In this document: piece by piece, positions 1 through 64,000 of the stretch
Layout: each line of letters opens with the position of its first letter
Position numbering within the stretch: the first letter of the stretch is position 1
Assembly (NCBI GenBank): GCA_035510735.1
Contig: DATKGN010000004.1
Span: forward strand, 307,810-371,809
Source of the DNA: Patescibacteria group bacterium
GTDB lineage: Bacteria; Patescibacteriota; Microgenomatia; UBA10105; UBA927
Direction of reading: 5' to 3'
Length of the DNA: 64,000 nt
Translations under genes and position numbers: made by a program
Notes under the pieces: model-generated
The model's input: the letters and a program-made list of their open reading frames with translations, nothing else
Database searches by the model: none
What the model was told of the DNA's origin: nothing

Positions 1-32
1 ATAAGTAAAAGATCACGGTCATTGTCCATAAT

Positions 33-728
33 TTATTTCGTTAAATAATATGTTTTTAATTCAAGAGACGCCTGTAATAGTCTACTACTTGGCAGAGCGC
101 TTTGGCTACTCACATGTGTGGTATCGGTTGGAGAGATATTTATACTATCCACCGTTACGACGCGCCGTAGATTGTTGACATTCGTCAGAAATGATTTAAC
201 CCCGTCATACAGCCCCCGCACCTGAATCGTCACTATATAAGCCGGTTGGCTGGCAGGCGGACTTGTTGCCTGCCCCTTTTGCAAGCTATTTGATACTAAA
301 GGAATGGTTGGAGTTTGGATGGTGCTTAAAAGCACTCCACTCGCACTTGCGACATTCCGTAGCTGAATAAAAAAGGGTACGGCATCAGGCTGGGGTGGCA
401 GGGCCTGATCGACAACGGGAAGAAGCGGTTCTATCTGTTGATAATACGCCTGAGCTTCTATGAGAGCGGATATTTTGTCTTCCATCTCTTTGTTTAGTTC
501 GGTTTTATCTGCTATCTCGCGACGCAAATATAGTATCGTCTGAATGGTCGGCCGGATTGCATACCAGCCGAAGAGGGATACAGCGAGAAAAGAGAAAATA
601 ACGGTCGTATAACCACGGCTCGATGGTTTCGTAAATATGGGCTCGATTGATTGATAATATTTACGGTATTGTTTCAGTTCGGTTTTATAGTTAAATGGCA
701 TAGTATTATTTTGTCGTTGTTGGGACAA
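33..728 (-). CDS. Type IV pilus assembly protein, PilO-like (N-terminal TM, coiled coil, periplasmic domain)
   Basis: 231-aa ORF with a single N-terminal TM helix, a coiled-coil segment and a C-terminal globular part. Its start overlaps the stop of the upstream PilN-like ORF (typical pilN-pilO coupling). Confidence 0.4.
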   Translation of the reverse strand: MSQQRQNNTMPFNYKTELKQYRKYYQSIEPIFTKPSSRGYTTVIFSFLAVSLFGWYAIRPTIQTILYLRREIADKTELNKEMEDKISALIEAQAYYQQIEPLLPVVDQALPPQPDAVPFFIQLRNVASASGVLLSTIQTPTIPLVSNSLQKGQATSPPASQPAYIVTIQVRGLYDGVKSFLTNVNNLRRVVTVDSINISPTDTTHVSSQSALPSSRLLQASLELKTYYLTK

Positions 729-1257
729 CCTGTGTAGTAAAGGTAAATTGTATGCCTGTTAATGAGTCGCGCTTTATGTCGCCGATATCGAGAGCTGTCA
801 GATTTTTTGCCGCCTGCAAATTGGCAATAAACTGGGAAAATGCGGGAGTGGACCCTGCGTCAGCCTGGATGGTAATCTGATTTTTTGACAGATCCAATGA
901 TTGAAGATACACGCCAGCGGGCACTAATGATTGAAACTGGGCGACAGCGTCAACGGTATTTATCGGAACGGCGGTTAATGTTTTGATTTTCGCAAGTTTA
1001 TCCTGCAATGACCGAACATCCTGTTCAAAATCGAGGTTTGCCTGGATAATATCCTGTTTTTGCGATATTTCATCGTTGAGATCAGTAAGCCTGCGGTCAA
1101 GACTGAATCGGGAGATAAATGCAAGGAGCACCACGATTTCCGTACCGATCATGATGTATCTGCCGTAGGTAATCGCCCAACTTACGATACGCCCGACAGG
1201 CGTATGTTCCATATCAGAATCACCAAGAAGATTAACCGAGATATTTCCGGCAGGCAT
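706..1257 (-). CDS. Type IV pilus assembly protein PilN-like
   Basis: 183 aa with N-terminal ISVNLLG (PilN INLLP-like motif), a single TM helix, then a coiled coil. Confidence 0.5.
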   Translation of the reverse strand: MPAGNISVNLLGDSDMEHTPVGRIVSWAITYGRYIMIGTEIVVLLAFISRFSLDRRLTDLNDEISQKQDIIQANLDFEQDVRSLQDKLAKIKTLTAVPINTVDAVAQFQSLVPAGVYLQSLDLSKNQITIQADAGSTPAFSQFIANLQAAKNLTALDIGDIKRDSLTGIQFTFTTQVVPTTTK

Positions 1258-1309
1258 ACCATTATCATAGCGAAATTATACGGTTCGGTCTAGCCGGTGA
1301 AAGAGGAGA

Positions 1310-1546
1310 TTACTTTTTCAGGAGTTTTGATAAACGGGATTTAAGTCGCGCGGATTTATTTGCATGAATAACATTCAATTTGGCCGCTTTATCGAGAGAT
1401 TGAAAAACTTTTTGAAGGGATTTTTTTGACGGTGATTTCCGATACGCTTTCACGACATTACGCATGGATTGTCGCACACGCATTGTTGTGACCGTTCGTT
1501 TTCGATCGTGTCTCAGTTTTTTTGCTGCTCCGGGAATGATCGGCAT
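1310..1546 (-). CDS. rpsT: 30S ribosomal protein S20
   Basis: 78-aa basic protein whose N-terminus (KKLRHDRKR) and IHANKSARLKSRL motif match the S20 family. Confidence 0.85.
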   Translation of the reverse strand: MPIIPGAAKKLRHDRKRTVTTMRVRQSMRNVVKAYRKSPSKKSLQKVFQSLDKAAKLNVIHANKSARLKSRLSKLLKK

Positions 1547-1599
1547 AAGGCCATTAGTATATCATAACCTCTCATATATTCATAGATATGATACTACGC

Positions 1600-1605
1600 T
1601 ATAAT
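1600..1605 (+). promoter_or_regulatory. Candidate -10 element (TATAAT) 7 nt upstream of the murJ ATG; a near-leaderless transcript is possible
   Basis: TATAATACGG motif, also present at the promoter upstream of nusA (17611). Confidence 0.3.
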
Positions 1606-1612
1606 ACGGTCA

Positions 1613-3265
1613 ATGAAGCGCGTTTGGGAGATTATTGAGAGAAAGCAGACATCGGTAGGATCTGCTGCAACGATTCTTGTCATCATGGTCCTGACTTCCC
1701 GCATACTTGGATTGGTGCGGGACCGGTTATTGGCCGCCCGTTTTTCGCCCGACGTCCTTGGTGTGTACTTTGCTGCATTCCGCATCCCTAATTTCATCTT
1801 TGAACTACTTGTGACCGGTGCGCTCACGAGTGCATTTATTCCGGTTTTTACCAAATATGTGACCCAGGGTAAGGAAAAAGAGGGTTGGCATATGGCATCA
1901 ATCCTTATCAATCTCAGCATTATTATATTGGCAGTTGTATCTATTCCGATGATCATTTGGGCTCCGGCTTTTTCACGATTTTTAGCTCCGGGATTTTCCG
2001 ATAGTCAGATACAACAGATGGCTTCGTTTAGCCGGATTATGATTATTTTTCAGGTTGTGCCGCTTTTGGTCGGTAATTTTTTAACCGGCATTCTGCAGTC
2101 GTACAACATGTTTCTTATCTCGGCACTGGCTCCGGTTGTTTATAACATCGGCATTATTCTCGGTATCGTGGCGTTATCAGGCTCTCTTGGTCTCTATGCA
2201 CCGGTAGTCGGAGTCGGCATTGGGGCATTCTTATTTGTCATTATCCAATTACCGCTTTTGTTTCGGATCGGATACAAGCATTCAGCTGATCTTGATATTC
2301 ATCATGAGGGAGTAAAAGAAGTCGGACGTTTGATCGGCCCCCGAACGCTTGGGCTTGCTGTTTCACAAATTGATTCGACCGTTGATCTCATGATGTCGAG
2401 TCTTTTAGGCGCTCGGATGGTCACGATATTCAATTTTGCACAAAATTTACAACAGGTACCGGTCGGATTATTCGGCGCAACGGTTGCTCAAGCGGCTCTC
2501 CCGACTCTCTCTGCCGCAACCGTGAGAGAAGATAAAGATACATTTAAAAAGTCCGTTATCAGCGCAATCCATCAGATATTATTTTTCGTACTGCCCTCAT
2601 CGGTTTTTTTCATCGTGCTTCGGATTCCTGTTGTTCGTTTGATTTTCGGTGCGGCTCGGTTCGACTGGCAGGCGACATATCTGACCGGTATGACGCTTTT
2701 TATGTTTAGTCTTTCGTTATTCGCACAATCAAGCGTCCACGTGTTTGCTCGGGGATTTTATGCTCTATATGATACAAAAACACCGGTCATCATCAGCATC
2801 ATTTCGATAGTAACCAACAGCATCGCGAGCGTGCTGTTTATTCTAGTATTTCATCTTCCTGTTTGGTCGCTCGGTTTGTCCACGTCGATAGCAAGCATTC
2901 TTAACGCAACTGTATTATTTATCCTATTGGATAGAAAAGTGGGGTATTTTTCGAAAAAAGAATTTTTTATTCCGCCTTTAAAAATGTTCATTGCATCGGC
3001 GATTGCGGGACTCGCCGTGTATATTCCCATGAAAATATTCGATCAATTGATTTTCGATACCACGAGAACATTTGGGTTAATTCTTCTCACAGGTACAGCG
3101 GGAGGAGTAGGACTTATTGTTTATGTCGCTCTTTCATGGATGTTTAACGTCGGAGAAGTGCATTCATTTATCGCTCTTATGAAACGTGTGCGTAAATCTT
3201 CTCCTGTGTTATTAGAACCGGCTGACGAGGTTATCGGCGGTGGTGTTGAAGACAAGCTTTCTTAA
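1613..3265 (+). CDS. murJ: Lipid II flippase MurJ (MviN)
   Basis: 550 aa, ~14 TM segments, N-terminal GLVRDRLLAARFSP motif characteristic of MurJ. Confidence 0.9.
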   Translation: MKRVWEIIERKQTSVGSAATILVIMVLTSRILGLVRDRLLAARFSPDVLGVYFAAFRIPNFIFELLVTGALTSAFIPVFTKYVTQGKEKEGWHMASILINLSIIILAVVSIPMIIWAPAFSRFLAPGFSDSQIQQMASFSRIMIIFQVVPLLVGNFLTGILQSYNMFLISALAPVVYNIGIILGIVALSGSLGLYAPVVGVGIGAFLFVIIQLPLLFRIGYKHSADLDIHHEGVKEVGRLIGPRTLGLAVSQIDSTVDLMMSSLLGARMVTIFNFAQNLQQVPVGLFGATVAQAALPTLSAATVREDKDTFKKSVISAIHQILFFVLPSSVFFIVLRIPVVRLIFGAARFDWQATYLTGMTLFMFSLSLFAQSSVHVFARGFYALYDTKTPVIISIISIVTNSIASVLFILVFHLPVWSLGLSTSIASILNATVLFILLDRKVGYFSKKEFFIPPLKMFIASAIAGLAVYIPMKIFDQLIFDTTRTFGLILLTGTAGGVGLIVYVALSWMFNVGEVHSFIALMKRVRKSSPVLLEPADEVIGGGVEDKLS

Positions 3266-4716
3266 TGGGCATTGCTTACCGTATATAATGCAACGTCTCC
3301 GATTTTTTGTGAAAGATGAATATTCCCTGTTTTTTGCATGTTGGTAAGCGCCTGTGTGACATGGTCATTTGTTTCCAACAGCTGTGTTAACCATTCATTC
3401 TCATGGAGATCAATAAGGAGATACTGCGGGTGTCCGCCGAAATCAAGCCACCAGCAGCTTATTTGACCGCACGGTTTACTTTTAATATCGTGGACCCGCG
3501 GCCAGACAAGATAAATGTTTTTTCTATGACTTAGATGCGGGATGAGACTTTGTTGTGTAGCAATTGATGCCGCCTTCGGAATTATTGCGATCATTGATTC
3601 GTTGTCTTTCATCCATTGTTCCTGTTGCCAGAACGCGGATTTGGTGAGCTTATTGAGCGGATAGTGGAACATATATTGTTGAGCTATACAGGATAAAAGG
3701 AGCATGAGGGCGACGATTTCTACGTTGATGTGTTTCTTCTTAAGAAAAGACATGATTTCTATCACACCTAGTGCCAAAAAAACTGCGAGAATCGCCCGGT
3801 GGTGAAGGAACGGACTCCACATGCGGGCAAAATGCGGACCCGTGACAAAATATTGCGCGAGATCCAGTCCCACAGCGAGCATGGCTCCTATGGAAAAGAC
3901 GGGGATAAAAGAAAATGATGTCAACGTATAAAGCCATACCTGGCGTTTTTCATCGCTGTTTATAAAGTCTGCGGCAATCTGCATCGGGTTTGACGATATT
4001 GTGGGCGAGTACTGGAATCCTGCTTGTGAGAGCGACCCTATTATTTTTGCTGCAATAAATGTCCATACGATGCCGATAATGAAGAGGAAAACCGCACGAA
4101 CGCGATATTCTTTGCGGAATATATATAAGAAGCTGACACAAGATAGCGCAATACCCATATTTTCCTGCGTCAAAAGGAGGAGGAGTACAGTAATAATGAA
4201 TAATTTTTCATTTTTTGTTTCCCAAAAATAACAGAGCCATGCCAGAAGTCCGACACCAATGGCTACCGCATGAAAATCAAAAAAGATCATGTATTGGATG
4301 CCGTAAAAAAGACTATAAATAACAGCGATTGCAAGCGATACGGTCGGCGTTAATTTCCGTTTTTTTGCGATGCCGAAAATTGCCAGCGCCGATAGCGTAA
4401 CCCAGAATGACTGGAAAATAAGAAGCATGCGGACGTCATTCCATATCCAGAAAATCGGTGAGATAAGCGGGGTCGTAAGATTGAGATGGTCGGCGAGAAT
4501 AAGTTCATCTTTTACGGTGTTATAGGGAACAAGAAATCTGCTGTATTGCCACACCTCCTGGTCATACAGTCCTAAATCAAATCCTCCGGATTCAAAATGA
4601 TTATGACGGACGATGGCAAGCGTACTATAGAGGATTGTTAAAAGGAGGATCCACAATAGTAACAACTGCACTGCGTGGGATTTTATCGCTGAAACTATTC
4701 GATTTAACGGCTTCAT
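3262..4716 (-). CDS. Polytopic membrane protein, DUF2079-like
   Basis: 484 aa with many TM helices. N-terminal RHNHFESGGFDLGLYDQ resembles the DUF2079 signature. Convergent with murJ, with overlapping stops. Confidence 0.5.
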   Translation of the reverse strand: MKPLNRIVSAIKSHAVQLLLLWILLLTILYSTLAIVRHNHFESGGFDLGLYDQEVWQYSRFLVPYNTVKDELILADHLNLTTPLISPIFWIWNDVRMLLIFQSFWVTLSALAIFGIAKKRKLTPTVSLAIAVIYSLFYGIQYMIFFDFHAVAIGVGLLAWLCYFWETKNEKLFIITVLLLLLTQENMGIALSCVSFLYIFRKEYRVRAVFLFIIGIVWTFIAAKIIGSLSQAGFQYSPTISSNPMQIAADFINSDEKRQVWLYTLTSFSFIPVFSIGAMLAVGLDLAQYFVTGPHFARMWSPFLHHRAILAVFLALGVIEIMSFLKKKHINVEIVALMLLLSCIAQQYMFHYPLNKLTKSAFWQQEQWMKDNESMIAIIPKAASIATQQSLIPHLSHRKNIYLVWPRVHDIKSKPCGQISCWWLDFGGHPQYLLIDLHENEWLTQLLETNDHVTQALTNMQKTGNIHLSQKIGDVALYTVSNAH

Positions 4717-4721
4717 GCCTG

Positions 4722-6149
4722 TTACGGATTAGCGGCAGCGGTTTTGGATATTTTAAAGATTGCAACACTCGATGGGTGCATAAGAATTGTTTTTTGTATA
4801 ATACCGCTCGCTGATGCCGTTTCCGTCGTTGTTATGTTGGTTCCGGCTCCGATACAGTATTTTTGAGAATACGTATACGTTCCCGGATCCAGATTACCAA
4901 AGGTCAACGGCACAGCTTCCGTGTGCGTGCCGTTTTGGTCGTAGTTGACGAGCATGACGCTCGTCGTATTATTTTTCTGACTCGCAAAGCCCGTGACCCA
5001 TGTGCCTTCACCGGTGAGCAGCACTCGTTGTCCGGCCATTTGATCTAAACAGGAATAGACATAGTAACGAGGTTTTAACTTTTTCCCGTTATTTTCATTT
5101 GTTATTAGCCCCCATCCGTCGCCTGCTTCTTGTTTTGGTCCATCCTTCAGTTCAAATGAGAGTGCATACGTAATCCCGTTACTTAAGAGTTGCCGGATAG
5201 TTGCTGCAGTAAACGCAGCGGCATAATTTGCGCCGTATAATGATGATTTGTCTCCGGTAAAACCGAATTCCGTAATGATTTTCGGTAATAAAATATAATT
5301 CGGATACGGATTGAGCCATGTCGTAATATTTAATTGATCCTGGCTGAATTTTAAGGGGTCATTCGCGTATGTGTGCCATGCGAAAAAATCCAGCCGCGCA
5401 CCGCTTGTGACGATGGCCTGGATCCATGGTTGGTAAAGACCTGTGGTCACTGGCCCTCCGAGGTAAAATGCATTGACGCCCGTAGCATTCCTCGCTCCGT
5501 TTGAAGCGTATTGATATAACGTAATATAATTTTTTGCTCCGTAGTACTTCCAACCGCCAAATTGCGGCAGGTCGGGTTCATTCCAGACTTCGTAATAAAT
5601 TCCGTTCATATTTCGGTTACCTTTGCCGCTATAGTGTTCGATGGTTTTTTGGACAACATATGACCAGTCGTTCCAATTAGTGGGCGGATTTACAATATTG
5701 CCATTCTGTGCGATGGGTTGTGGCATGTAGGATAAGGACAAACAGGGTTTAGCGCCTGTCGCGATAATGCTGTCAACCGCGCCGTCGAGTTTAGACCAGT
5801 CAAAGTTTATTTGGTCACCCGATTTACCCACGACATTATAGGAATCATAAATATGATCAATACAAATAAGCTTCGGTTTAAGCGTTCGTACCTCGCTTAC
5901 CACCGGCTTAATCATGTCGGTTGACTCTTCACCGCCCTGTGCAAACGCGTGGTAGAAATCAAGACTGAGTACTTCACGAAGGGATTTTGTGTCCACAACG
6001 ATATTTGCCGGTGTTCCTGATGCTTTTGAGACGAGTGATACGAGTTCCTGAGCACCGATGAGGAGGATTGGTAAAAAGATTAAAAGCGCAATGATGGAAA
6101 CAATTTGTGTGAGTTTCGGTTTTGTCGGATCCGTCAGCATGTTACTCAT
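4722..6149 (-). CDS. Membrane-anchored glycoside hydrolase, clan GH-A (GH39-like)
   Basis: N-terminal TM, then a TIM-barrel-like region with a YYEVWNEPD motif (catalytic acid/base NEP of GH-A families such as GH39/GH5) and a later EFG nucleophile-like motif. Confidence 0.5.
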   Translation of the reverse strand: MSNMLTDPTKPKLTQIVSIIALLIFLPILLIGAQELVSLVSKASGTPANIVVDTKSLREVLSLDFYHAFAQGGEESTDMIKPVVSEVRTLKPKLICIDHIYDSYNVVGKSGDQINFDWSKLDGAVDSIIATGAKPCLSLSYMPQPIAQNGNIVNPPTNWNDWSYVVQKTIEHYSGKGNRNMNGIYYEVWNEPDLPQFGGWKYYGAKNYITLYQYASNGARNATGVNAFYLGGPVTTGLYQPWIQAIVTSGARLDFFAWHTYANDPLKFSQDQLNITTWLNPYPNYILLPKIITEFGFTGDKSSLYGANYAAAFTAATIRQLLSNGITYALSFELKDGPKQEAGDGWGLITNENNGKKLKPRYYVYSCLDQMAGQRVLLTGEGTWVTGFASQKNNTTSVMLVNYDQNGTHTEAVPLTFGNLDPGTYTYSQKYCIGAGTNITTTETASASGIIQKTILMHPSSVAIFKISKTAAANP

Positions 6150-6152
6150 AGG

Positions 6153-7271
6153 TTATTGAATAAACAGCGGCAGTGTTACACCAACTAATGAAAATATCAC
6201 ACCCGTGATGAGTAATATTACGGTCGTTTCAAAGTTTCCTGTTGCGGGTATTGCGCTGCCTGTTGAGACTTCCGGTGCTGAGTCGCCTGATGCGACAACG
6301 AAAGGTGTCGTCGCCGTTTGCGTCTGGCCGGTGGTGGGATCGGTGGCCATTGCTTCAACGGTATGTGATCCCGGATCAAGCGGTGTTGTCGGAGTGTAGA
6401 CCCAATTACCATTAGCGTCGACTGTGACGACAGCCGTCTGAGGATCCGAGTGGATGATAATCGTGATTGTCGAGCCAGGAGCCCCTTTCCCGCTTATGAC
6501 GGGTGTTCCAGTATTAACACTCTCATTGGGCGTTATCGATGTAATGGTTACGGCTGACGTGCTGGCGTTAGTCGTTGGAGCTATAGTGTCAGTGGGTTCG
6601 AGGGTCGGAGTAGGAGTCGTGGTAACTCCGGTGAGATTGGCAGAAGATGTAGCTTGGAATGTGGCCGAGGAGCTTGCGGCCTGATTGGCAGAGAGGGAAG
6701 TCGTGGTTGTATCAGTCGACTGAGTTCCGTCAGCATTAAGAATGGTGATATTTGCGGGGATCGTACCGGTAAGTACGTTTGTTCCGCTCTCCTGAAGTGC
6801 GCTTGCGTACGTGTCGGGATCAGGAGCGAACCGGACGGAAACGGGTGTCGCTGATCCCGCAAGGGCTTTCATATGAATGGTTGCGACCGTGCCGACGCCG
6901 ACGATAGGTTTGGTCGTGCTTTCTGCTCCTACTTTGATAGTGGCTTTGCCGATCGGATCAACAGTTCCGGAAATTAATATACTCGGTGTCAGTGGGCCAT
7001 TTTTTGGAGGCGATGCTTGCAGTTTTGTTGGGTCAAACAGAAGGACTATCTGAATAGCGACGACTTGGTTTGTTCCTGTATCAATTTTTACGTCGAGATC
7101 AAACCCGTTATCATCTCCTGCTTTTGTGGTTACGACAGATGGGCTCAGGGATAGTGTTGTTGCCGGCGCAGCACGTTTACGGACTTCCTGATTTTGACTG
7201 ACAAGCAGGATGGTGGCCGGGATTGCGAGTAATATAATTCCAATAGAAATATACAGGAACACTTTTTTCAT
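6153..7271 (-). CDS. Secreted/surface protein with cohesin-like domain, Thr/Ser-rich linker, Ig-like domain and C-terminal IPATG + hydrophobic anchor
   Basis: Signal/TM at N-terminus. VAIQIVLLFDPTKLQA cohesin-like segment. Long T/S-rich low-complexity region. C-terminal IPATGNFETT followed by a ~20-aa hydrophobic tail (LPXTG-like sorting signal, but lacking a basic tail). Confidence 0.5.
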   Translation of the reverse strand: MKKVFLYISIGIILLAIPATILLVSQNQEVRKRAAPATTLSLSPSVVTTKAGDDNGFDLDVKIDTGTNQVVAIQIVLLFDPTKLQASPPKNGPLTPSILISGTVDPIGKATIKVGAESTTKPIVGVGTVATIHMKALAGSATPVSVRFAPDPDTYASALQESGTNVLTGTIPANITILNADGTQSTDTTTTSLSANQAASSSATFQATSSANLTGVTTTPTPTLEPTDTIAPTTNASTSAVTITSITPNESVNTGTPVISGKGAPGSTITIIIHSDPQTAVVTVDANGNWVYTPTTPLDPGSHTVEAMATDPTTGQTQTATTPFVVASGDSAPEVSTGSAIPATGNFETTVILLITGVIFSLVGVTLPLFIQ

Positions 7272-7387
7272 CCGTGAGTCTTATTATGGATGAGTTTTGC
7301 CTCAATCGCAAGAGATATATACATATATTTTTACGTCTTTATGATAAAATGTGGTTTATATGATTCATACAGTCTAAATTACAATTT

Positions 7388-8770
7388 ATGACAGATATTG
7401 AACGATCAGAGGTTGTCGGCCCTTATAGCGATTTACAGACGCGCAATTTGGTTCTGCAGATAAAAAGTACGGATCCGATTGATGAGGATCAGGGGTATCA
7501 GTGGGAAGAAGTACAGCATCCGGGCAGGGTGGAAAATGATTTAGTCGAGAGAGAGGGGAGGTCGGTAGAGAAAAAAGGGGCGGCTGTTCCATATACCGCT
7601 GAGTATTTTACCGCGATTGCGGATGAAAAAGAACGTATGAGGGCGTATCGGGGTCTTGTGGTCGTCTCTATCGTTCCAGATGGAGAAGATACGGAAATTG
7701 AAACCGATCCGTTCAAATTTCTTTACGCTCCTCGTGATGCGAGTTTTGCCCAAGTACGTGACGCGTATATCAGACTCTCTAAAGCATGGTTTCCTGATTT
7801 GATGTATCCGGAGAATAAAGAACAATTTAATAGAATTTTTGGCTTCGATGAGTTTCCGATAAAGGAAAACGACCCCCAGAAATGGTTTAATGAAATGCAA
7901 TCTATTCTTCCGCCGGATACTCTTACTACCGAGGATTTCGAGAGTTTACGTTCCGATGAACAAGAAACGTATCAAAAGGCTCATGAGGCGCATGAGAAGA
8001 AAAAGAGTGAATACGAAGACGTAAAAGCAGAAATGAGACGCCGGGCAACCGAGAAGATGACAATCATCAATAAAGCTTTTGAGGCAGCAAAAAAGAGATT
8101 TTCGAAAGAAGAAATAGAATCGTTTGCCGGGTTTAACTGGAAAAAAGAAGCGCTTTATGGGCCGGCAAGAGGCGTTTTCGAACAGGTCGTATTACCTCTA
8201 GAGGGAAATGGTCAGCTAATAAAAAAAATTAATGAAGCTTATCAAGATGATCAAATATATCTTGAATTTGATTATGGTCATGCACTTCTTGAAAGAAGTC
8301 AGAAGGATTATAGACAACGTTTACCGCTTCGTGCCTTTTTTGCCTGGACAGAACTAAGAAGAGGGGTAGGGCTTTGCCCAACACTTCTTGACGACCTTGT
8401 TAAAACATATTCCTTTGAAGATGACCGGGCTGAACAGTTACGAATCATGATTATTAATCATGAAGCACCCGAGTTTATTGTAACGGCGCTGAACATTACG
8501 GATGAAGATTCCGGCGAACTATTGGGCTTTTTGGATGAAGTATATGAAGGCCCGATGTACTATCACATGTTGGCCATTCATTCAGACGAATTTTATCCAT
8601 TGGGAGTTGAGTTTACGTCCGATGGGCGGTTAATTCTTAAATATAAGGCGCAAAGCATACAAGGTGGTGGGTCTTCAAAGGGGACTTGGCAGGAAACACA
8701 ATTTAGTCAAACGGACGTACAAATCATGCAAGCTGTAGCATATGGTCCTTTGTTGCAAGAACCTCACTGA
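7388..8770 (+). CDS. Hypothetical acidic protein with a degenerate J-like segment (HPD replaced by FPD)
   Basis: 460 aa. RDASFAQVRDAYIRLSKAWFPDLMYPENKEQFNRIF aligns to the J-domain helix II-loop-helix III consensus with HPD changed to FPD. Sits immediately upstream of hrcA-grpE-dnaK. Confidence 0.55.
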   Translation: MTDIERSEVVGPYSDLQTRNLVLQIKSTDPIDEDQGYQWEEVQHPGRVENDLVEREGRSVEKKGAAVPYTAEYFTAIADEKERMRAYRGLVVVSIVPDGEDTEIETDPFKFLYAPRDASFAQVRDAYIRLSKAWFPDLMYPENKEQFNRIFGFDEFPIKENDPQKWFNEMQSILPPDTLTTEDFESLRSDEQETYQKAHEAHEKKKSEYEDVKAEMRRRATEKMTIINKAFEAAKKRFSKEEIESFAGFNWKKEALYGPARGVFEQVVLPLEGNGQLIKKINEAYQDDQIYLEFDYGHALLERSQKDYRQRLPLRAFFAWTELRRGVGLCPTLLDDLVKTYSFEDDRAEQLRIMIINHEAPEFIVTALNITDEDSGELLGFLDEVYEGPMYYHMLAIHSDEFYPLGVEFTSDGRLILKYKAQSIQGGGSSKGTWQETQFSQTDVQIMQAVAYGPLLQEPH

Positions 8771-8799
8771 TATCTCCACAAAACCTCAAAAATATGGTC

Positions 8800-8828
8800 T
8801 TGACATAAATTAGCACTCGATGTATAGT
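8800..8828 (+). promoter_or_regulatory. Sigma-70-type promoter of the hrcA operon (TTGACA-N17-TATAGT)
   Basis: TTGACA at 8800-8805, 17-nt spacer, TATAGT at 8823-8828. Overlaps the CIRCE-like element. Confidence 0.6.
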
Positions 8829-8836
8829 ATTGCTAA
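8810..8836 (+). promoter_or_regulatory. CIRCE-like HrcA operator with a degenerate right arm
   Basis: TTAGCACTC-N9-TATTGCTAA versus consensus TTAGCACTC-N9-GAGTGCTAA. The left arm is perfect; the right arm matches only TGCTAA. Confidence 0.6.
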
Positions 8837-8853
8837 ATCGTTTAAAATATCGT

Positions 8854-9588
8854 ATGGATCAACTGAAAGATTTAACTCCGCGCCAGATTCAAATCCTCAA
8901 GGCAATTATTGAGGAATATATCGCAACCGCCGAACCGGTCGGCTCTGAAACGCTGGATAAAAAATATAACTTAGGCGTGTCGCCGGCCACAATCAGAAAC
9001 GAGATGGTGCGGTTGACCGATATGAAACTCCTCAACCAGCCGCATACGTCAGCGGGTCGAAGTCCGACGCCCGCTGCTATGCAATATTACGTTTCCCAAC
9101 TCATGAAGACACATGATTTATCGGTCACTGATGAGGTGGCGGTCAAGGAGAAAATGTGGGATTACCGGCAGGAAGTTGATAAATTACTCCGGGAAGCTAC
9201 TAAAACGCTCGCAGAGAAGACGAAGACCTTGGCGATTACGGCGACGGCAGACGGGGATTTATATTACGCAGGCGCGGCAAATGTGCTTGATATGCCGGAG
9301 TTTTATGACTATGAATTAACACACGAATTATTTGAAACGCTCGACCGGTTTGATTTTTGGTGGGCGATTTTGAAACAGCATGACGTTGTATCTGATATTG
9401 TCCTAGGGAATGATATGGGTGAGCGCGGGTTATTGTCGCAGTGCGGGTTTATCTATACGAAATTTAATTCGCAGCATGTGTCAGGGGCAATCGGTGTCGT
9501 CGGGCCATCCAGGCTAAATTATCAGATTATTGTGCCGGTAGTCACCTACATGGGTGGTCTCATCGGAGAATTTGCAAGCAGTTGGTAA
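8854..9588 (+). CDS. hrcA: Heat-inducible transcription repressor HrcA (short form)
   Basis: N-terminal winged-helix LTPRQIQILKAIIEEYIATAEPVGSETL and ATIRNEM motifs. ATG at 8854 chosen over the upstream TTG because of the promoter position. Confidence 0.85.
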   Translation: MDQLKDLTPRQIQILKAIIEEYIATAEPVGSETLDKKYNLGVSPATIRNEMVRLTDMKLLNQPHTSAGRSPTPAAMQYYVSQLMKTHDLSVTDEVAVKEKMWDYRQEVDKLLREATKTLAEKTKTLAITATADGDLYYAGAANVLDMPEFYDYELTHELFETLDRFDFWWAILKQHDVVSDIVLGNDMGERGLLSQCGFIYTKFNSQHVSGAIGVVGPSRLNYQIIVPVVTYMGGLIGEFASSW

Positions 9589-9637
9589 ATCGTCTACATA
9601 AGTGACGGAATACTCCTAACTGCCAAAATCAAACGAA

Positions 9638-10135
9638 ATGAAGAAACCTGACGAAAAAAAAGTTACTAGTGTGCCGGTAAAACAACTCGATGAGCAGGTG
9701 CAGGAACTTGAACGCGTAAAGTTAGAGCGCGATGATTGGAAGGGAAAGTGCATGCGGGCGCTTGCCGATTATCAAAATCTTGAGCGCCGCGACAGGGAGG
9801 AGAAAGATGAGGTCCGGGTCTATGCGGCGGAGATAATTTTAGGGAGACTGTTGCCGTTTGTCGACACAATCTCACGGGTGGCAAAGCACATTGACGATAT
9901 GGGTCTACGGCTTGCACTTAAAGAACTGGGAGCTATATTACAGGAACAGGGAGTAACACAGATGAATGTAGTTGGAAAATCATTTAATCCGCACGAGATG
10001 GAATGTATAGAGGTCGTTGACGGGGAAGATAATAAGGTGGCAGGAGAGTTATTGCCGGGTTATCTTTTCCGGGGCAAGGTTCTGAGAATTGCGCAGGTAA
10101 AGGTCGGAAAAAAGAATAATCCAAAGAACGCATAA
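9638..10135 (+). CDS. grpE: Nucleotide exchange factor GrpE
   Basis: 165 aa with an N-terminal coiled coil and a C-terminal GrpE beta-domain (LPFVDTISR, LKELGAILQEQGV, FNPHEMECIEVV). Confidence 0.85.
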   Translation: MKKPDEKKVTSVPVKQLDEQVQELERVKLERDDWKGKCMRALADYQNLERRDREEKDEVRVYAAEIILGRLLPFVDTISRVAKHIDDMGLRLALKELGAILQEQGVTQMNVVGKSFNPHEMECIEVVDGEDNKVAGELLPGYLFRGKVLRIAQVKVGKKNNPKNA

Positions 10136-10156
10136 ACAAATAATCCAATAAACGAA

Positions 10157-10233
10157 TCAAAGAATAATTGAATAATATATTCGTTTATTAGCTTATTAGT
10201 TTATTTAAACTAATTCGTTTATTCTATAAAAGG
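10157..10233 (+). promoter_or_regulatory. Inverted repeat (AATAAACGAAT / ATTCGTTTATT, third copy AATTCGTTTATT) in the grpE-dnaK spacer, followed by an AAGGAGGA Shine-Dalgarno
   Basis: Arms at 10157-10166 and 10188-10197 with a further copy at 10222-10233. SD at 10229-10236, 4 nt before the dnaK ATG. Confidence 0.4.
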
Positions 10234-10240
10234 AGGATAT

Positions 10241-12163
10241 ATGGCAAAAATTATCGGTATCGATCTTGGAACTACCAATTCATGTGTGGCCGTCATGGAG
10301 GGCGGCGCGCCGAAAGTGATCTATTCGCTTGAAGGGCGAAACGTTTTTCCGTCGGTCGTTGACCCTATTAAAAACGTGGTCGGCGACGTGGCGAAGCGGC
10401 AGATGGTAATAAACCCCAAGTCCACTATTTATTCCGTGAAGCGTTTGATGGGGCGTAAATTCAGCGATCCGTCCGTACAACTGGATATGAAATTACTTCC
10501 CTATGCGATTAAATCAGGGAAAAATGACATGGCGGTTGTTGAAGTCGAGGGAAAGCAATTTACTCCGCAGGAAATTTCCGCCAAAATATTGGCAAAAATC
10601 AAATCGGATGCCGAGCATTATCTCGGCAGCCCTGTGACGCAAGCCGTTATTACGGTGCCGGCATATTTTGATGACAGCCAGCGTCAGGCGACCAAGCAGG
10701 CCGGTGAAATCGCGGGACTTGAGATCCTTCGTATTATCAATGAGCCGACGGCTGCAGCGCTTGCCTATGGTTTAGATAAGAAAAATGCCCACACGATCGC
10801 AGTCTACGATTTAGGCGGCGGTACGTTTGATATCTCCGTTCTTGAACTCGGTGAGGGCGTCTATGAGGTGAAGTCAACAAACGGGGATACGCATTTGGGC
10901 GGCGACGATTTTGATAAAAAGATTCTTGATTATCTTGCCGACGAATTTAAAAAAGAGCACGGTGTTGATCTCCGGAAAGACCCTCAGGCGCTTCAGCGCC
11001 TTCGGGATGCGGCTGAAAAGGCGAAAATCGAACTTTCAAGCTCGATGGAAGCGGAAATTAACCTTCCGTTTATTACCCAGGGTAAAGAAGGCCCGGTCCA
11101 TCTCGTGACCAAAATTACGCGGGCAAAGCTCGAATCGCTCGTCGGTGACTTGGTTGAGAAAACCATCGAACCGGTTAAAAAATGTCTTGCCGATGCTAAA
11201 TTATCGGTCAAAGATATTGATGAAATCGTCATGGTTGGAGGAATGACCAGGATGCCGAAAGTTGTCGAAACGGTGAAGAAGTTTTTCGGCAAAGATCCGA
11301 ATCAATCGGTTAATCCTGACGAAGTGGTTGCGGTTGGTGCAGCAGTACAGGGTGGCGTGCTTTCCGGTGATGTGAAAGACATCGTCCTTCTTGACGTGAC
11401 GCCATTAACCCTTGGGGTTGAGACATATGGAGCCGTATCGACGCCATTAATTACGCGAAATACGACGATTCCGACCAGTAAAACGGAAATATTTTCAACG
11501 GCTGCCGACAGCCAGACGTCGGTTGAAATCAATGTGCTCCAGGGTGAGCGTGCAATGGCCGCAGATAATAAATCGCTCGGGCGGTTTGTGCTCTCCGGTA
11601 CTCCGCCGGCGCCCCGTGGCGTGCCGCAGATCGAAGTCATGTTTGATATCGACGCGTCAGGAATCTTAAGCGTGTCGGCGAAGGACAAAGCGACCGGCAA
11701 AGTCGCTAATATCAAAATAACGGGCTCGACCGGACTTTCCAAAGATGAGATCGAGAAGATGAAGAAAGAGGCAGAGGCGCATGCCGCTGAGGATACGGAA
11801 AAGAAAGAGAAGGTCGAGTCGAAGAATAAAGCGGAAAACATGATGTACGTCGCCGATAAGACGCTCAAAGACATGGGCGATAAGGTGAAGCCGGAGGATA
11901 AGACAGTCGTTGAAGAGAAGAAAAAAGCGCTCAAAGATATTCTTGAGACGGGTTCCAAAGACGATCTTGAAGCCAAAACCAACGATCTTTCGGAAACGCT
12001 TCAGAAAATCGGAGCAGCTGCGTATCAGCAGGCCAGCGAAGCTGGTCAGGCGCAGGCCGCCGCAGGTGGAGCCGGCACAGCCGGTACACCGCCCGGTGAC
12101 GATACCAAAAAAGACGACAAGAAGGATGATAAGAAGGTTGAAGAAGGGGAAGTCGTTAGCTAA
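10241..12163 (+). CDS. dnaK: Molecular chaperone DnaK (Hsp70)
   Basis: [22 protein letters not shown] and VGGMTRMP motifs. 640 aa. Confidence 0.97.
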
Positions 12164-12194
12164 TAAGAGATTGGTAAATCAAGTTCGTTATTTT

Positions 12195-12218
12195 AAGCCC
12201 AGACGTTCGTCTGGGCTT
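12195..12218 (+). terminator. Hairpin downstream of dnaK (AAGCCCAGACG-TTCG-TCTGGGCTT); weak T-tract
   Basis: Near-perfect 9-10 bp palindrome 30 nt after the dnaK stop. Only a partial U-run follows, so it may be a processing or attenuator structure rather than a full terminator. Confidence 0.4.
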
Positions 12219-12234
12219 TGGCAATATTACAACT

Positions 12235-13152
12235 ATGAATGAAGTTCGTGTAGCAGAAGTTCCAGCTGCAGAAAGACATCTTGATATGCCGATTGAGGTG
12301 TATTTAATGAATGCTGCGACGAACGACGAACGAATAGTTATGGAAAATACATTCGCCTTCTGGCAGCCATTTAAGAATCCTTACACGGATGAGATAAAGG
12401 ATTCAGGATCAACAGTAGGATTGGAGAGTAGGGCCGGAGGTATGTGCGTGCATCTAATGGATGGGTATTTCGTTACCCCGAAACACGTGAGTGACGCGTA
12501 TTCTTTATCGGATGACTCTGAAGTAGAATTCAGAGATAGGATTCCAGATGTGATTTTTGATATTTATGGAACCAAACGGAATATCCAACCAGATTTAATA
12601 TTTTCTAATCCTCGATATGCATTGAGAACATTCGATGATTTCGTGATTTTTAGGGTTGATCCTATTAAATATCCGTGGATACAACAATTACCACGATACC
12701 CTATTATTTCGAATCACAAAGTTGCTGTGGGTCGTTCAATTTGCGTGGGAGTACCTGATCTTATATTTCCGTTGGGGTTTGATGAGAAAGGTGATCCATT
12801 AGTTGTTGATAACGTGGGACGTCAACTGACGGTTCGTTTGAAGGAAAACGACGTACCAATTTGGAAAAGAAAAGTTTCTATTGAAGAAGCACGTCTCCAT
12901 GCTCGAGCAGGAGAGGAGTATCCCTCTTGGTTTTTTGGTGTGCCAATGACAAGAGAAGCAAAAGGATATACAAAAGGACCCTTCATTAATAATGAGATGT
13001 TTATTAGTAAAGGATATAGCGGGGGACCTTTAATTCATAATGGTGTATTGCTTGGGATGGTTGTCGAACCTGATGTTGAATTTGGGAGCGGTGGGGGAGG
13101 ATATGCGGTTGATATTAAATTAGTGTTTAAGACGTTGCGCGGATTGATGTAG
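12235..13152 (+). CDS. Cytoplasmic trypsin-like (S1/chymotrypsin-fold) serine protease-like protein inserted between dnaK and dnaJ
   Basis: GYSGGPLIHNGVLLGMVV matches the GDSGGP catalytic-serine motif. TPKHV is His-box-like. DDFVIFRVD could supply the Asp. No signal peptide. Confidence 0.5.
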   Translation: MNEVRVAEVPAAERHLDMPIEVYLMNAATNDERIVMENTFAFWQPFKNPYTDEIKDSGSTVGLESRAGGMCVHLMDGYFVTPKHVSDAYSLSDDSEVEFRDRIPDVIFDIYGTKRNIQPDLIFSNPRYALRTFDDFVIFRVDPIKYPWIQQLPRYPIISNHKVAVGRSICVGVPDLIFPLGFDEKGDPLVVDNVGRQLTVRLKENDVPIWKRKVSIEEARLHARAGEEYPSWFFGVPMTREAKGYTKGPFINNEMFISKGYSGGPLIHNGVLLGMVVEPDVEFGSGGGGYAVDIKLVFKTLRGLM

Positions 13153-13166
13153 TATATTAATGTATT

Positions 13167-14093
13167 ATGGCAACGAAGAGAGATTTTTACGAGGTATTAG
13201 GAGTCAGTAAATCTGCGTCCGCCGATGAGATCAAGAAGGCGTACCGGAAGCTGGCTTTAGAGTGGCATCCCGACCGGAATAAAGCCGCAAACGCACACGA
13301 AAAATTCAAGGAAATAAACGAAGCCTACGAAGTGTTATCCGATCCCAAAAAGAAACAGACATTTGATCAGTTTGGCGCGAGCGCATTTGAACCCGGGATG
13401 GGCGGAGCGGGCGCGACAGCGGGTCAGGGACCGTTTGGCGGCGGAGGATTTCAGCAAGGGCCGTTTACGTATTATTACCAAACCAATGGCGGGGCCCAGC
13501 AGGGCAATCCGTTTGCAGGAGGCGGCGCCGAGGGATTTGATTTTTCCGATCCGTTTGATATTTTCGAACAATTTTTCGGCGGCGGGTTCGGCAGAGCCCA
13601 GACATCCCGCCGAGCGCATCCGGCATATGAAATCACCATTGATTTTATGGACGCCGTGAAGGGCGTTTCCAAAGAAGTTCACCTCCCAAAGGGCGCTGCA
13701 GGTGAGGGAAGCGTCAAAAAAACCATAAAAATTCCGGCAGGAGTCGACACGGGCTCGCGAATCCGGTTTGATGATTTTGATATTGTTGTTGAAGTCCGGC
13801 CGAGCCAGCAGTATCACCGCGAGGGCAATGACCTTGTCATCGAACAGGCCATCACGTTCACGCAGGCGGCCCTGGGCGCCGTCGTTGACGTGCCGACTAT
13901 TGACGGAACAGTGAAAATCCGCATCCAGCCCGGGACTCAGCCGGGCACATTAATCAGACTTCACGGTAAAGGCGTCCCATCGGTCCGCGGCGCAGACCGC
14001 GGCGACGAATACGTCAAAATCCAGCTTCAAATCCCGACGCACCTCAACCACAGGCAAAAAGAGCTATTGGAAGAGCTTGAGAAGGTATCTTAG
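13167..14093 (+). CDS. dnaJ: DnaJ-family co-chaperone, type II (J domain + G/F region + C-terminal domains; no zinc-finger CxxCxGxG repeats)
   Basis: [34 protein letters not shown] domain, a Gly/Phe-rich region and a CTD. The protein contains no cysteines at all. Confidence 0.9.
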
Positions 14094-14112
14094 GTGTTAG
14101 GATTGTATATCT

Positions 14113-14925
14113 ATGACTTCTGAAGATTTATTAGTAGAGGCACTTCCCCTTTATAGAATTTTACAATCTACAGAAATAGCTGAGCGGTACTTAACGCCAA
14201 CATTTGCAACACTGCATGAAATGGCGAATGAGGCCTCTTTTCGGAATCGGGAGTATGGATGCCAAGTCAGTAGGATTAGACCACCACAAGAGGATACTTC
14301 ATTCCTTTCGACGTATACTATCGGTGATACCCGTACTGTTTTTGAACCTGAACGTAAGCCTGAATCTGTTGACGGCGTGTTTTTTCATACCCATTTCCGA
14401 CATAATCCTAGTTTGATTGATTCCTTAAAAGGTAAAAAAATGAGATCTTGGTATATGTTACCGAGTGATCTTGGTGTGCCGAGATCAATGAAAGCTCTCG
14501 AAATTTCCTGTGATATGTATGCACAAAAAGGATCAAAACAATTAGGCGGGTATTTTAATATTGTCACACCATTTCACTGGGCACTGCATATTTGGCAGGA
14601 GCATCAGAGTGGAATTTCAGTACCGGATTCGCAGTGGGAAATTGTTGAGGGTACGCAAAAAGGCAGGATATTTACCTGGCAGGAATTACTCAGGGATACG
14701 AAGTCTAAACCGGATAATGTGATGGTTTGGAAGCATAATTGGCCCGGAGGGGTGCAAAATTATTTTTTAGTTAGAAGTTTTTTGTTAGCAGATCAACTGG
14801 AGAGAGAAATCGGATCAGTTAAGGGACTATGTTATGGTGATGGAGTAGTTGTCCTTATGGATCGATTGGGGCTTCAGCATATTCCACACGCACGAAACTT
14901 AAGTGAAATTACAAAACTGTCCTGA
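14113..14925 (+). CDS. Hypothetical protein (inserted cassette gene downstream of dnaJ)
   Basis: 270-aa ORF with no recognisable family. Flanked by the native dnaJ 3' end and a duplicated dnaJ 3'-end fragment. Confidence 0.6.
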   Translation: MTSEDLLVEALPLYRILQSTEIAERYLTPTFATLHEMANEASFRNREYGCQVSRIRPPQEDTSFLSTYTIGDTRTVFEPERKPESVDGVFFHTHFRHNPSLIDSLKGKKMRSWYMLPSDLGVPRSMKALEISCDMYAQKGSKQLGGYFNIVTPFHWALHIWQEHQSGISVPDSQWEIVEGTQKGRIFTWQELLRDTKSKPDNVMVWKHNWPGGVQNYFLVRSFLLADQLEREIGSVKGLCYGDGVVVLMDRLGLQHIPHARNLSEITKLS

Positions 14926-14934
14926 CGGCATTAA

Positions 14935-15012
14935 ATTGTCAAAAGCCAGCTTCAAATTCCGACACACCTCAATCACAGGCAAAAAGAATTACTTGAAGAA
15001 TTAGAGGTCTAA
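14935..15012 (+). repeat. Duplicated dnaJ 3'-end fragment ([25 protein letters not shown]-stop), a diverged copy of 14011-14093
   Basis: In-frame peptide nearly identical to the DnaJ C-terminus ([27 protein letters not shown]). The nucleotide differences are mostly synonymous, and an in-frame stop lies immediately upstream. Confidence 0.8.
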
Positions 15013-15999
15013 AACCCTGCCAATTCCAAGCTCGATGAGGGAGAGTGAATTAAGAAGAGTAGAAACGAATGTCGGATCATAAGAATTGAACGACGGGTCT
15101 GCATAGTATTTACGGCTTAATGCGTATACCTCTTCGATATTTACCACTGATTGCATCAATGAAGTATCAATTGTGCTATATCGGTGTTGGGCTAGTTCGC
15201 GATAGTACCGAAATTGTTGAGATACCCAATCGACGAGTATTTTCCTTTGTTCTTCAAAAGTTGCATGTACATGGTCTACAAAACTGCTCTGGTATTTTTG
15301 TTGTGCTTCAGATTCCCAATGACCCATTTCCCTTATCATGTCTCGTTCTTCTTGCCTGAAAACATCATTTAGTAGATTCGAGACCATAAAACTATAGTTC
15401 GGGTTATCAAGATAGCGGATGAGTTTGTTCGTGCTAATACCATGAAAAGTGAATGGAGCCACGGTGATATCATGTGTTGCGAATATCGGGACGGTATAGT
15501 GAATATGGGGAATAGGGCGTTGTTCCTCTGCTAACTGCATCAGGCGCATGGCTACAATTCCCGACGTAAAAAACTTATCACGACCTTCATCAATTGGAAA
15601 CGTATATTTGAGTGCAAATTCTTTTTTACCGTCGTTAGTGATTAAAAATATTGTGTACACTTTGCTTTCCATCCCTCCCAATGTATTGTTCCCCTGAATA
15701 ACGTGTCCGTCGTATATTTGAGAGAGTATTCCTGGATTGTTGGCTAAGAGATGTACGCCTTCCGGTGAAGCGATAAACGTAGCAGGAACCAAACCTGCAA
15801 GTGTTTGTTCATTGTGTTCTAACGAGGCGATTACAGTGTTTCCCATGAAATCATGAGAAACCATAACGCCGGGTAGTTCGGTGGGTTGCAGCCTGGTATC
15901 CAGGTATCGCTGTATAGCGTCTAGTGGTGGTTTATCAAATCTGGTTATATATTTAAGGCGTTCTGGCGGTCTATCCATAGATGGCGGCGATTGTATCAA
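15001..15999 (-). CDS. Hypothetical protein
   Basis: 332-aa ORF with no recognisable family. Its stop codon lies inside the duplicated dnaJ fragment. Confidence 0.55.
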   Translation of the reverse strand: MIQSPPSMDRPPERLKYITRFDKPPLDAIQRYLDTRLQPTELPGVMVSHDFMGNTVIASLEHNEQTLAGLVPATFIASPEGVHLLANNPGILSQIYDGHVIQGNNTLGGMESKVYTIFLITNDGKKEFALKYTFPIDEGRDKFFTSGIVAMRLMQLAEEQRPIPHIHYTVPIFATHDITVAPFTFHGISTNKLIRYLDNPNYSFMVSNLLNDVFRQEERDMIREMGHWESEAQQKYQSSFVDHVHATFEEQRKILVDWVSQQFRYYRELAQHRYSTIDTSLMQSVVNIEEVYALSRKYYADPSFNSYDPTFVSTLLNSLSLIELGIGRVLDL

Positions 16000-16209
16000 A
16001 CTGTGTATTATTTATCCATAATTTTGCATCGGGGATTGCAAACCAATGGGCAGAGTGACGCATACGAAATTCCCTTCGGGCATATTAAGTTGATTATCCC
16101 CAATATCGAAAAGGCAAGAGATGTACTATTGGGAGGGGAATTTAAAGAAGTAGCAGATAAACTAACGGTACTGTCTAAATTAGTTGAAGATGATATCGTT
16201 TCTAACGAT

Positions 16210-16324
16210 GGAGCGTTGGCAGAGCGGTAATGTCGGAGTTCTCGAGACTCTAGGAGGCTAAAATACATCATAATTAAGTGTGTTAGTAAGTGTTTCGTAG
16301 GTTCAAATCCTACACCCTCCGCCA
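16210..16324 (+). tRNA. tRNA-like gene (type II/Ser-like features) with a ~45-nt AT-rich insert between the anticodon arm and T arm; 3' CCA encoded
   Basis: Acceptor GGAGCGT/ACCCTCC (one mismatch). 3-bp D stem with GAGCGGTAA loop. Anticodon stem GGAGT/ACTCT with 7-nt loop TCTCGAG. Canonical T arm GTAGG-TTCAAAT-CCTAC. Discriminator G then CCA. Total 115 nt, too long for any standard tRNA. Confidence 0.45.
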
Positions 16325-16478
16325 GGACGGACAAAATATAAAACGAGTTATCTGGCAATCCAGAGCATACGAAAAACACATTCGAACTAAAGAATATGTT
16401 TAGCTTGAGAGGAGGCGGGATTTGAATCTAACTATTTATGATGTCAGAAGAAATATTATTTCTCGATTTAATTAAGGG

Positions 16479-17360
16479 TCAATAATTGGTAAACCCAACT
16501 TTTGGATTTTGACACATATCGAAATTAGAAAAGCTTGCTACTCCAATTCCAGAACCACTACCGGTAGCAGTAAGCCGTAAATTACTCAACGCACTTTGGA
16601 TGTTTGTAAATTCGGAAACAAGATGATAATCCACCTCATTGTGCAATTTGTATGAAAGTTTCACATCAGTGCCAATTTTCAGAATTTTGAATCTTAAAGG
16701 AACATTTGTTGGAGTTTTGATATTGGAAATCCCAGTATCGTTTGATTTTCCATTCGAAATATTATAAGCTCTTACTCCACCTAAGTTGTCTCTAAGCAAT
16801 ACAACCCCATTTTTCAGATCTTTATCCCTTAGTACAATTGTTCCAATCATTTGATCGGAAGAACTGTCTGTTTCTACGGGTAATACGTCAATCTCAATTG
16901 ATATGTTTTCAGTATTTAAATTCGTCATCTCTACTGCACGACCACGCCAACTTTTCTGTAAACCCACTTTTTCAATCAACTGTGAATTTGATACATTAAA
17001 ATTGTCGCGGGAATCTAAACTAGTCGGACTTGCTACGATATTCCAATTCTGTGAATTAAGTGTAATACCGGGGAAAGTGTCCTGTAATTCAGTCGAACAA
17101 GGTGCAATCACCGGACTACTTATTGGCGATGGAACGACAGGAGTTGGTGTTGGTTGAACTAAGGAGATTTGTTGTTTCAGTTGCATATTTTGATACGCAA
17201 AGAATCCCGCAGCTCCGAGAACAAGGAGCAGAATAATAATTATACATACCATTAATAGCGGGTTATTTGATTTTACAGGCATTGGCGTAACCGGTTGTAT
17301 TGGAAATGGCTGTGAAGGAGTCGGAGGTATCGGCGTTTGAGGAGGAATAATAGGTTCCAT
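16479..17360 (-). CDS. Proline-rich membrane-anchored protein with extracellular domain (hypothetical)
   Basis: N-terminal P-rich repeats (PIPPTPSQPFPIQPVTP), one TM helix and a ~200-aa exported domain. Confidence 0.55.
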   Translation of the reverse strand: MEPIIPPQTPIPPTPSQPFPIQPVTPMPVKSNNPLLMVCIIIILLLVLGAAGFFAYQNMQLKQQISLVQPTPTPVVPSPISSPVIAPCSTELQDTFPGITLNSQNWNIVASPTSLDSRDNFNVSNSQLIEKVGLQKSWRGRAVEMTNLNTENISIEIDVLPVETDSSSDQMIGTIVLRDKDLKNGVVLLRDNLGGVRAYNISNGKSNDTGISNIKTPTNVPLRFKILKIGTDVKLSYKLHNEVDYHLVSEFTNIQSALSNLRLTATGSGSGIGVASFSNFDMCQNPKVGFTNY

Positions 17361-17547
17361 AAATTTATCATAGCATGATTAAATTTATTAAACGATAAGA
17401 TTTACGCTACAATTCAATTGTCCTTGAGGTAAGATAGTGGTTTTGAAATAGGTTATAACACTGTAAATAGTTCTCCGCACAAATTTTTTTGTTCACCCGT
17501 ATATCTGTGATATTATATGTGTGTTTACTAACACACTTAACATAACA

Positions 17548-17568
17548 AGCCCTTTCGTGGGGCTTTTT
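17548..17568 (+). terminator. Rho-independent terminator-like hairpin (AGCCC-TTTCGTG-GGGCT + TTTT)
   Basis: 5-bp GC-rich stem plus U-tract, downstream of a possible weak promoter (TTGTTC ... TATTAT) at ~17490-17515. Confidence 0.45.
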
Positions 17569-17587
17569 ATGTGGCCGGCCGAGGAGA

Positions 17588-17616
17588 TTGACGGGTGATG
17601 TGTAAGTGAGTATAAT
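17588..17616 (+). promoter_or_regulatory. Consensus sigma-70 promoter TTGACG-N17-TATAAT
   Basis: TTGACG 17588-17593, 17-nt spacer, TATAAT 17611-17616. Transcript would start ~17623, i.e. ~140 nt upstream of the nusA ATG. Confidence 0.65.
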
Positions 17617-17640
17617 ACGGCTAAGATTTGTTCTCGATGA

Positions 17641-17666
17641 GGTGGGATGTTCCCACCTTTTTTATT
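17641..17666 (+). terminator. Strong intrinsic terminator/attenuator hairpin GGTGGGA-TGT-TCCCACC followed by TTTTTTATT
   Basis: Perfect 7-bp stem plus 6 U, located ~20 nt after the predicted transcription start and 100 nt before nusA. Confidence 0.6.
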
Positions 17667-17683
17667 AAAAAGTTAATTTTAGT

Positions 17684-17751
17684 ATCCTGTTTTTTAGGAA
17701 AAACAGGATGAAGAGACCACTAGTCTATTTTGTTAGGAAACAAAATAGACT
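17684..17751 (+). promoter_or_regulatory. Twin perfect palindromes (11-bp and 13-bp stems, loops TAGG / AGGA) immediately upstream of nusA
   Basis: ATCCTGTTTTT-TAGG-AAAAACAGGAT (17684-17709) and AGTCTATTTTGTT-AGGA-AACAAAATAGACT (17722-17751). The two share sequence similarity. Confidence 0.5.
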
Positions 17752-17763
17752 GTGGATACTAAC

Positions 17764-18915
17764 ATGCCGGCAACAGTACGAAGCGAATTTTCATTAGCAC
17801 TTAACCAGGTCGCAACCGAACGGGGAATTGATCCCGCGATCGTGTTGGATACGATCAAAGCCGCAATTTTGGCCGCCTACCGCAAAGATTACGGTGAGAA
17901 CGAACTTGAAACGTTGACGGTGGACCTCAATGCCGATAACGGTGAAGCAAAGATTTTCAGAGACGGAAAAGATATCACTCCTCCGGGATTCGGCCGGATT
18001 GCCGCTCAGACCGCAAAACAGGTCATATTACAGCGTATCCGCGAAGCCGAAAAACAGGCAGTTTTGGCTGATTATCAGACCAAAGTTGGCACGATTGCAC
18101 CCGGTATGGTACTCCGGTTTGACGGCCCGAATATCATTGTCGATATCGGCAGAACCCAGGCCGTTATGCCGCCTCAGGAGCAAAGTCAAGGCGAGCGTTA
18201 TCACCTTAACCAACGGCTTACGTTTTACATTGAGGGAATCAGGGAAACTGCACGAGGCAACGAAATCATCGTTTCCCGCGCGCACAAGGGGTTGGTCGAA
18301 GGACTTTTCCGGCGCGAGGTTCCTGAAGTTGCACAGGGTTCAGTTGAACTCAGGGTGGTCGCACGGGAAGCCGGTGGTCGCACCAAAGTGGCCGTATTCT
18401 CGACGCAATCAGGGGTTGATCCGGTCGGAAGCTGTGTCGGACAAAAAGGCGTCCGCGTGCAGGGAGTAATCGGCGAACTGGGTGGTAGTGAAAAAGTCGA
18501 CATCATTCAATGGAGCGAAGACGCCAAACAATTTATCACTGCGGCTTTGGCGCCAGCCAAAGACATTGAAGTAAGTCTTGATGAAAAGAAAAAAGCTGCA
18601 GTAGTTCTTATTCCTGAGGATCAATTATCTTTGGCGATCGGTCGCGACGGACAAAACGTGCGGCTCGCCGCGAAATTAACCGGCTGGAAAATTGATATAA
18701 AGGGCAAAGGAGTTCCTGTGGTAGAAGCACCAGTTGCACCAGCAACACCGGAAACAATAGAAACGCCAAAAGAAGAGGGGACAAAAGAAGCAAAAGAAGA
18801 GAAGGCGGCAGCGGAAACGCCCGTCGTTGTCGCTCCACCCGCAGCAGTACAACCCGTTACACCCACCGATACAAAACCAGCGGATACAAATTCAGCAGAT
18901 TCTAAAAAAGAATAG
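17764..18915 (+). CDS. nusA: Transcription termination/antitermination factor NusA
   Basis: N-terminal domain, S1 and KH domains (GPNIIVDIGRTQAVMPP, VGSCVGQKGVRVQ, LAIGRDGQNVRLA). Low-complexity acidic/Pro-Thr C-terminal tail. Confidence 0.9.
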   Translation: MPATVRSEFSLALNQVATERGIDPAIVLDTIKAAILAAYRKDYGENELETLTVDLNADNGEAKIFRDGKDITPPGFGRIAAQTAKQVILQRIREAEKQAVLADYQTKVGTIAPGMVLRFDGPNIIVDIGRTQAVMPPQEQSQGERYHLNQRLTFYIEGIRETARGNEIIVSRAHKGLVEGLFRREVPEVAQGSVELRVVAREAGGRTKVAVFSTQSGVDPVGSCVGQKGVRVQGVIGELGGSEKVDIIQWSEDAKQFITAALAPAKDIEVSLDEKKKAAVVLIPEDQLSLAIGRDGQNVRLAAKLTGWKIDIKGKGVPVVEAPVAPATPETIETPKEEGTKEAKEEKAAAETPVVVAPPAAVQPVTPTDTKPADTNSADSKKE

Positions 18916-18945
18916 GTATGAAACGCTGGGTTTTTTTGCATCAAC

Positions 18946-20427
18946 ATGACCAAAAAGCAAACGACAACAGAAAACACTTCGTTCAGGCCGCCGATCGTCG
19001 CGGTTCTGGGTCACGTTGACCACGGTAAAACCTCTCTTCTTGATGCCATCCGTAAAGAGAACGTCGCAGGCGGCGAATTCGGCGGAATCACCCAGCACAT
19101 CGGTGCATACCAGGTCGCTATTGAAGGCAGATTAATTACGTTCATTGATACCCCGGGTCACGAGGCATTCGCTAAAATGCGCTCGCGCGGAGCCAATGTC
19201 GCCGATATTGCCCTCCTCGTCGTTGCCGCTGATGACAGCGTAAAACCACAAACGAAAGAATCGATTGATCAAATTAAAGCCGCAGGCGTCAGCATGATTG
19301 TCGTTGTCAACAAAGTTGATTTGCCGACCGCAAATATTGATAGGGTGAAGCAGGATTTGGCAAAAGTCGGCGTCCAGGTCGAAGGATTCGGCGGCGATGT
19401 GCCGATTATCGGGGTTTCCGCGAAAGCCGGGACCGGACTCAAGGATTTACTTGAATTGGTTTCTCTCATGGCGCAGATGAAAGAACTGAAAAATGAAGCA
19501 GCAGCGCCGTTTGAAGCAGTGGTCATCGAAACCCGTTTGGACAAAGGAAAAGGAATGGTTGCCACGATTCTCGTTAAAAAAGGAACGCTCAAATACGGGA
19601 TGACCATTTATGAAGGCGCCAAAATCGTCGCGAAAGTACGCGCGATGTTTGACGAATACGGCAAAGTCGTTATGTCAGCCGGTCCATCAAAACCGGTTGA
19701 AGTATTGGGATTTACGACGCTTCCCCAGGTCGGTGCGCTTTTGACCAGTCTTCCCATAGTGATAGCCGCGGCGCCTCAGGTTAAAAAAGATATAACGGCA
19801 GCGCCGACAAATGATCTTCCGGACTGGCTTAAACCGGTTAACGAACAGGAGAAAGAAAAATTAAACATTATTTTACGCGGCGATACATCAGGATCACTTG
19901 AGGCCATCACTGCATCTTTGGGTGACCGCATCCGTTTAATCGGGAGCAATGTCGGAGACATCACCGAGGCAGACGTCCTTATGGCCCGTGGAACGAAAGC
20001 GTTTATCGTCGGATTTAACGTAAAATGTCCGCCGGCTGTTGCCAAACTCGCCCAGACGGAAAAAGTGATATTTCGGACATATAACATTATCTATGAGCTT
20101 CTTGATGAGATGACTGAAGTCGTTTCCGGCATGAAGGAAGTACTTTCCCAGGAACGCGAGCTCGGGAGTGGTGTCATCATTGCAGAATTCCCTTACGAAA
20201 AAACACGTATTGCAGGCACAAAAGTGACTACCGGCCGCCTCGCACGGGGTGATAGTGTCAAGATAATGCGGGCGGAAGAGGAAATCGGACGCGCAAAGAT
20301 TAAGTCAATTCGCAAAGGGAAGGAAGAGGTGACCAAAGTCGAGGAAGGCGTCCAATGCGGCATCCAATTAGACCGGACAGTTGCGTTTCAGGTAAATGAT
20401 GGTATAATCTCCGTTACTACAGGATAA
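18946..20427 (+). CDS. infB: Translation initiation factor IF-2 (short form lacking N-terminal domains)
   Basis: GTP-binding domain [27 protein letters not shown] and NKVD motifs. 493 aa. Confidence 0.92.
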
Positions 20428-20510
20428 TATAGAGTTTAGAGATCAGAGGTTAGAGTTTAGAACCTTATTACTAAGCTTAATACTCTAAACACTAAGCTCT
20501 ATTTTTATAT

Positions 20511-21485
20511 ATGGATTACACACATGACATAACAACAATCAAAGATTTGCTTGATAAAGCGAGTGACGTGCTTTTGGTAACTCACGAGCACCCGACCTTT
20601 GACAGCATGGGGAGTACGCTCGCACTTTATTTAGGATTAACCGGATTGGGCAAAAAAGTGACCGTGGCATGTCCCGACCCGATGACGGTCGAGCTCTCCG
20701 GTTTCGTTGGCGCTAATAAAATCGTCAATACGCTGGGACGGAAAAATTTTATCATTTCCCTTGATTATGTTGACGGGTCAATAGAAAAAGTCAGTTATAA
20801 CATCGAGGGTAATAAATTTAATCTCGTTATTGAGCCCCGGCCGGGATTTGATAATTTCAGCCAGGATAAAGTTCATTATTCTTATGCGGGAAGTAGCGCG
20901 AGCCTCATCATCACCGTCGATACGATTCACCTTGGGGGACTCAAGAAACTCTACGATGAAGATAAAGATCTCTATGCGAAGAAACCGATTGTTAATATTG
21001 ACCGCCATCCGAATAATGCGCACTATGGGAGTACGAATATGGTCAATCCTGATGCATCATCAACCGCTGAGGTTGTGATGCCGCTCCTTAATGGACTTGG
21101 GATTGCACTCACTGAAGATATCGCAACAAATCTGTTTAATGCGCTCCTTGGGGCGACCAACAGTTTCCAGAATCCGAACGTTACCTCGGAAGCGTATGAA
21201 GCTGCAGCTGCATTAGTTCGGGCAGGCGCAAAACGCTTTGCAAAACCGGTTGTGGGTCAGGAAGAGGCGCCGTCAGGATCAGGTGAATCAGTCGCAAGTG
21301 AACCCGCTAAAGTCGAAACGACGATCCCTGCGACTCCGGCAGTTACACCAGCCCCGGTAAATCCGCAGCCGACATCAACGACGACGCAACCGAGCGCACT
21401 ACCTCCCTCACCGTCGCCGAAAAAACAGGTGGCTCCGCCGGATTGGCTCAAGCCCAAAATTTTCAAAAGCACCAATATTGCGTAA
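20511..21485 (+). CDS. DHH-family phosphoesterase-like protein (NrnA-like position in the nusA-infB cluster) with substituted catalytic motifs and Pro/Thr-rich tail
   Basis: Fold-level similarity to NrnA/DHH proteins (LLVTHEHPTFDSMGS, IDRHPNNAHYG), but the canonical DxD and DHH residues are replaced (HEH / DRH). Confidence 0.5.
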   Translation: MDYTHDITTIKDLLDKASDVLLVTHEHPTFDSMGSTLALYLGLTGLGKKVTVACPDPMTVELSGFVGANKIVNTLGRKNFIISLDYVDGSIEKVSYNIEGNKFNLVIEPRPGFDNFSQDKVHYSYAGSSASLIITVDTIHLGGLKKLYDEDKDLYAKKPIVNIDRHPNNAHYGSTNMVNPDASSTAEVVMPLLNGLGIALTEDIATNLFNALLGATNSFQNPNVTSEAYEAAAALVRAGAKRFAKPVVGQEEAPSGSGESVASEPAKVETTIPATPAVTPAPVNPQPTSTTTQPSALPPSPSPKKQVAPPDWLKPKIFKSTNIA

Positions 21486-21537
21486 TTTCTTGACAGAACG
21501 CATTCGCTTATGGGCCTAATGGCTTTAAGAGGAAACT

Positions 21538-21975
21538 ATGACTAATGCAGATAACGCAGCTTCGATAAGGGACGATTTAGAATTAAGGAAACAAGATACT
21601 GTTAATAAAGCAGCTATATTGATTTCAGGTTGGGTTCGTCAGATATATCCGCCAGACCATCAGGGTCCAATAAGTTCACATTTGGCTGAATTATATATGA
21701 TAACGAGGCCTAAAGGAGCAATACAGATTGATGCAAAAAAAGTTGTTGATGAATTTGTGGATCATCCGAGTTCTTTCCTTTCAGAGGCGCGTGCTGCAGG
21801 ATTAACAGAACAGGAGGGTTTTATTGGTGGTTTAGATCAATTACAATCCCTATTTTCATCACTAGTGCCGCCGAGGTTTGCAACAGAAGCCCCTATAAAA
21901 AATATGTATGAGGACGCAGCCATAACACTTAAAGGAGCACTCGCTGTGTTACGTAAGCCAAACGCAACTTCTTAG
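21538..21975 (+). CDS. Hypothetical protein
   Basis: 145-aa ORF between the DHH protein and rpsO. No recognisable family. Confidence 0.45.
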   Translation: MTNADNAASIRDDLELRKQDTVNKAAILISGWVRQIYPPDHQGPISSHLAELYMITRPKGAIQIDAKKVVDEFVDHPSSFLSEARAAGLTEQEGFIGGLDQLQSLFSSLVPPRFATEAPIKNMYEDAAITLKGALAVLRKPNATS

Positions 21976-22048
21976 TCTTGTAAATGTTCCCGTGATGATG
22001 TAAAATACCATCTACTGGAGCGCACAATTGCTCCTTTTTCGATATCAT

Positions 22049-22465
22049 ATGCCGAAAGCAAAAATAGTGAAAAAGCAAGCGGAAAAGAAAGTAGCAAAAA
22101 AAGTGAGCCCGAAAGCAAAGCCGGCCGCAAAAGTTACAGCGGATAAAACCGTCAAAGCGGTAAAAGGTAAAAAAGAATCAAAAAAGCCGGAAGTGGTAGC
22201 CGAACCAGCCGAAGATAAAAAAGACGTCATTTCCCAATATCAGGTAAAAGAGGGAGATACCGGGAGTCCTGAAGTACAGGTCGCACTTCTCACGAAACGG
22301 ATCGAAAAATTAGTTCTCCATCTCAAGAGTAATCCGGCAGATAATCATTCACGTCGAGGACTTTTGGGAATCGTCAGCAAGCGCCGCAGGCTTATCAATT
22401 ATCTGGAAAAGAAGGACGTAAAGCGATACAAAGCTATTGCGACGAAATTGGGCCTCGGAAAATAA
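22049..22465 (+). CDS. rpsO: 30S ribosomal protein S15 with Lys/Ala-rich N-terminal extension
   Basis: C-terminal 85 aa match S15 ([34 protein letters not shown]). ~55-aa KKxxAKK-rich extension. Confidence 0.85.
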
Positions 22466-22589
22466 ATTAGGTATAAAGAATAATAATATTTTATAAGAAA
22501 GGACATGGGACGGGGGATAAGTGAGATGGTACTTTTTTTTACTTGTAAAGAAAGGTATGATCCCACTTCATTCCTCATAAATTCCCATC

Positions 22590-24779
22590 GTGTTATATAT
22601 GTCAAAAAAATCTATTGTTAAGAAATCCATTGATATTGGCGGTCGTACACTTTCGCTTGAAATCGGCAGGTTTGCGGAGCAGGCGAACGCCGCAGTGATC
22701 GCCCAATACGGTGATACGATGGTCCTCGCGACCGTTGTCGCATCACAAAAAGAGACGACTCTTGATTATTTTCCGCTGAGCGTCGAATATGTGGAGCGGC
22801 TTTACGCCGGTGGCCGCATTAAAGGCTCACGGTGGGTCAAACGCGAAGGCCGACCGACTGATGATGCCGTACTTGCCGGTCGTGTGATTGACCGTTCAAT
22901 CAGGCCGCTTTTTCCCAAAACGTATAAACACGATGTACAGGTTATCATTACCGTTTTGTCTGTTGATGGTGTCAACGATCCTGATGTATTAGGACTCGTT
23001 GCGACATCAGCCGCGATTTCGGCTTCCTCGATTCCGTGGAATGGGCCGGTTGCAGCTGTCCGTATGGGATATGTGCATTCGGAAAAAGATGACGGGACCT
23101 ATCTCGTCAACCCGACGATAACGGAACAGGGGACGAGCGAATTTGATTTTGTCGTTTCTTCCACACGCGAAAAAGTGCTCATGCTTGAAGGCGGATTCTG
23201 TGAAACGCCGGAGGATGTGACCTACGAAGCGGTTATTAAAGCCAAAGAAGCAAATGCAAAAATTATTAAACTCATTGATGAGTTGACGAGTGAGGTCGGG
23301 AAAACGAAAGAAAAGGCTCCCGTCGCATCAGAGGCTGATGAGCTGAAAAAGAAAATCGCCAAAGACTATAAAAAAGAGATGGAAGCGGCATTTGCCAAAA
23401 AAGCGGAAAAAGAATTCGGGGGCTCCGAAGTCGCCGAACTTGCCAAGATAATTGTTGAGGCATATGGAACAGAGTATACCCTGAAGGCTGTCGAAGAAGC
23501 GCTTGATGCGTTATTTAAGAAAAAAGTCCGTGAAGACATTCTTGAAAAAGGAAAACGGTTTGACGGGAGAAAAATAGATGAGATCCGGCCTTTGAGTTGC
23601 GAAGTCGGACTATTGCCCCGTACTCACGGGAGTGCGATATTTGCGCGTGGACAGACACAGGTTCTAACCGTTGCGACGCTTGGCACGCCGTCTCTTGAAC
23701 AGCTTATCGAAAGTCCTGCGGGCGAAGAATCCAAACGGTATATTCACCATTACAGCATGCCGCCGTATTCGGTCGGTGAAACGGGCCGCGTCGGAACGCC
23801 GAGCCGCCGTGAGATCGGTCACGGGGCGCTCGCAGAACGTGCTCTTTTGGCTGTCGTACCGCCCGATGATGTGTTTCCGTATACGATCCGCCTGGTAAGT
23901 GAAGTGATGTCCAGTAACGGTTCAACATCCATGGCATCAACCTGCGGTTCAACGCTCGCGCTTATGGATGCCGGAGTTCCTATCAAGGAACCGGTTGCCG
24001 GTATTTCGATCGGCCTTATGACCGGTCCGAAGAAAAACGTGTTACTTACCGACATCATGGGAATTGAGGATTTTGCCGGAGACATGGATTTTAAAGTTGC
24101 CGGTACGAAAAACGGCATTACGGCAATCCAATTGGACGTCAAAATAGACGGACTGACTAACGAGATAATTAAAGAAACATTCGTTCTGGCAAAAAAAGCG
24201 CGGATGAAGATTCTGGAGAAAATGCTCTCTGTTCTTAAGGAACCGAGAAAATCATTGTCTCTCTATGCGCCGAAAGTTCAGGTTGTAAAGATTCCGACGG
24301 AAAAAATCGGTGAGGTCATTGGTCCGGGCGGTAAGGTTATCCGTATGATCATGGCGGCCACAACGACAACGGTTGACGTCGATGACGACGGATCGGTGGT
24401 CATCTCCGGAACGGACAGCGATAATGTAAATAAAGCAATCGCATGGGTTCAGGGTCTTACCCGCGACGTCCAGGTCGGAGAAGAATTTGAAGGCGAAGTG
24501 AAGCGGATATTGCCCTTTGGCGCATTCGTCGAAATATTACCGGGTAAAGAGGGTATGGTCCACGTGTCGCAGATGTCAACCGGATTTGTAAACAGACCGG
24601 AAGATATCGTTGAACTTGGTAAAAAAGTAAAAGTACGCGTGATGGAAATTGATGATCAGCACCGTGTTAACCTCTCCATGTTGTTCGGTGAGGATGCCAA
24701 GAAGGCTCCGCCGCGACGTGAAGGTGGAGGCGGCGACAGACCACGCCGGCCGTTTAACCGCGGACCAAGAAGATATTAA
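22590..24779 (+). CDS. pnp: Polyribonucleotide nucleotidyltransferase (PNPase)
   Basis: Two RNase PH domains, KH and S1 domains, basic RG-rich C-terminal tail. Confidence 0.95.
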   Translation: MLYMSKKSIVKKSIDIGGRTLSLEIGRFAEQANAAVIAQYGDTMVLATVVASQKETTLDYFPLSVEYVERLYAGGRIKGSRWVKREGRPTDDAVLAGRVIDRSIRPLFPKTYKHDVQVIITVLSVDGVNDPDVLGLVATSAAISASSIPWNGPVAAVRMGYVHSEKDDGTYLVNPTITEQGTSEFDFVVSSTREKVLMLEGGFCETPEDVTYEAVIKAKEANAKIIKLIDELTSEVGKTKEKAPVASEADELKKKIAKDYKKEMEAAFAKKAEKEFGGSEVAELAKIIVEAYGTEYTLKAVEEALDALFKKKVREDILEKGKRFDGRKIDEIRPLSCEVGLLPRTHGSAIFARGQTQVLTVATLGTPSLEQLIESPAGEESKRYIHHYSMPPYSVGETGRVGTPSRREIGHGALAERALLAVVPPDDVFPYTIRLVSEVMSSNGSTSMASTCGSTLALMDAGVPIKEPVAGISIGLMTGPKKNVLLTDIMGIEDFAGDMDFKVAGTKNGITAIQLDVKIDGLTNEIIKETFVLAKKARMKILEKMLSVLKEPRKSLSLYAPKVQVVKIPTEKIGEVIGPGGKVIRMIMAATTTTVDVDDDGSVVISGTDSDNVNKAIAWVQGLTRDVQVGEEFEGEVKRILPFGAFVEILPGKEGMVHVSQMSTGFVNRPEDIVELGKKVKVRVMEIDDQHRVNLSMLFGEDAKKAPPRREGGGGDRPRRPFNRGPRRY

Positions 24780-25001
24780 AGAACGTCATGGGTCCTTTGA
24801 TGATTCTTTTCTCATACATTATCCTCGGGAAAACCGAAACGCTCTCGTTTTGAAGCGTAATCGAAAAATATACTCATTATTTTTTTATTCATATCTTTTG
24901 GCTTGGGTTTGTTTTCCCTGCGGTAATGTGTGAGCAAACTTCAATGACAATATATGTTCTTAGATATGTTCATCTTTTTCCTATTAGAGTAAGATAGAAG
25001 T

Positions 25002-26108
25002 ATGTCAAAACTGTCCGATGATATTTCGATGCTTCGCAAAAAGACTGCCGAAGCCAAGCTTCCCCCGGATTTGGAATCACGACTCCTAAGCGATCTTGAA
25101 GAAATCAGCCGTTTGGAAAATGATATCGCCGCGCGCGTCCACATAGAACAGATGCTTCGGTATATTGATTGGGTTGTAAATTTGCCCTGGAACATACGTA
25201 CGGAAGATATTCTCGACATCAATAGGGCAAAAGAGTTTTTGGAAAAACATCATTACGGGCTCCAACCGGTGAAAGACAGAATTTTGGAATACCTTTCGGT
25301 CCTCAAACTTAACCGCGACCGGTGGAAAAAAGAAGAAGAAGCGGCAAAATCAGATAACGAGCTTAAGGATGCACGACTCTCCCACGCTATGTTAGCCCGA
25401 AGAGCTCCGATTCTTTGTCTTGTTGGACTGGTCGGAACCGGGAAAACGACGCTTGCCAAATCGATTGCCGAGGCCATGGGCAGGCGGTTTGTCCGTATAC
25501 CGTTCGGAGGGATGAGCGACGCGTTGGATCTTCGCGGACAATCACGCGTGCGGCCGGACGCTGAGATCGGATTGGTCCTGAAGGGTCTGCGGTACGCTGG
25601 AAGTAAAAATCCGGTCATCCTCCTTGATGAGATTGACCGTGTGGCAGAGCATGCGCGGGGCGACATCATGGGTGTGTTGGTTGAATTACTTGACCCGGAA
25701 CAAAACGCCGCATTTACCGATCATTTTATCGATTACCCGTTTGATCTGTCGGAAGCCATGTTTATCGCGACCGCCAACAACACGACGCATATCGCCACAG
25801 CCGTTCTTGACCGCTTGGAACCGATCCAGATGCCTTCTTATACCGATGAAGAGAAGATAACGATCGCAAAAAATTACGTCCTACCGGCACTTATGCGCGA
25901 GTCAGGGCTTACCGAAGATAATCTGAAAATCGATGATGCTATTTGGACAAAAATCGCGCGACCCCTAGGGTATGATGCGGGTATCCGGAGTCTTGAGCGG
26001 ACCATCAACACGCTCTGCCGCAAGGTGGCGCGGATGATCGTTGAAGGCAAAGCAACCCAGGTGACGGTCAATGAAGGAAATATTAAGGAATATATAGAAA
26101 GTTATTGA
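25002..26108 (+). CDS. Lon-like AAA+ ATPase lacking both the N-terminal LON domain and the C-terminal S16 protease domain
   Basis: HHYGLQPVKDRILEYLSV then Walker A GLVGTGKTTLAKSIA and Walker B VILLDEIDRV, typical of the Lon ATPase module. ORF ends 95 bp before rnj with no protease domain in any frame. Confidence 0.7.
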   Translation: MSKLSDDISMLRKKTAEAKLPPDLESRLLSDLEEISRLENDIAARVHIEQMLRYIDWVVNLPWNIRTEDILDINRAKEFLEKHHYGLQPVKDRILEYLSVLKLNRDRWKKEEEAAKSDNELKDARLSHAMLARRAPILCLVGLVGTGKTTLAKSIAEAMGRRFVRIPFGGMSDALDLRGQSRVRPDAEIGLVLKGLRYAGSKNPVILLDEIDRVAEHARGDIMGVLVELLDPEQNAAFTDHFIDYPFDLSEAMFIATANNTTHIATAVLDRLEPIQMPSYTDEEKITIAKNYVLPALMRESGLTEDNLKIDDAIWTKIARPLGYDAGIRSLERTINTLCRKVARMIVEGKATQVTVNEGNIKEYIESY

Positions 26109-26120
26109 TACCTAAATGTC

Positions 26121-26156
26121 ATTCCGGGCTTGACCCGGAATCCATCTTATTTTTTC
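26121..26156 (+). terminator. Rho-independent terminator (ATTCCGGG-CTTGA-CCCGGAAT ... TTTTTT)
   Basis: Perfect 8-bp stem followed within 10 nt by a T-run, 13 nt after the Lon-like stop. Confidence 0.55.
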
Positions 26157-26165
26157 AAAAACTGG

Positions 26166-26187
26166 ATCCCGGCTCGTTGGCCGGGAT
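26166..26187 (+). promoter_or_regulatory. Second hairpin (ATCCCGGC-TCGTTG-GCCGGGAT) in the rnj leader
   Basis: Perfect 8-bp stem 15 nt upstream of the rnj start. Confidence 0.4.
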
Positions 26188-26202
26188 GACAAAAAAGAAA
26201 TT

Positions 26203-27972
26203 ATGAGATTTAATCCATTTGCCAGACGGCAAAATCAGGTTTTTACCGGTTCTTCACAGAGCCGCCTGCCTACGCAGGCAGGGCGGACGATGCAGTCAGG
26301 CAAAGAATCAATACGCCTTATACCGCTTGGAGGCACCGGCAACGTGACAAAAAACATGTTCGTGTATGAATACCGCTATGACGGGAAGCTCAAGGATATT
26401 CTGATTGTCGACTGCGGCATCGGGTTTCCGGATCCTGAAATGTTCGGCGTCGACTTGGTGTTACCGGATGTGCGGTACCTCGAAAATAAACGGAATCTCA
26501 TTCGGGGACTAGTCTTCACTCACGGACATGATGATCATATCGGCGGGATTCCGCATCTCTATCCGAAATTAGGTAAAGTTCCCATGTGGGGGACGACGCT
26601 GACCGCCGCTTTCACCAACATTAAGCTCAAAGAACGGAATATAAAGAACAGAGTTACTCCTGTCGATTTTTCCCAGACACTTCGCATCGGACCGTTTACC
26701 GTTTCCTTCGTTCGCGTGACGCACTCCGTGCCCGATGCCGCCAATCTTATCATCCAAACCCCTATTGGCACCTTTTATCACGGCAGCGATTTTAAATTTG
26801 ATTTTCACCCATTAGACGGGAAACTATCGGAATTGTATAAAATTAACGAAGCGGGTCGAAAAGGTGTGCTTTGTTTGTTAACCGATTCATTGGGGAGTGA
26901 GCGCCCGGGATTTACGCCGTCGGAGCAGATTGTAGGAGTCACGCTTGATAAAGAGATAACGCTCTGCAGCGGCAAATGTATTTTTACGACACAGTCCAGT
27001 AACATTTCCCGTATCCAGCTTGCTATCGAAATAGCGCTTAAACACGGCCGGAAGATTGCCATTTTTGGCCGGAGTATGGATCATAATATTGAAGAAGCGG
27101 TTAACTTGGGATACATGCGGTTTCCGAGGGAATCGATTATTCTTGACCGGGATTTGAAGCGTGTGCCGCCGACCAAACAGTTCCTTATTGTTGCGGGAGC
27201 TCAAGGCCAGGAAGGCTCTGCATTGTGGCGGATTGCCAACGATGATCATAAATTTGTAAGTATTGATGACGGTGATACGGTCGTATTTTCGGCGGACCCG
27301 ATCCCAGGAAGTGAAAACAATGTCAACGCGGTTATTGAACAGCTATACCGGAAGGGTGCGCGCGTTGCGTATTCGGACATCATGGAAGATCTTCATGTCT
27401 CGGGTCACGGAAGCCAGGGAGACCTTATGCTCATGCTCTCCGCAATCGGCCCCAAATACATTTTCCCGATGGGAGGCACCTACCGGCACATTATGCAGTA
27501 CCGGCGGCTTGCGATGGATCTCGGATATAATAAGCGCGATATTTTAACTCCCGAAGAGGGGCAGGTATTGGAATTCAAAAGAGATGCGCCGCCGCGGGTT
27601 GTCGAAACCATTAATTTGGAAAACGTCATGATTGACGGCTTGGGGATCGGCGATGTCGGGGACGTCGTCCTCCGGGACCGGCAGACGATCGCAACCGAAG
27701 GAATTGTTGTCGTTGTCGTACCGATTGAAAAGTCGAGCGGACGCGTGACTGCTGAACCCGATATTATCTCGCGCGGATTTGTCTATATTAAAGAATCCGG
27801 TGACTTGCTCAATAAAGCGAAACGGGTGGTGAATGAGTCCCTGCGGCTTAAAAAAGGCAGGATGGTTGACTGGCATTTTTTCCGGAAAAACGTCGAAGAA
27901 AACCTCGGGAGATTTCTCCTTAAGGAGACCGGCCGCACGCCACTCATAGTTCCTGTGATCGTGGAAGTATAA
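26203..27972 (+). CDS. rnj: Ribonuclease J (metallo-beta-lactamase/beta-CASP)
   Basis: IRLIPLGGTGNVTKNM, HTHGHDDHIGG and HVSGH motifs. The true start may be the internal ATG at 26290. Confidence 0.9.
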   Translation: MRFNPFARRQNQVFTGSSQSRLPTQAGRTMQSGKESIRLIPLGGTGNVTKNMFVYEYRYDGKLKDILIVDCGIGFPDPEMFGVDLVLPDVRYLENKRNLIRGLVFTHGHDDHIGGIPHLYPKLGKVPMWGTTLTAAFTNIKLKERNIKNRVTPVDFSQTLRIGPFTVSFVRVTHSVPDAANLIIQTPIGTFYHGSDFKFDFHPLDGKLSELYKINEAGRKGVLCLLTDSLGSERPGFTPSEQIVGVTLDKEITLCSGKCIFTTQSSNISRIQLAIEIALKHGRKIAIFGRSMDHNIEEAVNLGYMRFPRESIILDRDLKRVPPTKQFLIVAGAQGQEGSALWRIANDDHKFVSIDDGDTVVFSADPIPGSENNVNAVIEQLYRKGARVAYSDIMEDLHVSGHGSQGDLMLMLSAIGPKYIFPMGGTYRHIMQYRRLAMDLGYNKRDILTPEEGQVLEFKRDAPPRVVETINLENVMIDGLGIGDVGDVVLRDRQTIATEGIVVVVVPIEKSSGRVTAEPDIISRGFVYIKESGDLLNKAKRVVNESLRLKKGRMVDWHFFRKNVEENLGRFLLKETGRTPLIVPVIVEV

Positions 27973-28507
27973 TTGTATTTTCTGCCTCATCGGGAACTGC
28001 TCCACAATAAGGGTTGATAAGCATCCGATAAAGCAGTTCCCACTGTTGTTGTGACGGCTCCTGGCGCCTAACGTCAAAATCGCTATCAGGCATGTTCTGA
28101 AAATTGTTGAATGTTACACTGCTTTCTATATAAGGATCTCCGGGAGTTATTTTTATATTCAGCGAATACCCCGAAAATAAAATGCTTGTGGGATAATTGA
28201 AAAACAGATCGACAGAAGCCGCTTGCGGACTTATGTTGGTGTTCACTGATGGGCGGACGTTGACGCTGTCCGGATGCTTATAAGGAAACGGTAAAAGGTT
28301 GCGTGGTCCCCGATGAAACCAGATAAGTTTATCCACTCCCTGCCTTATAGGCTCGTCGATGTCGACAGCAAAATAAATACCCATGTCAGCCCCGTAGGTG
28401 CCGTCAGGTTGCAGTTTGCAGAGCTTGTCGACGAATCGATGAATTTTTTCCTGTATCGCAATATCTGCTTCTGGAGTTTTGGATTGATCAAGCTCCGCAA
28501 TGTTCAT
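27944..28507 (-). CDS. Hypothetical protein (cassette gene 1 at the rnj/typA junction)
   Basis: 187-aa ORF with no recognisable family. Its 3' end overlaps the last codons of rnj. Confidence 0.5.
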   Translation of the reverse strand: MNIAELDQSKTPEADIAIQEKIHRFVDKLCKLQPDGTYGADMGIYFAVDIDEPIRQGVDKLIWFHRGPRNLLPFPYKHPDSVNVRPSVNTNISPQAASVDLFFNYPTSILFSGYSLNIKITPGDPYIESSVTFNNFQNMPDSDFDVRRQEPSQQQWELLYRMLINPYCGAVPDEAENTIILPRSQEL

Positions 28508-28595
28508 ACAAGAGAATTACACTGCTTTGGGGCTTTATTGTCAACTATTTGATCGTGAGAACGTTTAATTTTCCGTCCGTTTGGCGGACTGCTCG

Positions 28596-28628
28596 CCGCT
28601 TATTGTCCCAGTAATCGTGGAAGTATAA
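28596..28628 (+). repeat. Duplicated rnj 3'-end fragment (PLIVPVIVEV-stop)
   Basis: 25/30 nt identical to 27943-27972. All 5 differences are synonymous third positions. Peptide identical to the RNase J C-terminus. Confidence 0.75.
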
Positions 28629-28645
28629 AGGATCCTACTTTGTTA

Positions 28646-29005
28646 TTATGGTGTAGTTGTAATGGTCGGACTAGGTGTTAGATACGCCCTGTTGGATTGC
28701 GGCATATAAACACTCTTTGCATTTTGTCGTTCGATTTGTTGATTTTTGATATCTTTTAGATAACTGGGCGGAGTAGGTTTTCTTTTAGGAGTCGAACTAG
28801 GGCTAGGGTTAGGCGTTACGCTTGTCAGACATTTTCCGTTACGACATGCGAAATTCGCGTTTCGCGACCTTGCAAATGACGTCAAACTGAAGTTTCCGTA
28901 CACAGTTGCCACGGCCAGAAGGATAAGAACGCCGAGTGTAACGACAGTGACCGCAAGAAGCTTGGCCTGCTTATGTGCTTTGCTATCAGCTGTTGATTTT
29001 ATCAT
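28646..29005 (-). CDS. Small membrane-anchored Pro/Thr-rich hypothetical protein (cassette gene 2)
   Basis: 119 aa with an N-terminal TM helix. Confidence 0.45.
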   Translation of the reverse strand: MIKSTADSKAHKQAKLLAVTVVTLGVLILLAVATVYGNFSLTSFARSRNANFACRNGKCLTSVTPNPSPSSTPKRKPTPPSYLKDIKNQQIERQNAKSVYMPQSNRAYLTPSPTITTTP

Positions 29006-29069
29006 ATAGATTTACTGTAAAGTGGGAAATAGTGCATGTCAAGAATGACGCGCCTGTAGCGTGAGGTAG

Positions 29070-29111
29070 TTAACAAATTTATTGAAAAATTAGTTATCCT
29101 TCCGTTGCGCC
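29070..29111 (-). repeat. Duplicated typA 3'-end fragment (MRIDRVRAQRKDN-stop on minus strand)
   Basis: Compare the native TypA C-terminus AKIDRVRAQRTNN-stop at 30127-30168. The nucleotide core GCGGTCGATT is shared. Confidence 0.65.
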
Positions 29112-29162
29112 CGTACGCGGTCGATTCTCATGGAGCGTTTCGTGGAATTCGGCTGCATGCTG

Positions 29163-29192
29163 TTTATGGTGCCGGTGATTGTGGAAGTCTAG
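29163..29192 (+). repeat. Third copy of rnj 3'-end fragment (FMVPVIVEV-stop)
   Basis: VPVIVEV-stop is identical to the RNase J terminus. It lies head-to-head with the typA fragment. Confidence 0.6.
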
Positions 29193-29255
29193 TTTAGACT
29201 GTCAATGTAATCTAAAATTGATTTTTTACCCCGGAAGTTGTAGGATCGATCAGCT

Positions 29256-30107
29256 ATGAGCATGGATGAATTTATTGATCAACGGATAGCAGCGCACGCC
29301 GCAGCGGCAGCTTCTCGAAAATCTGCAGTTGTGGAACCGCAAAATACACCCCCAAAACTAGAGGATTGGATGATAAAAGGAGCTCAAAAGTTTGATGATT
29401 ATTTAACCTCTGTTAATAATGTTCTTGAGCGATCTCAGATCGAGCCAATTATAAGAGGAATTTTTGATTATGCGGCTCGCCATAACGTGTATAGAGATCG
29501 GGAGATTAATTTTTATACTGAAGTAATGGTAACTTCCCGAGCGACGATCTCTGAGTTGGTAAATAAAGTTATATATAACGAAGGATTACCACAGCCTCGC
29601 ATAGAAAAAAAATATTCTCTACCACTTTACGGCGGGCAAGTTATTAGTCCAGCAAAACTAACTATTCACACGATCGAAGAAGCATTTCAAAGTGCTTACT
29701 TACTTGTTCAACTAAGTGAGCAAAAATCCAGTTATCATTCACCAATAGAAATGATAAAAACACAGTATATTCGCAAATCACAATCTAGTGATTATTATGA
29801 ACATGCATATCCGCCGGATTATTGGCTCGCTTCTGTATCCTGGACTTATTGGGGAACGAAAGGAGGATATCTTCCTGGTGATGGGAGTCGTCATCAGGGT
29901 GGTGGTAGTTCATATTATTACGAAGCGGAAGTGGAAGAAGGGTTTACGGTCTTTGTGAAGCCGACTGGCATGGGTATATTGGGGTCCCCAACGGAGAATT
30001 GCGAGAAAATCAGGTCTTCCCCAATATTAATTGGTGAGGCGGGAATTGATAATGTAACTTTAATTAAACAACGACTAACGGACGCATATCTAGGCCAACT
30101 CAAATAA
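29256..30107 (+). CDS. Hypothetical protein (cassette gene 3)
   Basis: 283-aa ORF with no recognisable family. Confidence 0.55.
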   Translation: MSMDEFIDQRIAAHAAAAASRKSAVVEPQNTPPKLEDWMIKGAQKFDDYLTSVNNVLERSQIEPIIRGIFDYAARHNVYRDREINFYTEVMVTSRATISELVNKVIYNEGLPQPRIEKKYSLPLYGGQVISPAKLTIHTIEEAFQSAYLLVQLSEQKSSYHSPIEMIKTQYIRKSQSSDYYEHAYPPDYWLASVSWTYWGTKGGYLPGDGSRHQGGGSSYYYEAEVEEGFTVFVKPTGMGILGSPTENCEKIRSSPILIGEAGIDNVTLIKQRLTDAYLGQLK

Positions 30108-30126
30108 AAGATTTGTAGAAATCTTT

Positions 30127-32010
30127 TTAATTATTTGTTCTTTGTGCCCGAACGCGGTCGATTTTCGCGAGGTGTTTTTTTCGGAGACGGAGATTCTTGG
30201 GCGTCACTTCCAATAGTTCATCATCCTCAATGAAATCCAGACATTGTTCAAGCGACAGAACCGTCGGCGGATCGAGTTGAATGGCGATATCGGCATTGGC
30301 TGAGTGAATGTTCGTCAATTTCTTAGTTTTACAAACGTTGATATCGATATCATTTTGCTTCGGATTGATTCCGATGATCATCCCTTCATATACCGGCACT
30401 CCGGGTCCGATAAACGCCTTGCCGCGGTCCTGGACGGTCGTGAGGGCATATGCAGAAGAGACGCCGGTTTCCCATGAGATAAGGACGCCATTCCTGAGTT
30501 TCGGTATGTGCGGCGTAAGCGGGAAATACCCGATGAACCGGGTGGCAAATATTCCTTTCCCTCGGGTTTTGGTCATGATATCGGTTCTGAATCCCAATAA
30601 ATTGCGGCTACTTACTTTGTAGACCATGCGCGTGATGTTCCGCTCATCAGTGTGGGTGTCAAGGAGCTCTGCGCGGCGTTTCCCGAGCTCCTCGGTGATG
30701 ATGCCGACCATATTCGTATCGATTTCTATCGTTATTTCCTCAAATGGTTCGCTCTTAACGCCGTCAATATCCTTCAAAATTACCTCTGGTTTACTGACCT
30801 GTAGTTCATAGTCCTCGCGCCTGAGATTTTCGATGAGTACCGCAAGATGAAGTTCTCCCCGGCCGCACACGATAAATCCCTGACCTGACGGATTTTCATC
30901 GATTTTGAGACCAATGTTCGTTTGTTTTTCCTTAAGGAGTCGTTGATGGATTTGGCGGGCATTACAGAATTTGCCGTCCCGGCCGGAGAGAGGTGAGGTA
31001 TTGGCGGCGACTAAAATTTTCAGCGTTGGTTCCTCAAGCTTGATCATCGGGTACCCAATCGGGTCGGCAGGATCGGCAATCGTGTGGCCGATACCGACAT
31101 CCGGAATGCCTGTGAGGGCGATAATGTCTCCGGGTTCGCTTTTGGCGACTTCCACACGGTGAAGTCCAACGCTGGTAAATACGCCCTCGACTTTACATTG
31201 CCCGAGTTTTTCATTCTCAAGAAGGTGCACGATTGATTGGCCGGGTGAAATCATCCCCTGGGTCACTTTTCCGATCGCAAATGTTCCCTTATAATTATCG
31301 AAATCAAGTGTAGAAACAAGCATTTTAAACGGCTTTTCGGCATCCATTTTCGGAGGAGGAATCTGCTCAATAATCGTTTTAAAAAGAGGCGTTAAGTCAC
31401 CTGCAAGGTTCATATTATTCGGATACGATTCCCACGCTTTGCCTTCACGTCCGATTGCATAGAGAACAGGAAAATTGAGATGGTGTTCGTGCTTCGCCAA
31501 TCGTAAAAAAAGCTCTTCGGTTTCTCTGAGGACTTCCGTAGCACGGGCGTCCTTGCGGTCAATTTTGTTAATGACCACGATTACCTTAAGATTGTATTCA
31601 AGTGCTTTTTGAAGAACGAACTGAGTCTGGGGAAGCGGGCCTTCGGCGGCGTCCACGATGAGAAGCACTCCGTCAGCCATATTGATCGTCCGTTCAACCT
31701 CGCCGCTGAAGTCGGAGTGACCTGGGGTGTCGATAATATTAATTTTTGTATCGTTATAGCGGACTGCGGTGTTTTTTGCGAGGATGGTGATCCCTTTTTC
31801 GCGCTCGAGGTCGTTACTGTCGAGAATCGTCGTTTGGGTCATTTCAGCCTCATTTTCGCGGAATGTATGGGTCTGTTTGAGCATCCCGTCAACGAGGGTT
31901 GTTTTTCCATGATCTACATGGGCGATGATTGCAATATTCCGTATATCCATATCAAAAAATAAATCCCTCCGCCCGCGTTCGATCCTGCCGCGATGAGTGG
32001 AGGGTGTCAA
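30127..32010 (-). CDS. typA: Ribosome-associated GTPase TypA/BipA
   Basis: IRNIAIIAHVDHGKTTLVD G-domain followed by EF-G-like domains. 627 aa. Confidence 0.93.
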   Translation of the reverse strand: MTPSTHRGRIERGRRDLFFDMDIRNIAIIAHVDHGKTTLVDGMLKQTHTFRENEAEMTQTTILDSNDLEREKGITILAKNTAVRYNDTKINIIDTPGHSDFSGEVERTINMADGVLLIVDAAEGPLPQTQFVLQKALEYNLKVIVVINKIDRKDARATEVLRETEELFLRLAKHEHHLNFPVLYAIGREGKAWESYPNNMNLAGDLTPLFKTIIEQIPPPKMDAEKPFKMLVSTLDFDNYKGTFAIGKVTQGMISPGQSIVHLLENEKLGQCKVEGVFTSVGLHRVEVAKSEPGDIIALTGIPDVGIGHTIADPADPIGYPMIKLEEPTLKILVAANTSPLSGRDGKFCNARQIHQRLLKEKQTNIGLKIDENPSGQGFIVCGRGELHLAVLIENLRREDYELQVSKPEVILKDIDGVKSEPFEEITIEIDTNMVGIITEELGKRRAELLDTHTDERNITRMVYKVSSRNLLGFRTDIMTKTRGKGIFATRFIGYFPLTPHIPKLRNGVLISWETGVSSAYALTTVQDRGKAFIGPGVPVYEGMIIGINPKQNDIDINVCKTKKLTNIHSANADIAIQLDPPTVLSLEQCLDFIEDDELLEVTPKNLRLRKKHLAKIDRVRAQRTNN

Positions 32011-32079
32011 GTGATACTTCTAGGTAAAATTATATCAAATACGGTTGCGGCTGTCGAATTTTGGGCCTATACTATCTGT

Positions 32080-34269
32080 ATGTCTAGGAAACGACGTTCT
32101 TTTTTGGGTGGGGGAAGACGGAAGTACCGCAAACGAAGTCCGTTTCAGATTAAGCTCAAACAGCAAACGGTTCTTACGGTGGGCGCGATCTGGCTTTGGT
32201 TATTCGCCGGTATTATTACAATTTCTTTTTTTGCAAACGGCGAGCTCCTGACCCGGCTTCGGGAAGAACTCATGCTTCACGTCGGATGGATTATGTACGG
32301 CCTGCCTCCTTTCCTCGTGACCTTAAGCTTCCTGTTTTTTAAGATAAAATCCGATATCGGCAAGCCCAATGTTCCGATGGGGATCGGTGTTATCCTTTTG
32401 TCCCTCATGGCGCTTACGCAGGCCGGAATTGCGGGTGACGCGATCTGGAATATGCTCATGGTCCATCTTTCAACGGAAGGCGCTCTCTTAACCTACCTGG
32501 CTTTATTTATCATCGGGATTATTCTCCTTTTCAATTCATCGCTTGATGCCGTTATGAATTTCGTTATCACGGGGGCTGAAACTGCAGCTCACGGGGTTGG
32601 TAATTTTTTCGGCTCACTCTTTACGAAAAAAGACGATTTGCCGTTTGCCCCCGGTAAAACGCAGTTGAAAATTAAAGGTATGGATGACGGAAAGCCCACC
32701 ATGATAAAAGCACCGATGGTGCCGCCGCCGGTTCCGGGTAAATCGCCGGTTCATTCAGTAAATACAGGAGTAAAGTCAGAAGTCAAAATAAAAGATACAA
32801 CGCTTGCGGCACCTCCCGAGAAAATATGGGAATATCCACCGGTTTCGCTCCTTTCTGACGGTCCGGGACAGAAGGCGGACCGCGGAGATGTGCGAAGGAA
32901 TGCTTCGACGATCGAAAAAACGCTTGAAAGTTTCGGGATTATGGCAAAAGTTGCCGAGGTTAACTCCGGTCCCGCTGTGACACAGTACGCAATTGAGATT
33001 GCTCTTGGCACGAAAGTATCGAAAATTACGTCACTATCAAGCGATTTGGCATTATCGCTTTCCGCTCCGACCGGGGCTGTACGTATAGAAGCTCCGATTC
33101 CCGGGAGAAATCTTGTGGGCATTGAAATCCCGAATCGCGGTCTTGAATTTGTAACACTGAAAAAGATGCTTCAATCCGATGTGATGCGTAAAGCTAAGAG
33201 TAAACTGGCGGTGGCCCTGGGCCTTGATGTCTCGGGAAATCCCGTTATTGCAGATATCGGGAAAATGCCGCATGCGCTGGTTGCAGGTACTACCGGTTCC
33301 GGAAAATCGGTTCTCATTAATTCATGGATAACGTCGCTTCTTTTCCGTACCAATCCTTCCGAAGTAAAACTTATTCTTGTTGATCCTAAACGTGTGGAAC
33401 TTACCGGTTACAACGGTATTCCTCATCTATTGACGCCGGTTATCGTGGAAACTGACAAAATTTTGTCGGCATTACGGTGGGCGACCGGTGAGATGGAGCA
33501 TCGGTATAAGCAGTTTGCGGAAGTAGGCGTTCGCAATATTGACGGGTTTAACGAGCTTTCCGGTTTTCAGGCGATGCCGTATATCGTCATCTTCATCGAT
33601 GAGTTGGCTGATCTTATGGCGTACGCTCCGGTTGAAGTTGAAGATACGATCTGCCGATTGGCTCAGATGGCCAGAGCTACCGGCATCCATTTGGTGCTTG
33701 CAACCCAGCGGCCGAGCGTCGATGTCATCACCGGTCTTATCAAGGCAAACGTACCGAGCAGAATTGCGTTTAACGTCTCTTCCATGATCGACTCCCGTGT
33801 TGTTTTGGACATGCCGGGCGCTGAAAAGTTACTTGGTCGGGGAGATATGTTATATATTCCCGCTGACCAGTCAAAGCCGAGTAGGATTCAGGGCACGTAT
33901 GTGTCAGAACATGAAGTATCGAAAGTTGTAGAATTCCTGAAAAGCAAAAATTCACCGGTTCAATACACCGAAGAAGTGACGAGCCATCCTGTTGCAATCG
34001 GTGGTAAAAAAGGGATGAGCATCGGGAATGTTGATGGAAAAGATCAGATGTTTGAACAGGCGCTGCGGCTCATCTGTCAGCACGATAAAGCGTCAGCTTC
34101 CCTCCTTCAGCGCCGCCTGTCCGTCGGATACGCACGGGCTGCACGGATTCTCGATCAACTGGAAGAAGCAGGAATAATAGGCCCTGCCGAAGGATCAAAA
34201 CCTCGGGATGTTCTTATGAAAAACCCCGACGAATATCTTGCCCAACAAGCACAACAACCAGCGGAATAA
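32080..34269 (+). CDS. ftsK: DNA translocase FtsK/SpoIIIE
   Basis: N-terminal TM segments and an ATPase motor (HALVAGTTGSGKSV, LVLATQRPSVDVITG). C-terminal gamma winged-helix. ATG at 32080 avoids overlap with the divergent typA. Confidence 0.9.
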   Translation: MSRKRRSFLGGGRRKYRKRSPFQIKLKQQTVLTVGAIWLWLFAGIITISFFANGELLTRLREELMLHVGWIMYGLPPFLVTLSFLFFKIKSDIGKPNVPMGIGVILLSLMALTQAGIAGDAIWNMLMVHLSTEGALLTYLALFIIGIILLFNSSLDAVMNFVITGAETAAHGVGNFFGSLFTKKDDLPFAPGKTQLKIKGMDDGKPTMIKAPMVPPPVPGKSPVHSVNTGVKSEVKIKDTTLAAPPEKIWEYPPVSLLSDGPGQKADRGDVRRNASTIEKTLESFGIMAKVAEVNSGPAVTQYAIEIALGTKVSKITSLSSDLALSLSAPTGAVRIEAPIPGRNLVGIEIPNRGLEFVTLKKMLQSDVMRKAKSKLAVALGLDVSGNPVIADIGKMPHALVAGTTGSGKSVLINSWITSLLFRTNPSEVKLILVDPKRVELTGYNGIPHLLTPVIVETDKILSALRWATGEMEHRYKQFAEVGVRNIDGFNELSGFQAMPYIVIFIDELADLMAYAPVEVEDTICRLAQMARATGIHLVLATQRPSVDVITGLIKANVPSRIAFNVSSMIDSRVVLDMPGAEKLLGRGDMLYIPADQSKPSRIQGTYVSEHEVSKVVEFLKSKNSPVQYTEEVTSHPVAIGGKKGMSIGNVDGKDQMFEQALRLICQHDKASASLLQRRLSVGYARAARILDQLEEAGIIGPAEGSKPRDVLMKNPDEYLAQQAQQPAE

Positions 34270-34277
34270 CGAGGAGT

Positions 34278-34928
34278 ATGAAAACTGTCGGAGAAATGCT
34301 TCAGGAAGCCCGTCAGAGCAAGCATCTTACGCTTGAGGATATTGAAGAGGGTACGAAAATCCGCTTAAAATTTTTACGTGCAATCGAAGCAAACGATTTT
34401 AGCACCATGCCGTCGCTTTCTTACGCCAAAGGATTCGTAAAAAATTACGGTGAATACTTAGGGATGGATAGCCGCGTCGTGTTGGCTTTTTTCAGAAGAC
34501 AGATCGCCGATGCTCCCAGGTCAAGCTTACTTCCGAAAGGCATGGAGAAGCCTCTTAACCGGTCCCTTATCCAATTGACGCCCGGTAGATTTATCGGGCT
34601 TATCGTGGTTGTTTGCGTTGTCCTATTTCTGGCGTATTTTGTCCTTCAATACCGGACACTGAACCAGCCGCCCATCCTGACCATCGACCAGCCGACGAAC
34701 CAGAAGGTGGTGAGCGACAGTCGTGTGGAAATATTTGGAAAAACTGATCCCGATGCTACGGTTACCATTAATGGAGTGAGTGTTCTGGTTCGCGGGGACG
34801 GTAAATTTTTTGATCAGGTAGGCTTGGATTCAGGTGTTAATACGATTGTGATCACTGCGACGAGCAGGTTCGGCAAATCGTCGACTGTCACGCGAGAAGT
34901 CGGGTATACAGCCCAAGAAAACCATTGA
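34278..34928 (+). CDS. RodZ-like cytoskeleton protein (XRE-type HTH + TM + C-terminal domain)
   Basis: N-terminal HTH (LTLEDIEEGTKIRLKFLRAIE), one TM helix and an extracytoplasmic DUF4115-like C-terminal domain. Confidence 0.55.
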   Translation: MKTVGEMLQEARQSKHLTLEDIEEGTKIRLKFLRAIEANDFSTMPSLSYAKGFVKNYGEYLGMDSRVVLAFFRRQIADAPRSSLLPKGMEKPLNRSLIQLTPGRFIGLIVVVCVVLFLAYFVLQYRTLNQPPILTIDQPTNQKVVSDSRVEIFGKTDPDATVTINGVSVLVRGDGKFFDQVGLDSGVNTIVITATSRFGKSSTVTREVGYTAQENH

Positions 34929-34985
34929 CATACGTGTGATTTTGCGTAATACTTAACGCACATTTAGTTAGCAATTTTTCTGCCC

Positions 34986-35246
34986 ATGGATCCTATTGCA
35001 CTGACCATTATCGGCGTTAGCATAACCCTTACGATCGTCCTCGTAATCATCGGTATTCAGATTGCCTTCATTCTGAAAGAATTCCGCCAAAGTGTGCAAA
35101 AAAGCAATAAAATGCTTGACGATGCGGGGAAGGTTACCGGTACCGTTAGTGAAGGTGTGACGAGCGCGGCAGGATTTGTCAACGGAATCAGGGCCGGACT
35201 TTCTATGATCACCTCGATTCAGAAAAAGGGAGATCATCATGAATAA
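34986..35246 (+). CDS. Small membrane protein (DUF948-like)
   Basis: 86 aa with an N-terminal TM helix. Paired with a YtxH-like gene. Confidence 0.4.
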   Translation: MDPIALTIIGVSITLTIVLVIIGIQIAFILKEFRQSVQKSNKMLDDAGKVTGTVSEGVTSAAGFVNGIRAGLSMITSIQKKGDHHE

Positions 35247-35634
35247 TAATGAACGCCACGGGATGGACATGCAGTTTTTATTCGGACTGTTCATCGGAGG
35301 ATTGGTGGGTGCACTCATTATATTCTTCCTCGGCACCAAAGAAGGCAAAAAAGTTGAAAAAGTCATCGAAGATAAGGGGAGAGGTCTCGCAGATGATCTC
35401 GGTGACCAGCTAAAACAACTGGAGAAAAAAGGACAGGAACTCGTGAAGCAGGGTGAGGAAATAAAAGAACAGGTGATGGAGACACTTGAAGATAAGAAAG
35501 AGGATATGACGGAATCAACGACGCAAAAATTAGATACAGCCTTGGCTCATATAGAGGAGCTTCAGACACAGGGCCTTGATACAACCGCCGCGCTTCGCAG
35601 AAGGATCTTCAAAAACGTCCCGAAGAAACGATAA
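35239..35634 (+). CDS. YtxH-like general stress protein (DUF948 family)
   Basis: FLFGLFIGGLVGALIIFFLGTKEGKK glycine-zipper TM, then a coiled-coil E/K-rich region. Confidence 0.5.
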   Translation: MNNNERHGMDMQFLFGLFIGGLVGALIIFFLGTKEGKKVEKVIEDKGRGLADDLGDQLKQLEKKGQELVKQGEEIKEQVMETLEDKKEDMTESTTQKLDTALAHIEELQTQGLDTTAALRRRIFKNVPKKR

Positions 35635-35694
35635 TTGGGTTTCCATTATATTACCTCAATAGAGTAACGTGAAATTCACGGGTCAGATGGTATA

Positions 35695-37557
35695 ATGCGC
35701 TATATGAAATCAGAGGATGTTCGATCAAAATATCTTTCGTTTTTCAAGAAACGCGGGCACAAAGAGATCCCTTCTGCTAATTTAGTGCCGGAGAACGATC
35801 CGACCACGCTTTTCACTTCCTCCGGCATGCAGCCGCTTATCCCGTATCTTCTCGGACAACCTCATCCGTTGGGTAAACGACTTGTTGACAGTCAGAAATC
35901 CTTTCGTTCGCAGGATATTGATGAGGTCGGGGACAACCGGCACACAACATTTTTTGAAATGCTCGGCAACTGGTCGCTCGGAGATTATTTCAAAAAAGAA
36001 CAACTGCCGTGGATTTTTGAATTCTTAACCCATGACTTAGGGCTTGATCCCGCGAGATTATATGTTTCCGTGTTTGAAGGCCTGCCTGCGCAGGCAGGAA
36101 ATGAATCTGTGCCGAAAGATACGGTGTCCATCGATATCTGGAAAGAGATTTTTAGAGGTGCGGGAGTTGACGCCAAAGTGGGAGAACGGATATTTACCTA
36201 CCCCGCAAAAAAGAACTGGTGGAGCAGGAGCGGCGAGCCGCAGAATATGCCGCCTGATGAACCGGGCGGCCCGGACAGCGAGGTATTTTTTGATTTCGGA
36301 GAAGAGCTCGAATTCCATGAAAAGTCACAATATAAAAATGAAAAGTGCCATCCGAACTGTGATTGCGGGCGGTTTATGGAGATTGCCAATTCGGTTTTCA
36401 TGCAGTACCAGAAACAAAAAGACGGGTCACTTGTAGAGCTTAAACAAAAAAATGTGGATTTTGGCGGCGGTCTTGAGCGCCAGGTGGCGGCAACCGATGA
36501 CAACCCGGACGTTTTCCGCACTGATTTTTTCCTTCCCGTTATCGAGATTTTGTCCTCGGTATCGGGAAAAACGTACGGTGAAAAATCCGATGAAACCCGC
36601 GCGATGCGGATCATCGCCGACCATATGCGTGCAAGTGTGATGATGATGGCGGACGGCGTCCTTCCTTCCAATAAAACACAGGGATATATTCTTCGCCGCC
36701 TGGTCAGGCGTTCGCTTCTTTACGGGAGAAAACTCGGTTTATCAAAAGACCTTACCTATATCGGAAGATTAGTAGAACCCATCGCCGTGGTTTATGAACA
36801 CGCATATCCGTCGGTCAGCGAAAAAGCCAAGGAAATTCAATTAATTTTGCAGGAAGAAGCATTGCGGTTCGGCAAAACACTTGAGCGGGGAATTTCAGAA
36901 ATCGAAAAAGTGGGTAAGCTCGACGGTAAAATTGCATTTAATCTCTATGAGACGTACGGCTTCCCCTGGGAGATGACGGTAGAGGTCGCGACGGAAAAAG
37001 GCCAAACGGTTAACCGACTTCAGTTTGAGGAAGAATTTCGGAAACACCAGGAGCTCTCCCGGACGGCAGCCAAGGGCATGTTTAAAGGCGGCCTTGCCGA
37101 CCACAGCGAACAAACGACCAGGCTTCACACCGCGCATCACCTTTTGTTAGCCGCACTACAAAAGATTGTTGATCCGTCGATTAAACAGCGGGGAAGTAAC
37201 ATTACCGCCGAACGCCTTCGGATTGATGTCAATTTTGCGCGCAAACTTACACCGGAAGAGATAACGCAAATTGAAGTTCTGGTAAACAAAAAAATTGGCG
37301 AAGACCTTCCCGTCACGCGTGTTGTGATGGATAAGGAAAAGGCGGAAAAAATCGGTGCACAGATGGAGTTCGGCCAAAAGTATCCTGAAAAAGTTAACGT
37401 CTATTTTATCGGCGACCCCAAGGAGTATTACTCCGCGGAATTCTGCGGCGGACCGCACGTTTCCCATACCGGAGAGCTCGGGAAATTTAAAATTCTCAAA
37501 GAAGAATCCTCAGGAGCGGGTATCCGACGGATTTATGGGGTTGTCGCAAAACCGTAA
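35695..37557 (+). CDS. alaS: Alanine--tRNA ligase (catalytic + editing domains; C-Ala domain absent)
   Basis: Class II motifs (FTSSGMQPL, FFEMLGNWSLGDYFK), editing-domain HxxxH (HTAHHLL) and CGGPHV. 620 aa versus ~870 typical. The start may be the ATG at 35704. Confidence 0.9.
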   Translation: MRYMKSEDVRSKYLSFFKKRGHKEIPSANLVPENDPTTLFTSSGMQPLIPYLLGQPHPLGKRLVDSQKSFRSQDIDEVGDNRHTTFFEMLGNWSLGDYFKKEQLPWIFEFLTHDLGLDPARLYVSVFEGLPAQAGNESVPKDTVSIDIWKEIFRGAGVDAKVGERIFTYPAKKNWWSRSGEPQNMPPDEPGGPDSEVFFDFGEELEFHEKSQYKNEKCHPNCDCGRFMEIANSVFMQYQKQKDGSLVELKQKNVDFGGGLERQVAATDDNPDVFRTDFFLPVIEILSSVSGKTYGEKSDETRAMRIIADHMRASVMMMADGVLPSNKTQGYILRRLVRRSLLYGRKLGLSKDLTYIGRLVEPIAVVYEHAYPSVSEKAKEIQLILQEEALRFGKTLERGISEIEKVGKLDGKIAFNLYETYGFPWEMTVEVATEKGQTVNRLQFEEEFRKHQELSRTAAKGMFKGGLADHSEQTTRLHTAHHLLLAALQKIVDPSIKQRGSNITAERLRIDVNFARKLTPEEITQIEVLVNKKIGEDLPVTRVVMDKEKAEKIGAQMEFGQKYPEKVNVYFIGDPKEYYSAEFCGGPHVSHTGELGKFKILKEESSGAGIRRIYGVVAKP

Positions 37558-37617
37558 CGTGGTGATATATCTATCCTATAGTTGTAATTTCCCAACCGTT
37601 TTGCTAAAATCCGTTTA

Positions 37618-38376
37618 ATGAAAAATGGAGTCGAATACGGTCCTAAGGACCTGGGGTATCAAAAAAAATCTCAGTTTATTTCTGATATTGCATCGGTGCC
37701 TGATCCTAATGTTGTTGAAAGGATATTGGTTTTGTTTGGCGCAGAGCTTGCCGGCGATGACCGGTTCTCGCGTAAACAACAGGAAGATCTTATTGAGGCG
37801 CTTCAAACAAAGGAAATCCTGACCTATTGTAATGCCTTTGTAGCCAGTGAGGCTGATCCAAATACGGTAGATGCAGTACGGTGGGACATGGAAAGCGATG
37901 GATTTCTGCAGGCGAAAGCAATTTCGACTCTGTGGGGCGTGACACATGAATCTACTGATACAAACGCATCGTTGAATTTTTTAGCGACGCTATTTAACCA
38001 TGCGCATAAACGCGGTTTTATAAATATGGAAAAAGGTGCTTTTTTTGATGGGAGGTATGCCTCTTCAGTTAATCATCTCATGCAAGCTGAGAACAAACTA
38101 TTCGCAGCCCGTCAGAAAACTGCTGAATCACTTCTCTATGCCGGTGTCATTAATGAAGACAATGTTGCAACGATTGTTGAGACGGCAGATGTAGAGAGTT
38201 TGCAAAATTGTGAAGAGTTTGATGAGATGCTGCTTGCCCGCAACCTTCAGGATTTTCAGGATGCGCATACTGTCGTTGACCGACTGAAATCCCTGCAGGA
38301 AGTATTGTATTTAGGATTTACCATGGGTGTTCGTGATTGGCAGGACGCAAGCATAAGAGCTTCAGTTAATAGTTAA
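37618..38376 (+). CDS. Hypothetical protein
   Basis: 252-aa ORF with no recognisable family. Confidence 0.45.
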   Translation: MKNGVEYGPKDLGYQKKSQFISDIASVPDPNVVERILVLFGAELAGDDRFSRKQQEDLIEALQTKEILTYCNAFVASEADPNTVDAVRWDMESDGFLQAKAISTLWGVTHESTDTNASLNFLATLFNHAHKRGFINMEKGAFFDGRYASSVNHLMQAENKLFAARQKTAESLLYAGVINEDNVATIVETADVESLQNCEEFDEMLLARNLQDFQDAHTVVDRLKSLQEVLYLGFTMGVRDWQDASIRASVNS

Positions 38377-38377
38377 G

Positions 38378-38974
38378 TTGGACTTCTTTCCCGTGTTTGT
38401 GGTTCAATATGTAATACAACATACAATTCATATGGGTAAAAAGGTTTTGGTAGTCTCGCTATTCGTCCTCGCCATATTGCTTTTTATATTTTATAAGCGG
38501 CCCCACGAAACTCGATCCTATTCAACCCAGCCCTCGGCAGTCGGGAGTGGAAAAATTATATCAGGATCATTTGACCCCACCAAATTCAAATCGGATGCAC
38601 AGTGGCACAAAATCCTTACCTCAGCGCAGTATACTATTCTCCGTCAGCAGGGGACTGAGATTCCCTTCACAGGAGCGCTTGAGTATGAAAATAGAAAGGG
38701 GATATATTACAGCGCCGGATGTGATGAACCCGTCTTCCGGTCGGAGACTAAGTACGATTCCGGCACGGGTTGGCCGAGTTTTTGGGCTCCGATAAACCCG
38801 GATTCATTAGTACTTCGCGAGGATGACAGTGTGCCTGGGGAGCCCCGGATTGAAGTCTTAGACAAGTGCGGAAGTCATTTGGGCCACGTGTTTGACGATG
38901 GGCCCCAGCCGACCGGCAAGCGATATTGCATGAATTCAGCGGCGCTATACTTTGTCCCCGACAAAAAACAGTAA
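38378..38974 (+). CDS. msrB: Peptide-methionine (R)-S-oxide reductase MsrB with N-terminal membrane anchor
   Basis: GTGWPSF, HLGHVFDDGP and RYCMNSA (catalytic Cys) motifs. N-terminal TM helix. Confidence 0.8.
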   Translation: MDFFPVFVVQYVIQHTIHMGKKVLVVSLFVLAILLFIFYKRPHETRSYSTQPSAVGSGKIISGSFDPTKFKSDAQWHKILTSAQYTILRQQGTEIPFTGALEYENRKGIYYSAGCDEPVFRSETKYDSGTGWPSFWAPINPDSLVLREDDSVPGEPRIEVLDKCGSHLGHVFDDGPQPTGKRYCMNSAALYFVPDKKQ

Positions 38975-39141
38975 ATTGCCGGATTTGTATATCCATCTTA
39001 CGCTGGTTTGTCCAGCTATGCTGGATCAAAACAGTTTAGATGGATTTATACCCGTAATAATTTTCATTATGGAGGATATATTGCTTCTTTAGGCTCCGAT
39101 TGTTAGTATGGAAGTACGGATGTTCCACCCGTTACAATTAA

Positions 39142-41517
39142 ATGAATATCGTTAATTCACTTACATCACTTTTTCATTCGAAAAAAGACGGAACGAACGC
39201 GTATGTATCGCTGTATCTCGATTCCCACGTTGTCGGCGCTTCGTTTTGGTCATTTGATCCAAACGGAGAAGTCCACATATTAGCATCAGAGAATGAGGAG
39301 TTTAACGAAGATTCGTGGAAAGTGCGGGCCGATGCGATTGACCGGCTTTTGGGGACGCTTGAGGAGCGGACCAAACTGATGGATGTAACGAAAGTTATTT
39401 TGGGACTTCCGAATATCTATCTCACGGACTCGGGCGAGATTCAAAAAGAGATCCGGCTGGAGATTAAACAGCTCATGGAATTACTGGACCTGCAGGCGAT
39501 GGGATTTGTACCGATTCATCAGGCGCTTATGTTCCGTATGAAAAAAGAAGAGGGGGTTCCACCGAGTGTTATATTACTCGGTATACAGAGTGATTCCATC
39601 GCAATATTAATATACAAAATCGGTGCACAAGCAGGTCTTCGTGAAGTGAAGAAACAGCAGGATGTAGCGGCGTGTGTCGAAGACGGTCTCGCAAGTTTCA
39701 CCGATGTCGAGGTGTTGCCGGCGCGTATTGTGCTTCACGGTTCAGATCCCGGTGAACTTGAAGAAATAAAGAACCAGCTTCTCCGTCACACGTGGACCCC
39801 TAAAATAAATTTTTTACATTTTCCCAAAATTGAAATTGCATCGTCACAACTCATCGTTGATGCGGTTTCTCTCGCTGGCGCGAGTGAGCTTGGGAATGTC
39901 GTGGCGCTTGGGGATAAGGAAAATACCGCACAAGAATCGGTTGAACAAAACCAGGATGAAACCAAAACACCGGTTCCCGAACAGAGTGCGGAGTATGCCG
40001 TAGACACAAAAGGCGAGGAAGAAACGGGAGAACCCGGTGAAACCCAGATGGCTGTTGCCGACGGAACAGTTAACACGGATGTCGACGAAGAGAAGGTAGA
40101 TGAGGAGGTTGCTGTTGCACAAAAAGATGTAGCGGAAGATTTTGCCGTCGATGAGACAACAACCGCGGATGCAAACGTCGTGATGGTTGACGCAGAATCG
40201 TTGGGATTTAAACCGGACGTTGACGTCCTCGAGGAGAAACAGCAAATGCGACACGATTCTGCCATTCCGGCTGCGATTGATGAAGAAGAGGAAGTGGGCA
40301 CACATCAACTGTTACCGAAACTGCCGCATGTGGATTTTTCCGGAGTTTTTGCAGGTTTGGGTGGTTTGAATTTAGGATCGGGTGGCGGAAGGACGAAGTT
40401 ACTCGCAGTCGCAGGAGGTGTTATCCTGTTACTTGTTATTGCACTACTATTCTGGACTTTACCTCACGCAACTATCCTTATCCGCGAAATACCAAAGCCC
40501 GTCGATGCATCAGATACCATTACTATCGATCCGAGCGCGACAACAGTTGATGCGCAGAATAAAATAATTCCCGGTAAAAAAGAAGAGCAGTCAGTGAGTG
40601 GAGAGAAAACCATTCCGGTTAACGGAAAAAAGAATATCGGTGATCCTGCAAAAGGGGTGGTGACTATTTACAATAAGTCGCTCGACGAGCTGACGCTCAA
40701 AAAAGGAGTAATCCTATCGACCGGCGGATTACAGTTCACCCTGGACGCTGACAGCGATATTGCCTCTGCCAGTGAAAATATCGGATCTTTAACATTCGGA
40801 AAAACAACAGCAAATGTTACGGCAGTGGTAATCGGGACTCAAGGTAATCTTCCTGCGGGAAATGACTTTACCATCGCAGATACGTCGACCAGTGTCGCGC
40901 AGGCGCATAATGATGAGTCCTTCGCCGGAGGGACGAGTAAGCAGATTACGGTTGTTGCCAAATCCGATTATGATGCGCTCGTTAAGGCGGAATCGGCTGA
41001 CCTTGTGGGTCAGGCGCAACAGCAATTGTCCGCATCTATCGGCGGAAACGAAAAACTTATAGACGGCACGGTCACTACGAATGTTACGCAAAAAACATTC
41101 AATCAGCAGATCGATCAGCAGGCCACCCAACTTACAGGCAAACTTACAATTACTGTAAGTGGCATTGCGTATAATGAAGCCGATATTCAGGCGTATCTGA
41201 CGAGCGGACTTGGAGATAAAGTACCCAGCGGTTATGTCATAGATGAACATAAAACTGGTATAACGGTGAGCGACGTCGTGGTGAAAAAAAATGGAACCAT
41301 CACTGCGAAAGTTGCGATGCATGCTGTTGCGCTCCCCACCATAGATACGGCGGCGGTAAAAAATGCAGTAGCGGGCAAAAGTCTCACGAGCGCACAGGCG
41401 TATGTTCATACGCTTACCGGAGTTGCAGCTCTTGAAGTGCAATTCCGTTTGAGCCCGACTAAGCAGTGGCTTCCCTTAAATAAAAATAATATTACCGTTT
41501 CTCTCGCTATTCAATAA
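39142..41517 (+). CDS. Large bitopic membrane protein: cytoplasmic N-domain (possible actin-like/FtsA-PilM-like fold), acidic linker, TM, ~340-aa extracytoplasmic domain
   Basis: 791 aa with a TM helix near residue 425. N-terminal YVSLYLDSHVVGASFW weakly resembles phosphate-1 motifs of FtsA/PilM-type ATPases (low confidence). Translationally adjacent to the sortase gene. Confidence 0.5.
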   Translation: MNIVNSLTSLFHSKKDGTNAYVSLYLDSHVVGASFWSFDPNGEVHILASENEEFNEDSWKVRADAIDRLLGTLEERTKLMDVTKVILGLPNIYLTDSGEIQKEIRLEIKQLMELLDLQAMGFVPIHQALMFRMKKEEGVPPSVILLGIQSDSIAILIYKIGAQAGLREVKKQQDVAACVEDGLASFTDVEVLPARIVLHGSDPGELEEIKNQLLRHTWTPKINFLHFPKIEIASSQLIVDAVSLAGASELGNVVALGDKENTAQESVEQNQDETKTPVPEQSAEYAVDTKGEEETGEPGETQMAVADGTVNTDVDEEKVDEEVAVAQKDVAEDFAVDETTTADANVVMVDAESLGFKPDVDVLEEKQQMRHDSAIPAAIDEEEEVGTHQLLPKLPHVDFSGVFAGLGGLNLGSGGGRTKLLAVAGGVILLLVIALLFWTLPHATILIREIPKPVDASDTITIDPSATTVDAQNKIIPGKKEEQSVSGEKTIPVNGKKNIGDPAKGVVTIYNKSLDELTLKKGVILSTGGLQFTLDADSDIASASENIGSLTFGKTTANVTAVVIGTQGNLPAGNDFTIADTSTSVAQAHNDESFAGGTSKQITVVAKSDYDALVKAESADLVGQAQQQLSASIGGNEKLIDGTVTTNVTQKTFNQQIDQQATQLTGKLTITVSGIAYNEADIQAYLTSGLGDKVPSGYVIDEHKTGITVSDVVVKKNGTITAKVAMHAVALPTIDTAAVKNAVAGKSLTSAQAYVHTLTGVAALEVQFRLSPTKQWLPLNKNNITVSLAIQ

Positions 41518-41520
41518 GAT

Positions 41521-42261
41521 ATGGCTCTGTATCGCTATGTTAAGGCTCCGCCTGTTAGACGGCGTGTGCACAAAAAACCAATGTGGTTGTCGTTTGTTTT
41601 CATGGGGCTCGGGGGAGCAATACTTCTCTGGGTTCTCTGGCCAATTGTTTCTTTCTCGTTGGTAGGGGATCAATTGTTTTCAAAAACCATAACCCCGGTG
41701 AATGATGCCTCCGACATGGTCAGGACGACCTCGCTTTCGACGGTAGCGTATGCCGCGGGGACTGACGGGTTTAATTCAGGCACCGATATATCCGTGAATG
41801 CAAACACATGGTATCCGACCGTGCCGCAGAAACATGTGACGTCACAGGTAAATACGTACACACTTTCCATTCCGAAACTGAAGATCAATAATGCGCTCGT
41901 AACCATCGGCGGGGATAATCTGGATGAGAGCTTGGTCCATTACGGTGGCACGGGAGTACCCGGCCAATACGGAACCGCGGTCGTGTTCGGCCACTCGAAT
42001 CTCCCACAATTTTATTCACCGACGGATTATAAAACGATATTTTCAATGTTGCCCACGCTTAAAATCGGCGACGATATAGTGGTGACGTATGACGGCGTCA
42101 CCTACAAATATGTCGTCTACGATATGGTCGTTCTCGACCCTACCGATTTATCAACCCTGGAGCAGCAGTTCGATGATTCATACTTAACACTCGTCACTTG
42201 TGTTCCTCCGGGAACACTTTGGAAACGGCTTGATGTAAAGGCAAAATTATCAACAATCTAA
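41521..42261 (+). CDS. Sortase family transpeptidase
   Basis: N-terminal TM anchor, VVFGHSN (catalytic His) and LTLVTCVPPG (TLxTC catalytic Cys) motifs. Confidence 0.75.
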   Translation: MALYRYVKAPPVRRRVHKKPMWLSFVFMGLGGAILLWVLWPIVSFSLVGDQLFSKTITPVNDASDMVRTTSLSTVAYAAGTDGFNSGTDISVNANTWYPTVPQKHVTSQVNTYTLSIPKLKINNALVTIGGDNLDESLVHYGGTGVPGQYGTAVVFGHSNLPQFYSPTDYKTIFSMLPTLKIGDDIVVTYDGVTYKYVVYDMVVLDPTDLSTLEQQFDDSYLTLVTCVPPGTLWKRLDVKAKLSTI

Positions 42262-43521
42262 ATGGCTGACGATGAAAAACAGGTCGCGATTGACGCGATA
42301 AAAAAGAAATTAACCGGCAAGACGCTTTCGTATAATGAAATTTTTGCGATTATGGACGAAATCGCAAAACAGCGTCTGGGACCGGTCCTCACTACATATT
42401 TTGCTGCAGCCGGATTCACCCAGGGGTTTAATGATGAGGAATTGTACTATCTAACAAAAGCGATGGTTGCAACCGGCCCGATACTGCACTTTAAGGGTGT
42501 TGTTGCGGACAAACATTCAACCGGCGGGGTTGCCGGTACCCGAACGACGATGATTATCGTCCCGATTATCGCAGCCGCAGGATTCCAGATTCCAAAAACC
42601 TCTTCGCGCGCCATTACTTCTCCTTCAGGAACAGCTGATACCATGGAGGTGCTTTCGCCGGTGACATTTACGCCGGAACAGATTGAGAAATTAGTTGCCA
42701 AATCCGGCGGCTGTATCGTATGGGGTGGCCATCTGGGGCTGGCGCCTGCGGACGATATTCTCATCCGCGTTGAGGAGCCGCTTGCATTTGAATCGTTTGA
42801 TAAAATTATTGTTTCCATTATGGCGAAAAAAATTGCATCGGGAGCGACACATCTTGTTTTGGATATCCCGGTTGGTCCTACCATGAAAATACAGCACTTA
42901 CGGGATGCGGAACTCATTTCTAAAAAATTTACATATCTCGCGAAGCGGTTCGGCGTACATGTAACGGTAGACATAAATGAAATCCGTGAGAATGCGGGCC
43001 GGGGAATCGGTCCAGTACTGGAGACCCGCGATGTCTTACAGGTACTGGAACAGCACAAAGACAGGCCGCTCGCGCTTGAAGCGAAGGCCCTGCGGCTCGC
43101 GTCAAAACTCTTGGATATCTGCTTTGCGGGATCTCCTGATAAAAAGAAATTAAGCGGGGAGACTGTGGCCCGCGAAATGCTCCTATCCGGCAAGGCGCTT
43201 GTTAAGATGAAAGAGATCGTCGCAAATCAGGGCGGCAATCCTGATATCGCAAGTGACAGCCTCATCTGGGCCACAAACAAGCATGAAGTCCGGGCTGTGG
43301 GTCGCGGGCGCGTGCACGGTATTAACAACCAGGAGATTACGGTAATCTGCCGGATATTGGGGTCGCCGCAGGATAAGACGGCGGGTATGTATCTCAACAC
43401 GAAACTTGATGAGCGAGTGGACAAAAATGATATACTATGTACGCTCTATAGTTCTGATAAGTGGAGGCTCAAAGAAGCAGTCGAGACACTGAAGAACGTA
43501 CAGATTTATACGATAAAATAG
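42262..43521 (+). CDS. Thymidine phosphorylase family protein (pyrimidine-nucleoside / AMP phosphorylase-like)
   Basis: DKHSTGGVAGT (the DKHSTGGVGD phosphate-binding signature). 419 aa. Start codon abuts the sortase stop. Confidence 0.85.
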   Translation: MADDEKQVAIDAIKKKLTGKTLSYNEIFAIMDEIAKQRLGPVLTTYFAAAGFTQGFNDEELYYLTKAMVATGPILHFKGVVADKHSTGGVAGTRTTMIIVPIIAAAGFQIPKTSSRAITSPSGTADTMEVLSPVTFTPEQIEKLVAKSGGCIVWGGHLGLAPADDILIRVEEPLAFESFDKIIVSIMAKKIASGATHLVLDIPVGPTMKIQHLRDAELISKKFTYLAKRFGVHVTVDINEIRENAGRGIGPVLETRDVLQVLEQHKDRPLALEAKALRLASKLLDICFAGSPDKKKLSGETVAREMLLSGKALVKMKEIVANQGGNPDIASDSLIWATNKHEVRAVGRGRVHGINNQEITVICRILGSPQDKTAGMYLNTKLDERVDKNDILCTLYSSDKWRLKEAVETLKNVQIYTIK

Positions 43522-43582
43522 TATGCGAGGTAGTGAAAGGCTATGCCAGGTAGTGAAGGAATATGCCAGGTTGTGAAGCTTC
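43522..43582 (+). repeat. Three tandem ~20-bp direct repeats (TATGCcAGGTaGTGAAgg)
   Basis: TATGCGAGGTAGTGAAAGGC / TATGCCAGGTAGTGAAGGAA / TATGCCAGGTTGTGAAGCTT at 20-21 bp periodicity, immediately after the phosphorylase stop and 20 nt upstream of the small Zn-ribbon ORF. Confidence 0.7.
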
Positions 43583-43599
43583 AGTAGAAAAGAGAGACT

Positions 43600-43794
43600 A
43601 TGTTTAAAAATGTAATCGCACCGATGCAGGCATGGCTCCTATCACAGGGGAAATGTGTCGGATGCGGGAAACCGTTACCGAAGCCGAATGCAAGCGGATC
43701 ATCCGCTCAGGTGACGTGCGCGTGCGGGCGGATGTATATATTTGATCTGCAGTCGGGGAGATATAGAAGGGCAACAATCAATGAAATCAAATAA
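43600..43794 (+). CDS. Small zinc-ribbon protein (CxxC...CxC), hypothetical
   Basis: 64 aa with CVGCGK ... CACGRMY. May be a real small protein, or an upstream reading of the mltG leader. Confidence 0.35.
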   Translation: MFKNVIAPMQAWLLSQGKCVGCGKPLPKPNASGSSAQVTCACGRMYIFDLQSGRYRRATINEIK

Positions 43795-44767
43795 ATCCTA
43801 TTCATTTTTATCGCGACTGGTCATTATATTCTTTGGACTCGTCCTTTGTGCGTGGTTGGGCTGGATTTGGTGGAATAACAGTATCTCCCCGGTTGATCCT
43901 GCCAATACAATACCCGTTGTTTTTACAGTCCATAGCGGTGACGGAGTGAAAATTATCGCCTCAAACCTGGCAGCACAAAATATCATACGGAGTCCGACCG
44001 GATTTTATCTTCTCGTTAAAATATTGGGAATTGAACGTCAACTGCAGGCCGGGGAATTCCGTCTCTCGCCCTCTATGAATGCAAAAGATGTGGCGGTGGA
44101 ACTCACGCACGGAATGCTTGACCAGTGGGTGACGACGCTTGAAGGATGGCGGGATGAGGAGATGGCAACGACGCTCGCCAAGGATCTCGATATTCCTGAA
44201 GAGGAGATCCTCAAGTATTCAAAAGAGGGATACATGTTCCCTGACACGTATCTCATCCCCAAAGATGCGACAGCGGCGGCGATTGCGCAGATCTTCTTAG
44301 ATAATTTCGATAAGAAAATAACGCCGCAGATGCGGGCAGACGCGACGAAAAGCGGTTTGACATTAGATAAGATAATGGTTCTGGCGTCAATCGTTGAGCG
44401 AGAGGGGAGAACCGCACAGGACCGGCCGGTGATCGCGGGCATCATTCTCAAACGCCTGAAAGCGGACTGGCCTTTGGAAGTTGACGCGACACTCCAATAT
44501 GCACTCGGATATCAGGCTGCTGATAAAACATGGTGGAAAAAGTCGCTCACCGACGATGATAAAAAAATAAATTCACCGTTTAACACCTATCTCAATACTG
44601 GCCTCCCCCCAGCGCCGATCTGTAATCCCGGTCTTGAGTCCATCAATGCCGCGATCTATCCCAAGGATTCAGACTACTGGTACTACATCCACGACCAGTC
44701 AGGCGATGTTCACTATGCCAAAACCATAGATGAACATAACGCTAATATTGCAAAGTATCTACAGTAA
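43742..44767 (+). CDS. mltG: Endolytic murein transglycosylase MltG (YceG-like)
   Basis: N-terminal TM helix, LASIVEREGRT and LQYALGY motifs of the YceG family. The start may be the ATG at 43781. Confidence 0.8.
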   Translation: MICSRGDIEGQQSMKSNKSYSFLSRLVIIFFGLVLCAWLGWIWWNNSISPVDPANTIPVVFTVHSGDGVKIIASNLAAQNIIRSPTGFYLLVKILGIERQLQAGEFRLSPSMNAKDVAVELTHGMLDQWVTTLEGWRDEEMATTLAKDLDIPEEEILKYSKEGYMFPDTYLIPKDATAAAIAQIFLDNFDKKITPQMRADATKSGLTLDKIMVLASIVEREGRTAQDRPVIAGIILKRLKADWPLEVDATLQYALGYQAADKTWWKKSLTDDDKKINSPFNTYLNTGLPPAPICNPGLESINAAIYPKDSDYWYYIHDQSGDVHYAKTIDEHNANIAKYLQ

Positions 44768-44811
44768 TTTAATTTGCCTGTATCGTTAGTCCGAAATGAT
44801 ATAATTGCTTT

Positions 44812-45474
44812 ATGAGTGAGGATGCGATTGAGCAACTTTCTTCTCAACTATCAGAGATTCAAGATCCCGTTGAACGAAATATTATTTTGGAACTCGTTCG
44901 CACCCGTGCCGCGGCGGGATTTGAGATGCAACAAGACGAAAGATCAGATATATATTGGAAAGGGGTTGGTAACATTATAGAAGAAATGATGAAAAGACCA
45001 GAAGAAGCATTGAACTCCGCGATTGATATTCTTAAGCTCCCTGAGAGGAGCAATGATCCTGATCAGTTTCGATCATGGCTTAAAGGAAATGTATTAATCA
45101 TTCTTTCTGACCCGAGGATGCAATCCCTGGTAACTCATGAACTTAATAAACCTGGCGAAACTGTTATCCATTCTTCGCTTGCAGAATTCTTGAGTTATCA
45201 AATTCCCAAAACGATCACAACAAAAGAAGATTTATCACATCACCCCCAGTGTTTTGAATTAGTGATGAGTATGGTCATGGTCAGCAGTCTTACAGAGCAA
45301 CACATTCCGTCGCTTTCTCCCTTAGCGGAGAGAACGGGTGAGCTTCTTCAGGATGAAATGGCAAGACGCGTTATTGATCTGTATTATGACGTTCCGGGTG
45401 ACAAACAATACGTGGAGCCTGTCTATAACCTTATTCATCCAGAGGCACAATCAGAGGGAGATGTTGGGGTATAA
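44812..45474 (+). CDS. Hypothetical protein
   Basis: 220-aa ORF with no recognisable family. Confidence 0.5.
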   Translation: MSEDAIEQLSSQLSEIQDPVERNIILELVRTRAAAGFEMQQDERSDIYWKGVGNIIEEMMKRPEEALNSAIDILKLPERSNDPDQFRSWLKGNVLIILSDPRMQSLVTHELNKPGETVIHSSLAEFLSYQIPKTITTKEDLSHHPQCFELVMSMVMVSSLTEQHIPSLSPLAERTGELLQDEMARRVIDLYYDVPGDKQYVEPVYNLIHPEAQSEGDVGV

Positions 45475-45559
45475 GAAAAATAAATTCTATCTCCGAGGTA
45501 GAAGAGTTGCGGTGCACGAAGCCAATATTTCGAAATATTTTCAATAAAATCCTTTTCAT

Positions 45560-45645
45560 ACATTTTTCTTTCTCTTTTCCTTGTTATACTCTAGCCCTCT
45601 GAAGCGGGGGATTTTTGGGGCAATTTGCGTTCCGATTTCATCCCA
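45560..45645 (+). repeat. ~80-bp intergenic repeat, copy 1 (complete)
   Basis: ACATTTTTCTTTCTCTTTTCCTTGTTATACTCTAGCCcTCTGAAGCGGGGGATTTTTGGGGCAATTTGCGTTCCgATTTC. Confidence 0.85.
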
Positions 45646-45682
45646 GGTATTAAGTTATACACTTCGAACTTATTTAGAGCGA

Positions 45683-46033
45683 TTAAGCTTGTGCTTGGGG
45701 CGGCGGAAAAATGGGCTTCCATTCCTGTTTAATAGATTCGGAAAGTGTGGCGGCATATTGATCAATTCGTGGTAAATCCCAGGTTTCTCTTTGATTAAGT
45801 GGAATGTATTTCATTTGATCTTCTGGTCGTGTAGCATTCAATTGGTCACCAAGATCAATACCAACCACATGTTTTGGTAAGCCTTTCCAAATCAATGCCG
45901 CTAATCTTTGCTTCATCTCATTCTGCGTAGCATGGGAATATTCTTTAGAAGAAGATTCGGCAATACTCGTTAGTACTTGTTGGAAAAGCATAATTGACTT
46001 TCGAACCTCTACAACACTCGTCAATTCTGTCAT
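45683..46033 (-). CDS. Hypothetical protein
   Basis: 116-aa ORF between repeat copies 1 and 2. Confidence 0.45.
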   Translation of the reverse strand: MTELTSVVEVRKSIMLFQQVLTSIAESSSKEYSHATQNEMKQRLAALIWKGLPKHVVGIDLGDQLNATRPEDQMKYIPLNQRETWDLPRIDQYAATLSESIKQEWKPIFPPPQAQA

Positions 46034-46146
46034 AGTTAAATACTATAACACAGTTTGATGAGTTACAATGTCATAATAGATTTCAAACTGTTATATGGTT
46101 AAACTTAAACATCTTCTGCCAGGTGTACTAATAAATGTATTCCTTT

Positions 46147-46230
46147 CTCTTTTCCTTGTTATACTCTAGCCATCTGAAGCGGGGATTTTTGGGGCAAGTT
46201 GCGTTCCAATTTCGTCCGGACCAGTGTGAT
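46147..46230 (+). repeat. ~80-bp intergenic repeat, copy 2 (complete)
   Basis: ~90% identical to copy 1 over ~80 bp. Confidence 0.85.
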
Positions 46231-46317
46231 TAATTTATCCTATAATATTGACACACTTTCCCCCTGACTGTATAATCCCATTCAATACTCATTCTTGCCG
46301 TAGATTAAATTACGCAT

Positions 46318-47010
46318 ATGCATGCCGAAATGTTACGGGACCCTTCATTTGAAATTAAGTTACCTACCGTTGGGGAGTCCTTAGGGAACAGAACAGCCAC
46401 TTTGATTTTAGATGAAGAAGGGCGATGGTGTGATATCCCTTGTGTGAGTGATACGTCAACGTTACTCAACTTGGTGAATGGCTACTTTAAACCACGAATT
46501 GGAGCGGAAATTCAGCGGCTCGAGCAACTTAGGATGATAGTAAATAATTCATCCGAAGTAGATAAAAAAATCGTCTTGGGAGTAGGATTGTTCTATTATG
46601 AACCGCCTGATTCGGGAATGATTGAAGAAGAGGAATGGCGAGGGGCAGTAGTTCAATTGATGCGGTCAGCAGGTGTGCCAGCCGAAAATATTCCATCTCA
46701 TTTAGCTCCGTCGATAAATCCTTTGGAACGCAATTTCTTTGACTCTGAAGTCGACCCTTTGGATTATAAGGAAGTGCCCGATTTAATGGTGAAAACGTTT
46801 ATACTTTGCGCGGCTCTTAGTCGTTTCGCGCCCAATCGTCTTTCAGGAGAGAGTTTGGCGATAGGGTATAAAGCGGCAATAGCAATTGATGGAGCTGCAC
46901 TTCTTGGTCTTCTAAAAGACGAGATCCACGAAGACGAAGATCATCCTGAGCATTCACGAGTATTCACGAAGACAGTTCATAACGTTGTTAAGGGACTACT
47001 TGAGCAGTAG
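46318..47010 (+). CDS. Hypothetical protein
   Basis: 230-aa ORF between repeat copies 2 and 3. Confidence 0.5.
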   Translation: MHAEMLRDPSFEIKLPTVGESLGNRTATLILDEEGRWCDIPCVSDTSTLLNLVNGYFKPRIGAEIQRLEQLRMIVNNSSEVDKKIVLGVGLFYYEPPDSGMIEEEEWRGAVVQLMRSAGVPAENIPSHLAPSINPLERNFFDSEVDPLDYKEVPDLMVKTFILCAALSRFAPNRLSGESLAIGYKAAIAIDGAALLGLLKDEIHEDEDHPEHSRVFTKTVHNVVKGLLEQ

Positions 47011-47026
47011 TGGCGGCACAGAGTAA

Positions 47027-47079
47027 TACATTTTTCTTTCTCTTTCCCTTGTCGGACTCTAGCCATCTGAAGCGGGGGA
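47027..47079 (+). repeat. Intergenic repeat, copy 3 (5' half ending in core CATCTGAAGCGGGGGA)
   Basis: Matches the 5' ~50 bp of copies 1 and 2, then diverges abruptly into promoter-like TTGACG sequence. Confidence 0.8.
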
Positions 47080-47117
47080 TAATGTTGACGTGTGGATTTG
47101 ACTTGTATGTGAGTTAG

Positions 47118-47597
47118 ATGGAGAATCAGGGCTATCTACGAAAGAAGGCGAGTATTATGCAGGTTAGGGGTGAACGAAATGACGGGAGGAGCGGCGAGAT
47201 TCCGGAAGAACTCCAACATCAAGTCGGAGGTTCCATATTTTATGGAGAGAACTGTTTGTTTTTAATAAACGGCGCGGAAGTTGCAATCCTCCACGACACT
47301 GTTGCGGTATTCGAGAGCGAAGCCCGTTTGACACCAGCAGATAAATCGATTGAGCCCTCGAGGGTGCGCACGGATAGCGGCGCGCATAAAGGAATTAACG
47401 TTCTCATGCTGACTATGTCAACGCAGGGGGAATCAGTGAACGTTACACCTATTGGTACGGAGGTTGTAAAACCTGATGGATATAAGAGCGTTACTGTATA
47501 TCAAAATGAAGACCATTATGTAGAGCCTAAACCCCCGCCGCAACAAGAAAGCGTTGCAGAGTATTATGGCCGCGGCGGGAGACACTATCAAGGCTGA
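47118..47597 (+). CDS. Hypothetical protein (inserted between the two halves of a split repeat)
   Basis: 159-aa ORF. Confidence 0.5.
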   Translation: MENQGYLRKKASIMQVRGERNDGRSGEIPEELQHQVGGSIFYGENCLFLINGAEVAILHDTVAVFESEARLTPADKSIEPSRVRTDSGAHKGINVLMLTMSTQGESVNVTPIGTEVVKPDGYKSVTVYQNEDHYVEPKPPPQQESVAEYYGRGGRHYQG

Positions 47598-47605
47598 TTG
47601 ATAAT

Positions 47606-47660
47606 AGTCATCTGAAGCGGGGAATTTTGGGGCAATTTGCGTTCCAATTTCGTCCCGACG
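47606..47660 (+). repeat. Intergenic repeat, copy 4 (3' half beginning with core TCATCTGAAGCGGGGAA)
   Basis: Matches the 3' ~50 bp of copies 1 and 2. Shares the ~15-bp core with copy 3. Confidence 0.8.
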
Positions 47661-47675
47661 GGTGCCCATTATATA

Positions 47676-48935
47676 CTAATAATATCCTTCGTCCGCTAAA
47701 AAATTCTTGAGATTCAACATTGCCATCCTATTCTTGGTTCGCATTCCCGTACACGCATTATCATAAATGTTCTGCGCTCTCTTTTCCGGTACACCCAAGT
47801 GTCTCGCCAGTTCTTTTATCGTTCTACGTTCTCCGAGCAGCATAAAACGGACTGACCGCTGTTGACGTTCACTGAGTCCTACCAATCCTTTTTCAACCAG
47901 CTCTTCAAATCGTAGATGTTTTTCTACAGCAAGATGGCTTCGATCCATTTCAACGCCCTGCTGATCCATCAACGTCGTGTCATCATCCTCACTATCAAGA
48001 GGTTGATCTCCATCGACTGTCTGCGACAGGTTTTCCATTGATTCAAATGCATCCAGTCTTGCAAGGCTCCGTTCCATTAAATCCTCATCGGAGGATTGGT
48101 GTTTATCATGAGAAAATATTCCAAGTGTATTTGCCATTTCTAAAACTGATTCGCGCAAATTTGCTTCCTGGGAGGTTAATTTTTGATCGGGTTGTAAATG
48201 GTAGATAACGATTGCCTGAGCTAAAATCCTATTATTCGGCGATTCTCCCTTCACGCTCTCCCACATGTTTTTTGCCTCACGAATTGCCTGAATCCGCTCA
48301 TCAGTATATTCAGTTTTTCCCCGGTCCTCCGATACTGCGCGTGACAGAGCGGAGTAAATACCGCTATGCAGATATGTCGATAAGGCTCCTAATTTCCAAT
48401 CCCACCATGGAAAGGCGCTCACGAGCTTTTCACAACCGACCTGATACAGATCATTTATCGACATGCTGCCCGATGTTAAGCTGCTATAGCTCCTTGCAAT
48501 AACACTGATCCATCGCAATTTATTGCCTATCAGATATTCCGTTGCTTGTTCTGTCAAGTATCTTTTACCCTTCATTCCTTTGGATTCCTCGATGATTCTC
48601 CCGAGAGAAGCCTCTTTGAAAAGGGACATACGGGGGTATCGGCTCATTTCAGCTACAGTATACGAATCCAGTTCGTGAGCATCTGGTAGAGTTTTAGCTC
48701 TTCGCATAGCTTCCTCGCTTTGTTCTTTCTCTATCTCTGAGACTTTTGTACCGTACTCCTTTAACACATCGCATAGTTGAGGCCATGATAATGCGGAGAC
48801 CTCTTGTACTAACGATGCTCTCGCATCAATGCCGTTTGACTGATCGCTATGAGTTTCGTCGAGAATTTCAACCATATTTGTATGTAGATAACCTACGTGA
48901 GCACAGAGTATACCAATTTTGCCTGGAAAATTCAA
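47676..48935 (-). CDS. RNA polymerase sigma factor, sigma-70 family (divergent, RpoD-like regions 2 and 4)
   Basis: Region 2 (LNDLYQVGCEKLVSAF, LSTYLHSGIYSALSRAV) and region 4 HTH (TIKELARHLGVPEKRAQNIYDNACTGMR). 419 aa. Confidence 0.6.
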   Translation of the reverse strand: MNFPGKIGILCAHVGYLHTNMVEILDETHSDQSNGIDARASLVQEVSALSWPQLCDVLKEYGTKVSEIEKEQSEEAMRRAKTLPDAHELDSYTVAEMSRYPRMSLFKEASLGRIIEESKGMKGKRYLTEQATEYLIGNKLRWISVIARSYSSLTSGSMSINDLYQVGCEKLVSAFPWWDWKLGALSTYLHSGIYSALSRAVSEDRGKTEYTDERIQAIREAKNMWESVKGESPNNRILAQAIVIYHLQPDQKLTSQEANLRESVLEMANTLGIFSHDKHQSSDEDLMERSLARLDAFESMENLSQTVDGDQPLDSEDDDTTLMDQQGVEMDRSHLAVEKHLRFEELVEKGLVGLSERQQRSVRFMLLGERRTIKELARHLGVPEKRAQNIYDNACTGMRTKNRMAMLNLKNFLADEGYY

Positions 48936-49006
48936 ACTATAGGATTATATGTAACGAATTTACGGGGGTATTTTTATTTCTATTCACCTTGTTGTACTAT
49001 AACCAG

Positions 49007-49576
49007 ATGAAACGGCAGATTGTGCTCGGAGGGAAAACGATTTCGTATAATGTGCGGTACAGTAACCGGGCGCGGTATATGCGGTTGACCGTCGGGGTTA
49101 CCGAAGGCCTTATTGTAACCATTCCGTCGAGGTGGCATGAACGGTTTATCGAGGGGTTTATTAAACAAAAATCTTCCTGGATTTTACGACAGCTCGAAAA
49201 AGTTGCAAAGATGGAAGGCAAAATTATTATTAAACACTCCAAGCGCGAATACGAAGCGAATAAACAGAACGTGTTGAACCTTATCACGACGCGTTTACAA
49301 TTTTTTAACTCCCTGTATAAATATACGTATCACCGCGTCAGCATCCGGAACCAGACGTCTCTCTGGGGAAGCTGCACGCGGGTAGGGAATTTACAGTTTA
49401 ACTATAAACTTATGTATCTGCCGCCGCGGTCGATTGATTACGTCATCGTTCACGAGTTGTGTCACCTTAAGGAGCATAATCATTCCGAACGGTTCTGGAG
49501 GCTCGTGGCCCGGATGATTCCGGATTACAAAGAAATCAGAAAATCACTCCATCAGTACGTCATGCAGGAAGGGTAG
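49007..49576 (+). CDS. YgjP-like (DUF45/M48-superfamily) metal-dependent hydrolase
   Basis: HELCHLKEHNHS (HExxH...H) zinc motif near the C-terminus. Start placed at MKRQIVLGG to avoid antisense overlap with the sigma-factor gene. Confidence 0.7.
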   Translation: MKRQIVLGGKTISYNVRYSNRARYMRLTVGVTEGLIVTIPSRWHERFIEGFIKQKSSWILRQLEKVAKMEGKIIIKHSKREYEANKQNVLNLITTRLQFFNSLYKYTYHRVSIRNQTSLWGSCTRVGNLQFNYKLMYLPPRSIDYVIVHELCHLKEHNHSERFWRLVARMIPDYKEIRKSLHQYVMQEG

Positions 49577-49577
49577 T

Positions 49578-50450
49578 ATGAATCCGTATATAGAAATATT
49601 ATTTGTATCTTTTATCTGGGGAACAGCAGGGACGTTTGTAAAAATCCTCCACTTACCGTCGACAACGCTGACATTTTTCCGCGTTGCAATCCCGACTGTT
49701 ATTCTGTTTATTTATTTATCAATTAAACGGGTACGGCTTTTCCGAGGAAATAATACACTACTTCTTATCGCCTCGGCCATTAATGCCGTACGTCTGCTTA
49801 TTTATTACATGGCATATAATCTGGCGAGCATCGGGAATGTATCCATAGCCGGATCCACGACGTCCATGTTCATATTTTTATTCAGTTTCCTGTTTTTGAA
49901 AGAAAAGGTGACCGTAAAAAAACTCGTACTGCTTGCGAGTGCATTTATCGGGTTATGTGTTTTATACAGTAATAAACCCTTAACGTTTGTAAACAAAGAT
50001 TTTCTGGGCATGAGCTTCATGTTGCTTTCGACGGCGTTATACGCGATTACCGTTATCATATTTAAGAAAGAATTAAGCCGGTATTCGAAGACCGAAACAA
50101 TTTTTTACCAGAATGTTGTGGGGACGCTTATATTTTTGCCGTTTCTCTTCATAAATAAACCGTTTCCCGCGGTTTGGCAGGTTTCTCTTGCGTCTACATC
50201 AGGATTTTTTATCGGACTTGTCGCATTCGTATTATATTTTTCGGCACTCAAAAGAGTCAGTGCAACGGTATCATCGCTTGCAATGATTGATACGGTGATT
50301 TCGGTCATATTAAGTGCGGTCATTTTTCATGAGCATCTGTATATAAATATGATTATCGGAGGCCTTATTATTTTATGCACGTCATTTTATATCAGTCGGG
50401 AATTGAGCGGGCCGAAAATAAAGGACGTGGTACAGGAAGCTATTACGTAG
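49578..50450 (+). CDS. EamA/DMT-family transporter
   Basis: 290 aa, ~10 TM helices in two EamA-like halves. Confidence 0.75.
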   Translation: MNPYIEILFVSFIWGTAGTFVKILHLPSTTLTFFRVAIPTVILFIYLSIKRVRLFRGNNTLLLIASAINAVRLLIYYMAYNLASIGNVSIAGSTTSMFIFLFSFLFLKEKVTVKKLVLLASAFIGLCVLYSNKPLTFVNKDFLGMSFMLLSTALYAITVIIFKKELSRYSKTETIFYQNVVGTLIFLPFLFINKPFPAVWQVSLASTSGFFIGLVAFVLYFSALKRVSATVSSLAMIDTVISVILSAVIFHEHLYINMIIGGLIILCTSFYISRELSGPKIKDVVQEAIT

Positions 50451-50469
50451 TATTATAATAGCCCAACAT

Positions 50470-51525
50470 ATGCAAACTACGATCACATGTCCATACTGCA
50501 AAAAAACGATTGAACTGTCGGACGCCCTCACGCATCAGATTAAAGATAAGAAATTAGAGGAGATGAATGAAAAACATGCCGAAGAGCTCGAAGAGATGAA
50601 GATGAAGTTGGAGGCCGCCCAGAATACCGAGCTCGAACTCCGGAAACAAAAAAATAAACTCGATGAGGAGAAACGGACATTTGAACTGGATAAACAGCGC
50701 CAGCTCGACAGTGAGCGGGAGAAAATCCGGCAGAAAACACTGGAGGAGGCAGCAGAATCCCAACGATTGAAGGAAAAGGAAAAAGACAAAGTCATTGAAG
50801 ATCTCAAAAAATCCCTGGAGGATGCACAGCGGAAAGCCACGCAGGGGTCGCAGCAACTGCAGGGAGAAGTGCAGGAATTGGATCTGGAGCAGACATTTAA
50901 ACGCGAATTCCCAGGCGATACGATTGAGCCGATCGGTAAGGGAGTACTCGGCGCTGACATCCGACAGACCGTCAGGAGCCCGCGAGGGATGGATTGCGGG
51001 CGAATTTTGTGGGAATCGAAACGGACAAAAGCATGGAGCGACGGGTGGGTGAGCAAACTCAAAGAGGATCTTCGGAATGACAAATCCAACATCCCTGCAA
51101 TTATTTCTGATGTCCTCCCCGATGAAATTAAAACCGGAATCGGGTTAAAAGATGGTGTGTGGGTCGCAAGGACGCAATTAGCTGTGCCCTTGGCCATGCT
51201 TCTCCGTAAGACGCTTCTGGATGCGGCCCGCCAGCGGATGATCAGCGAAAACAAGCAGTCAAAAGCGGAGGAATTATATGGATATATCACGAGTCACGAA
51301 TTCGCCCAGCAGGTGGAATCGATGATCGAGACGTATAACGAGATGCAGGTACAAATTACAAAAGAACGGACGGCTTATGAACGGAATTGGAAACAGCGGG
51401 AAGCACAGGTGACCCGATTATTAAACGGCGTCGCCGGAATCTATGGAAGTATGCAGGGGATAGCAGGAACCGCTCTTCCGACAATCCACAACTTAGAGTT
51501 ACCTGATGAAAATAGAAACGAATAA
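50470..51525 (+). CDS. Zinc-ribbon / long coiled-coil protein with conserved C-terminal domain (DUF2130-like), hypothetical
   Basis: N-terminal CPYCKK zinc-ribbon half, ~120 aa of E/K/Q-rich coiled coil and a globular C-terminal domain. Confidence 0.45.
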   Translation: MQTTITCPYCKKTIELSDALTHQIKDKKLEEMNEKHAEELEEMKMKLEAAQNTELELRKQKNKLDEEKRTFELDKQRQLDSEREKIRQKTLEEAAESQRLKEKEKDKVIEDLKKSLEDAQRKATQGSQQLQGEVQELDLEQTFKREFPGDTIEPIGKGVLGADIRQTVRSPRGMDCGRILWESKRTKAWSDGWVSKLKEDLRNDKSNIPAIISDVLPDEIKTGIGLKDGVWVARTQLAVPLAMLLRKTLLDAARQRMISENKQSKAEELYGYITSHEFAQQVESMIETYNEMQVQITKERTAYERNWKQREAQVTRLLNGVAGIYGSMQGIAGTALPTIHNLELPDENRNE

Positions 51526-51575
51526 GCTAATAATATTAGTTTGTTAATATATTAACATGTTAGCATGTAAATATT

Positions 51576-52481
51576 TTATGTCTTTGGTACGAGGCTCCAG
51601 TTATTGTTATATTCCGTGATGAGTGCAATAAGGTTTGAGACAAACGGCTGTTGGGCAAGCATCGTGTCATAGAGCGTCGTTAAAATTTCCTGCTGGCGGA
51701 TGAGAATTTTTTGCCAACCCTCGTTATACTGGGCGTCGCCCACATGATTCGTAAGCCGTTCCTTCGTCAGGGCAATTTGATTATGGACATCCGTTAATAA
51801 CGCTTTATATTGCTGTACATCCTCCTGTTTGTAACCCAAGTATTGCGCGGGTGTCGCTGGAATTGCGAAAATCTGAACGACCACCGTGACGTAATATCCG
51901 TTAAATCTGTCTGTCCCCAATGCGACGCCGGTTTCCTGGAGATCGGGGTTAAGGAGGTTGACCCTATGATACGTGCTGCTCATAAACCCGTTCACAAAAG
52001 CAGCCGCCGAACTTTCTCCCATGCCGATATTTTCCGAAGCATAGGTGAACGGATAATGGAGCATCGGAAGAACCGTATCAAGCTGGATATGTTCATACGG
52101 ATCCCGGTGGGCGAAATTGTTATATTTAAAAATGACATTGACCCGCATCTGTGCGGCTTTCGTCAACACCGTATTTTCCCGAAGTGGCGGACTGCCTCGT
52201 TTCATCCGCTCGTTGTTGACGTAGGTGATGATATCAGTAGGATCAATCGTTTCGGCTCCCAAAACCGGTGACTCAATGTGCTCTGCGATAAAAGGCGTTG
52301 GAGGGAAGTAAACGACCGGTGCTTTCGGAACCGATAGCTTACCTAAAACGTGAAGCGATACGGGCGGAGGAAAAAAGAGACGCGATCCTAATGCCGTGAC
52401 AACAAAACAAAAGACCGCAAGAATAATAAACCTTTTAAAAAACTTATTCTTTTGCGTTGGTTTCCGGTTCCGCCGTGCCAT
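51576..52481 (-). CDS. Membrane-anchored CAP/SCP (PR-1-like) domain protein
   Basis: N-terminal TM helix. CAP-domain motifs (AQMRVNVIF..FAH, ENIGMG, HRVNLLNP). Confidence 0.7.
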   Translation of the reverse strand: MARRNRKPTQKNKFFKRFIILAVFCFVVTALGSRLFFPPPVSLHVLGKLSVPKAPVVYFPPTPFIAEHIESPVLGAETIDPTDIITYVNNERMKRGSPPLRENTVLTKAAQMRVNVIFKYNNFAHRDPYEHIQLDTVLPMLHYPFTYASENIGMGESSAAAFVNGFMSSTYHRVNLLNPDLQETGVALGTDRFNGYYVTVVVQIFAIPATPAQYLGYKQEDVQQYKALLTDVHNQIALTKERLTNHVGDAQYNEGWQKILIRQQEILTTLYDTMLAQQPFVSNLIALITEYNNNWSLVPKT

Positions 52482-52482
52482 A

Positions 52483-55155
52483 TTAAAAAAGTTTGAGTTC
52501 CGCGATCATATTATCTTCCGATTTCCGTATCGTAAAATTCCGTTTCTTCATCATCGCGAGCATTTTTTCATTATCCGGGAGTACATACGCGTAGATTTTT
52601 TGAATCCTCCGGTCTTTCGCAATTTCCAGAATATAATCCATAAGCAAGCTTCCCAAACCCTCATGCTGCCACGGGTCGGCGATCACGATGGCAAATTCCG
52701 CGTCCTGCCCATACGGGTCGGCGATAAGCCTCGTAACCCCCAACATTTGTTTTTTTCCTAGATGGTTCTCCTCGGCGATAATTGCAATTTCCCGGTCATA
52801 ATCGATCTGCGTATACCGGATAAGGAGTTGGTGCGTGATATCTTTAATCCGCGTGAAGAACCGGAAACGCTGGGTTTCTTCGGAAAAATGGGTGAACATT
52901 TCGGCTTCCATTGGTTCATCCTCGGGCCGTATGGGTCGGAGTGTGATGTCACCACCGGATTTCAGCGTCACCTGTTTAATATATTTAGAAGGATAGGGAG
53001 AGATAACCAGATGGCTGTACGGGCGGATAGGCGAGTGGACAATCGCTTCGTCCAAAATGATTTTCGCATCAAGAACCATGCCGCCTTTCTCATCTATGCC
53101 GAAGGGATTGATATCGATTTCCTTGATTTCAGGAAAATCCATGACAAGGTAGGAAAATTTATATAACAAAAACTGAATTTCGCTTATGTCAACGCCGGGT
53201 GCGCCACGGAAACCAGAGAGGAGTTTATAGATTTTTGTTTTGGTGATCATCCGCATGGCAAGGGCCATATTGAGCGGCGGAAGTCCCACCGTGACATCGT
53301 TATATAGTTCGACGGCAATCCCCCCCATACCAAACACAATTGCCGGTCCGAAGATTCTGTCTTTCTTGCAACCGATAAACAGTTCATATTTTTTCGCGTA
53401 CATGGGCTCGACTAGTACGCCGGTAATTTCGGCGCTGGGCGTATGGGTTTTTGCAGAATTGATAATGGTGTCATAGGCGGTTTTTGCTTCGTCTTTTGAC
53501 CGAATATTGAGAATGACGCCGCCGACATCAATTTTATGGAGAATGTTCGGCGATATGATTTTCATGGCGACAGAAAATCCGAGAGATGCGGCTTTTTCTG
53601 CTGCATCATCCCGGGATGTAGATAAAAACGAGAGGGGGATCGGCATGTCGTAATTTGCAAGCATTTGTTTGGCTTCCAGTTCCGTCAGGACATACCGTTC
53701 CTCGGAAACGGCGTGTTTAATAATTTCGCGATTTAGTTCCGTTTTCGGTGTAAATGCGTGGGGCGTTGTTGCGGGCGTCTCATAGAGAAGCTCGACGTTT
53801 TTTGCATAGGTGTAAAGGTTGATAAAGCTCTGAATGGCTTTTTCCGGAGTTTCATAGGTCGGGATGTGCGCTTTCATTAACAGGTTTTTTCCTTCCAGAA
53901 CATCGTCTTCGCCCAAAAATGACGTCAATATGGTTTTCTGATTTCCTGCCGCTATATCAATAATTTCTTTTGCGACCGATGTCGGGTGGGTCATGGCCTG
54001 CGGGGTCAGAAGAGTAAGTACTGCATCAACTGACGGATCGTGAAGAACCGTTTCAATCGTCTGTTTATACCGGAGTGCATCTGCGTCTCCCAAGACGTCG
54101 ACCGGATTTCCGTGGCTCCAGGCTGAGGGCAGTTTGGCATCAAGCGCACTCATCGTATCTTTTGAAAGTTGTGCAAGTTCGCCGCTATTCTCCATTAAAA
54201 AGTCCGTGGCGATTACCCCCGGTCCGCCGGCATTGGTAACAATTGCCAGTTTATTGCCGGTCGGCCGGCGCTGAGTGGCCAAAACCTCTGCACAGTCAAA
54301 TAGCTCACCAATCGTATTCACCCGGAGCATGCCGGCTCTGGCAAACGCTGCGTTAAATATTTCATCATTGCCCGCAAGACTTCCGGTGTGTGAATGTGCG
54401 GCCCGTGCGCCTTCCTGACTTTTTCCTGCTTTGAGTGCAATGATCGGTTTCGTCCGTGCATACGCCCGTGTGGCGCTTAAAAATTTTCGTGCATTATCCA
54501 ACGATTCCATGTAAAGAAGAATGCTGCTGGTCTCCGGATCGCTTCCGAAATAATCGATGAGGTCATGAAAACCGACGTTAAGCATCTCTCCGACTGACAC
54601 AAAGTAGCTGAATCCGACATGTTGTTTGACTGACCAGTCAAGAACCGCCGTCCCCAGAGCCCCGCTTTGGGAGATGAATGCGATGCCGCCGGGTCTTGCG
54701 GTTTTATTGGCGAAGGTTATGTTCAGGGACTTCGTCGGTCTGATGAATCCCAAACAATTCGGCCCCAGGACCGTGATGTCATGGGTTTTTGCAATTTGTC
54801 CGATTTTATCAAACAGTGTTTCACCATTGGTCCCTGATTCCTTGAAACCGGAAGAGATGATAATCGCACTGTGTATATTTTTTTTGCCGCAAGACTCAAG
54901 AACATCAGGAACCATAGCGGCGGGGAGTGCGATAACGGCAAGGTCCACTTGTTCCGGCACGTCATCGATACTTTTATATGATTTACTTCCGAAGACGCTT
55001 TCCGCGTTGGGGTTCACGGGATATATGCGTCCCTGAAAGCCGTCATAAATAAGATTTTTCATGATGGCATAGCCGGTGTGCTCCTTTTTATTGGACGCGC
55101 CGATAACGGCGATCGTTGTCGGATTAAAAAGTCTTTTCAGTCCGTTTCTTATCAT
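52483..55155 (-). CDS. Pat-like protein acetyltransferase: NDP-forming acyl-CoA synthetase (CoA-binding + ATP-grasp) fused to C-terminal GNAT domain
   Basis: N-terminal CoA-binding IAVIGAS fold, succinyl-CoA-synthetase-like and ATP-grasp domains and a C-terminal GNAT (LMDYILEIAKDRRIQKIYAYVLPDNEKML). 890 aa. Confidence 0.85.
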   Translation of the reverse strand: MIRNGLKRLFNPTTIAVIGASNKKEHTGYAIMKNLIYDGFQGRIYPVNPNAESVFGSKSYKSIDDVPEQVDLAVIALPAAMVPDVLESCGKKNIHSAIIISSGFKESGTNGETLFDKIGQIAKTHDITVLGPNCLGFIRPTKSLNITFANKTARPGGIAFISQSGALGTAVLDWSVKQHVGFSYFVSVGEMLNVGFHDLIDYFGSDPETSSILLYMESLDNARKFLSATRAYARTKPIIALKAGKSQEGARAAHSHTGSLAGNDEIFNAAFARAGMLRVNTIGELFDCAEVLATQRRPTGNKLAIVTNAGGPGVIATDFLMENSGELAQLSKDTMSALDAKLPSAWSHGNPVDVLGDADALRYKQTIETVLHDPSVDAVLTLLTPQAMTHPTSVAKEIIDIAAGNQKTILTSFLGEDDVLEGKNLLMKAHIPTYETPEKAIQSFINLYTYAKNVELLYETPATTPHAFTPKTELNREIIKHAVSEERYVLTELEAKQMLANYDMPIPLSFLSTSRDDAAEKAASLGFSVAMKIISPNILHKIDVGGVILNIRSKDEAKTAYDTIINSAKTHTPSAEITGVLVEPMYAKKYELFIGCKKDRIFGPAIVFGMGGIAVELYNDVTVGLPPLNMALAMRMITKTKIYKLLSGFRGAPGVDISEIQFLLYKFSYLVMDFPEIKEIDINPFGIDEKGGMVLDAKIILDEAIVHSPIRPYSHLVISPYPSKYIKQVTLKSGGDITLRPIRPEDEPMEAEMFTHFSEETQRFRFFTRIKDITHQLLIRYTQIDYDREIAIIAEENHLGKKQMLGVTRLIADPYGQDAEFAIVIADPWQHEGLGSLLMDYILEIAKDRRIQKIYAYVLPDNEKMLAMMKKRNFTIRKSEDNMIAELKLF

Positions 55156-55161
55156 ACTGTT

Positions 55162-56118
55162 TTAGATATGCCAATAGGGCTTGAGGTTTGCGATGAGCGC
55201 TGCAAGATCGGTTTCAAACGCTTCTATGGTCAAAATAGTCGACTCCGTTGCATCTTCAGAAAAACGTTTCGGAGCCCCGTTTATTCCGTCGAGAAAATTA
55301 TAGAAACATTTCGGTAAAAAGTCTGTATTGTATCCGCCTTCAAGTGTTGCATATACATGACTGAATTTCGCATGAAGGAGCGACCCAAGTTCATAATAAC
55401 AATTGACGCTTAGTTCCAAATCCAACAACGGGTCAGATTTGTGGCCGTCAAATCCGGCAGAGACGCCAACCACATCAGGCGCAAATTGCACTGCGACCGG
55501 CATGAGTTCCTTTACCGCGCGAAGGTATATGTCGTCACCCGATTTCGGGGGAAGCGGCACATTAACCGTGAACCCCAACCCTTTACCAACGCCGATTTCA
55601 TTGACGTTTCCTTTTTGGGGAAATGCGGGGAATTGATGGAGGGACCAATAAAGGACGCGGTCGGTATTATAAAAAATTTCCTCGGTCCCGTCTCCCAGGT
55701 GTCCGTCGAAATCAAAAATCAATACTTTTTTCCCGGCATTCACTAATTTCTGTGTTGAGATGGCGATATTATTAAACAAACAGAATCCGTGGCCGAAATC
55801 GCGATGAGCGTGATGTCCCGGCGGCCTCACGACCGCAAAACCATCAATCTCAGAAGCCTTGATTGTTGCAGTAACGGCATAGAGAGCAGCGTTCCAGCTC
55901 CCCGGCGAAGTTTGCGTATCGGCATCTAGGGGCATTCCGTTTTGGCAGAATTGTTTTACCTTTTCGATATATTCCGTCGTGTGGATGAGGGTGAGCGGTT
56001 CTTCAGTTAACGGCAGGTCAGTGATAGGGAGATTTCCTAAAGAGAGGATACGGTTTTTGTTTTCCGGATGATTACCGGTTTCGTGTTCTAATACGATCGG
56101 ATGATAAATGATATCCAT
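55162..56118 (-). CDS. Histone deacetylase-family (AcuC/HDAC-like) deacetylase
   Basis: VRPPGHHA and GGYN signature motifs. 318 aa. Confidence 0.85.
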   Translation of the reverse strand: MDIIYHPIVLEHETGNHPENKNRILSLGNLPITDLPLTEEPLTLIHTTEYIEKVKQFCQNGMPLDADTQTSPGSWNAALYAVTATIKASEIDGFAVVRPPGHHAHRDFGHGFCLFNNIAISTQKLVNAGKKVLIFDFDGHLGDGTEEIFYNTDRVLYWSLHQFPAFPQKGNVNEIGVGKGLGFTVNVPLPPKSGDDIYLRAVKELMPVAVQFAPDVVGVSAGFDGHKSDPLLDLELSVNCYYELGSLLHAKFSHVYATLEGGYNTDFLPKCFYNFLDGINGAPKRFSEDATESTILTIEAFETDLAALIANLKPYWHI

Positions 56119-56183
56119 AGCGTCCCTACTTCCATCATACAGTAGTGCGGGTAATTTAGGGAGGTAAACGGGTGAATCAGTAT

Positions 56184-57107
56184 CTAGAGATCGAGTGTGA
56201 TCTTATACACAAAAAAATCTTTGCCGCCAAGTTCATATTTATACCGTTCATGGCCCTGGAGGAAGTTATACTCCCTTCGGCCCTCCTCAATGGCGTGGCG
56301 AACGCTCATCGCTTTTGTGTAAAATCCTGCATTCGGACAACAGTCTTTATCGAAGCCGGAATTATATAAATAGTATGCCCCTCGCTCTTTAAAAGCGAGG
56401 GTTGCTGCGGCGTGTTTGTCGCCCATATTCACCGTCAGGATTGAAATAGTATCCGAGAGAGTTTCGGCAATACGTCTAAAAAATTCCTTCATCGGGGGCC
56501 TTAGGAATTGTTTCTTATCCTCATCCTTTTCCATCAAATCAAGAAGGATTTCGATGTCGTGTGCGGGGTCCGTGCTTTCTGTCAGGACGGCGTCAACGTG
56601 TTCCCGCTCAAATTTTCTTATCTTCCGTTCTAATTCGTGCCGGTCTTTGCGGTCGAGGGACTCAATATACGTTTCCCATGAACCGGGAAGCGGCATTTTC
56701 GGCGTCGTATCTTCTTTTTCAATAACTGCAGAAGGGATCGTTTGGAAAAATTGAAGCGTTGGAGAATTTTCAGGGACATTCCGGAGAGCTAACCGGTCGA
56801 CGTGTTGATTTTTACAATAGGGGATAAGCTCAGTCCACGCTGACTTTTTTTTATCGTCCGGTCCGATTAGGTCAAGATAGTCTGAGCCCTCTTCGCCGCC
56901 TGAAAAGAACGCGGTTCCTTGGTCTCTAACCAATGGTGCGATCACATCCCCGTTAATCTCCAAATAGAGCGGTTGAGTCGCAACTCCCAATATTTCCTTC
57001 CAATTCACGTGCCATTGGTGCGTCAAAAATGGAACATGGAGCGAGTTTGCGCTGTATGCGTGATCCCAAGCCTCCTTACTTCCGTTGAGGTCAACTTGAT
57101 TAATCAT
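56184..57107 (-). CDS. GNAT-fold acyltransferase, CelD/FemAB-like
   Basis: 307 aa. Domain organisation resembles the BioF2/CelD-like acetyltransferase family. Co-directional with the HDAC and Pat genes. Confidence 0.5.
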   Translation of the reverse strand: MINQVDLNGSKEAWDHAYSANSLHVPFLTHQWHVNWKEILGVATQPLYLEINGDVIAPLVRDQGTAFFSGGEEGSDYLDLIGPDDKKKSAWTELIPYCKNQHVDRLALRNVPENSPTLQFFQTIPSAVIEKEDTTPKMPLPGSWETYIESLDRKDRHELERKIRKFEREHVDAVLTESTDPAHDIEILLDLMEKDEDKKQFLRPPMKEFFRRIAETLSDTISILTVNMGDKHAAATLAFKERGAYYLYNSGFDKDCCPNAGFYTKAMSVRHAIEEGRREYNFLQGHERYKYELGGKDFFVYKITLDL

Positions 57108-57114
57108 TGAGATA

Positions 57115-57984
57115 TTGTACTATACGTTAGCATCCTATTCCTACTTATATATGATGAAAGATAAATATTCAGCCGTATGGGTATCCCACTCTTCAATCGG
57201 AGATTATCTCAAGTGTCCGCGGGCGTATTACCTCAAAAATGTGTACCGCGACAAGAAGACGAATCATAAGGTGATGCTCATGCAGCCGCCTTTAGCGCTC
57301 GGTCAGGCAGTGCATGAAGTCGTTGAATCGCTCTCGGCTCTTCCCGCGGAAAAACGGTTTGAAGGATCACTTATGGACCGGTATGAAAAAGTCTGGAAGA
57401 CTGTGTCCGGTGATATGGGCGGATTTGCCGACGAGCAGGAAGAGCTGCAATTTAAGTCCAGGGGAGCGACTATGATCCAACGAATCGTTGACCACCCGGG
57501 GCCCTTACGGAACAAAGCGATTAAGATACGGCAGGATTTGCCGTATTTTTGGTTATCGGAGGAGGATAACATCATCCTTTGCGGAAAAATTGACTGGCTG
57601 GAATATCTTGAGCCCACGGAGTCTGTTCACATCATCGATTTTAAAACCGGAAAATTTGATGAGGACCCTGATTCGCTTCAGCTACCCATCTATTTACTTC
57701 TCGTCAAAAACTGTCAGAAGTTTCCCGTCACGAAAGCAAGCTATTGGTATCTGGACCGCGACGAAGAACCGTCAGAAATTCCGCTGCCGGGCTTCGACGA
57801 ATCGTATGCACGGATTTTAGAGATCGCAAAAAAGATTCAATTGGCGCGGAAACTTGAGCATTTCAAATGCCCGCAAAAAGACGGATGCCGTGTCTGCAGA
57901 CCCTACGAAGCAATCGTTGCAGGTGGCGCGGTTTTCGTGGGAGTAGGCGGGTACTCACAGGATATATACGTTCTTAAGAGATAA
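57115..57984 (+). CDS. PD-(D/E)xK nuclease with four-Cys Fe-S cluster (Cas4/RecB-like, DUF83-type)
   Basis: N-terminal YLKCPRAYYL Cys, GKIDWLEY and HIIDFKTGK nuclease motifs, QLPIY motif and a C-terminal CPQKDGCRVCRP three-Cys cluster. Confidence 0.7.
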   Translation: MYYTLASYSYLYMMKDKYSAVWVSHSSIGDYLKCPRAYYLKNVYRDKKTNHKVMLMQPPLALGQAVHEVVESLSALPAEKRFEGSLMDRYEKVWKTVSGDMGGFADEQEELQFKSRGATMIQRIVDHPGPLRNKAIKIRQDLPYFWLSEEDNIILCGKIDWLEYLEPTESVHIIDFKTGKFDEDPDSLQLPIYLLLVKNCQKFPVTKASYWYLDRDEEPSEIPLPGFDESYARILEIAKKIQLARKLEHFKCPQKDGCRVCRPYEAIVAGGAVFVGVGGYSQDIYVLKR

Positions 57985-58100
57985 ATAGTCCTTATCTTCT
58001 GTTTTTGACTTCATATATATTATAGGATATAATCCTACTCATTCCCGCCACATTGTATTGATAGTATTACTATCTAACCTGACGGTTATATCGGAAATTT

Positions 58101-59759
58101 ATGAGTATTGAAATATTGGGTGATTCACATCAAAGTGAGACTACAAGATTGCAATTGGGAGAATATTTTACTCCGCAAACACTTCACATTCCTGAGGGTG
58201 ATATTCCTTTAACGAAGGAATCCATAGTTCCCACATTCGAAGGATTGTTAGCTCAAAATCAACGCGTGCTGTTACTCGGAGAGCCGGGTTCGGGAAAATC
58301 CACGCTTCTTCGCGAGATGTTGCACGCATATCACACCACCGTGAGTAACTCCTATGATACGGTCGTCTATTTGCCACTTCGGGCGTTTGAAGAAAATAAC
58401 GAATCGTTCATAGATTTTTTCCAGCAAAAAAAGACTACTCAACACGGCAGCGAACCGGAACATGTATTGTGGATACTCGATGGCATGGATGAGGTCAAAG
58501 ACCCCGCCCATATGGCCTCTCTTATGGAAGAAATAACCATTTCGCGTCCGGAGGATCATGTGATGGTTGCAGCACGGCCGATCGTGTCTGAAGAGGGATT
58601 TTTTAGAGAATATATTCCTGTCACGATACGTCCTTTTGATATCGAACAGATCTTATCATTCGCGCAGTTGTATAGCAGGCGGGTGTATGGAGACAATTAT
58701 ATTGTCCCTTTGCCGGGTACTACAAAAGATGGGCGGCCACTTACAGTCCCTTTGTTCGTAGAGACGGTTGCGAAGGACGCATTCGATAACAACAAGTCCA
58801 TTAAATATCTTTTATCATCTCCGATAAGTCTTCCCTATATTATCGATATACTTGCGGATGGTTATTTATTCCTTCCGTACAGGCGATCAGAATTATTTAG
58901 AGATATTATCGATAATTGTGATGAACATAGATGGGCAAAGAAAGATCCGCAATCGTTCGTCTCAGTTTTTGGGGATCCGGATCGGGAGTCCTATAGGGAC
59001 CTGTATGAATCAGATAAAGAATTTCTGGAATCTGAGTCACAGGAACTTTCGGTTCGCCTGAGAATGATACGGTTTTATAAATATATTGCCATCCACATGA
59101 TGACTGATTTCGGCCAGTCGGTAGTGACGAGAGATCAAATGAAAGAGGTTTTAGCAGGCTATTTTTCGGAACTATTCCCCCAAGACGTTATGGCCGAAGA
59201 GTCGGCTTCTTCTGATTTCTCTCTGGATCGCGCGGAAAAGTTTTTACAGGCAGCCGACAGCGGTCTGCCGCTGATCATAAAACTTGAAGAGAACGGTTAT
59301 GGGTTTGCGCACAGGTCTCTGTTTGAATTTTTAATAGCACAAGACTTGCTTACCCGGAGTGGCGACCCCGAAGAGGCAGTTTCTTTTTGTAAAGAGCATG
59401 ATTTATTATTCTCTCTTCACTGGCGCGAAACGATGCGGATGTTTATGGAGTTACAAAATCAAGCCATGTATGACAAAGAGCTGAAAGAGTTTTTTCATTT
59501 GATTTTACTAAATTCCTCTGAAGCGCCTTACGAATCCGTACTTGCAGCTGCAAGTTTTGTTACACACGATATATGCATTGGGTCGTTTAGTCCGTTAATT
59601 AAAGAAATATATACTGCACTTGCGGATGCGATTTCCGACCTAAAAGATAATAGTGATACAGAGAGTCAAATTATCCTTTATCGGCTTCGGAAACAAGAAC
59701 AGAGGTTGTTTATCATGATCGCGGACAAGGGACTTCAAAAAGATATATTTAGGAGATGA
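58101..59759 (+). CDS. STAND-class P-loop NTPase (NACHT-like)
   Basis: Walker A LLLGEPGSGKSTLL, Walker B VLWILDGMDEV (DGxDE, typical of NACHT) and a helical C-terminal region. 552 aa. Confidence 0.6.
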   Translation: MSIEILGDSHQSETTRLQLGEYFTPQTLHIPEGDIPLTKESIVPTFEGLLAQNQRVLLLGEPGSGKSTLLREMLHAYHTTVSNSYDTVVYLPLRAFEENNESFIDFFQQKKTTQHGSEPEHVLWILDGMDEVKDPAHMASLMEEITISRPEDHVMVAARPIVSEEGFFREYIPVTIRPFDIEQILSFAQLYSRRVYGDNYIVPLPGTTKDGRPLTVPLFVETVAKDAFDNNKSIKYLLSSPISLPYIIDILADGYLFLPYRRSELFRDIIDNCDEHRWAKKDPQSFVSVFGDPDRESYRDLYESDKEFLESESQELSVRLRMIRFYKYIAIHMMTDFGQSVVTRDQMKEVLAGYFSELFPQDVMAEESASSDFSLDRAEKFLQAADSGLPLIIKLEENGYGFAHRSLFEFLIAQDLLTRSGDPEEAVSFCKEHDLLFSLHWRETMRMFMELQNQAMYDKELKEFFHLILLNSSEAPYESVLAAASFVTHDICIGSFSPLIKEIYTALADAISDLKDNSDTESQIILYRLRKQEQRLFIMIADKGLQKDIFRR

Positions 59760-59781
59760 TTGGTTCAAATCATATTAGGCC

Positions 59782-59809
59782 TTGACAATACGCGCAAAAT
59801 TCGTATAAT
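59782..59809 (+). promoter_or_regulatory. Sigma-70-type promoter upstream of rpoB (TTGACA-N16-TATAAT)
   Basis: TTGACA 59782-59787 and TATAAT 59804-59809, ~90 nt upstream of the rpoB ATG. Confidence 0.55.
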
Positions 59810-59899
59810 AGATAAGTAAGTCCAGAAGATTTTGAGGCGAACGTTCATTGTTCGCTTCTTTTCGTCGTTCAATTGAGAGTAATTTGAGAAATTATTTCA

Positions 59900-62800
59900 A
59901 TGGCTAAAGATACACACTCATCAGCTCGACAGTATTGGGGAAAACACTATACTGATCTTCCCATACTTGATTTAACTTTAGTCCAACGCGAATCCTACCA
60001 GTGGTTTTTGGAACATGGGATTAAAGATCTCATTGCAGAAGTTTCCCCGATCAGCGATTTCACCGGAAAAAATTGGGAATTATCATTTGGTGATTATATT
60101 TTTGGACGTCCGCGGCTTACCCCCGCAATTGCACTTGAAAAAGGTTTGACCTTCGATATGCCGCTTAAAGTAACGGCAACCCTTGTCAATAAGCAGACCG
60201 GACATCATGTTACCCAGGAAGTATTTTTGGGAGACATCCCCGCGATGACCGAAAACGGCACATTCATTATTAACGGCATTGAGCGGTGCGTTGTGAACCA
60301 ACTTGTACGGTCACCAGGAATTTATTTTACCGGCAGTGTGGATGCAACAACCGGAAAAACCCTTCATAGCGCGGAAATCCGCCCGATGCACGGAAGCTGG
60401 CTTGAATTTATCATGACGAGAAACGATGTCATCATGGTCCGAATCGACCGAAGGCGTAAATTTGTGGCATCCACGTTCCTTAGGGCAATCGGTCTTGACA
60501 CCAACGAGGAAATTATGGCAGCCTTCGCTGACGTAGACACCAACCCGGATCATAAACACATTGAAGCCACACTTGCAAAAGATCCGACAAAAAATCATGT
60601 CGAAGCTGTTTTGGAACTGTACCGGAAGCTTCGGCCGGGTGAACCAATCGTCCTTGATAACGCAAATGAGCTTCTTAGGACGATGTTCTTTGATTTCCGT
60701 AGATACTCCTTAGAGCGCGTCGGCCGGTATAAGATGAACAAAAAGCTTGGTATCGATGTGCCGAATCAGCGTGAGCATTGGGTGTTGACCAAAGAAGATA
60801 TTATCGGCAGCATCAAGAAGCTGATCGGACTAGCCAACGGGAAAGATGATGCTGACGATATTGATCATTTGGGTAACCGGAGGGTACGACGTGTTGGAGA
60901 ATTGGTTGCGACCAATGCATTCCGGGTCGGCTTACTTCGTCTTGAGCGTTCAGTCCGTGAGAAAATGAGCCTTGCGGGACCTGCTGCCGAAGACTTAACC
61001 CCGATGCAGCTCGTGAACGCACGGCCGATCATCGCCTCCATCAACGACTTTTTCAGAACCAGCCAGCTTTCAACTATTCTTGATCAGACTAACCCGCTTG
61101 CCGAAGTTGATAACCTGCGTCGTCTCACCGTTATGGGAACCGGCGGAATTTCCCGCGAACGCGCATCATTCTCTATCCGTGATATTAATGCATCACAATA
61201 CGGCCGTATTTGTCCGGTCCGGAGCCCCGAAGGACCGAATATCGGACTTGTCACCTACATGTCGCTCTACGCCCGCGTCAATGAATACGGATTTTTAGAG
61301 ACGCCGTACCGGAAAGTTGAAAAAATCCACAAGAACGGCAAAGACATGATGCACGTGACCAACGACGTCATCTATATCGATGCCAGTGACGAACAATATA
61401 AACATATTACGCACGCGGGTATCGCGATTGATGAAAATGGATTTATCGTTGATGACCGAATCCCGGTCCGGTATAAGGGAGAATTCCTTGAAGCGGATGC
61501 AAACGTAGTTGAACTTATCGATGTCGTTCCGCGACAGGTCGTCGGAGCGCCAGCTTCACTTATTCCGTTTATTGCCCATGATGAAGCTAACCGGGCGCTT
61601 ATGGGCACGCACATGCAGTGTCAGGCAGTGCCACTTTTGACCCCGCAGGCCCCCGTTATCGGAACCGGCATGGAAGCCGCAATTTCCCAGACGATGGGCC
61701 GTGTTATACGGGCGAAAGATGACGGTGTTGTCATCTACGCAGACGGATCCAAAGTGACTCTTGAAACAAAAGACGGTCAGACAGATACCTATTCCGTCGC
61801 AAAATACTCGCGATCCGCTCAGTCAACGTGTTACAACCAACGGGTTTTAACTAATACCGGTGATAAAGTGAAAAAAGGCGATGTCCTTATCGATGCACCG
61901 GCAAGCGAAGAGGGTGAATTGGCCCTCGGGGCGAACGTCACTATTGCCTACATGAGTTTTGACGGATTGGGTTATGAGGATGCTATCGTTATCTCCGACC
62001 GGTTGGTAAAAGAAGATGTATTAACCTCGGTCCATATTGAAGAATACGAAGCAAGCGTCGTTGATACGAAACTCGGTCCTGAAGAGACGACCCGAGATAT
62101 TCCAAACGTCGGTGAAGAAGCGCTCCGGAATCTTGACGAAAACGGCATCGTCGTCGTCGGGGCTGAAGTGAGTCCGAATGATATTTTAGTCGGTAAGATC
62201 GCTCCAAAAGGGGAAACCGAATTAACGGCAGAAGAGCGATTACTCCGTGCAATTTTCGGAGAAAAAGCCCGCGAAGTTAGGGACACCAGCCTTCGGGTGC
62301 CGCATGGCGAGCGTGGAACGGTCATTGAAGTTAAAATTCTTGATAAAGAAAAGGGTGACGAACTTGAACCCGGCACCAACCGTAAGATCGTTATCAAAGT
62401 AGCTCAGATGCGGAAAGTCGTGGTCGGAGACAAACTTGCAGGCCGCCACGGAAACAAAGGGGTCATTTCAAAAGTCGTTACTCAGGGTGATATGCCGTAT
62501 TTGGCCGACGGAACCGTTATTGACGTTATCATCTCACCACTTTCCGTCTTATCCCGTATGAATTTGGGTCAACTTCTTGAGGCGCATTTGGGTCTTGCTG
62601 CATCAAAACTCAATATTAAACTGGCTTTACCTGTATTTGAGAGCGTCAAAGAAGACAGGATTATCGATAAATTAAAGGAAGCACAGGTTCCTGTGTCCGG
62701 TAAAAGCATTCTCTTTGACGGACGGACAGGAGAGCCGTTCAAGGAACAGATTGTTGTCGGTATTGCCTACATCCTGAAGCTTATTCACATGGTCGAGGAT

Positions 62801-63280
62801 AAGACGCATGCACGGTCAACCGGACCGTACTCGCTCGTAACACAGCAACCGCTCGGCGGAAAAGCCCAAATGGGCGGACAACGACTGGGAGAGATGGAAG
62901 TCTGGGCACTTGAATCGCATCGTGCGGCTCACGTCCTCCAGGAGATGCTCACGATTAAATCAGATGATGTTATCGGCCGCGCAAAAGCGTTTGAAGCCAT
63001 CGTTAAAGGCACGGACATTCCCGAATCCACCATTCCTGAGTCGTTTAAAGTATTGGTGAAAGAATTACAGGCGCTGGGCCTTAGCGTTATGCCGACAGGC
63101 ACAGTGACTGCAAAACCGGTTCCAGCTCCAACAACGCAAACAATTACCGATGATGTCGTAAAGAAAGAAGCGGAAGAGATTGCAAAAGCAAGCGGGCAAG
63201 AGACCGTTGATGAGGCGGCGCCGCCGGTGTCACCCGTTTCTGTGGTTCCTGAGGATGAGTCAGTGAAAGCGAAGGAGTAA
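59900..63280 (+). CDS. rpoB: DNA-directed RNA polymerase subunit beta
   Basis: 1126 aa with conserved RpoB regions throughout. Acidic C-terminal tail. Confidence 0.97.
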
Positions 63281-63284
63281 TTTT

Positions 63285-64000
63285 ATGGATAAAAAATCTA
63301 CATTTGCCAATATCGTTGATTTTACAGGGCTCAAGATCATGCTCGCGTCGCCCGACGATATCAAGGGATGGTCGCATGGCGAAGTGACAAAACCTGAAAC
63401 AATCAATTACCGGACGCTCAAACCTGAAAAAGACGGATTATTTGATGAGCGGATATTCGGTCCTACGAAAGATTGGGAATGTTACTGCGGAAAATACAAG
63501 AGAATCCGGTATCGCGGCATCGTCTGTGATAAATGCGGTGTTGAAGTGACGCAAAGCAAAGTCCGCCGCGAACGGATGGGTCATATTGCGCTTGTGGCTC
63601 CGGTTGCTCACGTCTGGTTTTTCAAAGGTGCACCGAGCAAACTTTCATTACTTTTAGATATTAGCCCACGGGCTCTTGAAGAGGTTATCTATTTTGCCCA
63701 GTATCTCGTAACCTCTGTTGATGAGGAGAAGAAGAAAAAGGTATTGGAGCGGCTTGCTGATTCCGGTAAAACACGTGTGGATGAAACAGAAGTTCGGTTT
63801 AAGGGAGAGAAAAATGTAAAACATGAACAATTTGTGACGGAAAAAGAAACGGTGAAAGAGCGTGTGAGTGGAGCCGAGGCAAAAGATCTCGCCGTTTCCG
63901 AGCTAACTCTCAAAGAGCGTCAGGAATTAGCGGGACTTGATGAACAGGCGGAGAAAGAAAAAGAGAAGATAAAGGAAATTGTTGATTCTCTTATCTCCAT
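63285..64000 (+). CDS. rpoC: DNA-directed RNA polymerase subunit beta-prime (5' partial; continues beyond the window)
   Basis: N-terminal zinc-binding [23 protein letters not shown] and [13 protein letters not shown] motifs. Starts 5 nt after the rpoB stop. Confidence 0.9.

Follow-up and report, generated by a model that had tools for sequence, protein, structure and literature searches.

What is a serine-protease gene doing between dnaK and dnaJ, would its product be active, and does its position say anything about its function? The question is raised by an open reading frame, here called X, that an earlier note on the 64,000-nucleotide stretch of DNA analysed here (‘the window’) had picked out by its TPKHV and GYSGGP motifs, and whose coordinates and residues we confirm. 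In NCBI the encoded product is annotated as hypothetical and assigned to a Patescibacteria MAG, and our literature search turned up no account of any protease gene located between dnaK and dnaJ. The known trypsin-fold quality-control proteases of bacteria, those of the HtrA family, are extracytoplasmic; in the cytoplasm, quality control usually falls to ATP-dependent machines such as Lon, Clp and FtsH.

Working from the 5' end of the locus, we see a same-strand cluster with the order hrcA-grpE-dnaK-X-dnaJ, with a CIRCE-like element ahead of it (Table 1). The four heat-shock genes are all identified by Pfam; the dnaJ product comprises a J domain and a DnaJ C-terminal domain, with no zinc-finger domain detected by Pfam. 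X begins 71 bp after the dnaK stop codon and is followed, after a further 14 bp, by the start of dnaJ; a strong Shine-Dalgarno sequence (AAGGAGG) is found ahead of dnaK alone among the genes of the cluster. The CIRCE-like repeat, for which 0.05 matches of this quality (two mismatches against the consensus) would be expected by chance, is presumed to be the HrcA operator of the operon, and an ATG at position 8854, immediately 3' of it, is probably the true start of hrcA. Judged by these sequence elements, the cluster has the appearance of a heat-shock operon of class I, under HrcA control. Neither the window nor any of three related loci gave an Rfam match. The DNA of the X locus is 100% identical, with the reading frame intact, in assemblies from five independent samples.

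Table 1. Positions of the heat-shock cluster, its putative signals and the elements of gene X within the window.
Feature	Position (nt)	Strand	Residues of X	Description
Promoter-like site	8800-8828	+		TTGACA-17-TATAGT
CIRCE-like inverted repeat	8810-8836	+		Two mismatches to TTAGCACTC-N9-GAGTGCTAA; overlaps the promoter-like site
hrcA	8830-9588	+		Pfam HrcA, E 5e-16
grpE	9638-10135	+		Pfam GrpE, E 6.5e-27
dnaK	10241-12163	+		640 aa
Hairpin 3' of dnaK	12195-12218	+		GC-rich; AAGCCCAGACG / CGTCTGGGCTT; 10-11 bp stem; z -3.15
Gene X	12235-13152	+		ATG start; 305 aa; divergent PA-clan (Trypsin_2-type) serine protease
N-terminal extension	12280-12363	+	~16-43	Family-specific; D-M-P-I-E-V-Y-L ... N-T-F
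His box	12475-12489	+	81-85	TPKHV; catalytic His84; aligns with TNNHV of HtrA chains
Catalytic Asp	12637-12639	+	135	DDFVIFRV; invariant; Pfam Trypsin_2 match to X begins here
NVGxQxTVR motif	12811-12837	+	193-201	Family-specific; invariant
Direct repeat (two copies)	12961-12994 and 13009-13042	+		Imperfect; 34 nt; spacing 48 nt
Serine box	13012-13029	+	260-265	GYSGGP; Ser262; oxyanion-hole Gly260; aligns with GNSGGP of HtrA chains
-10-like box	13153-13158	+		TATATT; directly 3' of the X stop codon, 8 nt ahead of the dnaJ ATG; motif reading only
dnaJ	13167-14093	+		308 aa

Taken by itself, the X sequence matches Pfam Trypsin_2 (PF13365) from Asp135 onwards with 13 bits (E 0.18), far under the curated threshold of 27.6 bits; further sub-threshold matches are to an NCBIfam DegP model, over the serine box, and to a PHROG ‘protease’ family, over residues 43-88, just before the His box—the three falling at mutually consistent positions. 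The same single sequence gave noise only against the PDB, retrieved just itself and one homologue (P0007) in a word-indexed protein search (up to E <= 10), and led to no usable AlphaFold model (pLDDT 28). When 1.84 billion cluster representatives were searched exhaustively with phmmer, only four full-length relatives emerged, at 29-43% identity, together with two frameshifted fragments (P0002 and P0004) from the same strain as X (locus L095). The profile built from the alignment of these five sequences, X and its four full-length relatives, matches 128 PDB sequences at E <= 10 (among the best 60, all but one are PA-clan proteases), with HtrA1, DegS, DegP, AlgW, SplA and streptogrisin B among its matches (E from 9.8e-5), and aligns both the His and the serine box with those of HtrA chains. 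Pfam Trypsin_2 likewise matches all five members over the triad region: P0006 covers the whole model at 28.3 bits (cut-off 27.6), the other homologues score 16-22 bits, and a longer form of P0003 carries the UniRef label ‘Serine protease’.

The earlier note had put forward a chymotrypsin fold as something for structure prediction to decide, and prediction bears it out. AlphaFold2 run from the five-sequence alignment gave a model (pTM 0.66, mean pLDDT 57.6) with two beta-barrels, visible as clusters of strands, and a C-terminal helix; residues 210-260, just ahead of the serine, fall below a pLDDT of 50, and the region of an inserted repeat (see below), where the model is at its least confident, below 35. 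The best 50 Foldseek matches of this model in the PDB are all chymotrypsin-fold proteases, DegS giving an E of 3.4e-7 and a target-normalised TM of ~0.65, with further matches to Deg2, FAM111A, kallikreins, Spl proteases and TEV protease; identity within the structural alignments is ~15-17%, and a viral structure library yielded the same generic chymotrypsin-fold matches. Sequence profile and moderately confident model together support a chymotrypsin/trypsin fold with the His-Asp-Ser order of the triad, and conserved homologues plus fold evidence rule out a reading of X as a chance open reading frame.

At the level of individual residues, the five-sequence alignment shows H84, D135, G260, S262, G263, G264 and P265 to be invariant in every member, within a family consensus of T-x-[KWR]-H-[VC] around the histidine and [DE]-D-[FW]-[VIL]-[IVL]-F-[RK] around the aspartate. 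The motifs are more than chance resemblances: the triad is unchanged in all five sequences and the family profile finds PA-clan proteases. One doubt raised at the outset, that the Asp of GDSGGP is replaced by Tyr, falls away. The position ahead of the catalytic serine is always Tyr or Phe in the five members, next to an invariant oxyanion glycine and serine. In S1A enzymes that Asp (chymotrypsin Asp194) pairs in a salt bridge with the N-terminus newly created by zymogen activation and has no part in the catalytic machinery, so that Tyr in its place is no argument for inactivity; HtrA-type enzymes carry GNSGG, the Asp being dispensable outside the zymogen-activated S1A enzymes, and the HtrA chains matched by our family profile do show GNSGG at the serine box. 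Since the His84-Asp135-Ser262 triad is complete and the oxyanion-hole glycine intact, X is, on its sequence, most likely catalytically active.

A more telling oddity than the Tyr is the 34-nt repeat beside the active site. Its two copies encode KGYTKGPFINN and then KGYSGGPLIHN, placing a degenerate copy of the serine motif 16 residues ahead of the intact one; they account for 16 of the ~24 residues of an X-specific insertion directly before the serine box. The triad spacing reflects this, with 51 residues from His to Asp and 127 from Asp to Ser in X, the latter being ~103 in members without the insertion. In X, these 16 duplicated residues so close to the active site might interfere with the loops that bind substrate.

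Outside the core, the family has additions of its own. The N-terminal extension, in which P19, E21, A28, E32, T39 and F40 are invariant across the five members, is modelled by AlphaFold2 as a strand, two helices and a strand preceding the first barrel; we identified no interaction domain in X beyond the protease core and this short extension. X ends 43 residues past Ser262, and no family member has a Pfam match to a PDZ domain. Nor does any 19-residue window of X reach a Kyte-Doolittle value of 1.6; the maximum within its first 40 residues is 0.31, and the corresponding maxima across the five members, 0.24-0.89, give none of them the hydrophobic N-terminus of an exported HtrA protein. The absence of a signal peptide noted previously is upheld in this sense, and the lack of both signal peptide and membrane helix fits a cytoplasmic protein, as judged by hydropathy alone rather than by a dedicated predictor. 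With PDZ domain and export signal both absent, we rule out a reading of X as a member of the HtrA family proper.

Three of the five family members occupy the slot between dnaK and dnaJ: X itself, P0003 in Candidatus Gottesmanbacteria (GCA_001003565.1 and related assemblies), and P0006, whose context reads hrcA-grpE-dnaK-X-dnaJ-nusA-infB. The gap from protease gene to dnaJ is 14 bp in the window, 10 bp at the P0003 locus and 2 bp for P0006. One of the other two members lies between a miaB-like gene and miaA, the other after a NUDIX gene. All five are roughly equidistant (29-40% identity), and the three within the slot share 31-40%. A metagenome scan found the same strain as X again, in the frameshifted assembly (L095), and two more loci, L096 and L097, which we take to be a P0003-type genome given that they match at the identity of the P0003-type gene; searches of phage GenBank and IMG/VR returned no relatives of X. 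We regard the family as tiny and fast-evolving, its genes solo and its known extent five sequence clusters, forming an outlying branch of Trypsin_2.

How regular a component of the operon is such a gene? A scan of one genome per species with the window DnaJ gave 80 related loci. Their labels are Gottesmanbacteria, Woesebacteria, Levybacteria, Shapirobacteria or further Patescibacteria, with different names on some of the records; at none of the 80 did hmmsearch with the family profile (E <= 10) detect a family member up to 6 kb from dnaJ. X is thus no part of the canonical operon, in agreement with the earlier note, only two other genomes carrying it in the slot. At the nearest relative, L015, HrcA, DnaK and DnaJ are 96%, 96% and 93% identical to those of the window and the DNA is collinear and 84-88% identical, with dnaK leading through a 138-bp spacer to dnaJ and X absent; the window stays closest to L015 up to the junctions, and we see no recombination mosaic in the 3' end of dnaK or the 5' end of dnaJ. 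On a neighbour-joining tree of DnaK and DnaJ every X carrier is sister to X-less genomes; ~3 gains or ~11 losses are required to explain the distribution on this tree.

The slot itself is put to varied use. The dnaK-dnaJ gap is enlarged in 19 of the 80 relatives, and the open reading frames of at least 60 codons found there, read from their sequences without a domain search, encode PHP-like proteins, a small membrane protein (alone or with a protein of 117-136 aa), a 146-154-aa protein, GIY-YIG-type proteins, a four-helix-bundle protein, a GrpB-like protein, and a glycosyltransferase together with a membrane protein. The spacer is a variable hotspot for unrelated accessory genes in Microgenomates-type Patescibacteria, and as such a caution against inferring function from operon position alone. 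In composition X stands apart from its surroundings, with a GC of 0.408 and a GC3 of 0.327 against a window mean GC3 of 0.458 (sd 0.073); it groups in GC3 with window-specific ORFan inserts missing from L015 and with a shared 270-aa open reading frame at 14113-14925. The same holds across the family, homologues of X having a GC3 of 0.18-0.33 against 0.35-0.63 for both neighbours, lower in all five hosts. A reading of the downstream 270-aa frame as a JAB/MPN-type metalloprotease (H-T-H...P-S-L-I-D) was set aside, Pfam, NCBIfam and the PDB offering it no support.

Looking more closely at the signals between dnaK and dnaJ, the hairpin that follows dnaK lacks a clean U-tract. In many relatives, too, dnaK is followed by a hairpin, of the type GGGCGCGC-GAAA-GCGCGCCC, whether X is present or absent, and where X is present it always lies downstream of the hairpin. 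We found no consensus promoter in the gap between dnaK and X, and no transposon-like repeats flanking X. In several X-less relatives a TGnTATAAT-like box (by motif reading only) follows the hairpin, ~10 nt ahead of the dnaJ ATG; we infer that the TATATT box between X and dnaJ may be its counterpart. The post-dnaK hairpin might terminate transcription and hold down the expression of X.

The reading that we favour, and hold with moderate confidence, is that X is an accessory cytoplasmic protease whose place in the slot probably couples its expression to that of the heat-shock operon; it starts from what we observe directly (the gene and its position, fold-level homology, triad conservation, patchy distribution and AT-rich composition), and from there we infer activity, location, co-expression and substrates. 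A closer tie had been proposed in the earlier note, a chaperone-coupled degradation or substrate-delivery function; spelled out, X would be a dedicated protease that cooperates physically or functionally with DnaK and DnaJ, degrades or processes their clients and is kept in the operon for that reason. What stands of this proposal is the slot kept in three divergent genomes, a recurrence (three of five members, 31-40% identical, 2-14 bp ahead of dnaJ) that is the only evidence linking X to DnaK/DnaJ; the CIRCE operator on the operon and the heat-shock proteases HtrA and DegS as best structure and sequence matches would sit well with it. The link is weakened, however, by the two members in miaB-miaA and NUDIX contexts, by the absence of X from all 80 related operons examined, one of them (L015) with DnaK 96% and DnaJ 93% identical, and by the mixed cargo of a slot that serves as a general insertion site; nor does X have an identified interaction domain, other than its protease core and short N-terminal extension. 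The two members outside any chaperone context also show that DnaK/DnaJ neighbours are not needed for the function. We consider such coupling unlikely, and it is similarly doubtful that X and its two in-slot orthologues form an undescribed heat-shock-regulated, cytoplasmic, PDZ-less and HtrA-like protease, serving as an ATP-independent degradation arm of DnaK/DnaJ in some genome-reduced Patescibacteria, with the N-terminal extension or the NVGxQxTVR motif mediating the coupling.

Sporadic distribution, more parsimoniously explained by ~3 gains than by ~11 losses, could also be the mark of a hitchhiker or conflict gene: a mobile or selfish solo protease, for example toxin- or defence-like, that rides in permissive intergenic sites within well-expressed housekeeping operons and is unrelated to proteostasis. 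A GC3 far under that of the flanking genes in all five hosts is consistent with this, as are the position of every X-type gene, on the same strand and tightly packed within a housekeeping operon, the presence in the window genome of several further ORFan inserts that are AT-rich, lineage-specific and missing from L015, and the resemblance that homologues bear to RT-Protease_XI and LmuA in the protease domains (E 7e-9 to 2e-5). That resemblance, however, is no stronger than the generic similarity to Trypsin_2, neither the X protein nor its neighbours have a PADLOC match, and X is accompanied by no partner gene, mobility gene or flanking repeats, has no relatives in phage and viral collections, and leaves no recombination tract in the flanking dnaK or dnaJ. 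A gene of this kind strikes us as possible, if on the doubtful side. Very improbable, to our minds, is an inactive pseudo-protease or decaying gene, in which catalysis was lost either family-wide, with Tyr for Asp, or here through the duplication: the unique ~24-residue insertion just ahead of the serine box, with its duplicated and degenerate GYTKGP, the pLDDT below 35 in that region and the low single-sequence Pfam score all point that way, but the triad and G-x-S-G-G-P are invariant at 29-40% identity, which argues for selection on catalysis, all five samples share the same unbroken frame, and the Asp is not required outside zymogen-activated S1A enzymes, as the GNSGG of HtrA chains attests.

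Returning to X as an accessory cytoplasmic protease, we picture a soluble endopeptidase of the chymotrypsin/trypsin fold (PA-clan, Trypsin_2-type) whose gene occupies the variable spacer between the conserved post-dnaK hairpin and dnaJ without being a core member of the operon. Given its slot position, X would most likely be co-transcribed with the HrcA/CIRCE operon, whether transcripts run on past the hairpin or start at a weak promoter behind it, and in proteotoxic stress the protease would then increase in step with DnaK and DnaJ. By analogy, its likeliest role would be the ATP-independent cutting of unfolded or exposed cytoplasmic polypeptides, the logic of HtrA without the PDZ domain; structural kinship with HtrA and DegS is what suggests that X could cleave unfolded polypeptides. 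If X is active and stress-induced, it would give genome-reduced, symbiotic bacteria an unusual and cheap route of proteolysis. The practical value is modest, the family being extremely rare and its members optional.

How does X compare with known systems? The best profile and structure matches of its family are to HtrA/DegP/DegS (MEROPS S1C), with which it shares the Trypsin_2-type double beta-barrel and the T-x-x-H-V and G-x-S-G-G-P motifs; by analogy it may also, like them, need no zymogen activation, work without ATP and be associated with heat or folding stress. It differs from them in having no PDZ domain, signal peptide or membrane anchor, in the Tyr or Phe that replaces Asn before the serine, and in the extra, family-specific N-terminal extension and NVGxQxTVR motif. 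Within Pfam, PF13365 takes in all five members, P0006 above the threshold and X below it. Among defence systems, the RT-Protease_XI models of PADLOC are matched by P0003 and P0006 and the model of protease-type LmuA (Lamassu) by P0005, P0006 and P0007, over the protease segment only in each case; the defence proteases are likewise cytoplasmic PA-clan domains, whereas X is solo, with neither a reverse-transcriptase domain nor an LmuB-type partner. As to the operon, the dnaK operons of Gram-positive bacteria such as B. subtilis are controlled by HrcA/CIRCE and carry extra genes after dnaJ, none of which is known to be a protease. HrcA/CIRCE control and non-chaperone passengers are thus common to these extended hrcA-grpE-dnaK-dnaJ operons and to the window, but the passenger in the window sits between dnaK and dnaJ, unlike the Gram-positive extras 3' of dnaJ. 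X represents a new branch, and a very small one, of a fold already known, at an operon position for which our literature search gave nothing comparable.

In Microgenomates-type Patescibacteria the spacer between dnaK and dnaJ behaves as an insertion hotspot, and by-eye reading finds varied genes inserted there: PHP-like, GIY-YIG, GrpB-like and glycosyltransferase genes, small membrane proteins and others (related dnaJ loci with gap inserts: L023, L025, L032, L043, L044, L061, L064, L068, L072, L073, L075, L078, L079, L081, L083, L088, L090 and L093). In three relatives (L015, the nearest to the window, together with L018 and L033) the usual short hairpin of the spacer is missing and a conserved long-hairpin element of ~125 nt stands in its place; 29 pairs are predicted, with compensatory changes in five of these, and Rfam returns no match at gathering threshold. 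Since the three genomes are not mutual closest relatives, the element may be mobile, or may be a regulatory RNA.

L015 is collinear with the window at 84–90% DNA identity, and set against it the window carries four extra segments (see table), all four of which contain low-GC3 ORFan genes (GC3 0.27–0.40, versus a window mean of 0.46). L015 lacks the whole of the first, and with it the entire gene for a 460-aa protein, whose residues 106–151 form a J-domain-like segment (Pfam DnaJ, E 2.7e-4; PDB J-domains, E 0.002) reading FPD in place of the HPD motif. This gene is a second lineage-specific, chaperone-themed insert, adjoining the operon that holds the protease gene.

Features discussed, in window coordinates unless a locus is named
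Feature	Position	Strand	Remark
Thr/Ser/Pro-rich protein, 372 aa	6153-7271	-	
ORF with J-domain-like segment, 460 aa	7388-8770	+	immediately 5' of CIRCE/hrcA promoter
dnaJ, product 308 aa	13167-14093	+	
ORFan, 270 aa	14113-14925	+	starts 19 bp past dnaJ
Extra segment versus L015	7320-8788		
Extra segment versus L015	12164-13165		
Extra segment versus L015	15000-17603		
Extra segment versus L015	21486-21969		
Long-hairpin element	L015:3975-4108		
Long-hairpin element	L018:5852-5990		
Long-hairpin element	L033:1916-2048		

Within the operon, a Shine-Dalgarno sequence is recognisable at dnaK only, being absent from hrcA, grpE, the protease gene and dnaJ. DnaJ itself comprises a J domain, a Gly/Phe-rich stretch and a C-terminal domain; no match to the zinc-finger (CxxCxGxG) domain was found. 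L095 (Ga0182028_1399178) is a metagenome contig of the window's own strain in which many frameshifts interrupt dnaK, the protease gene and dnaJ. This contig, probably an error-rich assembly, gave rise to the truncated 'proteins' P0002 and P0004 of the protein library.

The AT-rich ORFan downstream of dnaJ (GC3 0.332) is also present in L015, at 80% identity, and has no match in Pfam, NCBIfam, PHROGs, PADLOC or the PDB; a JAB/MPN reading of it is unsupported, the likeness of H-T-H-F-R-H-N-P-S-L-I-D being superficial. Upstream, the 372-aa protein has a hydrophobic segment at its N-terminus and, towards its C-terminus, a hydrophobic tail preceded by the motif IPATG, an arrangement that resembles a sortase-type cell-surface sorting signal.

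Follow-up and report, generated by a model that had tools for sequence, protein, structure and literature searches.

A second copy of the dnaJ 3' end in an uncultured Gottesmanbacteria genome, possibly left by the joining of spacer alleles

Introduction

The genomes of the CPR (Patescibacteria) are small and contain hardly any recognisable mobile elements, but lineage-specific orphan genes are numerous in them. How do such genes come to lie against the ends of essential genes? The locus described here, from an uncultured member of the Gottesmanbacteria (CPR), is a concrete, datable trace of such an entry: an inserted gene follows dnaJ directly, and beyond it the last codons of dnaJ are found a second time. 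The DNA analysed is a stretch of 64,000 nt (the window; assembly GCA_035510735.1, contig DATKGN010000004.1, positions 307,810-371,809, forward strand), and all coordinates below are those of the window unless another genome is named. An earlier note on this sequence had described the repeated dnaJ end and ascribed it to an insertion process that targets gene termini. We ask here where the second end came from.

Results and discussion

The dnaJ locus

The dnaJ gene (308 aa; 13167-14093, plus strand) is a core gene of the hrcA-grpE-dnaK-dnaJ operon; the identical called gene matches Pfam DnaJ and DnaJ_C, and its product is 93% identical in amino acid sequence to that of the closest relative, L007 (assembly GCA_964385705). 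The working terminus that is still attached to it (a1; 14013-14093, plus strand) is of the host type. It is followed by a spacer (s1; 14094-14112, plus strand) that contains AGGA and has a homologous counterpart in L007; a promoter and terminator scan predicted neither kind of signal in s1, so the next gene is probably co-transcribed with dnaJ. That gene, X270 (270 aa; 14113-14925, plus strand), is conserved and is read here as cargo; its N-terminal half is JAMM/MPN+-like, and it does lie between the two dnaJ-end copies, as the earlier note had it. After a second short spacer with the junction (s2; 14926-14937, plus strand), which is at the same position as the junction in L007 (AAATT, five nucleotides, then AA[G/T]CCAGCTT, as judged by eye from the two sequences and from the colinear alignment), comes the distal copy (d1; 14938-15012, plus strand). 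It consists of 23 codons followed by V-TAA, lies outside any gene, has two in-frame stops upstream of it and uses AT-rich synonymous codons.

An orphan gene convergent on dnaJ, X332 (15001-15999, minus strand), stops within the duplicated fragment, again in agreement with the earlier description. The antisense of the d1 tail provides the last three codons and the stop of X332, and this stop codon is the antisense of a TTA codon (15001-15003) that is specific to the d1 copy. X332 has no Pfam or PHROG matches and is absent from L007. Together with an ORF at 16008-16379 and X293 (16479-17360) it makes up a 2.6-kb low-GC block (15007-17603; 35-45% GC, against about 50% in the flanking core genes) which is missing as a whole from L007 and which presumably arrived together with d1. 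The right-hand conserved flank of the variable spacer is the nusA promoter (TTGACG-17-TATAAT) with its leader hairpin (17588-17659, plus strand), 87% identical to L007 positions 5996-6298. Another orphan gene, X305 (12235-13152, plus strand), lies between dnaK and dnaJ; it too is absent from L007, and it has no boundary copy.

The two copies of the dnaJ end

Positions 14013-14081 and 14938-15006 are identical at 58/69 nt, so the duplication stands much as first reported, with 11 differences in place of about ten and a start that had been placed (at 14018) about 2-5 nt off. The 11 substitutions fall three at codon position 1, one at position 2 and seven at position 3 and cause one amino acid change, I to S; none of 100,000 simulations of 11 random substitutions gave as few as one (P<1e-5). 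The tails are unlike, EKVS-TAG at 14082-14093 and V-TAA at 15007-15012. With the distal copy of L007 (d2) as outgroup, the d1 branch has eight synonymous changes and one non-synonymous change (counted from the sequences), the former including two double-hit Leu codon switches. The sole non-synonymous change is at the extreme left edge, as are five decayed nucleotides of d2, and such an edge position is expected if crossovers refresh only the sequence to their right.

Among a1, the left part of d1 and d2 the mutual pS is about 0.3-0.4 and the pN about 0.02-0.03 (counted from the sequences), and working genes of the window and of the L007 genome differ by a pS of 0.38-0.52 and a pN of 0.02-0.03. 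A neutral relic is expected to diverge equally at all sites. Because the differences are almost only synonymous and are near the level of working orthologues, the terminus copies are best read as the ends of working dnaJ alleles and not as decayed local duplicates. The earlier claim that the fragment diverged under coding constraint is thus upheld by the synonymous excess, by the simulations and by the agreement of pS and pN with those of working genes. Composition separates the copies as well: GC3 is 0.39 in d1, 0.33 in the attached terminus of L007 (a2) and 0.33-0.39 in the cassettes (0.39 in X332), and it is 0.56-0.57 in the dnaJ bodies (0.57 in the window), 0.65 in a1, like the dnaJ body, and 0.62 in d2 (P = 0.06 and 0.03 in the two GC3 tests).

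Two other origins of d1 were rejected. It is not an extension of X270, since it is in frame with that gene in the window with two stops between them and is out of frame in L007, and it is not the remnant of a dnaJ paralogue, since it is nearer to the dnaJ end of its own clade than to that of any of 75 other lineages.

The same gene order with 100% identical proteins was found in at least ten samples from different assembly pipelines (ENA ERZ27248486; Logan SRR8695230, SRR8676594, SRR8676595, SRR8693976 and SRR6960558; JGI 3300037365; and Ga0224520 among the sources), where sameness means 100% protein identity when the look-up was by protein and full nucleotide identity for L091 only. All population samples show this single fixed arrangement, with no empty site and no circle among them.

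The displaced native end in L007

L007 aligns colinearly with the window through the dnaJ body, X270 and the distal copy at about 85% identity, and only over the attached terminus does identity drop to 56-60%. The window terminus a1 matches the displaced L007 copy, d2, at 57/63 nt and the attached one, a2, at only 39/63; on this comparison the working dnaJ end of L007 is a foreign 75-nt patch, and the native end sits beyond X270. A single ancestral insertion followed by purely vertical decay is ruled out by this displaced native end together with the synonymous-only divergence. The foreign patch and the displaced copy start on the same 10 nt (AATCCAGCTT), a coincidence that would fit one reciprocal crossover with a circle and is more element-like than homology plus an illegitimate join.

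The L007 alignment covers window positions 13166-14999 and then picks up at 17604. That the distal copy belongs to the ORF at 14113-14925, which the earlier note placed between the two copies, is not borne out: since X270 differs from its L007 counterpart by a dS of 0.53, which is about core-gene divergence, and d1 is physically interlocked with the right-hand block (15007-17603) that L007 lacks, the distal copy is probably not tied to X270.

The dnaJ-nusA spacer in related genomes

dnaJ and nusA are less than 300 nt apart in 34 of 55 related loci, and in the other 21 they are separated by 0.4-4.9 kb of unrelated DNA; the window spacer is 3659 nt. This synteny bears out the proposed insertion downstream of dnaJ and supports the view of the X270 region as an insertion relative to an ancestral dnaJ-nusA adjacency. 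The arrangement is not an old one fixed uniformly in the group: L007 has both X270 and the fragment, with the native end displaced, L087 has X270 without the fragment, and most relatives have neither. In the window, L007/L100, L101 and others, gene content varies between the same core flanks, namely dnaJ-nusA, dnaK-dnaJ and rnj-typA. L100 and L101 have different cassettes at the same junctions without copies, which is a replacement mode. Metagenome-contig scans for X270 and X332 relatives gave only one identical copy and no donor allele for d1 with X332 or for a2; the term "foreign allele" is based on the divergence pattern and the composition of only 63-69 nt, which counts against the reading given below.

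Similar copies at other genes

The likeness to the rnj/typA junction that had been pointed out earlier is confirmed, and mltG has the same signature. Terminus copies are present at rnj (three copies), typA and mltG in the window, and at dnaJ in L075 and dnaK in L017, two other Microgenomates. There is a synonymous excess in all nine of the terminus-copy pairs (that of L075 includes a TCT to AGC serine switch), and in no copy does similarity extend past the stop codon, which would follow if the adjoining spacer came from the donor as well. At rnj/typA the units stand as r2-X2-t'-r3-X3-t, the arrangement of whole alleles joined head to tail. At ygjP the boundary copy is of the promoter and 5' end, unlike the 3' ends elsewhere. 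The sites (dnaJ, rnj, typA, mltG and the ygjP 5' end) have no evident common motif, and the repeats are 17-95 nt long; their longest identical runs (14 nt in the window, 10 nt at the left edge in L007, 28 nt at the right edge in L075) vary in position. A nested insertion, X159, has a 17-nt flanking repeat with a single mismatch, and at 45.5-49 kb there is one ORF per unit. About nine boundary copies are present in the 64-kb window, against roughly four in about 1.13 Mb of other Microgenomates loci, an enrichment of roughly 25-fold in this genome. Generic recombination leaves this enrichment unexplained, and some factor peculiar to the lineage may lie behind it.

X270 and the other cassette proteins

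The residues E47, H92-x-H94, P117-S118 and D134 of X270 are invariant in 17 family members and make up a JAMM/MPN+ zinc-site motif (E...H-x-H...S...D) in which the spacing from HxH to S/D is longer than canonical. The N-terminal half is accordingly described as JAMM/MPN-like and the protein as a putative peptidase. None of the 17 family members matches the Pfam JAB-type profile, and X270 has no PDB sequence match. An AF2 model became usable with a 17-sequence alignment (three sequences gave a pLDDT of 30), and Foldseek found no significant match for it in the PDB. A profile of the 17 sequences added one protein from an index of 5.8e9 proteins. Two distant relatives, L088 and L090, have neighbourhoods without dnaJ or a clear terminus copy; the relative in L090 adjoins a tyrosine recombinase, and a short G-rich match there proved to be a hairpin.

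Searches of Pfam, PHROGs and PDB sequences gave no matches for the cassette ORFs, X270 included. They are unrelated orphans, with a membrane protein and a sigma-like factor among them besides the putative JAMM-like peptidase, and a hidden common "mobility" protein was rejected after an all-against-all comparison showed the cassette proteins to be unrelated.

Search for mobility functions

The cassette ORFs and 20 other window ORFs (through 41.5 kb) yielded no recombinase, transposase or nuclease domain, and there was no integrase among the 30 window ORFs compared with Pfam (those through 41.5 kb and those of the cassettes at 44.8-49 kb). No homing endonuclease was found, and X270 is not recognisable as one. 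The window has no tRNA genes or Rfam matches, and between 13950 and 15100 there are no terminal inverted repeats and no attC-like inverted repeats at the cassette boundaries. The duplication, 69-75 nt long and 84% identical, is unlike the short identical target duplication of a transposon or insertion sequence, and no enzyme of integrative elements, integrons, transposons or insertion sequences was found in these scans. What the locus does have is a target gene kept intact by an incoming end (in L007), an empty site in relatives (the 34 loci with dnaJ next to nusA), and variable content between conserved flanks without mobility genes. The pilus/uptake genes for PilN and PilO are encoded in the window. 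Of the gene-terminus-targeting insertion process first proposed, then, the insertion and its recurrence at other termini stand, and an active targeting agent lacks support, no recombinase, transposase or nuclease having been found to fill that role. Two explanations account equally well for the recurring position: site-specific targeting, or crossover in the last part of dnaJ with a conserved nucleotide sequence, with survival limited to hybrids that have an intact DnaJ.

Origin of the second dnaJ end

We give a probability of about 0.5 to the reading that the fragment at 14938-15012 comes from the 3' end of another dnaJ allele, one that used to work, and was left behind as foreign spacer alleles joined the resident one and did not replace it. 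The spacer 3' of dnaJ in Gottesmanbacteria would be a hot spot with lineage-specific content, at which DNA from related lineages recombines; since the window has pilus genes and no mobile-element genes, that DNA probably enters by natural transformation. The crossover point would be the last well-conserved stretch of dnaJ, which encodes GDEYVKIQL, so that the next 23 or so codons move together with the spacer that comes in. If both flanks took part in a double crossover, the cassette would be swapped without trace. The incoming allele would be added by one crossover with a circularised fragment, or by a one-sided homologous crossover plus an illegitimate join, giving two dnaJ ends of which one is attached and working and the other stranded. 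The stranded end could then act as a 75-nt homology arm for later exchange of the DNA to its right, and each such exchange would overwrite it with working-dnaJ sequence and so give it a purified look. The ancestor shared with L007 probably had X270 and its junction with a dnaJ-end copy, and the X332-X293 block would be a later arrival that brought the present d1 sequence; X270, as a JAMM-like putative peptidase, would be cargo and not agent. Exchange by homologous recombination in the flanks is suggested by the localised foreign patch of L007 and by the link between d1 and the X332 block. RecA recombination is inefficient over 33-90 nt of 63-84% identical DNA, and this counts against the joining of alleles, which also accounts only in part for the origin of the a2 patch, confined as it is exactly to the duplicated segment.

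Several other explanations deserve weighing. The source is a metagenome-assembled genome, and the layout does resemble alternative alleles strung together, as if an assembly or binning artefact had concatenated strain variants; the recovery of one gene order with 100% identical proteins from at least ten samples through different pipelines, which also excludes the assembly collapse or expansion allowed for in the earlier note, and the divergence of the copies (63-84% identity, too low for graph mis-joins) make this scarcely credible. A local tandem duplication, or a long target-site duplication made at insertion, with ordinary decay of the unused copy thereafter, would leave direct copies close together around inserted DNA, as is seen here, and the X159 repeat could be a true target duplication. 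This idea is very improbable for the dnaJ end, given that eight of the nine d1-branch changes are synonymous (P<1e-5 for random placement), that the terminus copies have a pN of about 0.03 where neutral divergence between the lineages is about 0.4-0.5 per site, that L075 has its serine switch, and that the attached end of L007 has diverged much further than the remainder of its dnaJ. We also think it improbable, if a little less so, that a homing-type mobile ORF is responsible, with a nuclease cutting cassette-free dnaJ and repair copying in the ORF and a cut-resistant terminus that displaces the native one. The L007 layout is exactly that of the mitochondrial cases (gene core, foreign C-terminus, ORF, native C-terminus), and its native copy and the one in the sister genome are about 90% identical, as may be compared with the Glomus atp6, atp9, cox2 and nad3 hybrids (PMC3630166); a nuclease is what the ORF searches above failed to find.

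A more serious rival supposes non-autonomous, site-specific, circular single-gene cassettes in which the mimic of the core-gene terminus is the attachment site and the recombinase is encoded elsewhere in the genome (integron- or IMEX-like), with cycles of excision and re-insertion keeping both copies intermittently in use. The window and L007 segments can be read as circular permutations of one another (native end attached or displaced), both L007 junctions fall on the same 10-nt identity, the L075 repeat has its 28-nt identical core at one end, and the t'-r3 adjacency resembles a circle junction; the one-ORF units at 45.5-49 kb, the fact that boundary copies are so strongly enriched here and the tyrosine recombinase beside the distant X270 relative in L090 are in keeping with it as well. 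Against it are the lack of any recombinase among the 30 window ORFs compared with Pfam, the lack of attC-like inverted repeats and of an evident motif shared by the sites, with their repeats of such different lengths, and the one fixed arrangement in all population samples; the dS of X270 and the positional conservation of the s2/d junction fit vertical descent and not recent mobility. We regard these cassettes as possible and rather doubtful, and are equally tentative about the broader idea of a dedicated, undescribed gene-capture system in this lineage, with boundary-mimic cassettes (3' ends, and the promoter and 5' end at ygjP) and a trans-acting enzyme. If it exists, such a system would line up orphan genes, much as in an integron, at numerous junctions between core genes with the core genes left intact, and its footprints would be the boundary-copy enrichment of about 25-fold and the swapping of native and foreign ends between sister genomes.

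Comparison with known systems

The closest analogues appear to be the C-terminal duplications at fungal mitochondrial mobile ORFs and the integrative elements that replace gene 3' ends. Islands, ICEs and phages integrate at the 3' ends of genes (tRNA and tmRNA genes, and trmE in the case of SGI1) and supply a replacement end. As with these, there are here gene-end direct repeats on both sides of an insert, one copy being the host's and one incoming, and successive arrivals push older ones outward to leave rows of partial gene ends (rnj/typA and upstream of ygjP). Additive tycheposon-type islands with strings of partial tRNAs have been described (bioRxiv 10.1101/2020.12.28.424599; 10.1101/2021.06.18.448947). 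Unlike all such elements, no integrase, excisionase or replication module was found here, the units are single genes of 0.4-1.3 kb, no core is evidently common to the sites, which are several protein-coding termini and one 5' end, and the repeats appear to be diverged throughout.

Mobile ORFs with a duplicated host-gene C-terminus are known from Allomyces atp6 and from Glomus atp6, atp9, cox2 and nad3 (PMC3630166). They share with this locus the order seen in L007, a native copy close to that of the sister taxon, mainly synonymous differences and an intact gene. In the mitochondria, however, what drives the event is a homing endonuclease of the LAGLIDADG or GIY-YIG type encoded by the ORF. The present case has unrelated orphan ORFs in a bacterial chromosome, and the native end is still attached in the window, so that the mitochondrial layout is seen in L007 only. 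Minimal mobile elements are variable cassettes between conserved genes, and homologous recombination following DNA uptake serves to exchange them (Saunders and Snyder 2002, cited in PMC3787668). They and the replacement-type flexible islands resemble our locus in the variable content between core genes, the lack of mobility genes and the probable recombination in the flanks, and they differ in that they replace without a duplicated flank, while here serial addition keeps pieces of the flanking genes. Integron arrays have similar rows of promoterless single-gene units with short repeats between them at a fixed chromosomal place, but no IntI, attI or attC-like folded site was found at this locus, its repeats are copies of neighbouring core-gene boundaries, and its cassettes are in both orientations. 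Our literature search found no description of the terminus-copy pattern in CPR bacteria.

That this lineage adds genes at core-gene ends by recombination and not by a classical mobile element is, in our judgement, the best reading, at about even odds. Foreign, once-working gene ends carried along in this way would tell which lineage was the donor, where the crossover took place and in what order the units arrived. If the pattern is general, gene flow among bacteria that have not been cultured might be mapped with terminus copies as markers, and the parallel with mitochondrial mobile ORFs would reach free-living bacterial chromosomes without a homing endonuclease. The foreign patch in L007 also suggests that a housekeeping chaperone can bear the C-terminal dimerisation segment of another lineage.

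A second dnaJ terminus beyond an inserted gene

The window's host is a Candidatus Gottesmanbacteria (Microgenomates, CPR), and among 185,579 species genomes the top matches to its dnaJ are Gottesmanbacteria and Patescibacteria MAGs. The core genes hrcA (8830-9588), grpE (9638-10135), dnaK (10241-12163), dnaJ (13167-14093), nusA (17752-18915, with promoter and leader at 17588-17659) and infB (18946-20427) are 47-54% GC, and the DNA from the dnaJ stop to the nusA promoter is 35-45% GC throughout. This DNA contains X270 (14113-14925, after a 19-nt spacer; orphan and cassette ORFs are named by amino acid length), a second dnaJ terminus (14938-15012, 12 nt from X270), the minus-strand orphan X332 (15001-15999), a short ORF (16008-16379) and the minus-strand orphan X293 (16479-17360).

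The duplication of the dnaJ end reported in the earlier note is borne out by pairwise alignment, in which 14013-14081 and 14938-15006 match at 58 of 69 nt without gaps. The attached terminus (a1) and the distal one (d1) differ at 11 positions; all but one of the differences are synonymous, as had been said; two Leu codons each differ at two positions (TTG/CTT and CTT/TTA), and none of 100,000 simulations of 11 random changes gave one or fewer amino acid differences. The convergent gene does end inside the copy, the X332 stop codon being the antisense of the d1 TTA codon at 15001-15003. Assembly collapse or expansion, raised earlier as a possible artefact, is contradicted by ten or more samples in which the same sequence was assembled independently, using different pipelines. 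One sample, L093 (ENA ERZ28653749), agrees with the window at 99.8% beginning at 17257, and its positions 1-94 are unrelated to window 17163-17256, inside X293, so a variant of the cassette block may exist in another population.

An insertion hot spot between dnaJ and nusA

The DNA after dnaJ has been inserted, and the site is a hot spot. Comparison of 80 related loci around dnaJ-nusA gives the ancestral order hrcA-grpE-dnaK-dnaJ-nusA-infB, and the synteny check proposed in the earlier note finds the content of this spacer variable: nusA begins less than 300 nt (mostly 45-146 nt) from the dnaJ end in 34 of the 55 loci where it was found, and the other 21 have 0.4-4.9 kb of unrelated DNA in the gap. 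Relatives of X270 follow dnaJ in only three lineages, namely the window, its closest relative L007 (dnaJ 93% and X270 80% identical) and L087, whose X270 is 52% identical to the window's and which has no second dnaJ end. The L007 alignment covers window 13166-14999 and restarts at 17604; L007 lacks the 2.6-kb block 15007-17603, as well as the orphan X305.

X270 belongs to a small family (19 representatives among 1.84 × 10^9 proteins) whose members (P0004-P0021) are 265-307 amino acids long and unannotated. The family has the invariant residues E47, H92-x-H94, P117-S118 and D134, which form an unusually spaced JAMM-like motif (HxH, 20-25 residues, PS, GD), and its proteins share a tail, NLSE(I/V), at the C-terminus; two members match DUF4329 weakly, and one, in L090, lies after divIC and adjoins a tyrosine recombinase. 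An AF2 model built from 17 sequences is confident (pLDDT 86, pTM 0.87), and the most likely identity of X270 is a JAMM/MPN+-type zinc peptidase. It is probably co-transcribed with dnaJ. The other cassette proteins are related neither to X270 nor to each other.

Native and foreign ends in the window and L007

Across dnaJ, X270 and the distal copy the window aligns colinearly with L007 and is about 85% identical to it, and the attached terminus is the only stretch where identity falls, to 56-60%. The displaced distal terminus of L007 (d2) is identical to a1 at 57 of 63 positions, and its attached terminus (a2) at 39 of 63, with 6 of 21 residues different. This comparison indicates that in L007 the native dnaJ end is displaced past X270 and that DnaJ now terminates in a foreign segment. 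GC3 values agree with this: 0.57 and 0.56 in the dnaJ bodies of the window and L007, 0.65 in a1 and 0.62 in d2, 0.33 in a2, 0.39 in d1, 0.33 in X270 and 0.39 in X332. No close donor was found among 75 other sampled lineages, the best outside matches being 47/63 for d1 and 49/63 for a2.

The stray ends might be decaying relics, in which case sequence unused since the lineages split would have diverged equally at all sites. Between the window and L007, dS is 0.53-0.89 for dnaK, dnaJ, X270 and nusA; pS for these working genes is 0.38-0.52 and pN 0.02-0.03 (0.09 for X270). By hand counts, the pairwise differences among a1, d2 and the left two-thirds of d1 are at about the same level (pS 0.3-0.4, pN 0.02-0.03), and when d2 is taken as the outgroup nine changes fall on the d1 branch, eight of them synonymous and one non-synonymous. 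We rejected the relic explanation, since this coding-type divergence is unlike that of unused sequence and argues that each copy belonged to a working dnaJ until recently, or was overwritten from one.

The same signature elsewhere

As the earlier note had stated, the signature is present at rnj/typA, where two extra rnj ends and one extra typA end lie between orphan ORFs (spacer region 27935-30177). From the attached end of rnj (26203-27972, plus strand, convergent on typA) the order is X187 (27944-28507, minus), the second rnj end (28591-28628), X119 (28646-29005, minus), the extra typA end (29090-29140), the third rnj end (29155-29192), X283 (29256-30107, plus) and, last, the attached end of typA (30127-32010, minus); all three extra ends finish in a stop codon. 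The extra typA and third rnj ends are 14 nt apart, an adjacency that is a tandem or circle junction order and not the native convergent junction. The series as a whole is in the order that head-to-tail joining of complete spacer alleles would give. The relatives L100 and L101 carry different cassettes at rnj/typA, without copies.

In 44735-49020, an mltG-like gene end (HNANIAKYLQ*) recurs at 45515-45547, after X220 (44812-45474). Five copies of a ygjP-like promoter and first codons (55-95 nt, at 45558, 46133, 47026, 47605 and 48966) separate four single ORFs in 45558-49020, one of them sigma-factor-like (47676-48935, minus), ahead of the ygjP-like coding sequence from about 49007. Among themselves the non-native copies are 90-95% alike, against 65-69% with the native one, and they have lost the start codon (ATG to CTG). 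ORF 47118-47597, inside the repeat unit 47026-47664, is a nested insertion whose flanking direct repeat is far shorter, at 17 nt including a single mismatch (CATCTGAAGCGGGGGAT / CATCTGAAGCGGGGAAT).

In the Levybacteria-like L075 (8799-9816), a repeat of 30 dnaJ codons brackets an unrelated opposite-strand 261-aa ORF; its two copies are identical over the right 28 nt and have 14 differences over the left 62 nt, one of which is a TCT/AGC serine switch. A second orphan of 261 aa (6634-7419) separates dnaK from dnaJ there. In L017 (850-1750) the dnaK end recurs 300 nt downstream, fused in frame as the last codons of a small inserted ORF (935-1289), and from that reading frame is probably translated. 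Beside this stray end, imperfect inverted repeats (GCAGAATGCTGAATGATGAATGCCGAAT / ATTCAGCATTTAGCATTCATCATTTGGCAT) bracket an ORF-sized stretch.

The terminus-copy pattern is thus general, beyond dnaJ. Similarity ends at the stop codon in every terminus-copy case, synonymous differences are in excess in all nine pairs (P from <1e-5 to 0.04), and a stop-anchored scan gave terminus copies downstream of genes, its upstream control only tandem paralogues.

A proposed recombination route and known systems

In the window and L007 the spacer after X270 meets the distal copy at the same position (AAATT, 5 nt, AA[G/T]CCAGCTT), and the divergence of X270 is about that of the core genes (dS 0.53, dN/dS 0.18); from these sequences the common ancestor probably already had X270 together with a dnaJ-end copy. 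L007 has no X332, the gene with which the d1 sequence of today is interlocked, and the extreme left edge holds the sole amino acid change of d1 and the decayed 5 nt of d2. We propose that later spacer exchanges would use the stranded terminus as their homology arm on the left and nusA on the right, and that each exchange would rewrite the copy right of the crossover with the donor's working-dnaJ sequence. In the window, L007 and L075 the duplication begins directly past GDxYV, the last conserved motif of DnaJ, and before what is presumably the C-terminal dimerisation segment; its start may thus mark the last good crossover site and a point at which a hybrid protein would be expected to keep its function.

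Neither the cassette ORFs nor the other window ORFs scanned (30 against Pfam, those up to 41.5 kb and the 44.8-49 kb cassettes) encode an integrase, transposase or homing endonuclease; the window scans found no tRNA or Rfam RNA, and there is no terminal inverted repeat at the cassette boundaries in 13950-15100. The closest match in form is a fungal mitochondrial mobile ORF, in which the displaced native C-terminus is preceded by a foreign one and by the gene for an endonuclease, and the copies diverge synonymously (PMC3630166), but this locus lacks the endonuclease. Islands borne by integrases, such as tycheposons, likewise leave one host and one incoming version of a gene end and accumulate over time, but their integrase and common core are missing here. 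Minimal mobile elements (PMC3787668) account for both the variable content and the absence of mobility genes, but they replace, whereas the process here is additive. It is therefore best read as a recombination-anchored additive capture that leaves terminus copies, a variant of the systems above; a dedicated trans-acting system is unlikely to be at work. The gene-terminus-targeting process of the earlier note is partly supported: insertion and recurrence at rnj/typA are borne out, and no active targeting agent is evident. X270 is cargo and not a nuclease or recombinase. Copy density is about 1 per 10 kb in the window and about 1 per 280 kb in 1.13 Mb of other Microgenomates loci, an enrichment that the proposed mechanism does not account for.

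Other features of the region

X305 (12235-13152, 305 aa) lies downstream of the terminator hairpin of dnaK and stops 14 nt short of dnaJ, without a boundary copy; its 34-nt near-repeat (12961-12994 / 13009-13042) encodes KGY..GP.I.N twice. The nusA promoter (TTGACG-17-TATAAT, 11/12 match, in 17547-17659) is bracketed by terminator-like hairpins, upstream at 17547-17565 and in the leader at 17639-17659 with a T-run after it, an arrangement that looks like an attenuator and is kept in L007 and L087. Directly upstream of hrcA, a low-GC 460-aa ORF (7388-8770) with a sub-threshold J-domain match (residues 107-150) may encode a divergent J-protein beside the chaperone operon. A 791-aa protein (39142-41517) with a weak Baseplate_J-like region, among otherwise housekeeping neighbours (alaS, msrB), has a conserved counterpart in the sister genome L100 and probably one in L101.

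Follow-up and report, generated by a model that had tools for sequence, protein, structure and literature searches.

Mobile insertion cassettes and other nonautonomous transposons, e.g., MIC231 of Bacillus cereus, have inverted repeats of the IS type and carry passenger genes without a transposase. Allo-tRNAs have 8/4 or 9/3 acceptor/T stems. In these and in tRNA-Sec-like class II tRNAs, the acceptor and anticodon stems are longer than canonical, and an allo-tRNA pseudogene overlaps a transposon-related ORF (PMC7609411). In B. cereus, the tRNA-like gene tRNA-Other lies next to strain-specific DNA and is unlikely to function in translation; in some strains, tRNA-Other's own 3' end has received an insertion (PMC3399842).

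Here, we describe a tRNA-like element of an uncultivated bacterium of the Patescibacteria, analyzed within a 64-kb stretch of DNA (the window; Table 1). The element is probably a tRNA-Ser-derived pseudo-tRNA, i.e., a relic and possibly a two-piece tRNA-Ser chimera, in a stretch of ∼1.5 kb that bears marks of mobile DNA. Like tRNA-Other, the element adjoins strain-specific DNA and is unlikely to serve translation; however, tRNA-Other is of normal tRNA size with documented expression and phenotypes (PMC3399842), whereas the defect of the element is its 45-nt variable region. With allo-tRNAs, it shares serine-type identity elements combined with the anticodon of another amino acid as well as an association with mobile DNA (PMC7609411), but its stems are standard (7-bp acceptor stem, 5-bp T stem, and an anticodon stem of 5 bp, or of 6 bp if a U-G pair is included and the loop is taken as 5 nt), and its variable region exceeds by far that of every one of these tRNAs. 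tRNA-Sec is recognized by an acceptor plus T helix of 13 bp and allo-tRNA by one of 12 bp, together with an extended anticodon stem, and the anticodon of the element is not UCA. tmRNA, tRNA-Sec, and allo-tRNA were all rejected because their architecture differs.

Table 1. Features of the locus, with positions in the window
Feature	Positions	Strand	Description
DNA without counterpart in the four related syntenic loci read	16044..17586		From the ORF332 start region to the working nusA promoter
tRNA-like element, probably derived from class II tRNA-Ser	16210..16324	+	115 nt, CCA encoded
Element 5' part	16210..16251	+	Acceptor 5' strand GGAGCGT, U8 G9, 3-bp D stem, D loop GAGCGGTAA, anticodon arm
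AT-rich "variable region"	16252..16296	+	45 nt, composite: AGGAGGCTAAAAT, then ACATCATAATTA, then AGTGTGTTAGTAAGTGTTTC
Inverted-repeat left arm	16274..16289		TTAAGTGTGTTAGTAA; 16 bp, perfect; CATAA ahead (16269-16273)
Element 3' part	16297..16324	+	T arm GTAGG-TTCAAAT-CCTAC, acceptor 3' strand ACCCTCC, G73, CCA
Inverted, diverged partial copy of variable-region/T-arm/acceptor 3' part	16405..16444	-	ACATCATAAATA-GTTAGATTCAAATCCCGCCTCCTC
ORF293	16479..17360	-	Near-orphan cargo gene; N terminus rich in proline, then a single membrane helix and an outer domain
tRNA 3'-end direct-repeat remnant	17467..17480	+	TAGTTCTCCGCAC; TAGGTTC...CTCCGCCA, internal deletion, att-like
Inverted-repeat right arm	17525..17540		TTACTAACACACTTAA; CATAA after (17541-17545)
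G+C-rich hairpin and T run	17547..17565		Adjoins the right-hand CATAA on its right side; resembles a terminator on the + strand

Results

Both ends of the element are serine-type tRNA sequence. The 5' part reads GGAGCGT-TG-GCA-GAGCGGTAA-TGT-C-GGAGT-TCTCGAG-ACTCT, and the preliminary description, in which a tRNA-like 5' part and a T arm with acceptor 3' strand were said to be split by 45 nt, is correct to the letter. The Patescibacteria tRNA-Ser(GCU), GGAGGGTTGGCAGAGCGGTAATGCAGCGGCTTGCTAAGCCGT...ACAGGTTCAAATCCTGTACCCTCCGCCA, shares with the element the acceptor framework GGAG.../ACCCTCC, the D arm except for position 25, the T loop, G73, and CCA, and is identical to the element 3' part at 24/26 positions. 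This part is also 28/29 identical to a tRNA-Ser(UGA) of a viral contig (L084). The D arm is identical to that of tRNA-Ser in WWE3, Saccharibacteria, and Lactobacillales; D arm and T loop together match, letter for letter, tRNA-Ser of other Patescibacteria, Lactobacillales, and archaea. The element retains the GG in the D loop, the TTCAAAT T loop, and the encoded CCA. The features earlier considered Ser-like (G73, the 3-bp D stem, and the GGAG start, here part of a GGAG...CTCC acceptor) are present, and derivation from a serine-type tRNA is supported.

The use of tRNA predictors, as had been proposed, gave a divided outcome. At default settings, neither ARAGORN at the element nor an Rfam scan of the window reported a tRNA. 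Under relaxed filters only, the Rfam tRNA model RF00005 matched positions 16210-16321 over its full length (1-71) with 36.2 bits (E 3e-6) and placed a 43-nt insert in the variable region; at such a score, with a curated cut-off of 29 bits, the match is far beyond chance. ARAGORN called a tRNA with exactly the ends of the element once the variable region had been trimmed from 45 to ≤27 nt, and in 379 of the 416 deletion variants that it called, the anticodon was tcg.

Several features separate the element from a working tRNA-Ser, as judged against 43 intron-less tRNA-Ser genes that share its D and T loops. First, the anticodon arm is GGAGT/TCTCGAG/ACTCT, and position 33 is C, while all 43 genes have U33. 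Loop geometry gives the anticodon UCG, which corresponds to the Arg codons CGA/CGG and lies outside the serine family NGA or GCU; the CGA triplet in the loop is one position off compared with the canonical CUCGAAA loop. The earlier reading of this loop as UCG with C33 is, therefore, confirmed. Second, only six of the seven acceptor pairs form, as replacement of G5 by C breaks the 5:68 pair (C5:C68), whereas 7/7 pairs form in 43/43 comparable genes; the preliminary description does not mention this mismatch. Third, the variable region of 45 nt compares with 16-22 nt in every one of these genes, in agreement with the initial assessment that it is outside the range of variable arms. Fourth, true Patescibacteria tRNA-Ser genes score 59.5-59.8 bits with RF00005, ∼23 bits above the element. 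Finally, unlike class II tRNA-Ser, the element sits at no conserved tRNA locus, and no sigma-70-like promoter was found upstream of it; the nusA promoter of the same organism matches the consensus at 11/12 positions.

Predicted folding points in the same direction. Class II tRNA-Ser is characterized by a long variable arm of 13-22 nt in total with a helix of a few bp. The element has G73 and the D arm of this class, but its 45-nt region contains no helix that beats shuffles: its fold reaches -5.5 kcal/mol, a value equaled or bettered by 29% of shuffles. With these values, and with the corresponding region of the one homologous copy, L075 (see below), not alignable base for base, a genuine giant variable arm is not supported. 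The fold of the element as a whole does not surpass that of shuffles (z -0.82). Its cloverleaf lies 7.6 kcal/mol above the minimum-energy fold, with a predicted probability of 0.006 for the acceptor-stem pairs.

Could the element nevertheless be a working class II serine tRNA whose variable arm is unusually long? On this reading, seryl-tRNA synthetase would charge the element, as the enzyme recognizes its tRNA by the long arm and G73 rather than by the anticodon; the score over the Rfam curated cut-off, the D-loop GG, the T loop, and the encoded CCA fit such a tRNA, and UCG codons are common, with 46 in ten window genes. However, the loop presents UCG rather than CGA as the anticodon and C at position 33, the C5:C68 mismatch is found in 0/43 comparable genes, the arm has no stable helix, and the element is missing from the related syntenic loci read and degenerate in L075. 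The host, assigned to Patescibacteria by NusA and neighboring genes, uses the standard genetic code: in ten conserved genes aligned with relatives, CGA corresponds to Arg in 51/62 aligned cells, CGG overwhelmingly to Arg, and UCG to Ser. This rules out reassignment of CGA/CGG to Ser, and because both are arginine codons here, a serine-charged tRNA with the anticodon UCG would do harm. Read naively, the element is a serine tRNA for arginine codons, i.e., an oddity of the Patescibacteria code, a reading that the codon check contradicts. We consider a working serine tRNA improbable; most likely, the element is not a working decoder.

An intron in the variable region, either of the archaeal BHB type or self-splicing, would on removal leave a normal tRNA-Ser of 85-90 nt, and an intron or BHB-like insertion had been among the initial suggestions. 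Introns of about this size are present in archaeal tRNA-Ser(CGA) genes that share the D and T loops, although there they follow position 37. The host is bacterial, whereas the splicing endonuclease required for a BHB intron belongs to archaea or eukaryotes. A strict 3-4-3 BHB scan with 3-bp flanking helices gave 0 matches in the 115 nt. Group I and II introns are far longer than 45 nt, and besides the tRNA model, a relaxed Rfam scan (E up to 10) of the 351 nt from 16100 to 16450 returned only four weak matches, evidently due to chance, and no intron family. ARAGORN in intron mode does report a gene with the same ends, but this parse, "tRNA-Glu(ctc) + 20-nt intron," is artefactual, with a mismatched 4-bp anticodon stem and an identity changed to Glu. 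Moreover, a 16-mer and a 12-mer of the insert recur in neighboring DNA, which fits local rearrangement and is unexpected for an intron. The intron explanation is, in our judgment, extremely unlikely.

The element is absent from the four related syntenic loci read. Three of them (L067, L071, and L073) have no tRNA here, their ORF332 homologue directly adjoining the nusA promoter; the fourth, L062, in which NusA is 92% identical, lacks all of 14989-17603, including the element. The syntenic loci lack the whole element and not merely its 5' portion, as had been considered for a 3' fragment. A link between the element and ORF332 was rejected because relatives carry ORF332 homologues here without the element. 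An orphaned old -35 box, GGGGATTGCAAAC, remains at 16033-16045 in the ORF332 start region, and the G+C content is 0.39-0.42 at the element locus compared with ∼0.47 around it.

L075 is the only homologous copy in the data, and its contig ends ∼62 nt upstream of its T arm. It keeps an ORF293 homologue (77% amino acid identity), and over 16410-17456 its flanks are ∼81% identical in DNA. In its degenerate tRNA-like 3' end (GGGTTCCAGACCTACCCTCTCCGCCA), Rfam found no tRNA match even at E up to 10, and upstream, including the counterpart of the 45-nt region, it does not align base for base with the window. Still, the order of parts is hairpin, CTAGGAG, T-arm-like sequence, and GCCA: at the position of the anticodon arm, L075 has a perfect 6-bp hairpin of other sequence, followed by the same CTAGGAG, the stem sequences differing from those in the window. 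The spacing pattern TTAAG...TAAG...GGTTC is common to both copies.

Searches further afield returned no element of this kind. A pattern with the same D and T loops and 40-70 nt between anchors (variable regions of 16-46 nt) matched 47 loci in 185,579 species genomes, all ordinary or archaeal intron-bearing tRNA-Ser genes, with the host species itself unmatched. A metagenome scan with a GGAG prefix and an anchor gap of 50-80 nt gave only an unrelated gut tRNA-like element, and a viral-contig search gave no related tRNA. A viral origin was rejected, with no phage match for either ORF293 or the DNA surrounding the element.

The surroundings of the element look like mobile-DNA debris. The 16-bp inverted repeat, with its left arm inside the 45-nt region, encloses the T arm and ORF293; together with the flanking CATAA pentamers, it has the geometry of terminal inverted repeats plus a 5-bp target duplication around 1267 bp. 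None of 300 shuffles of the 3-kb region gave an inverted repeat of more than 14 bp, as opposed to the 16 bp observed. The 16-mer has only two copies in the window, even with three mismatches allowed, and none in the fetched loci; in viral contigs, it had 74 matches, approximately the estimated chance number, with dissimilar flanks. Most of it lies in the variable-region piece AGTGTGTTAGTAAGTGTTTC, while the piece ACATCATAATTA recurs inverted at 16433-16444. Within 1.2 kb of the element there are two further tRNA 3'-end fragments. The inverted copy at 16405-16444, which is conserved in L075, lacks a ∼20-nt piece bearing the 16-mer and has ACATCATAA in common with the element. No transposase and no integrase was found in the 64 kb. 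ORF293 and ORF332 belong to no Pfam or PHROG family; among 1.8 billion representatives, ORF293 has only two full-length relatives, its other matches covering the N-terminal module alone.

As at attL/attR sites derived from tRNA 3' ends, the tRNA 3' end recurs as a direct copy beyond the cargo gene. This att-like repeat is perfect over 11 nt in L075 (TCTCCGCCACG) and degenerate in the window, and boundaries coincide with it: L075 homology stops at the remnant, and same-strain contigs assembled from separate samples break off at 17465, 17471, and 17471. Another contig end of this strain lies at 16271. In contrast to integrative elements at tRNA att sites, the locus has no integrase gene, its cargo is one 293-aa gene, the sole gene between the repeats, and it has an extra inverted fragment as well as the inverted-repeat/target-duplication signature. 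In the latter respect, it resembles mobile insertion cassettes, with 16-bp perfect terminal repeats, a 5-bp direct repeat, an interior of 1.27 kb, one passenger gene, and no transposase. It differs from them in that the 64 kb contains no second copy or parent IS with the same ends and in that the homologous L075 block lacks the repeats. Site-specific inversion between the 16-bp repeats was also considered; it leaves CATAA unexplained, and the contig ends at 17465-17471 miss the right-hand repeat, so that we set it aside as conceivable but disfavored.

The same repeats would also suit a tRNA-like RNA that acts outside translation, comparable to tRNA-Other of B. cereus, as part of a longer transcript or as partner of another RNA. 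The cloverleaf is still recognizable, and the element has 16 nt of perfect complementarity, not attributable to chance, to the + strand at 17525-17540, just ahead of the terminator-like hairpin; the same 16 nt occur in sense in the presumed 5' leader of ORF293. A weak promoter-like site lies on the + strand at 17443-17471, and the hairpin at 17547-17565 would end a transcript in this direction. We also considered this hairpin as a displaced anticodon or T arm, with the minus-strand loop CACGAAA, but it adjoins no D arm or acceptor strand and is better read as a terminator. L075 retains the hairpin, CTAGGAG, T-arm-like sequence, and GCCA with stems of other sequence, and pseudo-tRNAs beside genomic islands have a precedent as regulators (PMC3399842). 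By contrast, the 16-mer and its partner are both absent from L075, so that the pairing is not conserved; the CATAA direct repeat is expected from transposition and not predicted by an RNA-RNA interaction; no promoter was found for the element; and its fold is no more stable than shuffles. On balance, a role outside translation appears unlikely, though somewhat less so than a function as a serine tRNA.

Discussion

We favor the idea that the element is a relic of a tRNA-Ser gene, and its history may have been as follows. A serine tRNA gene would have served as the integration site for a small cassette with ORF293, leaving direct repeats of the tRNA 3' end that now lie on both sides of this cassette. 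A later insertion, duplication, or transposition may have swollen the variable region to 45 nt. U33 and the 5:68 pair would have been lost, or never present, and the copy would no longer decode. Among the three options offered in the preliminary description, disruption of a tRNA by a small insertion, or a scar of integration, comes closest to the evidence.

Within this framework, we tentatively entertain, as possible but short of probable, a transposase-less cassette at 16274-17540 that has 16-bp inverted repeats and imported the T arm and acceptor 3' strand. The cloverleaf would then be a junction artefact of two serine-tRNA halves, a joining that would account for the C5:C68 mismatch, and the empty site would read ...AAAATACATCATAA immediately followed by CAAGCCCTTTCG.... 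A tRNA 3' half at the start of the interior, as seen at this locus, is to our knowledge not a feature of mobile insertion cassettes. It is improbable that a tRNA 3' half would land beside a 5' half without targeting. Also, the TTAAG...TAAG...GGTTC spacing, which L075 has as well, and the ACATCATAA that recurs in the inverted copy favor a collinear element that received small insertions locally. A bolder version, in which a cassette with a replacement tRNA-Ser 3' half inserts into the variable regions of tRNA-Ser genes and rebuilds the cloverleaf with an oversized variable region, or in which the rebuilt RNA is kept as a cassette-tied regulator, strikes us as highly doubtful; the former, if true, would be the transposon-type counterpart of integrase islands that restore their tRNA target.

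Some observations sit uneasily with a relic. The D and T arms are perfect, CCA is retained, the score is above the Rfam curated cut-off, and the T-stem differences from tRNA-Ser(GCU) are compensatory. Because its cloverleaf remains good, the window copy is either young or still under some constraint. The L075 hairpin at the anticodon-arm position, of different sequence, could reflect a structure that has been maintained.

If the cassette model is true, the locus would represent a transposon-like element bearing a tRNA 3' half, and we know of no described case. For annotation, the lesson of the pseudo-tRNA is that a sequence may score above the curated cut-off of a generic tRNA model but still not belong among the decoders. 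For the organism, the locus is a compact case of a variable spot in which short inverted or direct repeats accumulate together with pieces of tRNA-Ser and a near-orphan gene for a surface protein, and this pile-up occurs in a very small genome, directly before the essential nusA-infB operon.

Detection and serine-type identity of the element

The 115-nt element had been described as a tRNA-like gene in which a long AT-rich stretch separates the anticodon arm from the T arm, and the re-read sequence agrees exactly with that description (see table). Default ARAGORN found zero tRNAs in the entire 64-kb window and a default Rfam scan of the window gave no match. With relaxed filters, however, the Rfam tRNA model (curated cut-off, 29 bits) matched end to end at 16210-16321 (36.2 bits, E 3e-6), parsing 43 nt as a variable-region insert. 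Similarly, when the 45 nt were shortened to ≤27 nt, ARAGORN called a tRNA with ends identical to those of the element and with anticodon tcg in 379 of the 416 called deletion variants. Because trimming restores the call, default predictors miss the element on account of its overlong variable region; the relaxed match and the restored calls, the latter at the boundaries first described, confirm the observation.

Coordinates of the element and of features around it (window positions)
Feature	Position	Strand	Sequence or size
Serine-type 5' part of element	from 16210	+	GGAGCGT, TG, 3-bp D stem with loop GAGCGGTAA
Anticodon arm of element		+	GGAGT/TCTCGAG/ACTCT
AT-rich stretch between anticodon arm and T arm	16252-16296	+	45 nt
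3' part of element	to 16324	+	T arm GTAGG/TTCAAAT/CCTAC, acceptor 3' strand ACCCTCC, G73, CCA
16-mer within the 45 nt	16274-16289		TTAAGTGTGTTAGTAA
Perfect inverted copy of 16-mer	17525-17540		
Outer flank of each 16-mer arm	16269-16273 and 17541-17545		CATAA
Diverged inverted copy of part of element	16405-16444	-	ACATCATAAATA-GTTAGATTCAAATCCCGCCTCCTC
Sequence resembling tRNA 3' end with internal deletion	17467-17480		TAGTTCTCCGCAC
Old -35 box beside ORF332	16033-16045		GGGGATTGCAAAC
Second promoter, before nusA, read as the working one	17588-17616		TTGACG-17-TATAAT
ORF between dnaK and dnaJ	12235-13152	+	305 aa
ORF332, left of element	15001-15999	-	325-332 aa across homologues
Open frame overlapping first 21 nt of element	15991-16230	+	79 codons
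ORF293, between element and nusA	16479-17360	-	
Structured nusA leader	17588-17763	+	

The identity of the element had been left ambiguous between serine and arginine types. A pattern scan covered 185,579 species, each represented by a single genome, and used the element's D and T loops as anchors spaced 40-70 nt apart, equivalent to a variable region of 16-46 nt. It returned 47 loci, all tRNA-Ser genes except an anomalous Clostridia locus (L016). They include tRNA-Ser(GCU) of Patescibacteria (WWE3, Saccharibacteria and Yanofskybacteria), tRNA-Ser(CGA) from Lactobacillales and archaeal tRNA-Ser, some with an intron after position 37. Since loci with the same loops are nearly all tRNA-Ser genes, the element is a derivative of a class II, serine-type tRNA. 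The reported UCG loop with C33 was confirmed: UCUCGAG holds the CUCGA of the canonical Ser(CGA) loop CUCGAAA displaced by one position, and the anticodon by loop geometry is therefore UCG.

In a simple parse, Lactobacillales tRNA-Ser(CGA)-type genes (L011, L013, L014, L018, L021, L022 and others) appear to have a T discriminator and unencoded CCA, and the remaining tRNA-Ser genes of the comparison set have G73. An unrelated tRNA-like element of 98-100 nt (GGAGATGTGGCAGAGTGGTAATTGCG...GGAGGTTCGAATCCTCCCATCTCCACCA; e.g., L055 136-233), with a long G+C-rich insert between D arm and T arm and A73, is near-identical across eight contigs from human gut and other metagenomes (L054-L061).

Structural defects and conservation

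The comparison set comprised 43 intron-less scan genes plus nine from viral contigs; tallies are given over the 43 comparable tRNA-Ser genes. Position 33 is U in 43/43 and C in the element, the acceptor stem has 7/7 pairs in 43/43 and 6/7 in the element (C5:C68 mismatch), and the variable region spans 16-22 nt as against 45 nt, in line with the earlier remark that no variable arm is so long. Genuine tRNA-Ser genes of Patescibacteria reach 59.5-59.8 bits under the Rfam tRNA model, outscoring the element by ∼23 bits. The cloverleaf lies 7.6 kcal/mol above the minimum-energy fold, the pairs of its acceptor stem are predicted to form with a probability of 0.006, and the whole element folds no better than shuffled sequence (z −0.82); the 45 nt alone reach −5.5 kcal/mol, equalled or beaten by 29% of shuffles.

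The preliminary description had offered an intron or BHB-like insertion as one explanation of the 45 nt. The host is a bacterium, a 3-4-3 bulge-helix-bulge scan of the element gave zero matches, and no Rfam intron family matched within it. The sole output of ARAGORN in intron mode, a “tRNA-Glu(ctc) with a 20-nt intron,” is implausible given its 4-position anticodon stem with one mismatch. An intron is thus extremely improbable; the element fits neither an intron-bearing tRNA of any type nor a Sec/allo-type tRNA.

The only homologous copy lies on L075, a 1594-nt contig cut ∼62 nt upstream of its T arm. L075 carries a homologue of ORF293 (77% identical) with a right-hand neighbour different from that in the window, and ∼81% DNA identity to window 16410-17456 (ORF and flanks). 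Its tRNA-like 3' end, GGGTTCCAGACCTACCCTCTCCGCCA, has a damaged T loop and T stem and three differences in the acceptor 3' strand; the sequence upstream of it cannot be aligned base for base with the window, and an Rfam search with E allowed up to 10 failed to recognise the region. In the block common to window and L075, a working tRNA should be the best-conserved part, whereas the tRNA-like part is the worst conserved. With U33, a full acceptor stem and conservation all absent, a working tRNA with an oversized arm is improbable. A non-translational tRNA-like RNA is slightly less so, though still unlikely: where the anticodon arm would lie, L075 forms a perfect 6-bp hairpin, unlike the window's in sequence, followed by an identical CTAGGAG, and both share the spacing pattern TTAAG...TAAG...GGTTC, so that, with the contig cut, the region may be under some structural constraint.

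Genomic context and cargo gene

Neighbouring genes are dnaK, dnaJ, nusA, infB and a DHH-family gene, with ORFs at the hrcA and grpE positions upstream and at the pnp and rnj positions further downstream, as judged by the annotation of relatives. In L062, the closest relative with DNA (NusA 92% identical), a 270-aa gene follows dnaJ, then 282 nt, then nusA, and window 14989-17603 has no counterpart. In three more distant loci (L067, L071 and L073), a divergent ORF332 homologue directly abuts the nusA promoter, with no tRNA in between. The window keeps the old -35 box beside ORF332 and has the second promoter before nusA, so that the stretch ∼16044-17586, holding the element and ORF293, is missing from all four loci. 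Its G+C is 0.39-0.42 against ∼0.47 in the surroundings, and the P0122 contig has two unrelated ORFs in its place.

ORF332 (42-62% identity across its seven homologues), without Pfam or PHROG family, is kept divergently beside nusA in several related Patescibacteria and missing in L062; in L069 its homologue adjoins a sortase gene. The open frame overlapping the element, for which contigs L002 and L004 carry a 75-aa gene call, has its stop codon within the D loop. It matches no family and may be spurious or the remains of a gene. In L062, L063, L065 and L067, dnaJ directly follows dnaK, which makes the 305-aa ORF, also without family match, a second gene missing from these relatives, here inside the heat-shock operon; another relative has a 23S-rRNA-intervening-sequence-protein gene at that spot. 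The nusA leader recurs in L062 (5985-6148) and in the 190 nt that precede nusA in L063, L065 and L067. Its near-consensus promoter is followed by ∼20 nt, a terminator-like hairpin (GAGGTGGGATGTTCCCACC and a T run) and two hairpins whose sequence varies among relatives while pairing is retained. Rfam gave only a weak group I intron match (20.7 bits). In this clade the leader may act on the nusA-infB operon as a so far unrecognised attenuator.

ORF293 encodes a protein with a single membrane helix between a proline-rich N terminus and an outer domain. The ORF is a near-orphan, with only two full-length relatives among 1.8 billion representative proteins; its remaining matches are limited to the N-terminal module, which ∼200 other proteins carry alone. 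The 5' leader and proline-rich/membrane-anchor N terminus (window 17140-17403, L076 2-240, L077 1-258; ∼75% DNA identity) recur in another gene, of 273 aa, found in the same sample series. The N terminus looks like a reusable module on variable surface proteins.

Repeats and origin of the locus

The 16-mer occurs in the window only as the two inverted copies, even with up to 3 mismatches allowed, and 300 shuffles of the 3-kb region produced no perfect inverted repeat longer than 14 bp. Together with CATAA, the repeats have the geometry of terminal inverted repeats with a target-site duplication. They enclose 1267 bp in which the T arm, acceptor 3' strand, CCA and ORF293 are present but a transposase gene is not. 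The diverged inverted copy, which corresponds to ACATCATAATTA-[AGTGTGTTAGTAAGTGTTTC]-GTAGGTTCAAATCCTACACCCTCC in the element itself, is conserved in L075. Homology between the window and L075 lineages stops at 17467-17480, where L075 has GGTTCTCCGCCACG, a perfect 11-nt direct repeat with the 3' end of its own tRNA-like element. Of the same-strain contigs, which come from different samples, three stop at 17465, 17471 and 17471; L005, one of these three, has its other end at 16271, 3 nt short of the 16-mer, whilst L006, a fourth contig, spans 16243-17437.

Two mechanisms may be considered. A transposase-less cassette bounded by the 16-bp repeats would account for the inverted repeat and CATAA duplication, for the contig end at 16271 and, because two different tRNA-Ser halves would have been joined, for the C5:C68 mismatch; it demands that a tRNA 3' half landed next to a tRNA 5' half. 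Alternatively, a collinear tRNA-like gene that took up an att-type islet and, locally, small insertions would account for the direct repeats of the 3' end, for contigs ending at 17465-17471 and for the similarities to L075 and to the inverted copy that span the 16274 boundary. The inverted repeat and CATAA would then be coincidental, with rough chances of ∼1e-3 for the repeat and ∼1e-3 for the flanking 5-mer.

In sequence, the locus is a heap in which one cargo gene lies among short repeats and fragments of tRNA-Ser 3' ends, the kind of residue left when DNA integrates and rearranges repeatedly at a tRNA gene. We consider the element a real tRNA-derived sequence that is probably non-functional in translation. 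We read it as a non-decoding tRNA-Ser pseudogene or relic, and the 45 nt as probable junction or insertion debris rather than an intron or true arm. Besides the ordinary class II tRNA-Ser genes that gave rise to it, its closest known counterparts are mobile insertion cassettes, att sites in tRNA 3' ends, pseudo-tRNAs beside genomic islands, e.g., tRNA-Other of B. cereus (PMC3399842), and allo-tRNA pseudogenes linked to transposon genes (PMC7609411). It can be classed as a pseudo-tRNA in a mobile-DNA scar.

For the host's NusA, a match carrying the name “Patescibacteria group bacterium” is 100% identical, and the closest relatives with a name are Candidatus Gottesmanbacteria/Microgenomates. When ten conserved window genes were aligned with relatives, CGA codons stood opposite Arg in 51/62 aligned cells, CGG codons (70 in these genes) opposite Arg in 224 cells (next residue Lys, 19), and UCG codons opposite Ser. 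Thus, the genetic code of the host is standard, and a serine-charged tRNA decoding CGA/CGG here would mistranslate arginine codons.

Follow-up and report, generated by a model that had tools for sequence, protein, structure and literature searches.

A conserved promoter and a putative attenuator of the rimP-leader type precede nusA in a Patescibacteria genome and its relatives

What purpose might be served by the densely structured DNA that lies directly in front of nusA in a Patescibacteria genome? The window, the whole 64-kb stretch of DNA analysed here, had been described in an earlier note as carrying a promoter, two terminator hairpins and two palindromes before nusA, which were taken as possible signs of NusA-dependent attenuation, of tiny sRNAs or of protein operator sites. 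All of these features are present where the note had placed them, as judged by reading the sequence, a consensus scan and a repeat finder, and the structured DNA before nusA is a genuine control region that is conserved among relatives. The gene itself begins further downstream than had been supposed: the note had put its start at GTG 17752, and the start is the ATG at 17764, with all relatives opening with ATGCC(A/G), or Met-Pro. nusA is followed by infB, a DHH-family gene, an unknown gene, rpsO and pnp. As the note had remarked, metY and rimP are absent upstream in the window. No tRNA gene was found in the window, nor directly upstream of nusA in 80 relatives; the sole tRNA found was a tRNA-Ser about 1.2 kb upstream in one relative (L026), and in another (L006) a tRNA-like sequence stands at the place occupied by metY in E. 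coli. The elements at the start of nusA, all on the plus strand, are these:

17588-17616, plus strand: nusA promoter, with -35 box TTGACG (17588-17593), a 17-nt spacer and -10 box TATAAT (17611-17616)
near 17623, plus strand: predicted transcription start
17623-17638, plus strand: short purine-rich leader, whose length is kept and whose sequence is not when the leaders are listed across loci
17639-17663, plus strand: intrinsic terminator of the rimP-leader class (attenuator), with stem 17639-17659 and T run 17658-17663
17641-17646 and 17652-17657, plus strand: invariant arms of the terminator, GGTGGG and CCCACC
17764-18915, plus strand: nusA, 383 aa, start ATG 17764

The promoter matches 11 of 12 consensus positions in the consensus scan. 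Positions 17639-17663 show what is expected of an intrinsic terminator, namely a GC-rich stem of at least 5 bp, a loop of 3-8 nt and a U run: AGGTGGGA at 17640-17647 pairs with TCCCACCT at 17651-17658, giving nine pairs when G17639.T17659 is counted, five of them G-C, around a 3-nt loop (dG -14.1 kcal/mol). This hairpin lies 106 nt 5' of the nusA ATG, with the promoter only about 24 nt upstream of it. Folding of the region, which the earlier note had proposed as a check, bears out its structured character, as RNA from 17623 to 17775 folds at -51.6 kcal/mol (z = -6.07), far below shuffled sequences. Consensus matches alone are nevertheless within chance: a 2-kb scan returned four promoter-like sites against 4.2 expected, and five terminator-like sites against 2.0 +/- 1.8. 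The real support for these elements is their conservation across relatives.

For that comparison we used 80 nusA loci of 7 kb each, taken from relatives represented by species-level genomes, namely Ca. Gottesmanbacteria and other Microgenomates. The motif GGTGGG-N3-8-CCCRCC followed by a T run occurs in 76 of the 80 loci as well as in the window, once per 7-kb locus and always upstream of nusA, at 12-153 nt from its ATG and never elsewhere; in the 64-kb window it likewise occurs once, against 0.06 expected. In 62 of these 77 sequences a promoter of the form TTGACN-16..18-TAnAnT is present, its end 17-29 nt upstream of the terminator stem, and in 73 of the 77 T fills at least seven of the first nine positions after the stem. 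The cassette keeps its place while its upstream neighbours vary, with dnaJ in about 35 loci and divergent or unrelated genes in the rest. Homology between the window and its closest relative (L001) begins exactly at the -35 box, and the approximately 85 nt of -10 box, leader and terminator differ by a single substitution. Over the 77 sequences the terminator has a dG of -13.7 +/- 1.2 kcal/mol and mostly GNRA loops, and every one of 62 minimum-free-energy folds leaves it intact. We found no antiterminator, the alternative fold of leader and 5' arm averaging only -0.7 kcal/mol, and no leader peptide, in that small upstream ORFs exist with start codons that are not kept in relatives. For transcripts ending at this terminator the predicted median is about 42 nt.

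Over the 77 loci the terminator stem is invariant in sequence, without covariation, while loop, leader and flanks drift. Only the 3' arm shows a choice, CCCGCC in 45 sequences and CCCACC in 32, which makes a U.G or a U-A pair, and this A/G alternative at the fourth position of the arm is tolerated in plus-strand RNA only. A frozen stem amid drifting surroundings argues that the hairpin is read as sequence and not as structure alone, a point already raised in the 2010 paper on the rimP-leader (PMC2965389). That element was defined by a G-rich 5' arm, a C-rich 3' arm, a conserved GGG...CCC and a U stretch, without an antiterminator and at 4-130 nt from the gene, with NusA proposed as its sensor (Naville & Gautheret 2010, Genome Biol 11:R97, PMC2965389). 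Its motif is not used by other terminators, and the published list shows a GUGGG...CCC(A/G)C core in many phyla, with Rickettsia entries reading AGGTGGG...TCCCACCTTTTTT (PMC2965389). By inspection of that list, the stem arms in the window are identical to those of two Rickettsia entries. The window shares with the published elements the 5' leader position in a nusA-infB operon, the terminator hairpin with its GGG...CCC, here within a GUGGG...CCC(A/G)C core, the U stretch, a variable distance to the start codon (4-130 nt in the published set), specificity of the motif (in the 64-kb window and the 7-kb loci) and the lack of an antiterminator. It differs in that nusA, with no rimP before it, directly follows the leader, in that the host clade, CPR/Patescibacteria, was unsampled in 2010, in that the entire 6-bp stem GGUGGG/CCCRCC is invariant, and in having a consensus promoter about 24 nt upstream and, in about a third of the clade, two additional hairpins, which we call B and C. 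Judged by its sequence, then, the nusA cassette is a member of the known rimP-leader attenuator family, here without rimP and in the genome of an uncultivated member of the Gottesmanbacteria (CPR). The promoter and terminator picked out in the earlier note therefore hold up as a conserved nusA leader attenuator, on the strength of the 76 loci and the motif match.

Membership in this family is not the same as membership in the narrower Rfam family of similar name. RF01770, the rimP model, gave no match in the window at its gathering threshold (47 bits) or at E <= 10; it is a 102-position tandem-hairpin model for Gammaproteobacteria only, on which an E. coli control scores 102 bits, and the window is not a member of it. 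Other Rfam models yielded no credible match in the window at gathering or permissive thresholds. A partial match to the group I intron model (RF00028; 20.7 bits over 17635-17747) was rejected: it lies below 50 bits, the catalytic core of the intron (P3-P7) is missing, and stretches of 114 and 37 model positions are spanned by only 7 and 2 nt. We treat it as a chance likeness of three hairpins to peripheral helices of the intron.

Two experimentally studied leaders offer the closest comparisons. In B. subtilis, NusA-stimulated termination in its own leader is described as established autoregulation in the account given by PMC12288461, which cites Mondal 2016. The window resembles that nusA (ylxS/rimP) leader in having a terminator in the gene's own leader, no antiterminator and a proposed negative feedback by NusA; the B. 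subtilis leader differs in having been tested experimentally, in being about 180 nt long and in preceding rimP, whereas the terminator in the window looks canonical and strong. For E. coli, feedback of NusA on its own leader is reported in PMC2965389. In the E. coli metY-rimP-nusA-infB leader, metY is followed by terminators in tandem, and there is a site for RNase III (RF01770; PMC5371410), which processes the long hairpins of this leader. In it a hairpin of the inverse motif (CCC...GGG plus U run) stands upstream of the GGG...CCC hairpin. The window has a hairpin that resembles this first one (AAGCCC...GGGGCUUUUUAUGUGG) and that the earlier note had counted as a second terminator-like hairpin of the leader. 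It belongs to a short unit with these parts:

17508-17570, plus strand: upstream unit, outside the conserved leader
17508-17516, plus strand: extended -10-like box of the unit, TGaTATTAT
17519-17536, plus strand: small hairpin of the unit
17547-17565, plus strand: terminator-like hairpin AAGCCCU/GGGGCUU, followed by TTTTTAT (dG -10.4 kcal/mol)

We rejected this hairpin as a part of the conserved leader. It lies 5' of the promoter, so that, unlike in E. coli, a complete promoter sits between the two hairpins; the unit can be aligned only with L006, and none of the other 79 loci has its motif (2 of 81 sequences). No tRNA gene accompanies it in the window, again unlike E. coli, and in class-III loci, those with hairpins B and C, the inverse-motif hairpin (the base ACCCGCC/GGCGGGU of a long form of hairpin B) lies downstream of the terminator. 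The unit is possibly an orphan transcript of about 50 nt, or a relic terminator of a lost upstream gene. Its box and terminator do lend something to the idea that the cassette encodes, as a gene in its own right, a small RNA of about 42 nt and happens to be syntenic with nusA, with 17508-17570 as a second such gene, since a strong terminator behind a strong promoter yields, by its very layout, a short RNA in abundance. We nonetheless regard this as highly improbable, and the tiny sRNAs of the earlier note are disfavoured: the 5' part of the transcript drifts freely outside the hairpin and has no conserved seed, the cassette never leaves nusA, the hairpin is an element of rimP-nusA operon leaders across phyla, and the upstream unit is confined to two sequences.

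Between the terminator and the start codon lie the two palindromes of the earlier note, which we find to be two separate RNA hairpins whose pairing is kept while their sequences drift:

17684-17709, plus strand: hairpin B, short form, with an 11-bp perfect stem (17684-17694/17699-17709) and loop UAGG
17710-17763, plus strand: hairpin C, with an AGGA loop and the 3' end of its helix adjoining the nusA AUG
17710-17713 with 17759-17763, plus strand: P0 of hairpin C
A17716-T17757, plus strand: single pair of hairpin C
17717-17720 (CCAC) with 17752-17755 (GTGG), plus strand: P1 of hairpin C, with T17721 bulged
17722-17734 with 17739-17751, plus strand: main stem of hairpin C, a 13-bp perfect inverted repeat

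The second palindrome, given by the note as 17722-17751, is thus only the core of a longer helix that includes CCAC/GTGG. Nor are the two related to each other as the note had thought: the 12-nt likeness of their tips (TTTTTTAGGAAA and TTTGTTAGGAAA) is not kept even in L001, from which the window differs by seven compensatory double changes over B and C together, two of them in B. Across relatives the slot of hairpin B ranges from 26 to about 74 nt; its long form is a rod of about 25 bp with a UUCG-like apical loop, and 7 of its 10 predicted pairs show compensatory changes. RNAalifold returned no structure from a MAFFT alignment of hairpin C, and its helix was specified by hand and then examined by counting pairs and by means of a covariance model (R1). 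On those tests 84% of cells are paired, 16 of 22 pairs have changed on both sides, and the covariation score is 0.353, where shuffles give 0.131 and slid partners no more than 0.09. R1 finds one match per locus that has the hairpins (class III), always at the nusA start, and in 24 of 27 loci no nucleotide separates the end of the helix from the ATG; no further copy was found in the 64 kb or in 80 flanking regions of 7 kb. The count of G.U against A.C pairs in C, 10 versus 20, does not in itself prove selection on plus-strand RNA. The conservation of hairpins before nusA, which the earlier note had proposed as a check, divides by element, with the terminator near-universal (76 of 80), B and C found in about a third of loci, and the upstream hairpin common to L006 only. 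About two thirds of related genomes lack B and C, so these hairpins are not essential to the attenuator.

The palindromes might be DNA sites, such as operators for dimeric proteins, a cruciform, or REP- or MITE-like insertions. In the window B and C are indeed perfect palindromes with similar tips, and unrelated structured inserts in the slot between terminator and ATG in three relatives (L004, L049 and L023) could mean an insertion hot spot. But their sequence drifts with pairing kept by compensatory changes, whereas an operator would conserve its sequence, which also speaks against the operator sites of the earlier note; asymmetric bulges (U 17721; A 17756, 17758 and 17761) break the dyad symmetry; the absence of further R1 copies shows that C is not a dispersed repeat; and the U.G pair of the terminator works only in plus-strand RNA. 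We consider a role as DNA sites extremely unlikely.

What B and C do as RNA is a matter for more cautious wording. They may be RNase III processing sites, with a cut at the base of C leaving an mRNA that starts at or near the AUG, or else starting decay of the operon mRNA. C, as a helix of 17-22 bp ending at -1 in most loci, and the long form of B would suit the enzyme, and a leaderless product would suit a genome in which only 8 of 52 genes have a Shine-Dalgarno (SD) sequence and -10 boxes are concentrated 6-8 nt before start codons, and in which many mRNAs appear to be leaderless. RNase III cuts the metY-rimP-nusA leader and the pnp leader of E. coli (PMC5371410, citing Regnier & Grunberg-Manago 1989). 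This possibility is compatible with an attenuator at the terminator, and yet we hold it to be rather unlikely: bulges and internal loops are conserved within the helices, RNase III does not need the purine-rich apical loop (AAGA or AGGA), which is conserved too, and class I and II relatives do without such a hairpin. In E. coli, repressor hairpins and translational operators close to the start codon are known from the leaders of pnp and rpsO, among others. Hairpin C resembles these in filling the ribosome-binding region to -1, in covarying and in having conserved unpaired purines, and it differs from them in that there is no SD sequence to hide and sister-species operons lack it. One further candidate, that C brings an upstream SD-like AGAGG next to the AUG in the manner of phage T4 gene 38, is disfavoured: three of the five nucleotides are paired in the structure that covariation supports, the third G changes together with its partner (G-C in 18, A-U in 7-8), and the clade's scarce use of SD sequences weakens this reading as well.

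Taking the evidence together, we think it probable that the cassette is a NusA-feedback attenuator at a terminator of the rimP-leader type, with B and C on the read-through RNA. A sigma-70-type promoter at 17588-17616 would start a transcript with about 15 nt of leader before the terminator is reached. At that point the majority of RNA polymerases would halt and release the RNA of about 42 nt, while the fraction that reads through would make mRNA for nusA and infB, and probably also for rpsO and pnp on the same strand. The sensor would most likely be NusA, more of which would bring more hairpin termination in its own leader and hence negative feedback, and no antiterminator would be involved. 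The read-through RNA would carry B and C, and C, pairing from -54 to -1 and ending at the AUG, would most likely limit or gate initiation of nusA translation, either directly or as a site for processing or protein binding. The suggestion of NusA-dependent attenuation in the earlier note thus stands as regards the attenuator, whereas the dependence on NusA in CPR is carried over by analogy from E. coli and B. subtilis.

Certain features count against this feedback model. The terminator looks strong, given its GC-rich stem, its GNRA loops and an unbroken run of U6-7, and in B. subtilis the terminators that depend on NusA are mostly weak ones. A strong terminator ahead of an essential operon makes sufficient read-through hard to account for. 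Moreover, the invariant stem implies recognition of sequence, and this is more than can be accounted for if NusA simply acts on hairpin termination. One might suppose that the G-rich and SD-like 5' arm (GAGGUGGG) is read by a factor other than NusA, for example by the 16S anti-SD in free 30S subunits or by another protein encoded in the operon, whose binding would compete with hairpin formation and so set read-through. GAGGUG is complementary to the anti-SD sequence, a generic terminator needs no such constancy over 77 loci without covariation, and the operon encodes the 30S-linked IF2 and S15. On the other hand, rimP-leaders of other phyla read GAGUGGG or AUGGGC, which are not SD-like, the clade hardly uses SD sequences, and the proposal is pure inference; we give it very little credence. 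A more speculative reading is that the invariant GGUGGG/CCCRCC stem may be a sequence-specific recognition site for NusA itself.

Beyond the preferred NusA-feedback attenuator, we speculate, as a doubtful extension, that hairpin C, together with B, forms a second, previously undescribed layer of control specific to this CPR clade. Such a layer may take two forms: cleavage at C may convert the nusA mRNA from leadered to leaderless, in a genome where initiation is mostly leaderless and SD-free, or NusA or some other operon product may bind C as a translational operator. If a layer of this kind were real, nusA would be under two-tier autoregulation, and if the stem were recognised by NusA, this would explain the conservation of rimP-leader stems across phyla. 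The general picture of NusA autoregulation is unchanged by these findings. What they do is extend the rimP-leader, the most widespread transcription attenuator known, to the Candidate Phyla Radiation, and tie the element to nusA and not to rimP. The 77 sequences amount to a clean natural experiment, in which the stem is frozen and the sole switch is from U-A to U.G. After one and the same attenuator the clade has three designs, one with no SD sequence, one with an explicit SD sequence and one with a covarying hairpin adjoining the AUG, and their comparison could help to test how SD-poor bacteria prone to leaderless mRNAs translate leadered ones.

Judged by the relatives of its NusA, the window belongs to Candidatus Gottesmanbacteria (Microgenomates, Patescibacteria/CPR), and we compared its nusA locus with 80 loci from species-representative genomes (NusA identity 59-92%). 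Downstream of nusA come infB, a DHH-family gene, a gene of unknown kind, rpsO and pnp, which is the classical nusA-infB...rpsO-pnp neighbourhood. The rpsO (S15) ORF as listed, 22028-22465, encodes 145 aa, of which the Pfam S15 domain spans residues 64-143 only, and the true start is probably downstream of TTG 22028. Neither rimP nor metY lies upstream of nusA in the window, so gene context confirms an earlier note that these usual partners are missing. About 35 relatives have the end of dnaJ immediately 5' of the nusA promoter, and in the other loci the neighbour is divergent or unrelated; in the window four unknown genes separate dnaJ (13167-14093) from nusA. With dnaJ directly upstream in many relatives, 14113-17360 looks like an insertion splitting a dnaJ-nusA neighbourhood. 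The features of the region are:

14113-14925, plus strand: gene without Pfam match, between dnaJ and the nusA promoter
15001-15999, minus strand: gene without Pfam match, between dnaJ and the nusA promoter
16008-16379, minus strand: gene without Pfam match, between dnaJ and the nusA promoter
16479-17360, minus strand: uncharacterised membrane-protein gene, also without Pfam match, between dnaJ and the nusA promoter
17361-17763: divergent intergenic region between the minus-strand membrane-protein gene and nusA
17508-17516, plus strand: extended -10-like box TGaTATTAT, 5' of the upstream hairpin
17519-17536, plus strand: small hairpin, part of the upstream unit
17547-17565, plus strand: upstream hairpin, T run to 17570, 5' of the nusA promoter (consensus scan)
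17588-17616, plus strand: promoter TTGACG-17-TATAAT (consensus scan)
17639-17659, plus strand: terminator hairpin, T6 run at 17658-17663 (consensus scan)
17684-17709, plus strand: hairpin B, a perfect 11-bp palindrome (repeat finder)
17710-17763, plus strand: hairpin C, containing the perfect palindrome 17722-17751

The promoter and the intrinsic terminator behind it, both noticed earlier, are indeed present, and together they form a conserved, nusA-specific promoter-terminator cassette. Taken alone, the consensus scan falls short of significance (promoter-like sites: 4 found, 4.2 expected; terminator-like sites: 5 found, 2.0 expected). The motif GGTGGG-N(2-9)-CCCRCC has a single copy in the 64-kb window, where 0.06 would be expected. 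Folding of the leader, a check proposed in the earlier note, was run on the predicted transcript 17623-17775, which is far stabler than its shuffles (z = -6.07). The conservation check proposed alongside it also turned out positive: the terminator motif is found in 76 of the 80 loci, as a single copy per ~7-kb locus and invariably 12-153 nt 5' of the nusA ATG (the truncated L057 is among the four exceptions), and hairpins B and C recur in about a third. A TTGACN-16..18-TAnAnT promoter ends 17-29 nt ahead of the stem in 62 loci, and the homology of the window with its closest relative, L001, begins exactly at the -35 box, with one substitution in the ~85 nt that extend from slightly 5' of the -10 box to shortly after the T run. 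Over 77 hairpins the stem arms are fixed except at position 4 of the 3' arm (A in 32, G in 45), which gives U-A or U.G, the latter feasible in plus-strand RNA only. Most loops are GNRA tetraloops, mean stability is -13.7 +/- 1.2 kcal/mol, and 73 of the 77 have 7 or more T among the 9 nt that follow the stem. We found no competing structure in the short leader: the most stable alternative averages -0.7 kcal/mol, and 62 of 62 folds preserve the terminator. Termination would release an RNA with a predicted median length of ~42 nt; the suggestion that such products are tiny sRNAs of ~45-50 nt is not favoured. Two loci carry additional structure between promoter and terminator: L036 has a second B-long/C-like unit (1490-1620) besides the usual downstream one, so that its pre-terminator leader is 135 nt, and L079 has a short extra hairpin. 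The most distant relatives (L074, L075 and L077) lack the GGTGGG terminator, and in L075 and L077, where -10-like boxes (TATACT, TACAAT) end within ~15 nt of the nusA ATG, the nusA mRNA may have little or no leader.

By its sequence the cassette is a known element, a member of the rimP-leader class. According to Naville & Gautheret (2010, PMC2965389), no transcription attenuator is more widespread; they describe it as a short terminator within the rimP-nusA-infB leader, 4-130 nt from the start codon, in which the 5' arm is rich in G, the 3' arm is rich in C, the motif GGGc...gCCC is conserved and a U stretch follows. It lacks an antiterminator, is absent from other terminators, and has NusA as its proposed sensor. 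Their list contains the same GUGGG...CCC(A/G)C core and U run as the window, from Alpha- and Deltaproteobacteria, Cyanobacteria, Chlorobi, Clostridia and staphylococci, and the stem arms of two Rickettsia entries (AGGTGGGTTTATCCCACCTTTTTT) are identical to those of the window. Unlike the family as defined, the window leader directly precedes nusA, rimP being absent, and its clade (CPR) was outside the sampling at that time. An Rfam scan of the window gave no match to RF01770 (102 bits for the E. coli positive control), because this 102-position model describes the gammaproteobacterial tandem-hairpin form. In B. subtilis, NusA is established as an autoregulator that stimulates termination within its own leader (Mondal 2016, as summarized in PMC12288461), and autoregulation by own-leader termination has likewise been reported in E. 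coli. Given family membership and these precedents, negative feedback is the most likely mechanism of the window leader, whereby NusA would stimulate termination ahead of its own gene. NusA attenuation as first proposed thus finds its footing in the cassette's apparent family, and does not extend to the upstream hairpin, which lies outside the conserved leader.

That second terminator-like hairpin is present (17547-17570), but the unit containing it (box, small hairpin and terminator-like hairpin) is alignable only with L006, and none of the remaining 79 loci has its motif. In gammaproteobacterial rimP leaders the first hairpin carries an inverse motif, and the window hairpin resembles it in having a C-rich 5' arm, a G-rich 3' arm and the tail GGGGCTTTTTATGTGG. 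In L006, the copy of this ~70-nt unit (window 17508-17570; L006 2843-2897) is preceded by a weak tRNA-like sequence at 2703-2806 (Rfam tRNA-Sec, 19.7 bits, below threshold; nothing with ARAGORN), and a tRNA-like sequence at the metY position, sub-threshold at 19.7 bits, followed by a CCC...GGG terminator recalls the E. coli order of metY and terminator. With two instances in all, these resemblances stand as observations. The unit may represent a small transcript of its own, an orphan, or else a terminator left behind by an upstream gene that has since been lost.

Between terminator and ATG the loci fall into layouts interspersed over the NusA tree: class I (22 loci) has the ATG 10-28 nt past the stem without a Shine-Dalgarno (SD) sequence, class II (24) has an explicit AAGGAG-type SD, class III (26, window included, plus the truncated L057) has hairpin B and then hairpin C, five have other structured inserts and three lack the terminator. 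The five inserts (L004, L049, L023, L066, L080) are unrelated and structured or repetitive; L049 and L004, for example, combine AATGACC-type short tandem repeats with a palindrome, and L023 has GC-rich hairpins. A stable structure of some kind may be under selection in this slot, or the slot may be an insertion hot spot.

Both perfect palindromes seen earlier are there, and they are distinct RNA hairpins, present in about a third of the clade; the related sequence ascribed to them comes down to a 12-nt likeness of their tips in the window that is not conserved. The hairpin B slot ranges from a 5-bp hairpin to the rod B-long, of 68-74 nt, found ~70-150 nt 5' of nusA in L002, L005, L007, L009, L011, L015, L016, L020, L022, L026, L036, L043, L046, L052, L054, L058 and L079. 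At its base B-long pairs ACCCGCC with GGCGGGU, which inverts the terminator arms; further up come a 3x3 internal loop (UUA/AGC), also conserved, and a tip of UUCG or UUUG type. Compensatory change is seen at 7 of 10 predicted pairs, and B-long matches no Rfam family. Hairpin C starts at its base with a 4-pair outer helix (P0), which a small internal loop containing conserved purines separates from the pair A17716-T17757 and P1 (CCAC/GTGG); beyond a bulged U (17721) follows the 13-bp palindrome, capped by a purine-rich loop. When 26 sequences are aligned with MAFFT, 84% of cells are paired and 16 of 22 pairs change on both sides. The alignment has a covariation score of 0.353; shuffles score 0.131, with 0 of 500 as high, and slid partners at most 0.09. 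A covariance model from this alignment matches once per class-III locus, each time at the nusA start, and nowhere else in the window or the loci's flanking sequence. Hairpins B and C together differ from those of L001 by about seven compensatory double substitutions. Such pairing kept under sequence drift, along with asymmetric bulges and the lack of other copies in the window and locus flanks, argues against the palindromes being DNA operators, as was once proposed, or mobile palindromes, and we regard this as very improbable.

The nusA gene begins with ATG 17764 (ATGCC(A/G) in every relative), and GTG 17752 falls within the 3' arm of hairpin C, so the palindromes stop short of the start at which they were said to end. 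It is the full hairpin C helix that ends immediately 5' of the AUG, in 24 of 27 loci, and this region has a helix stability of -15 to -25 kcal/mol covering -54 to -1. Because such a helix should hinder 30S binding, our preferred reading is that hairpin C limits or gates the translation of nusA. The chief alternative, which we think rather unlikely, is that hairpin C is an RNase III-type processing site, where cleavage would trim the leader to the AUG or trigger decay; RNase III cleavage is described for the E. coli metY-rimP-nusA leader in PMC5371410. A split SD, for which hairpin C would carry an upstream AGAGG to the AUG, is disfavoured, since the structure that covariation supports has three of these five nucleotides base-paired. 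SD motifs are scarce in this genome: 8 of 52 long ORFs in the window have AGGA, GGAG or GAGG at -22..-4, and infB has no SD in any class. Since -10-like hexamers also pile up ending 6-8 nt before start codons (10 there, against ~1 per position elsewhere in the window), many mRNAs are probably leaderless, and nusA, with its ~140-nt structured leader, is therefore probably atypical. Candidate leaderless genes include 706-1257(-), 1613-3265(+), 16479-17360(-), 44812-45474(+) and 47676-48935(-).

What is new is an attenuator, by sequence of the rimP-leader class, in a CPR lineage without rimP, joined by two lineage-specific hairpins supported by covariation.
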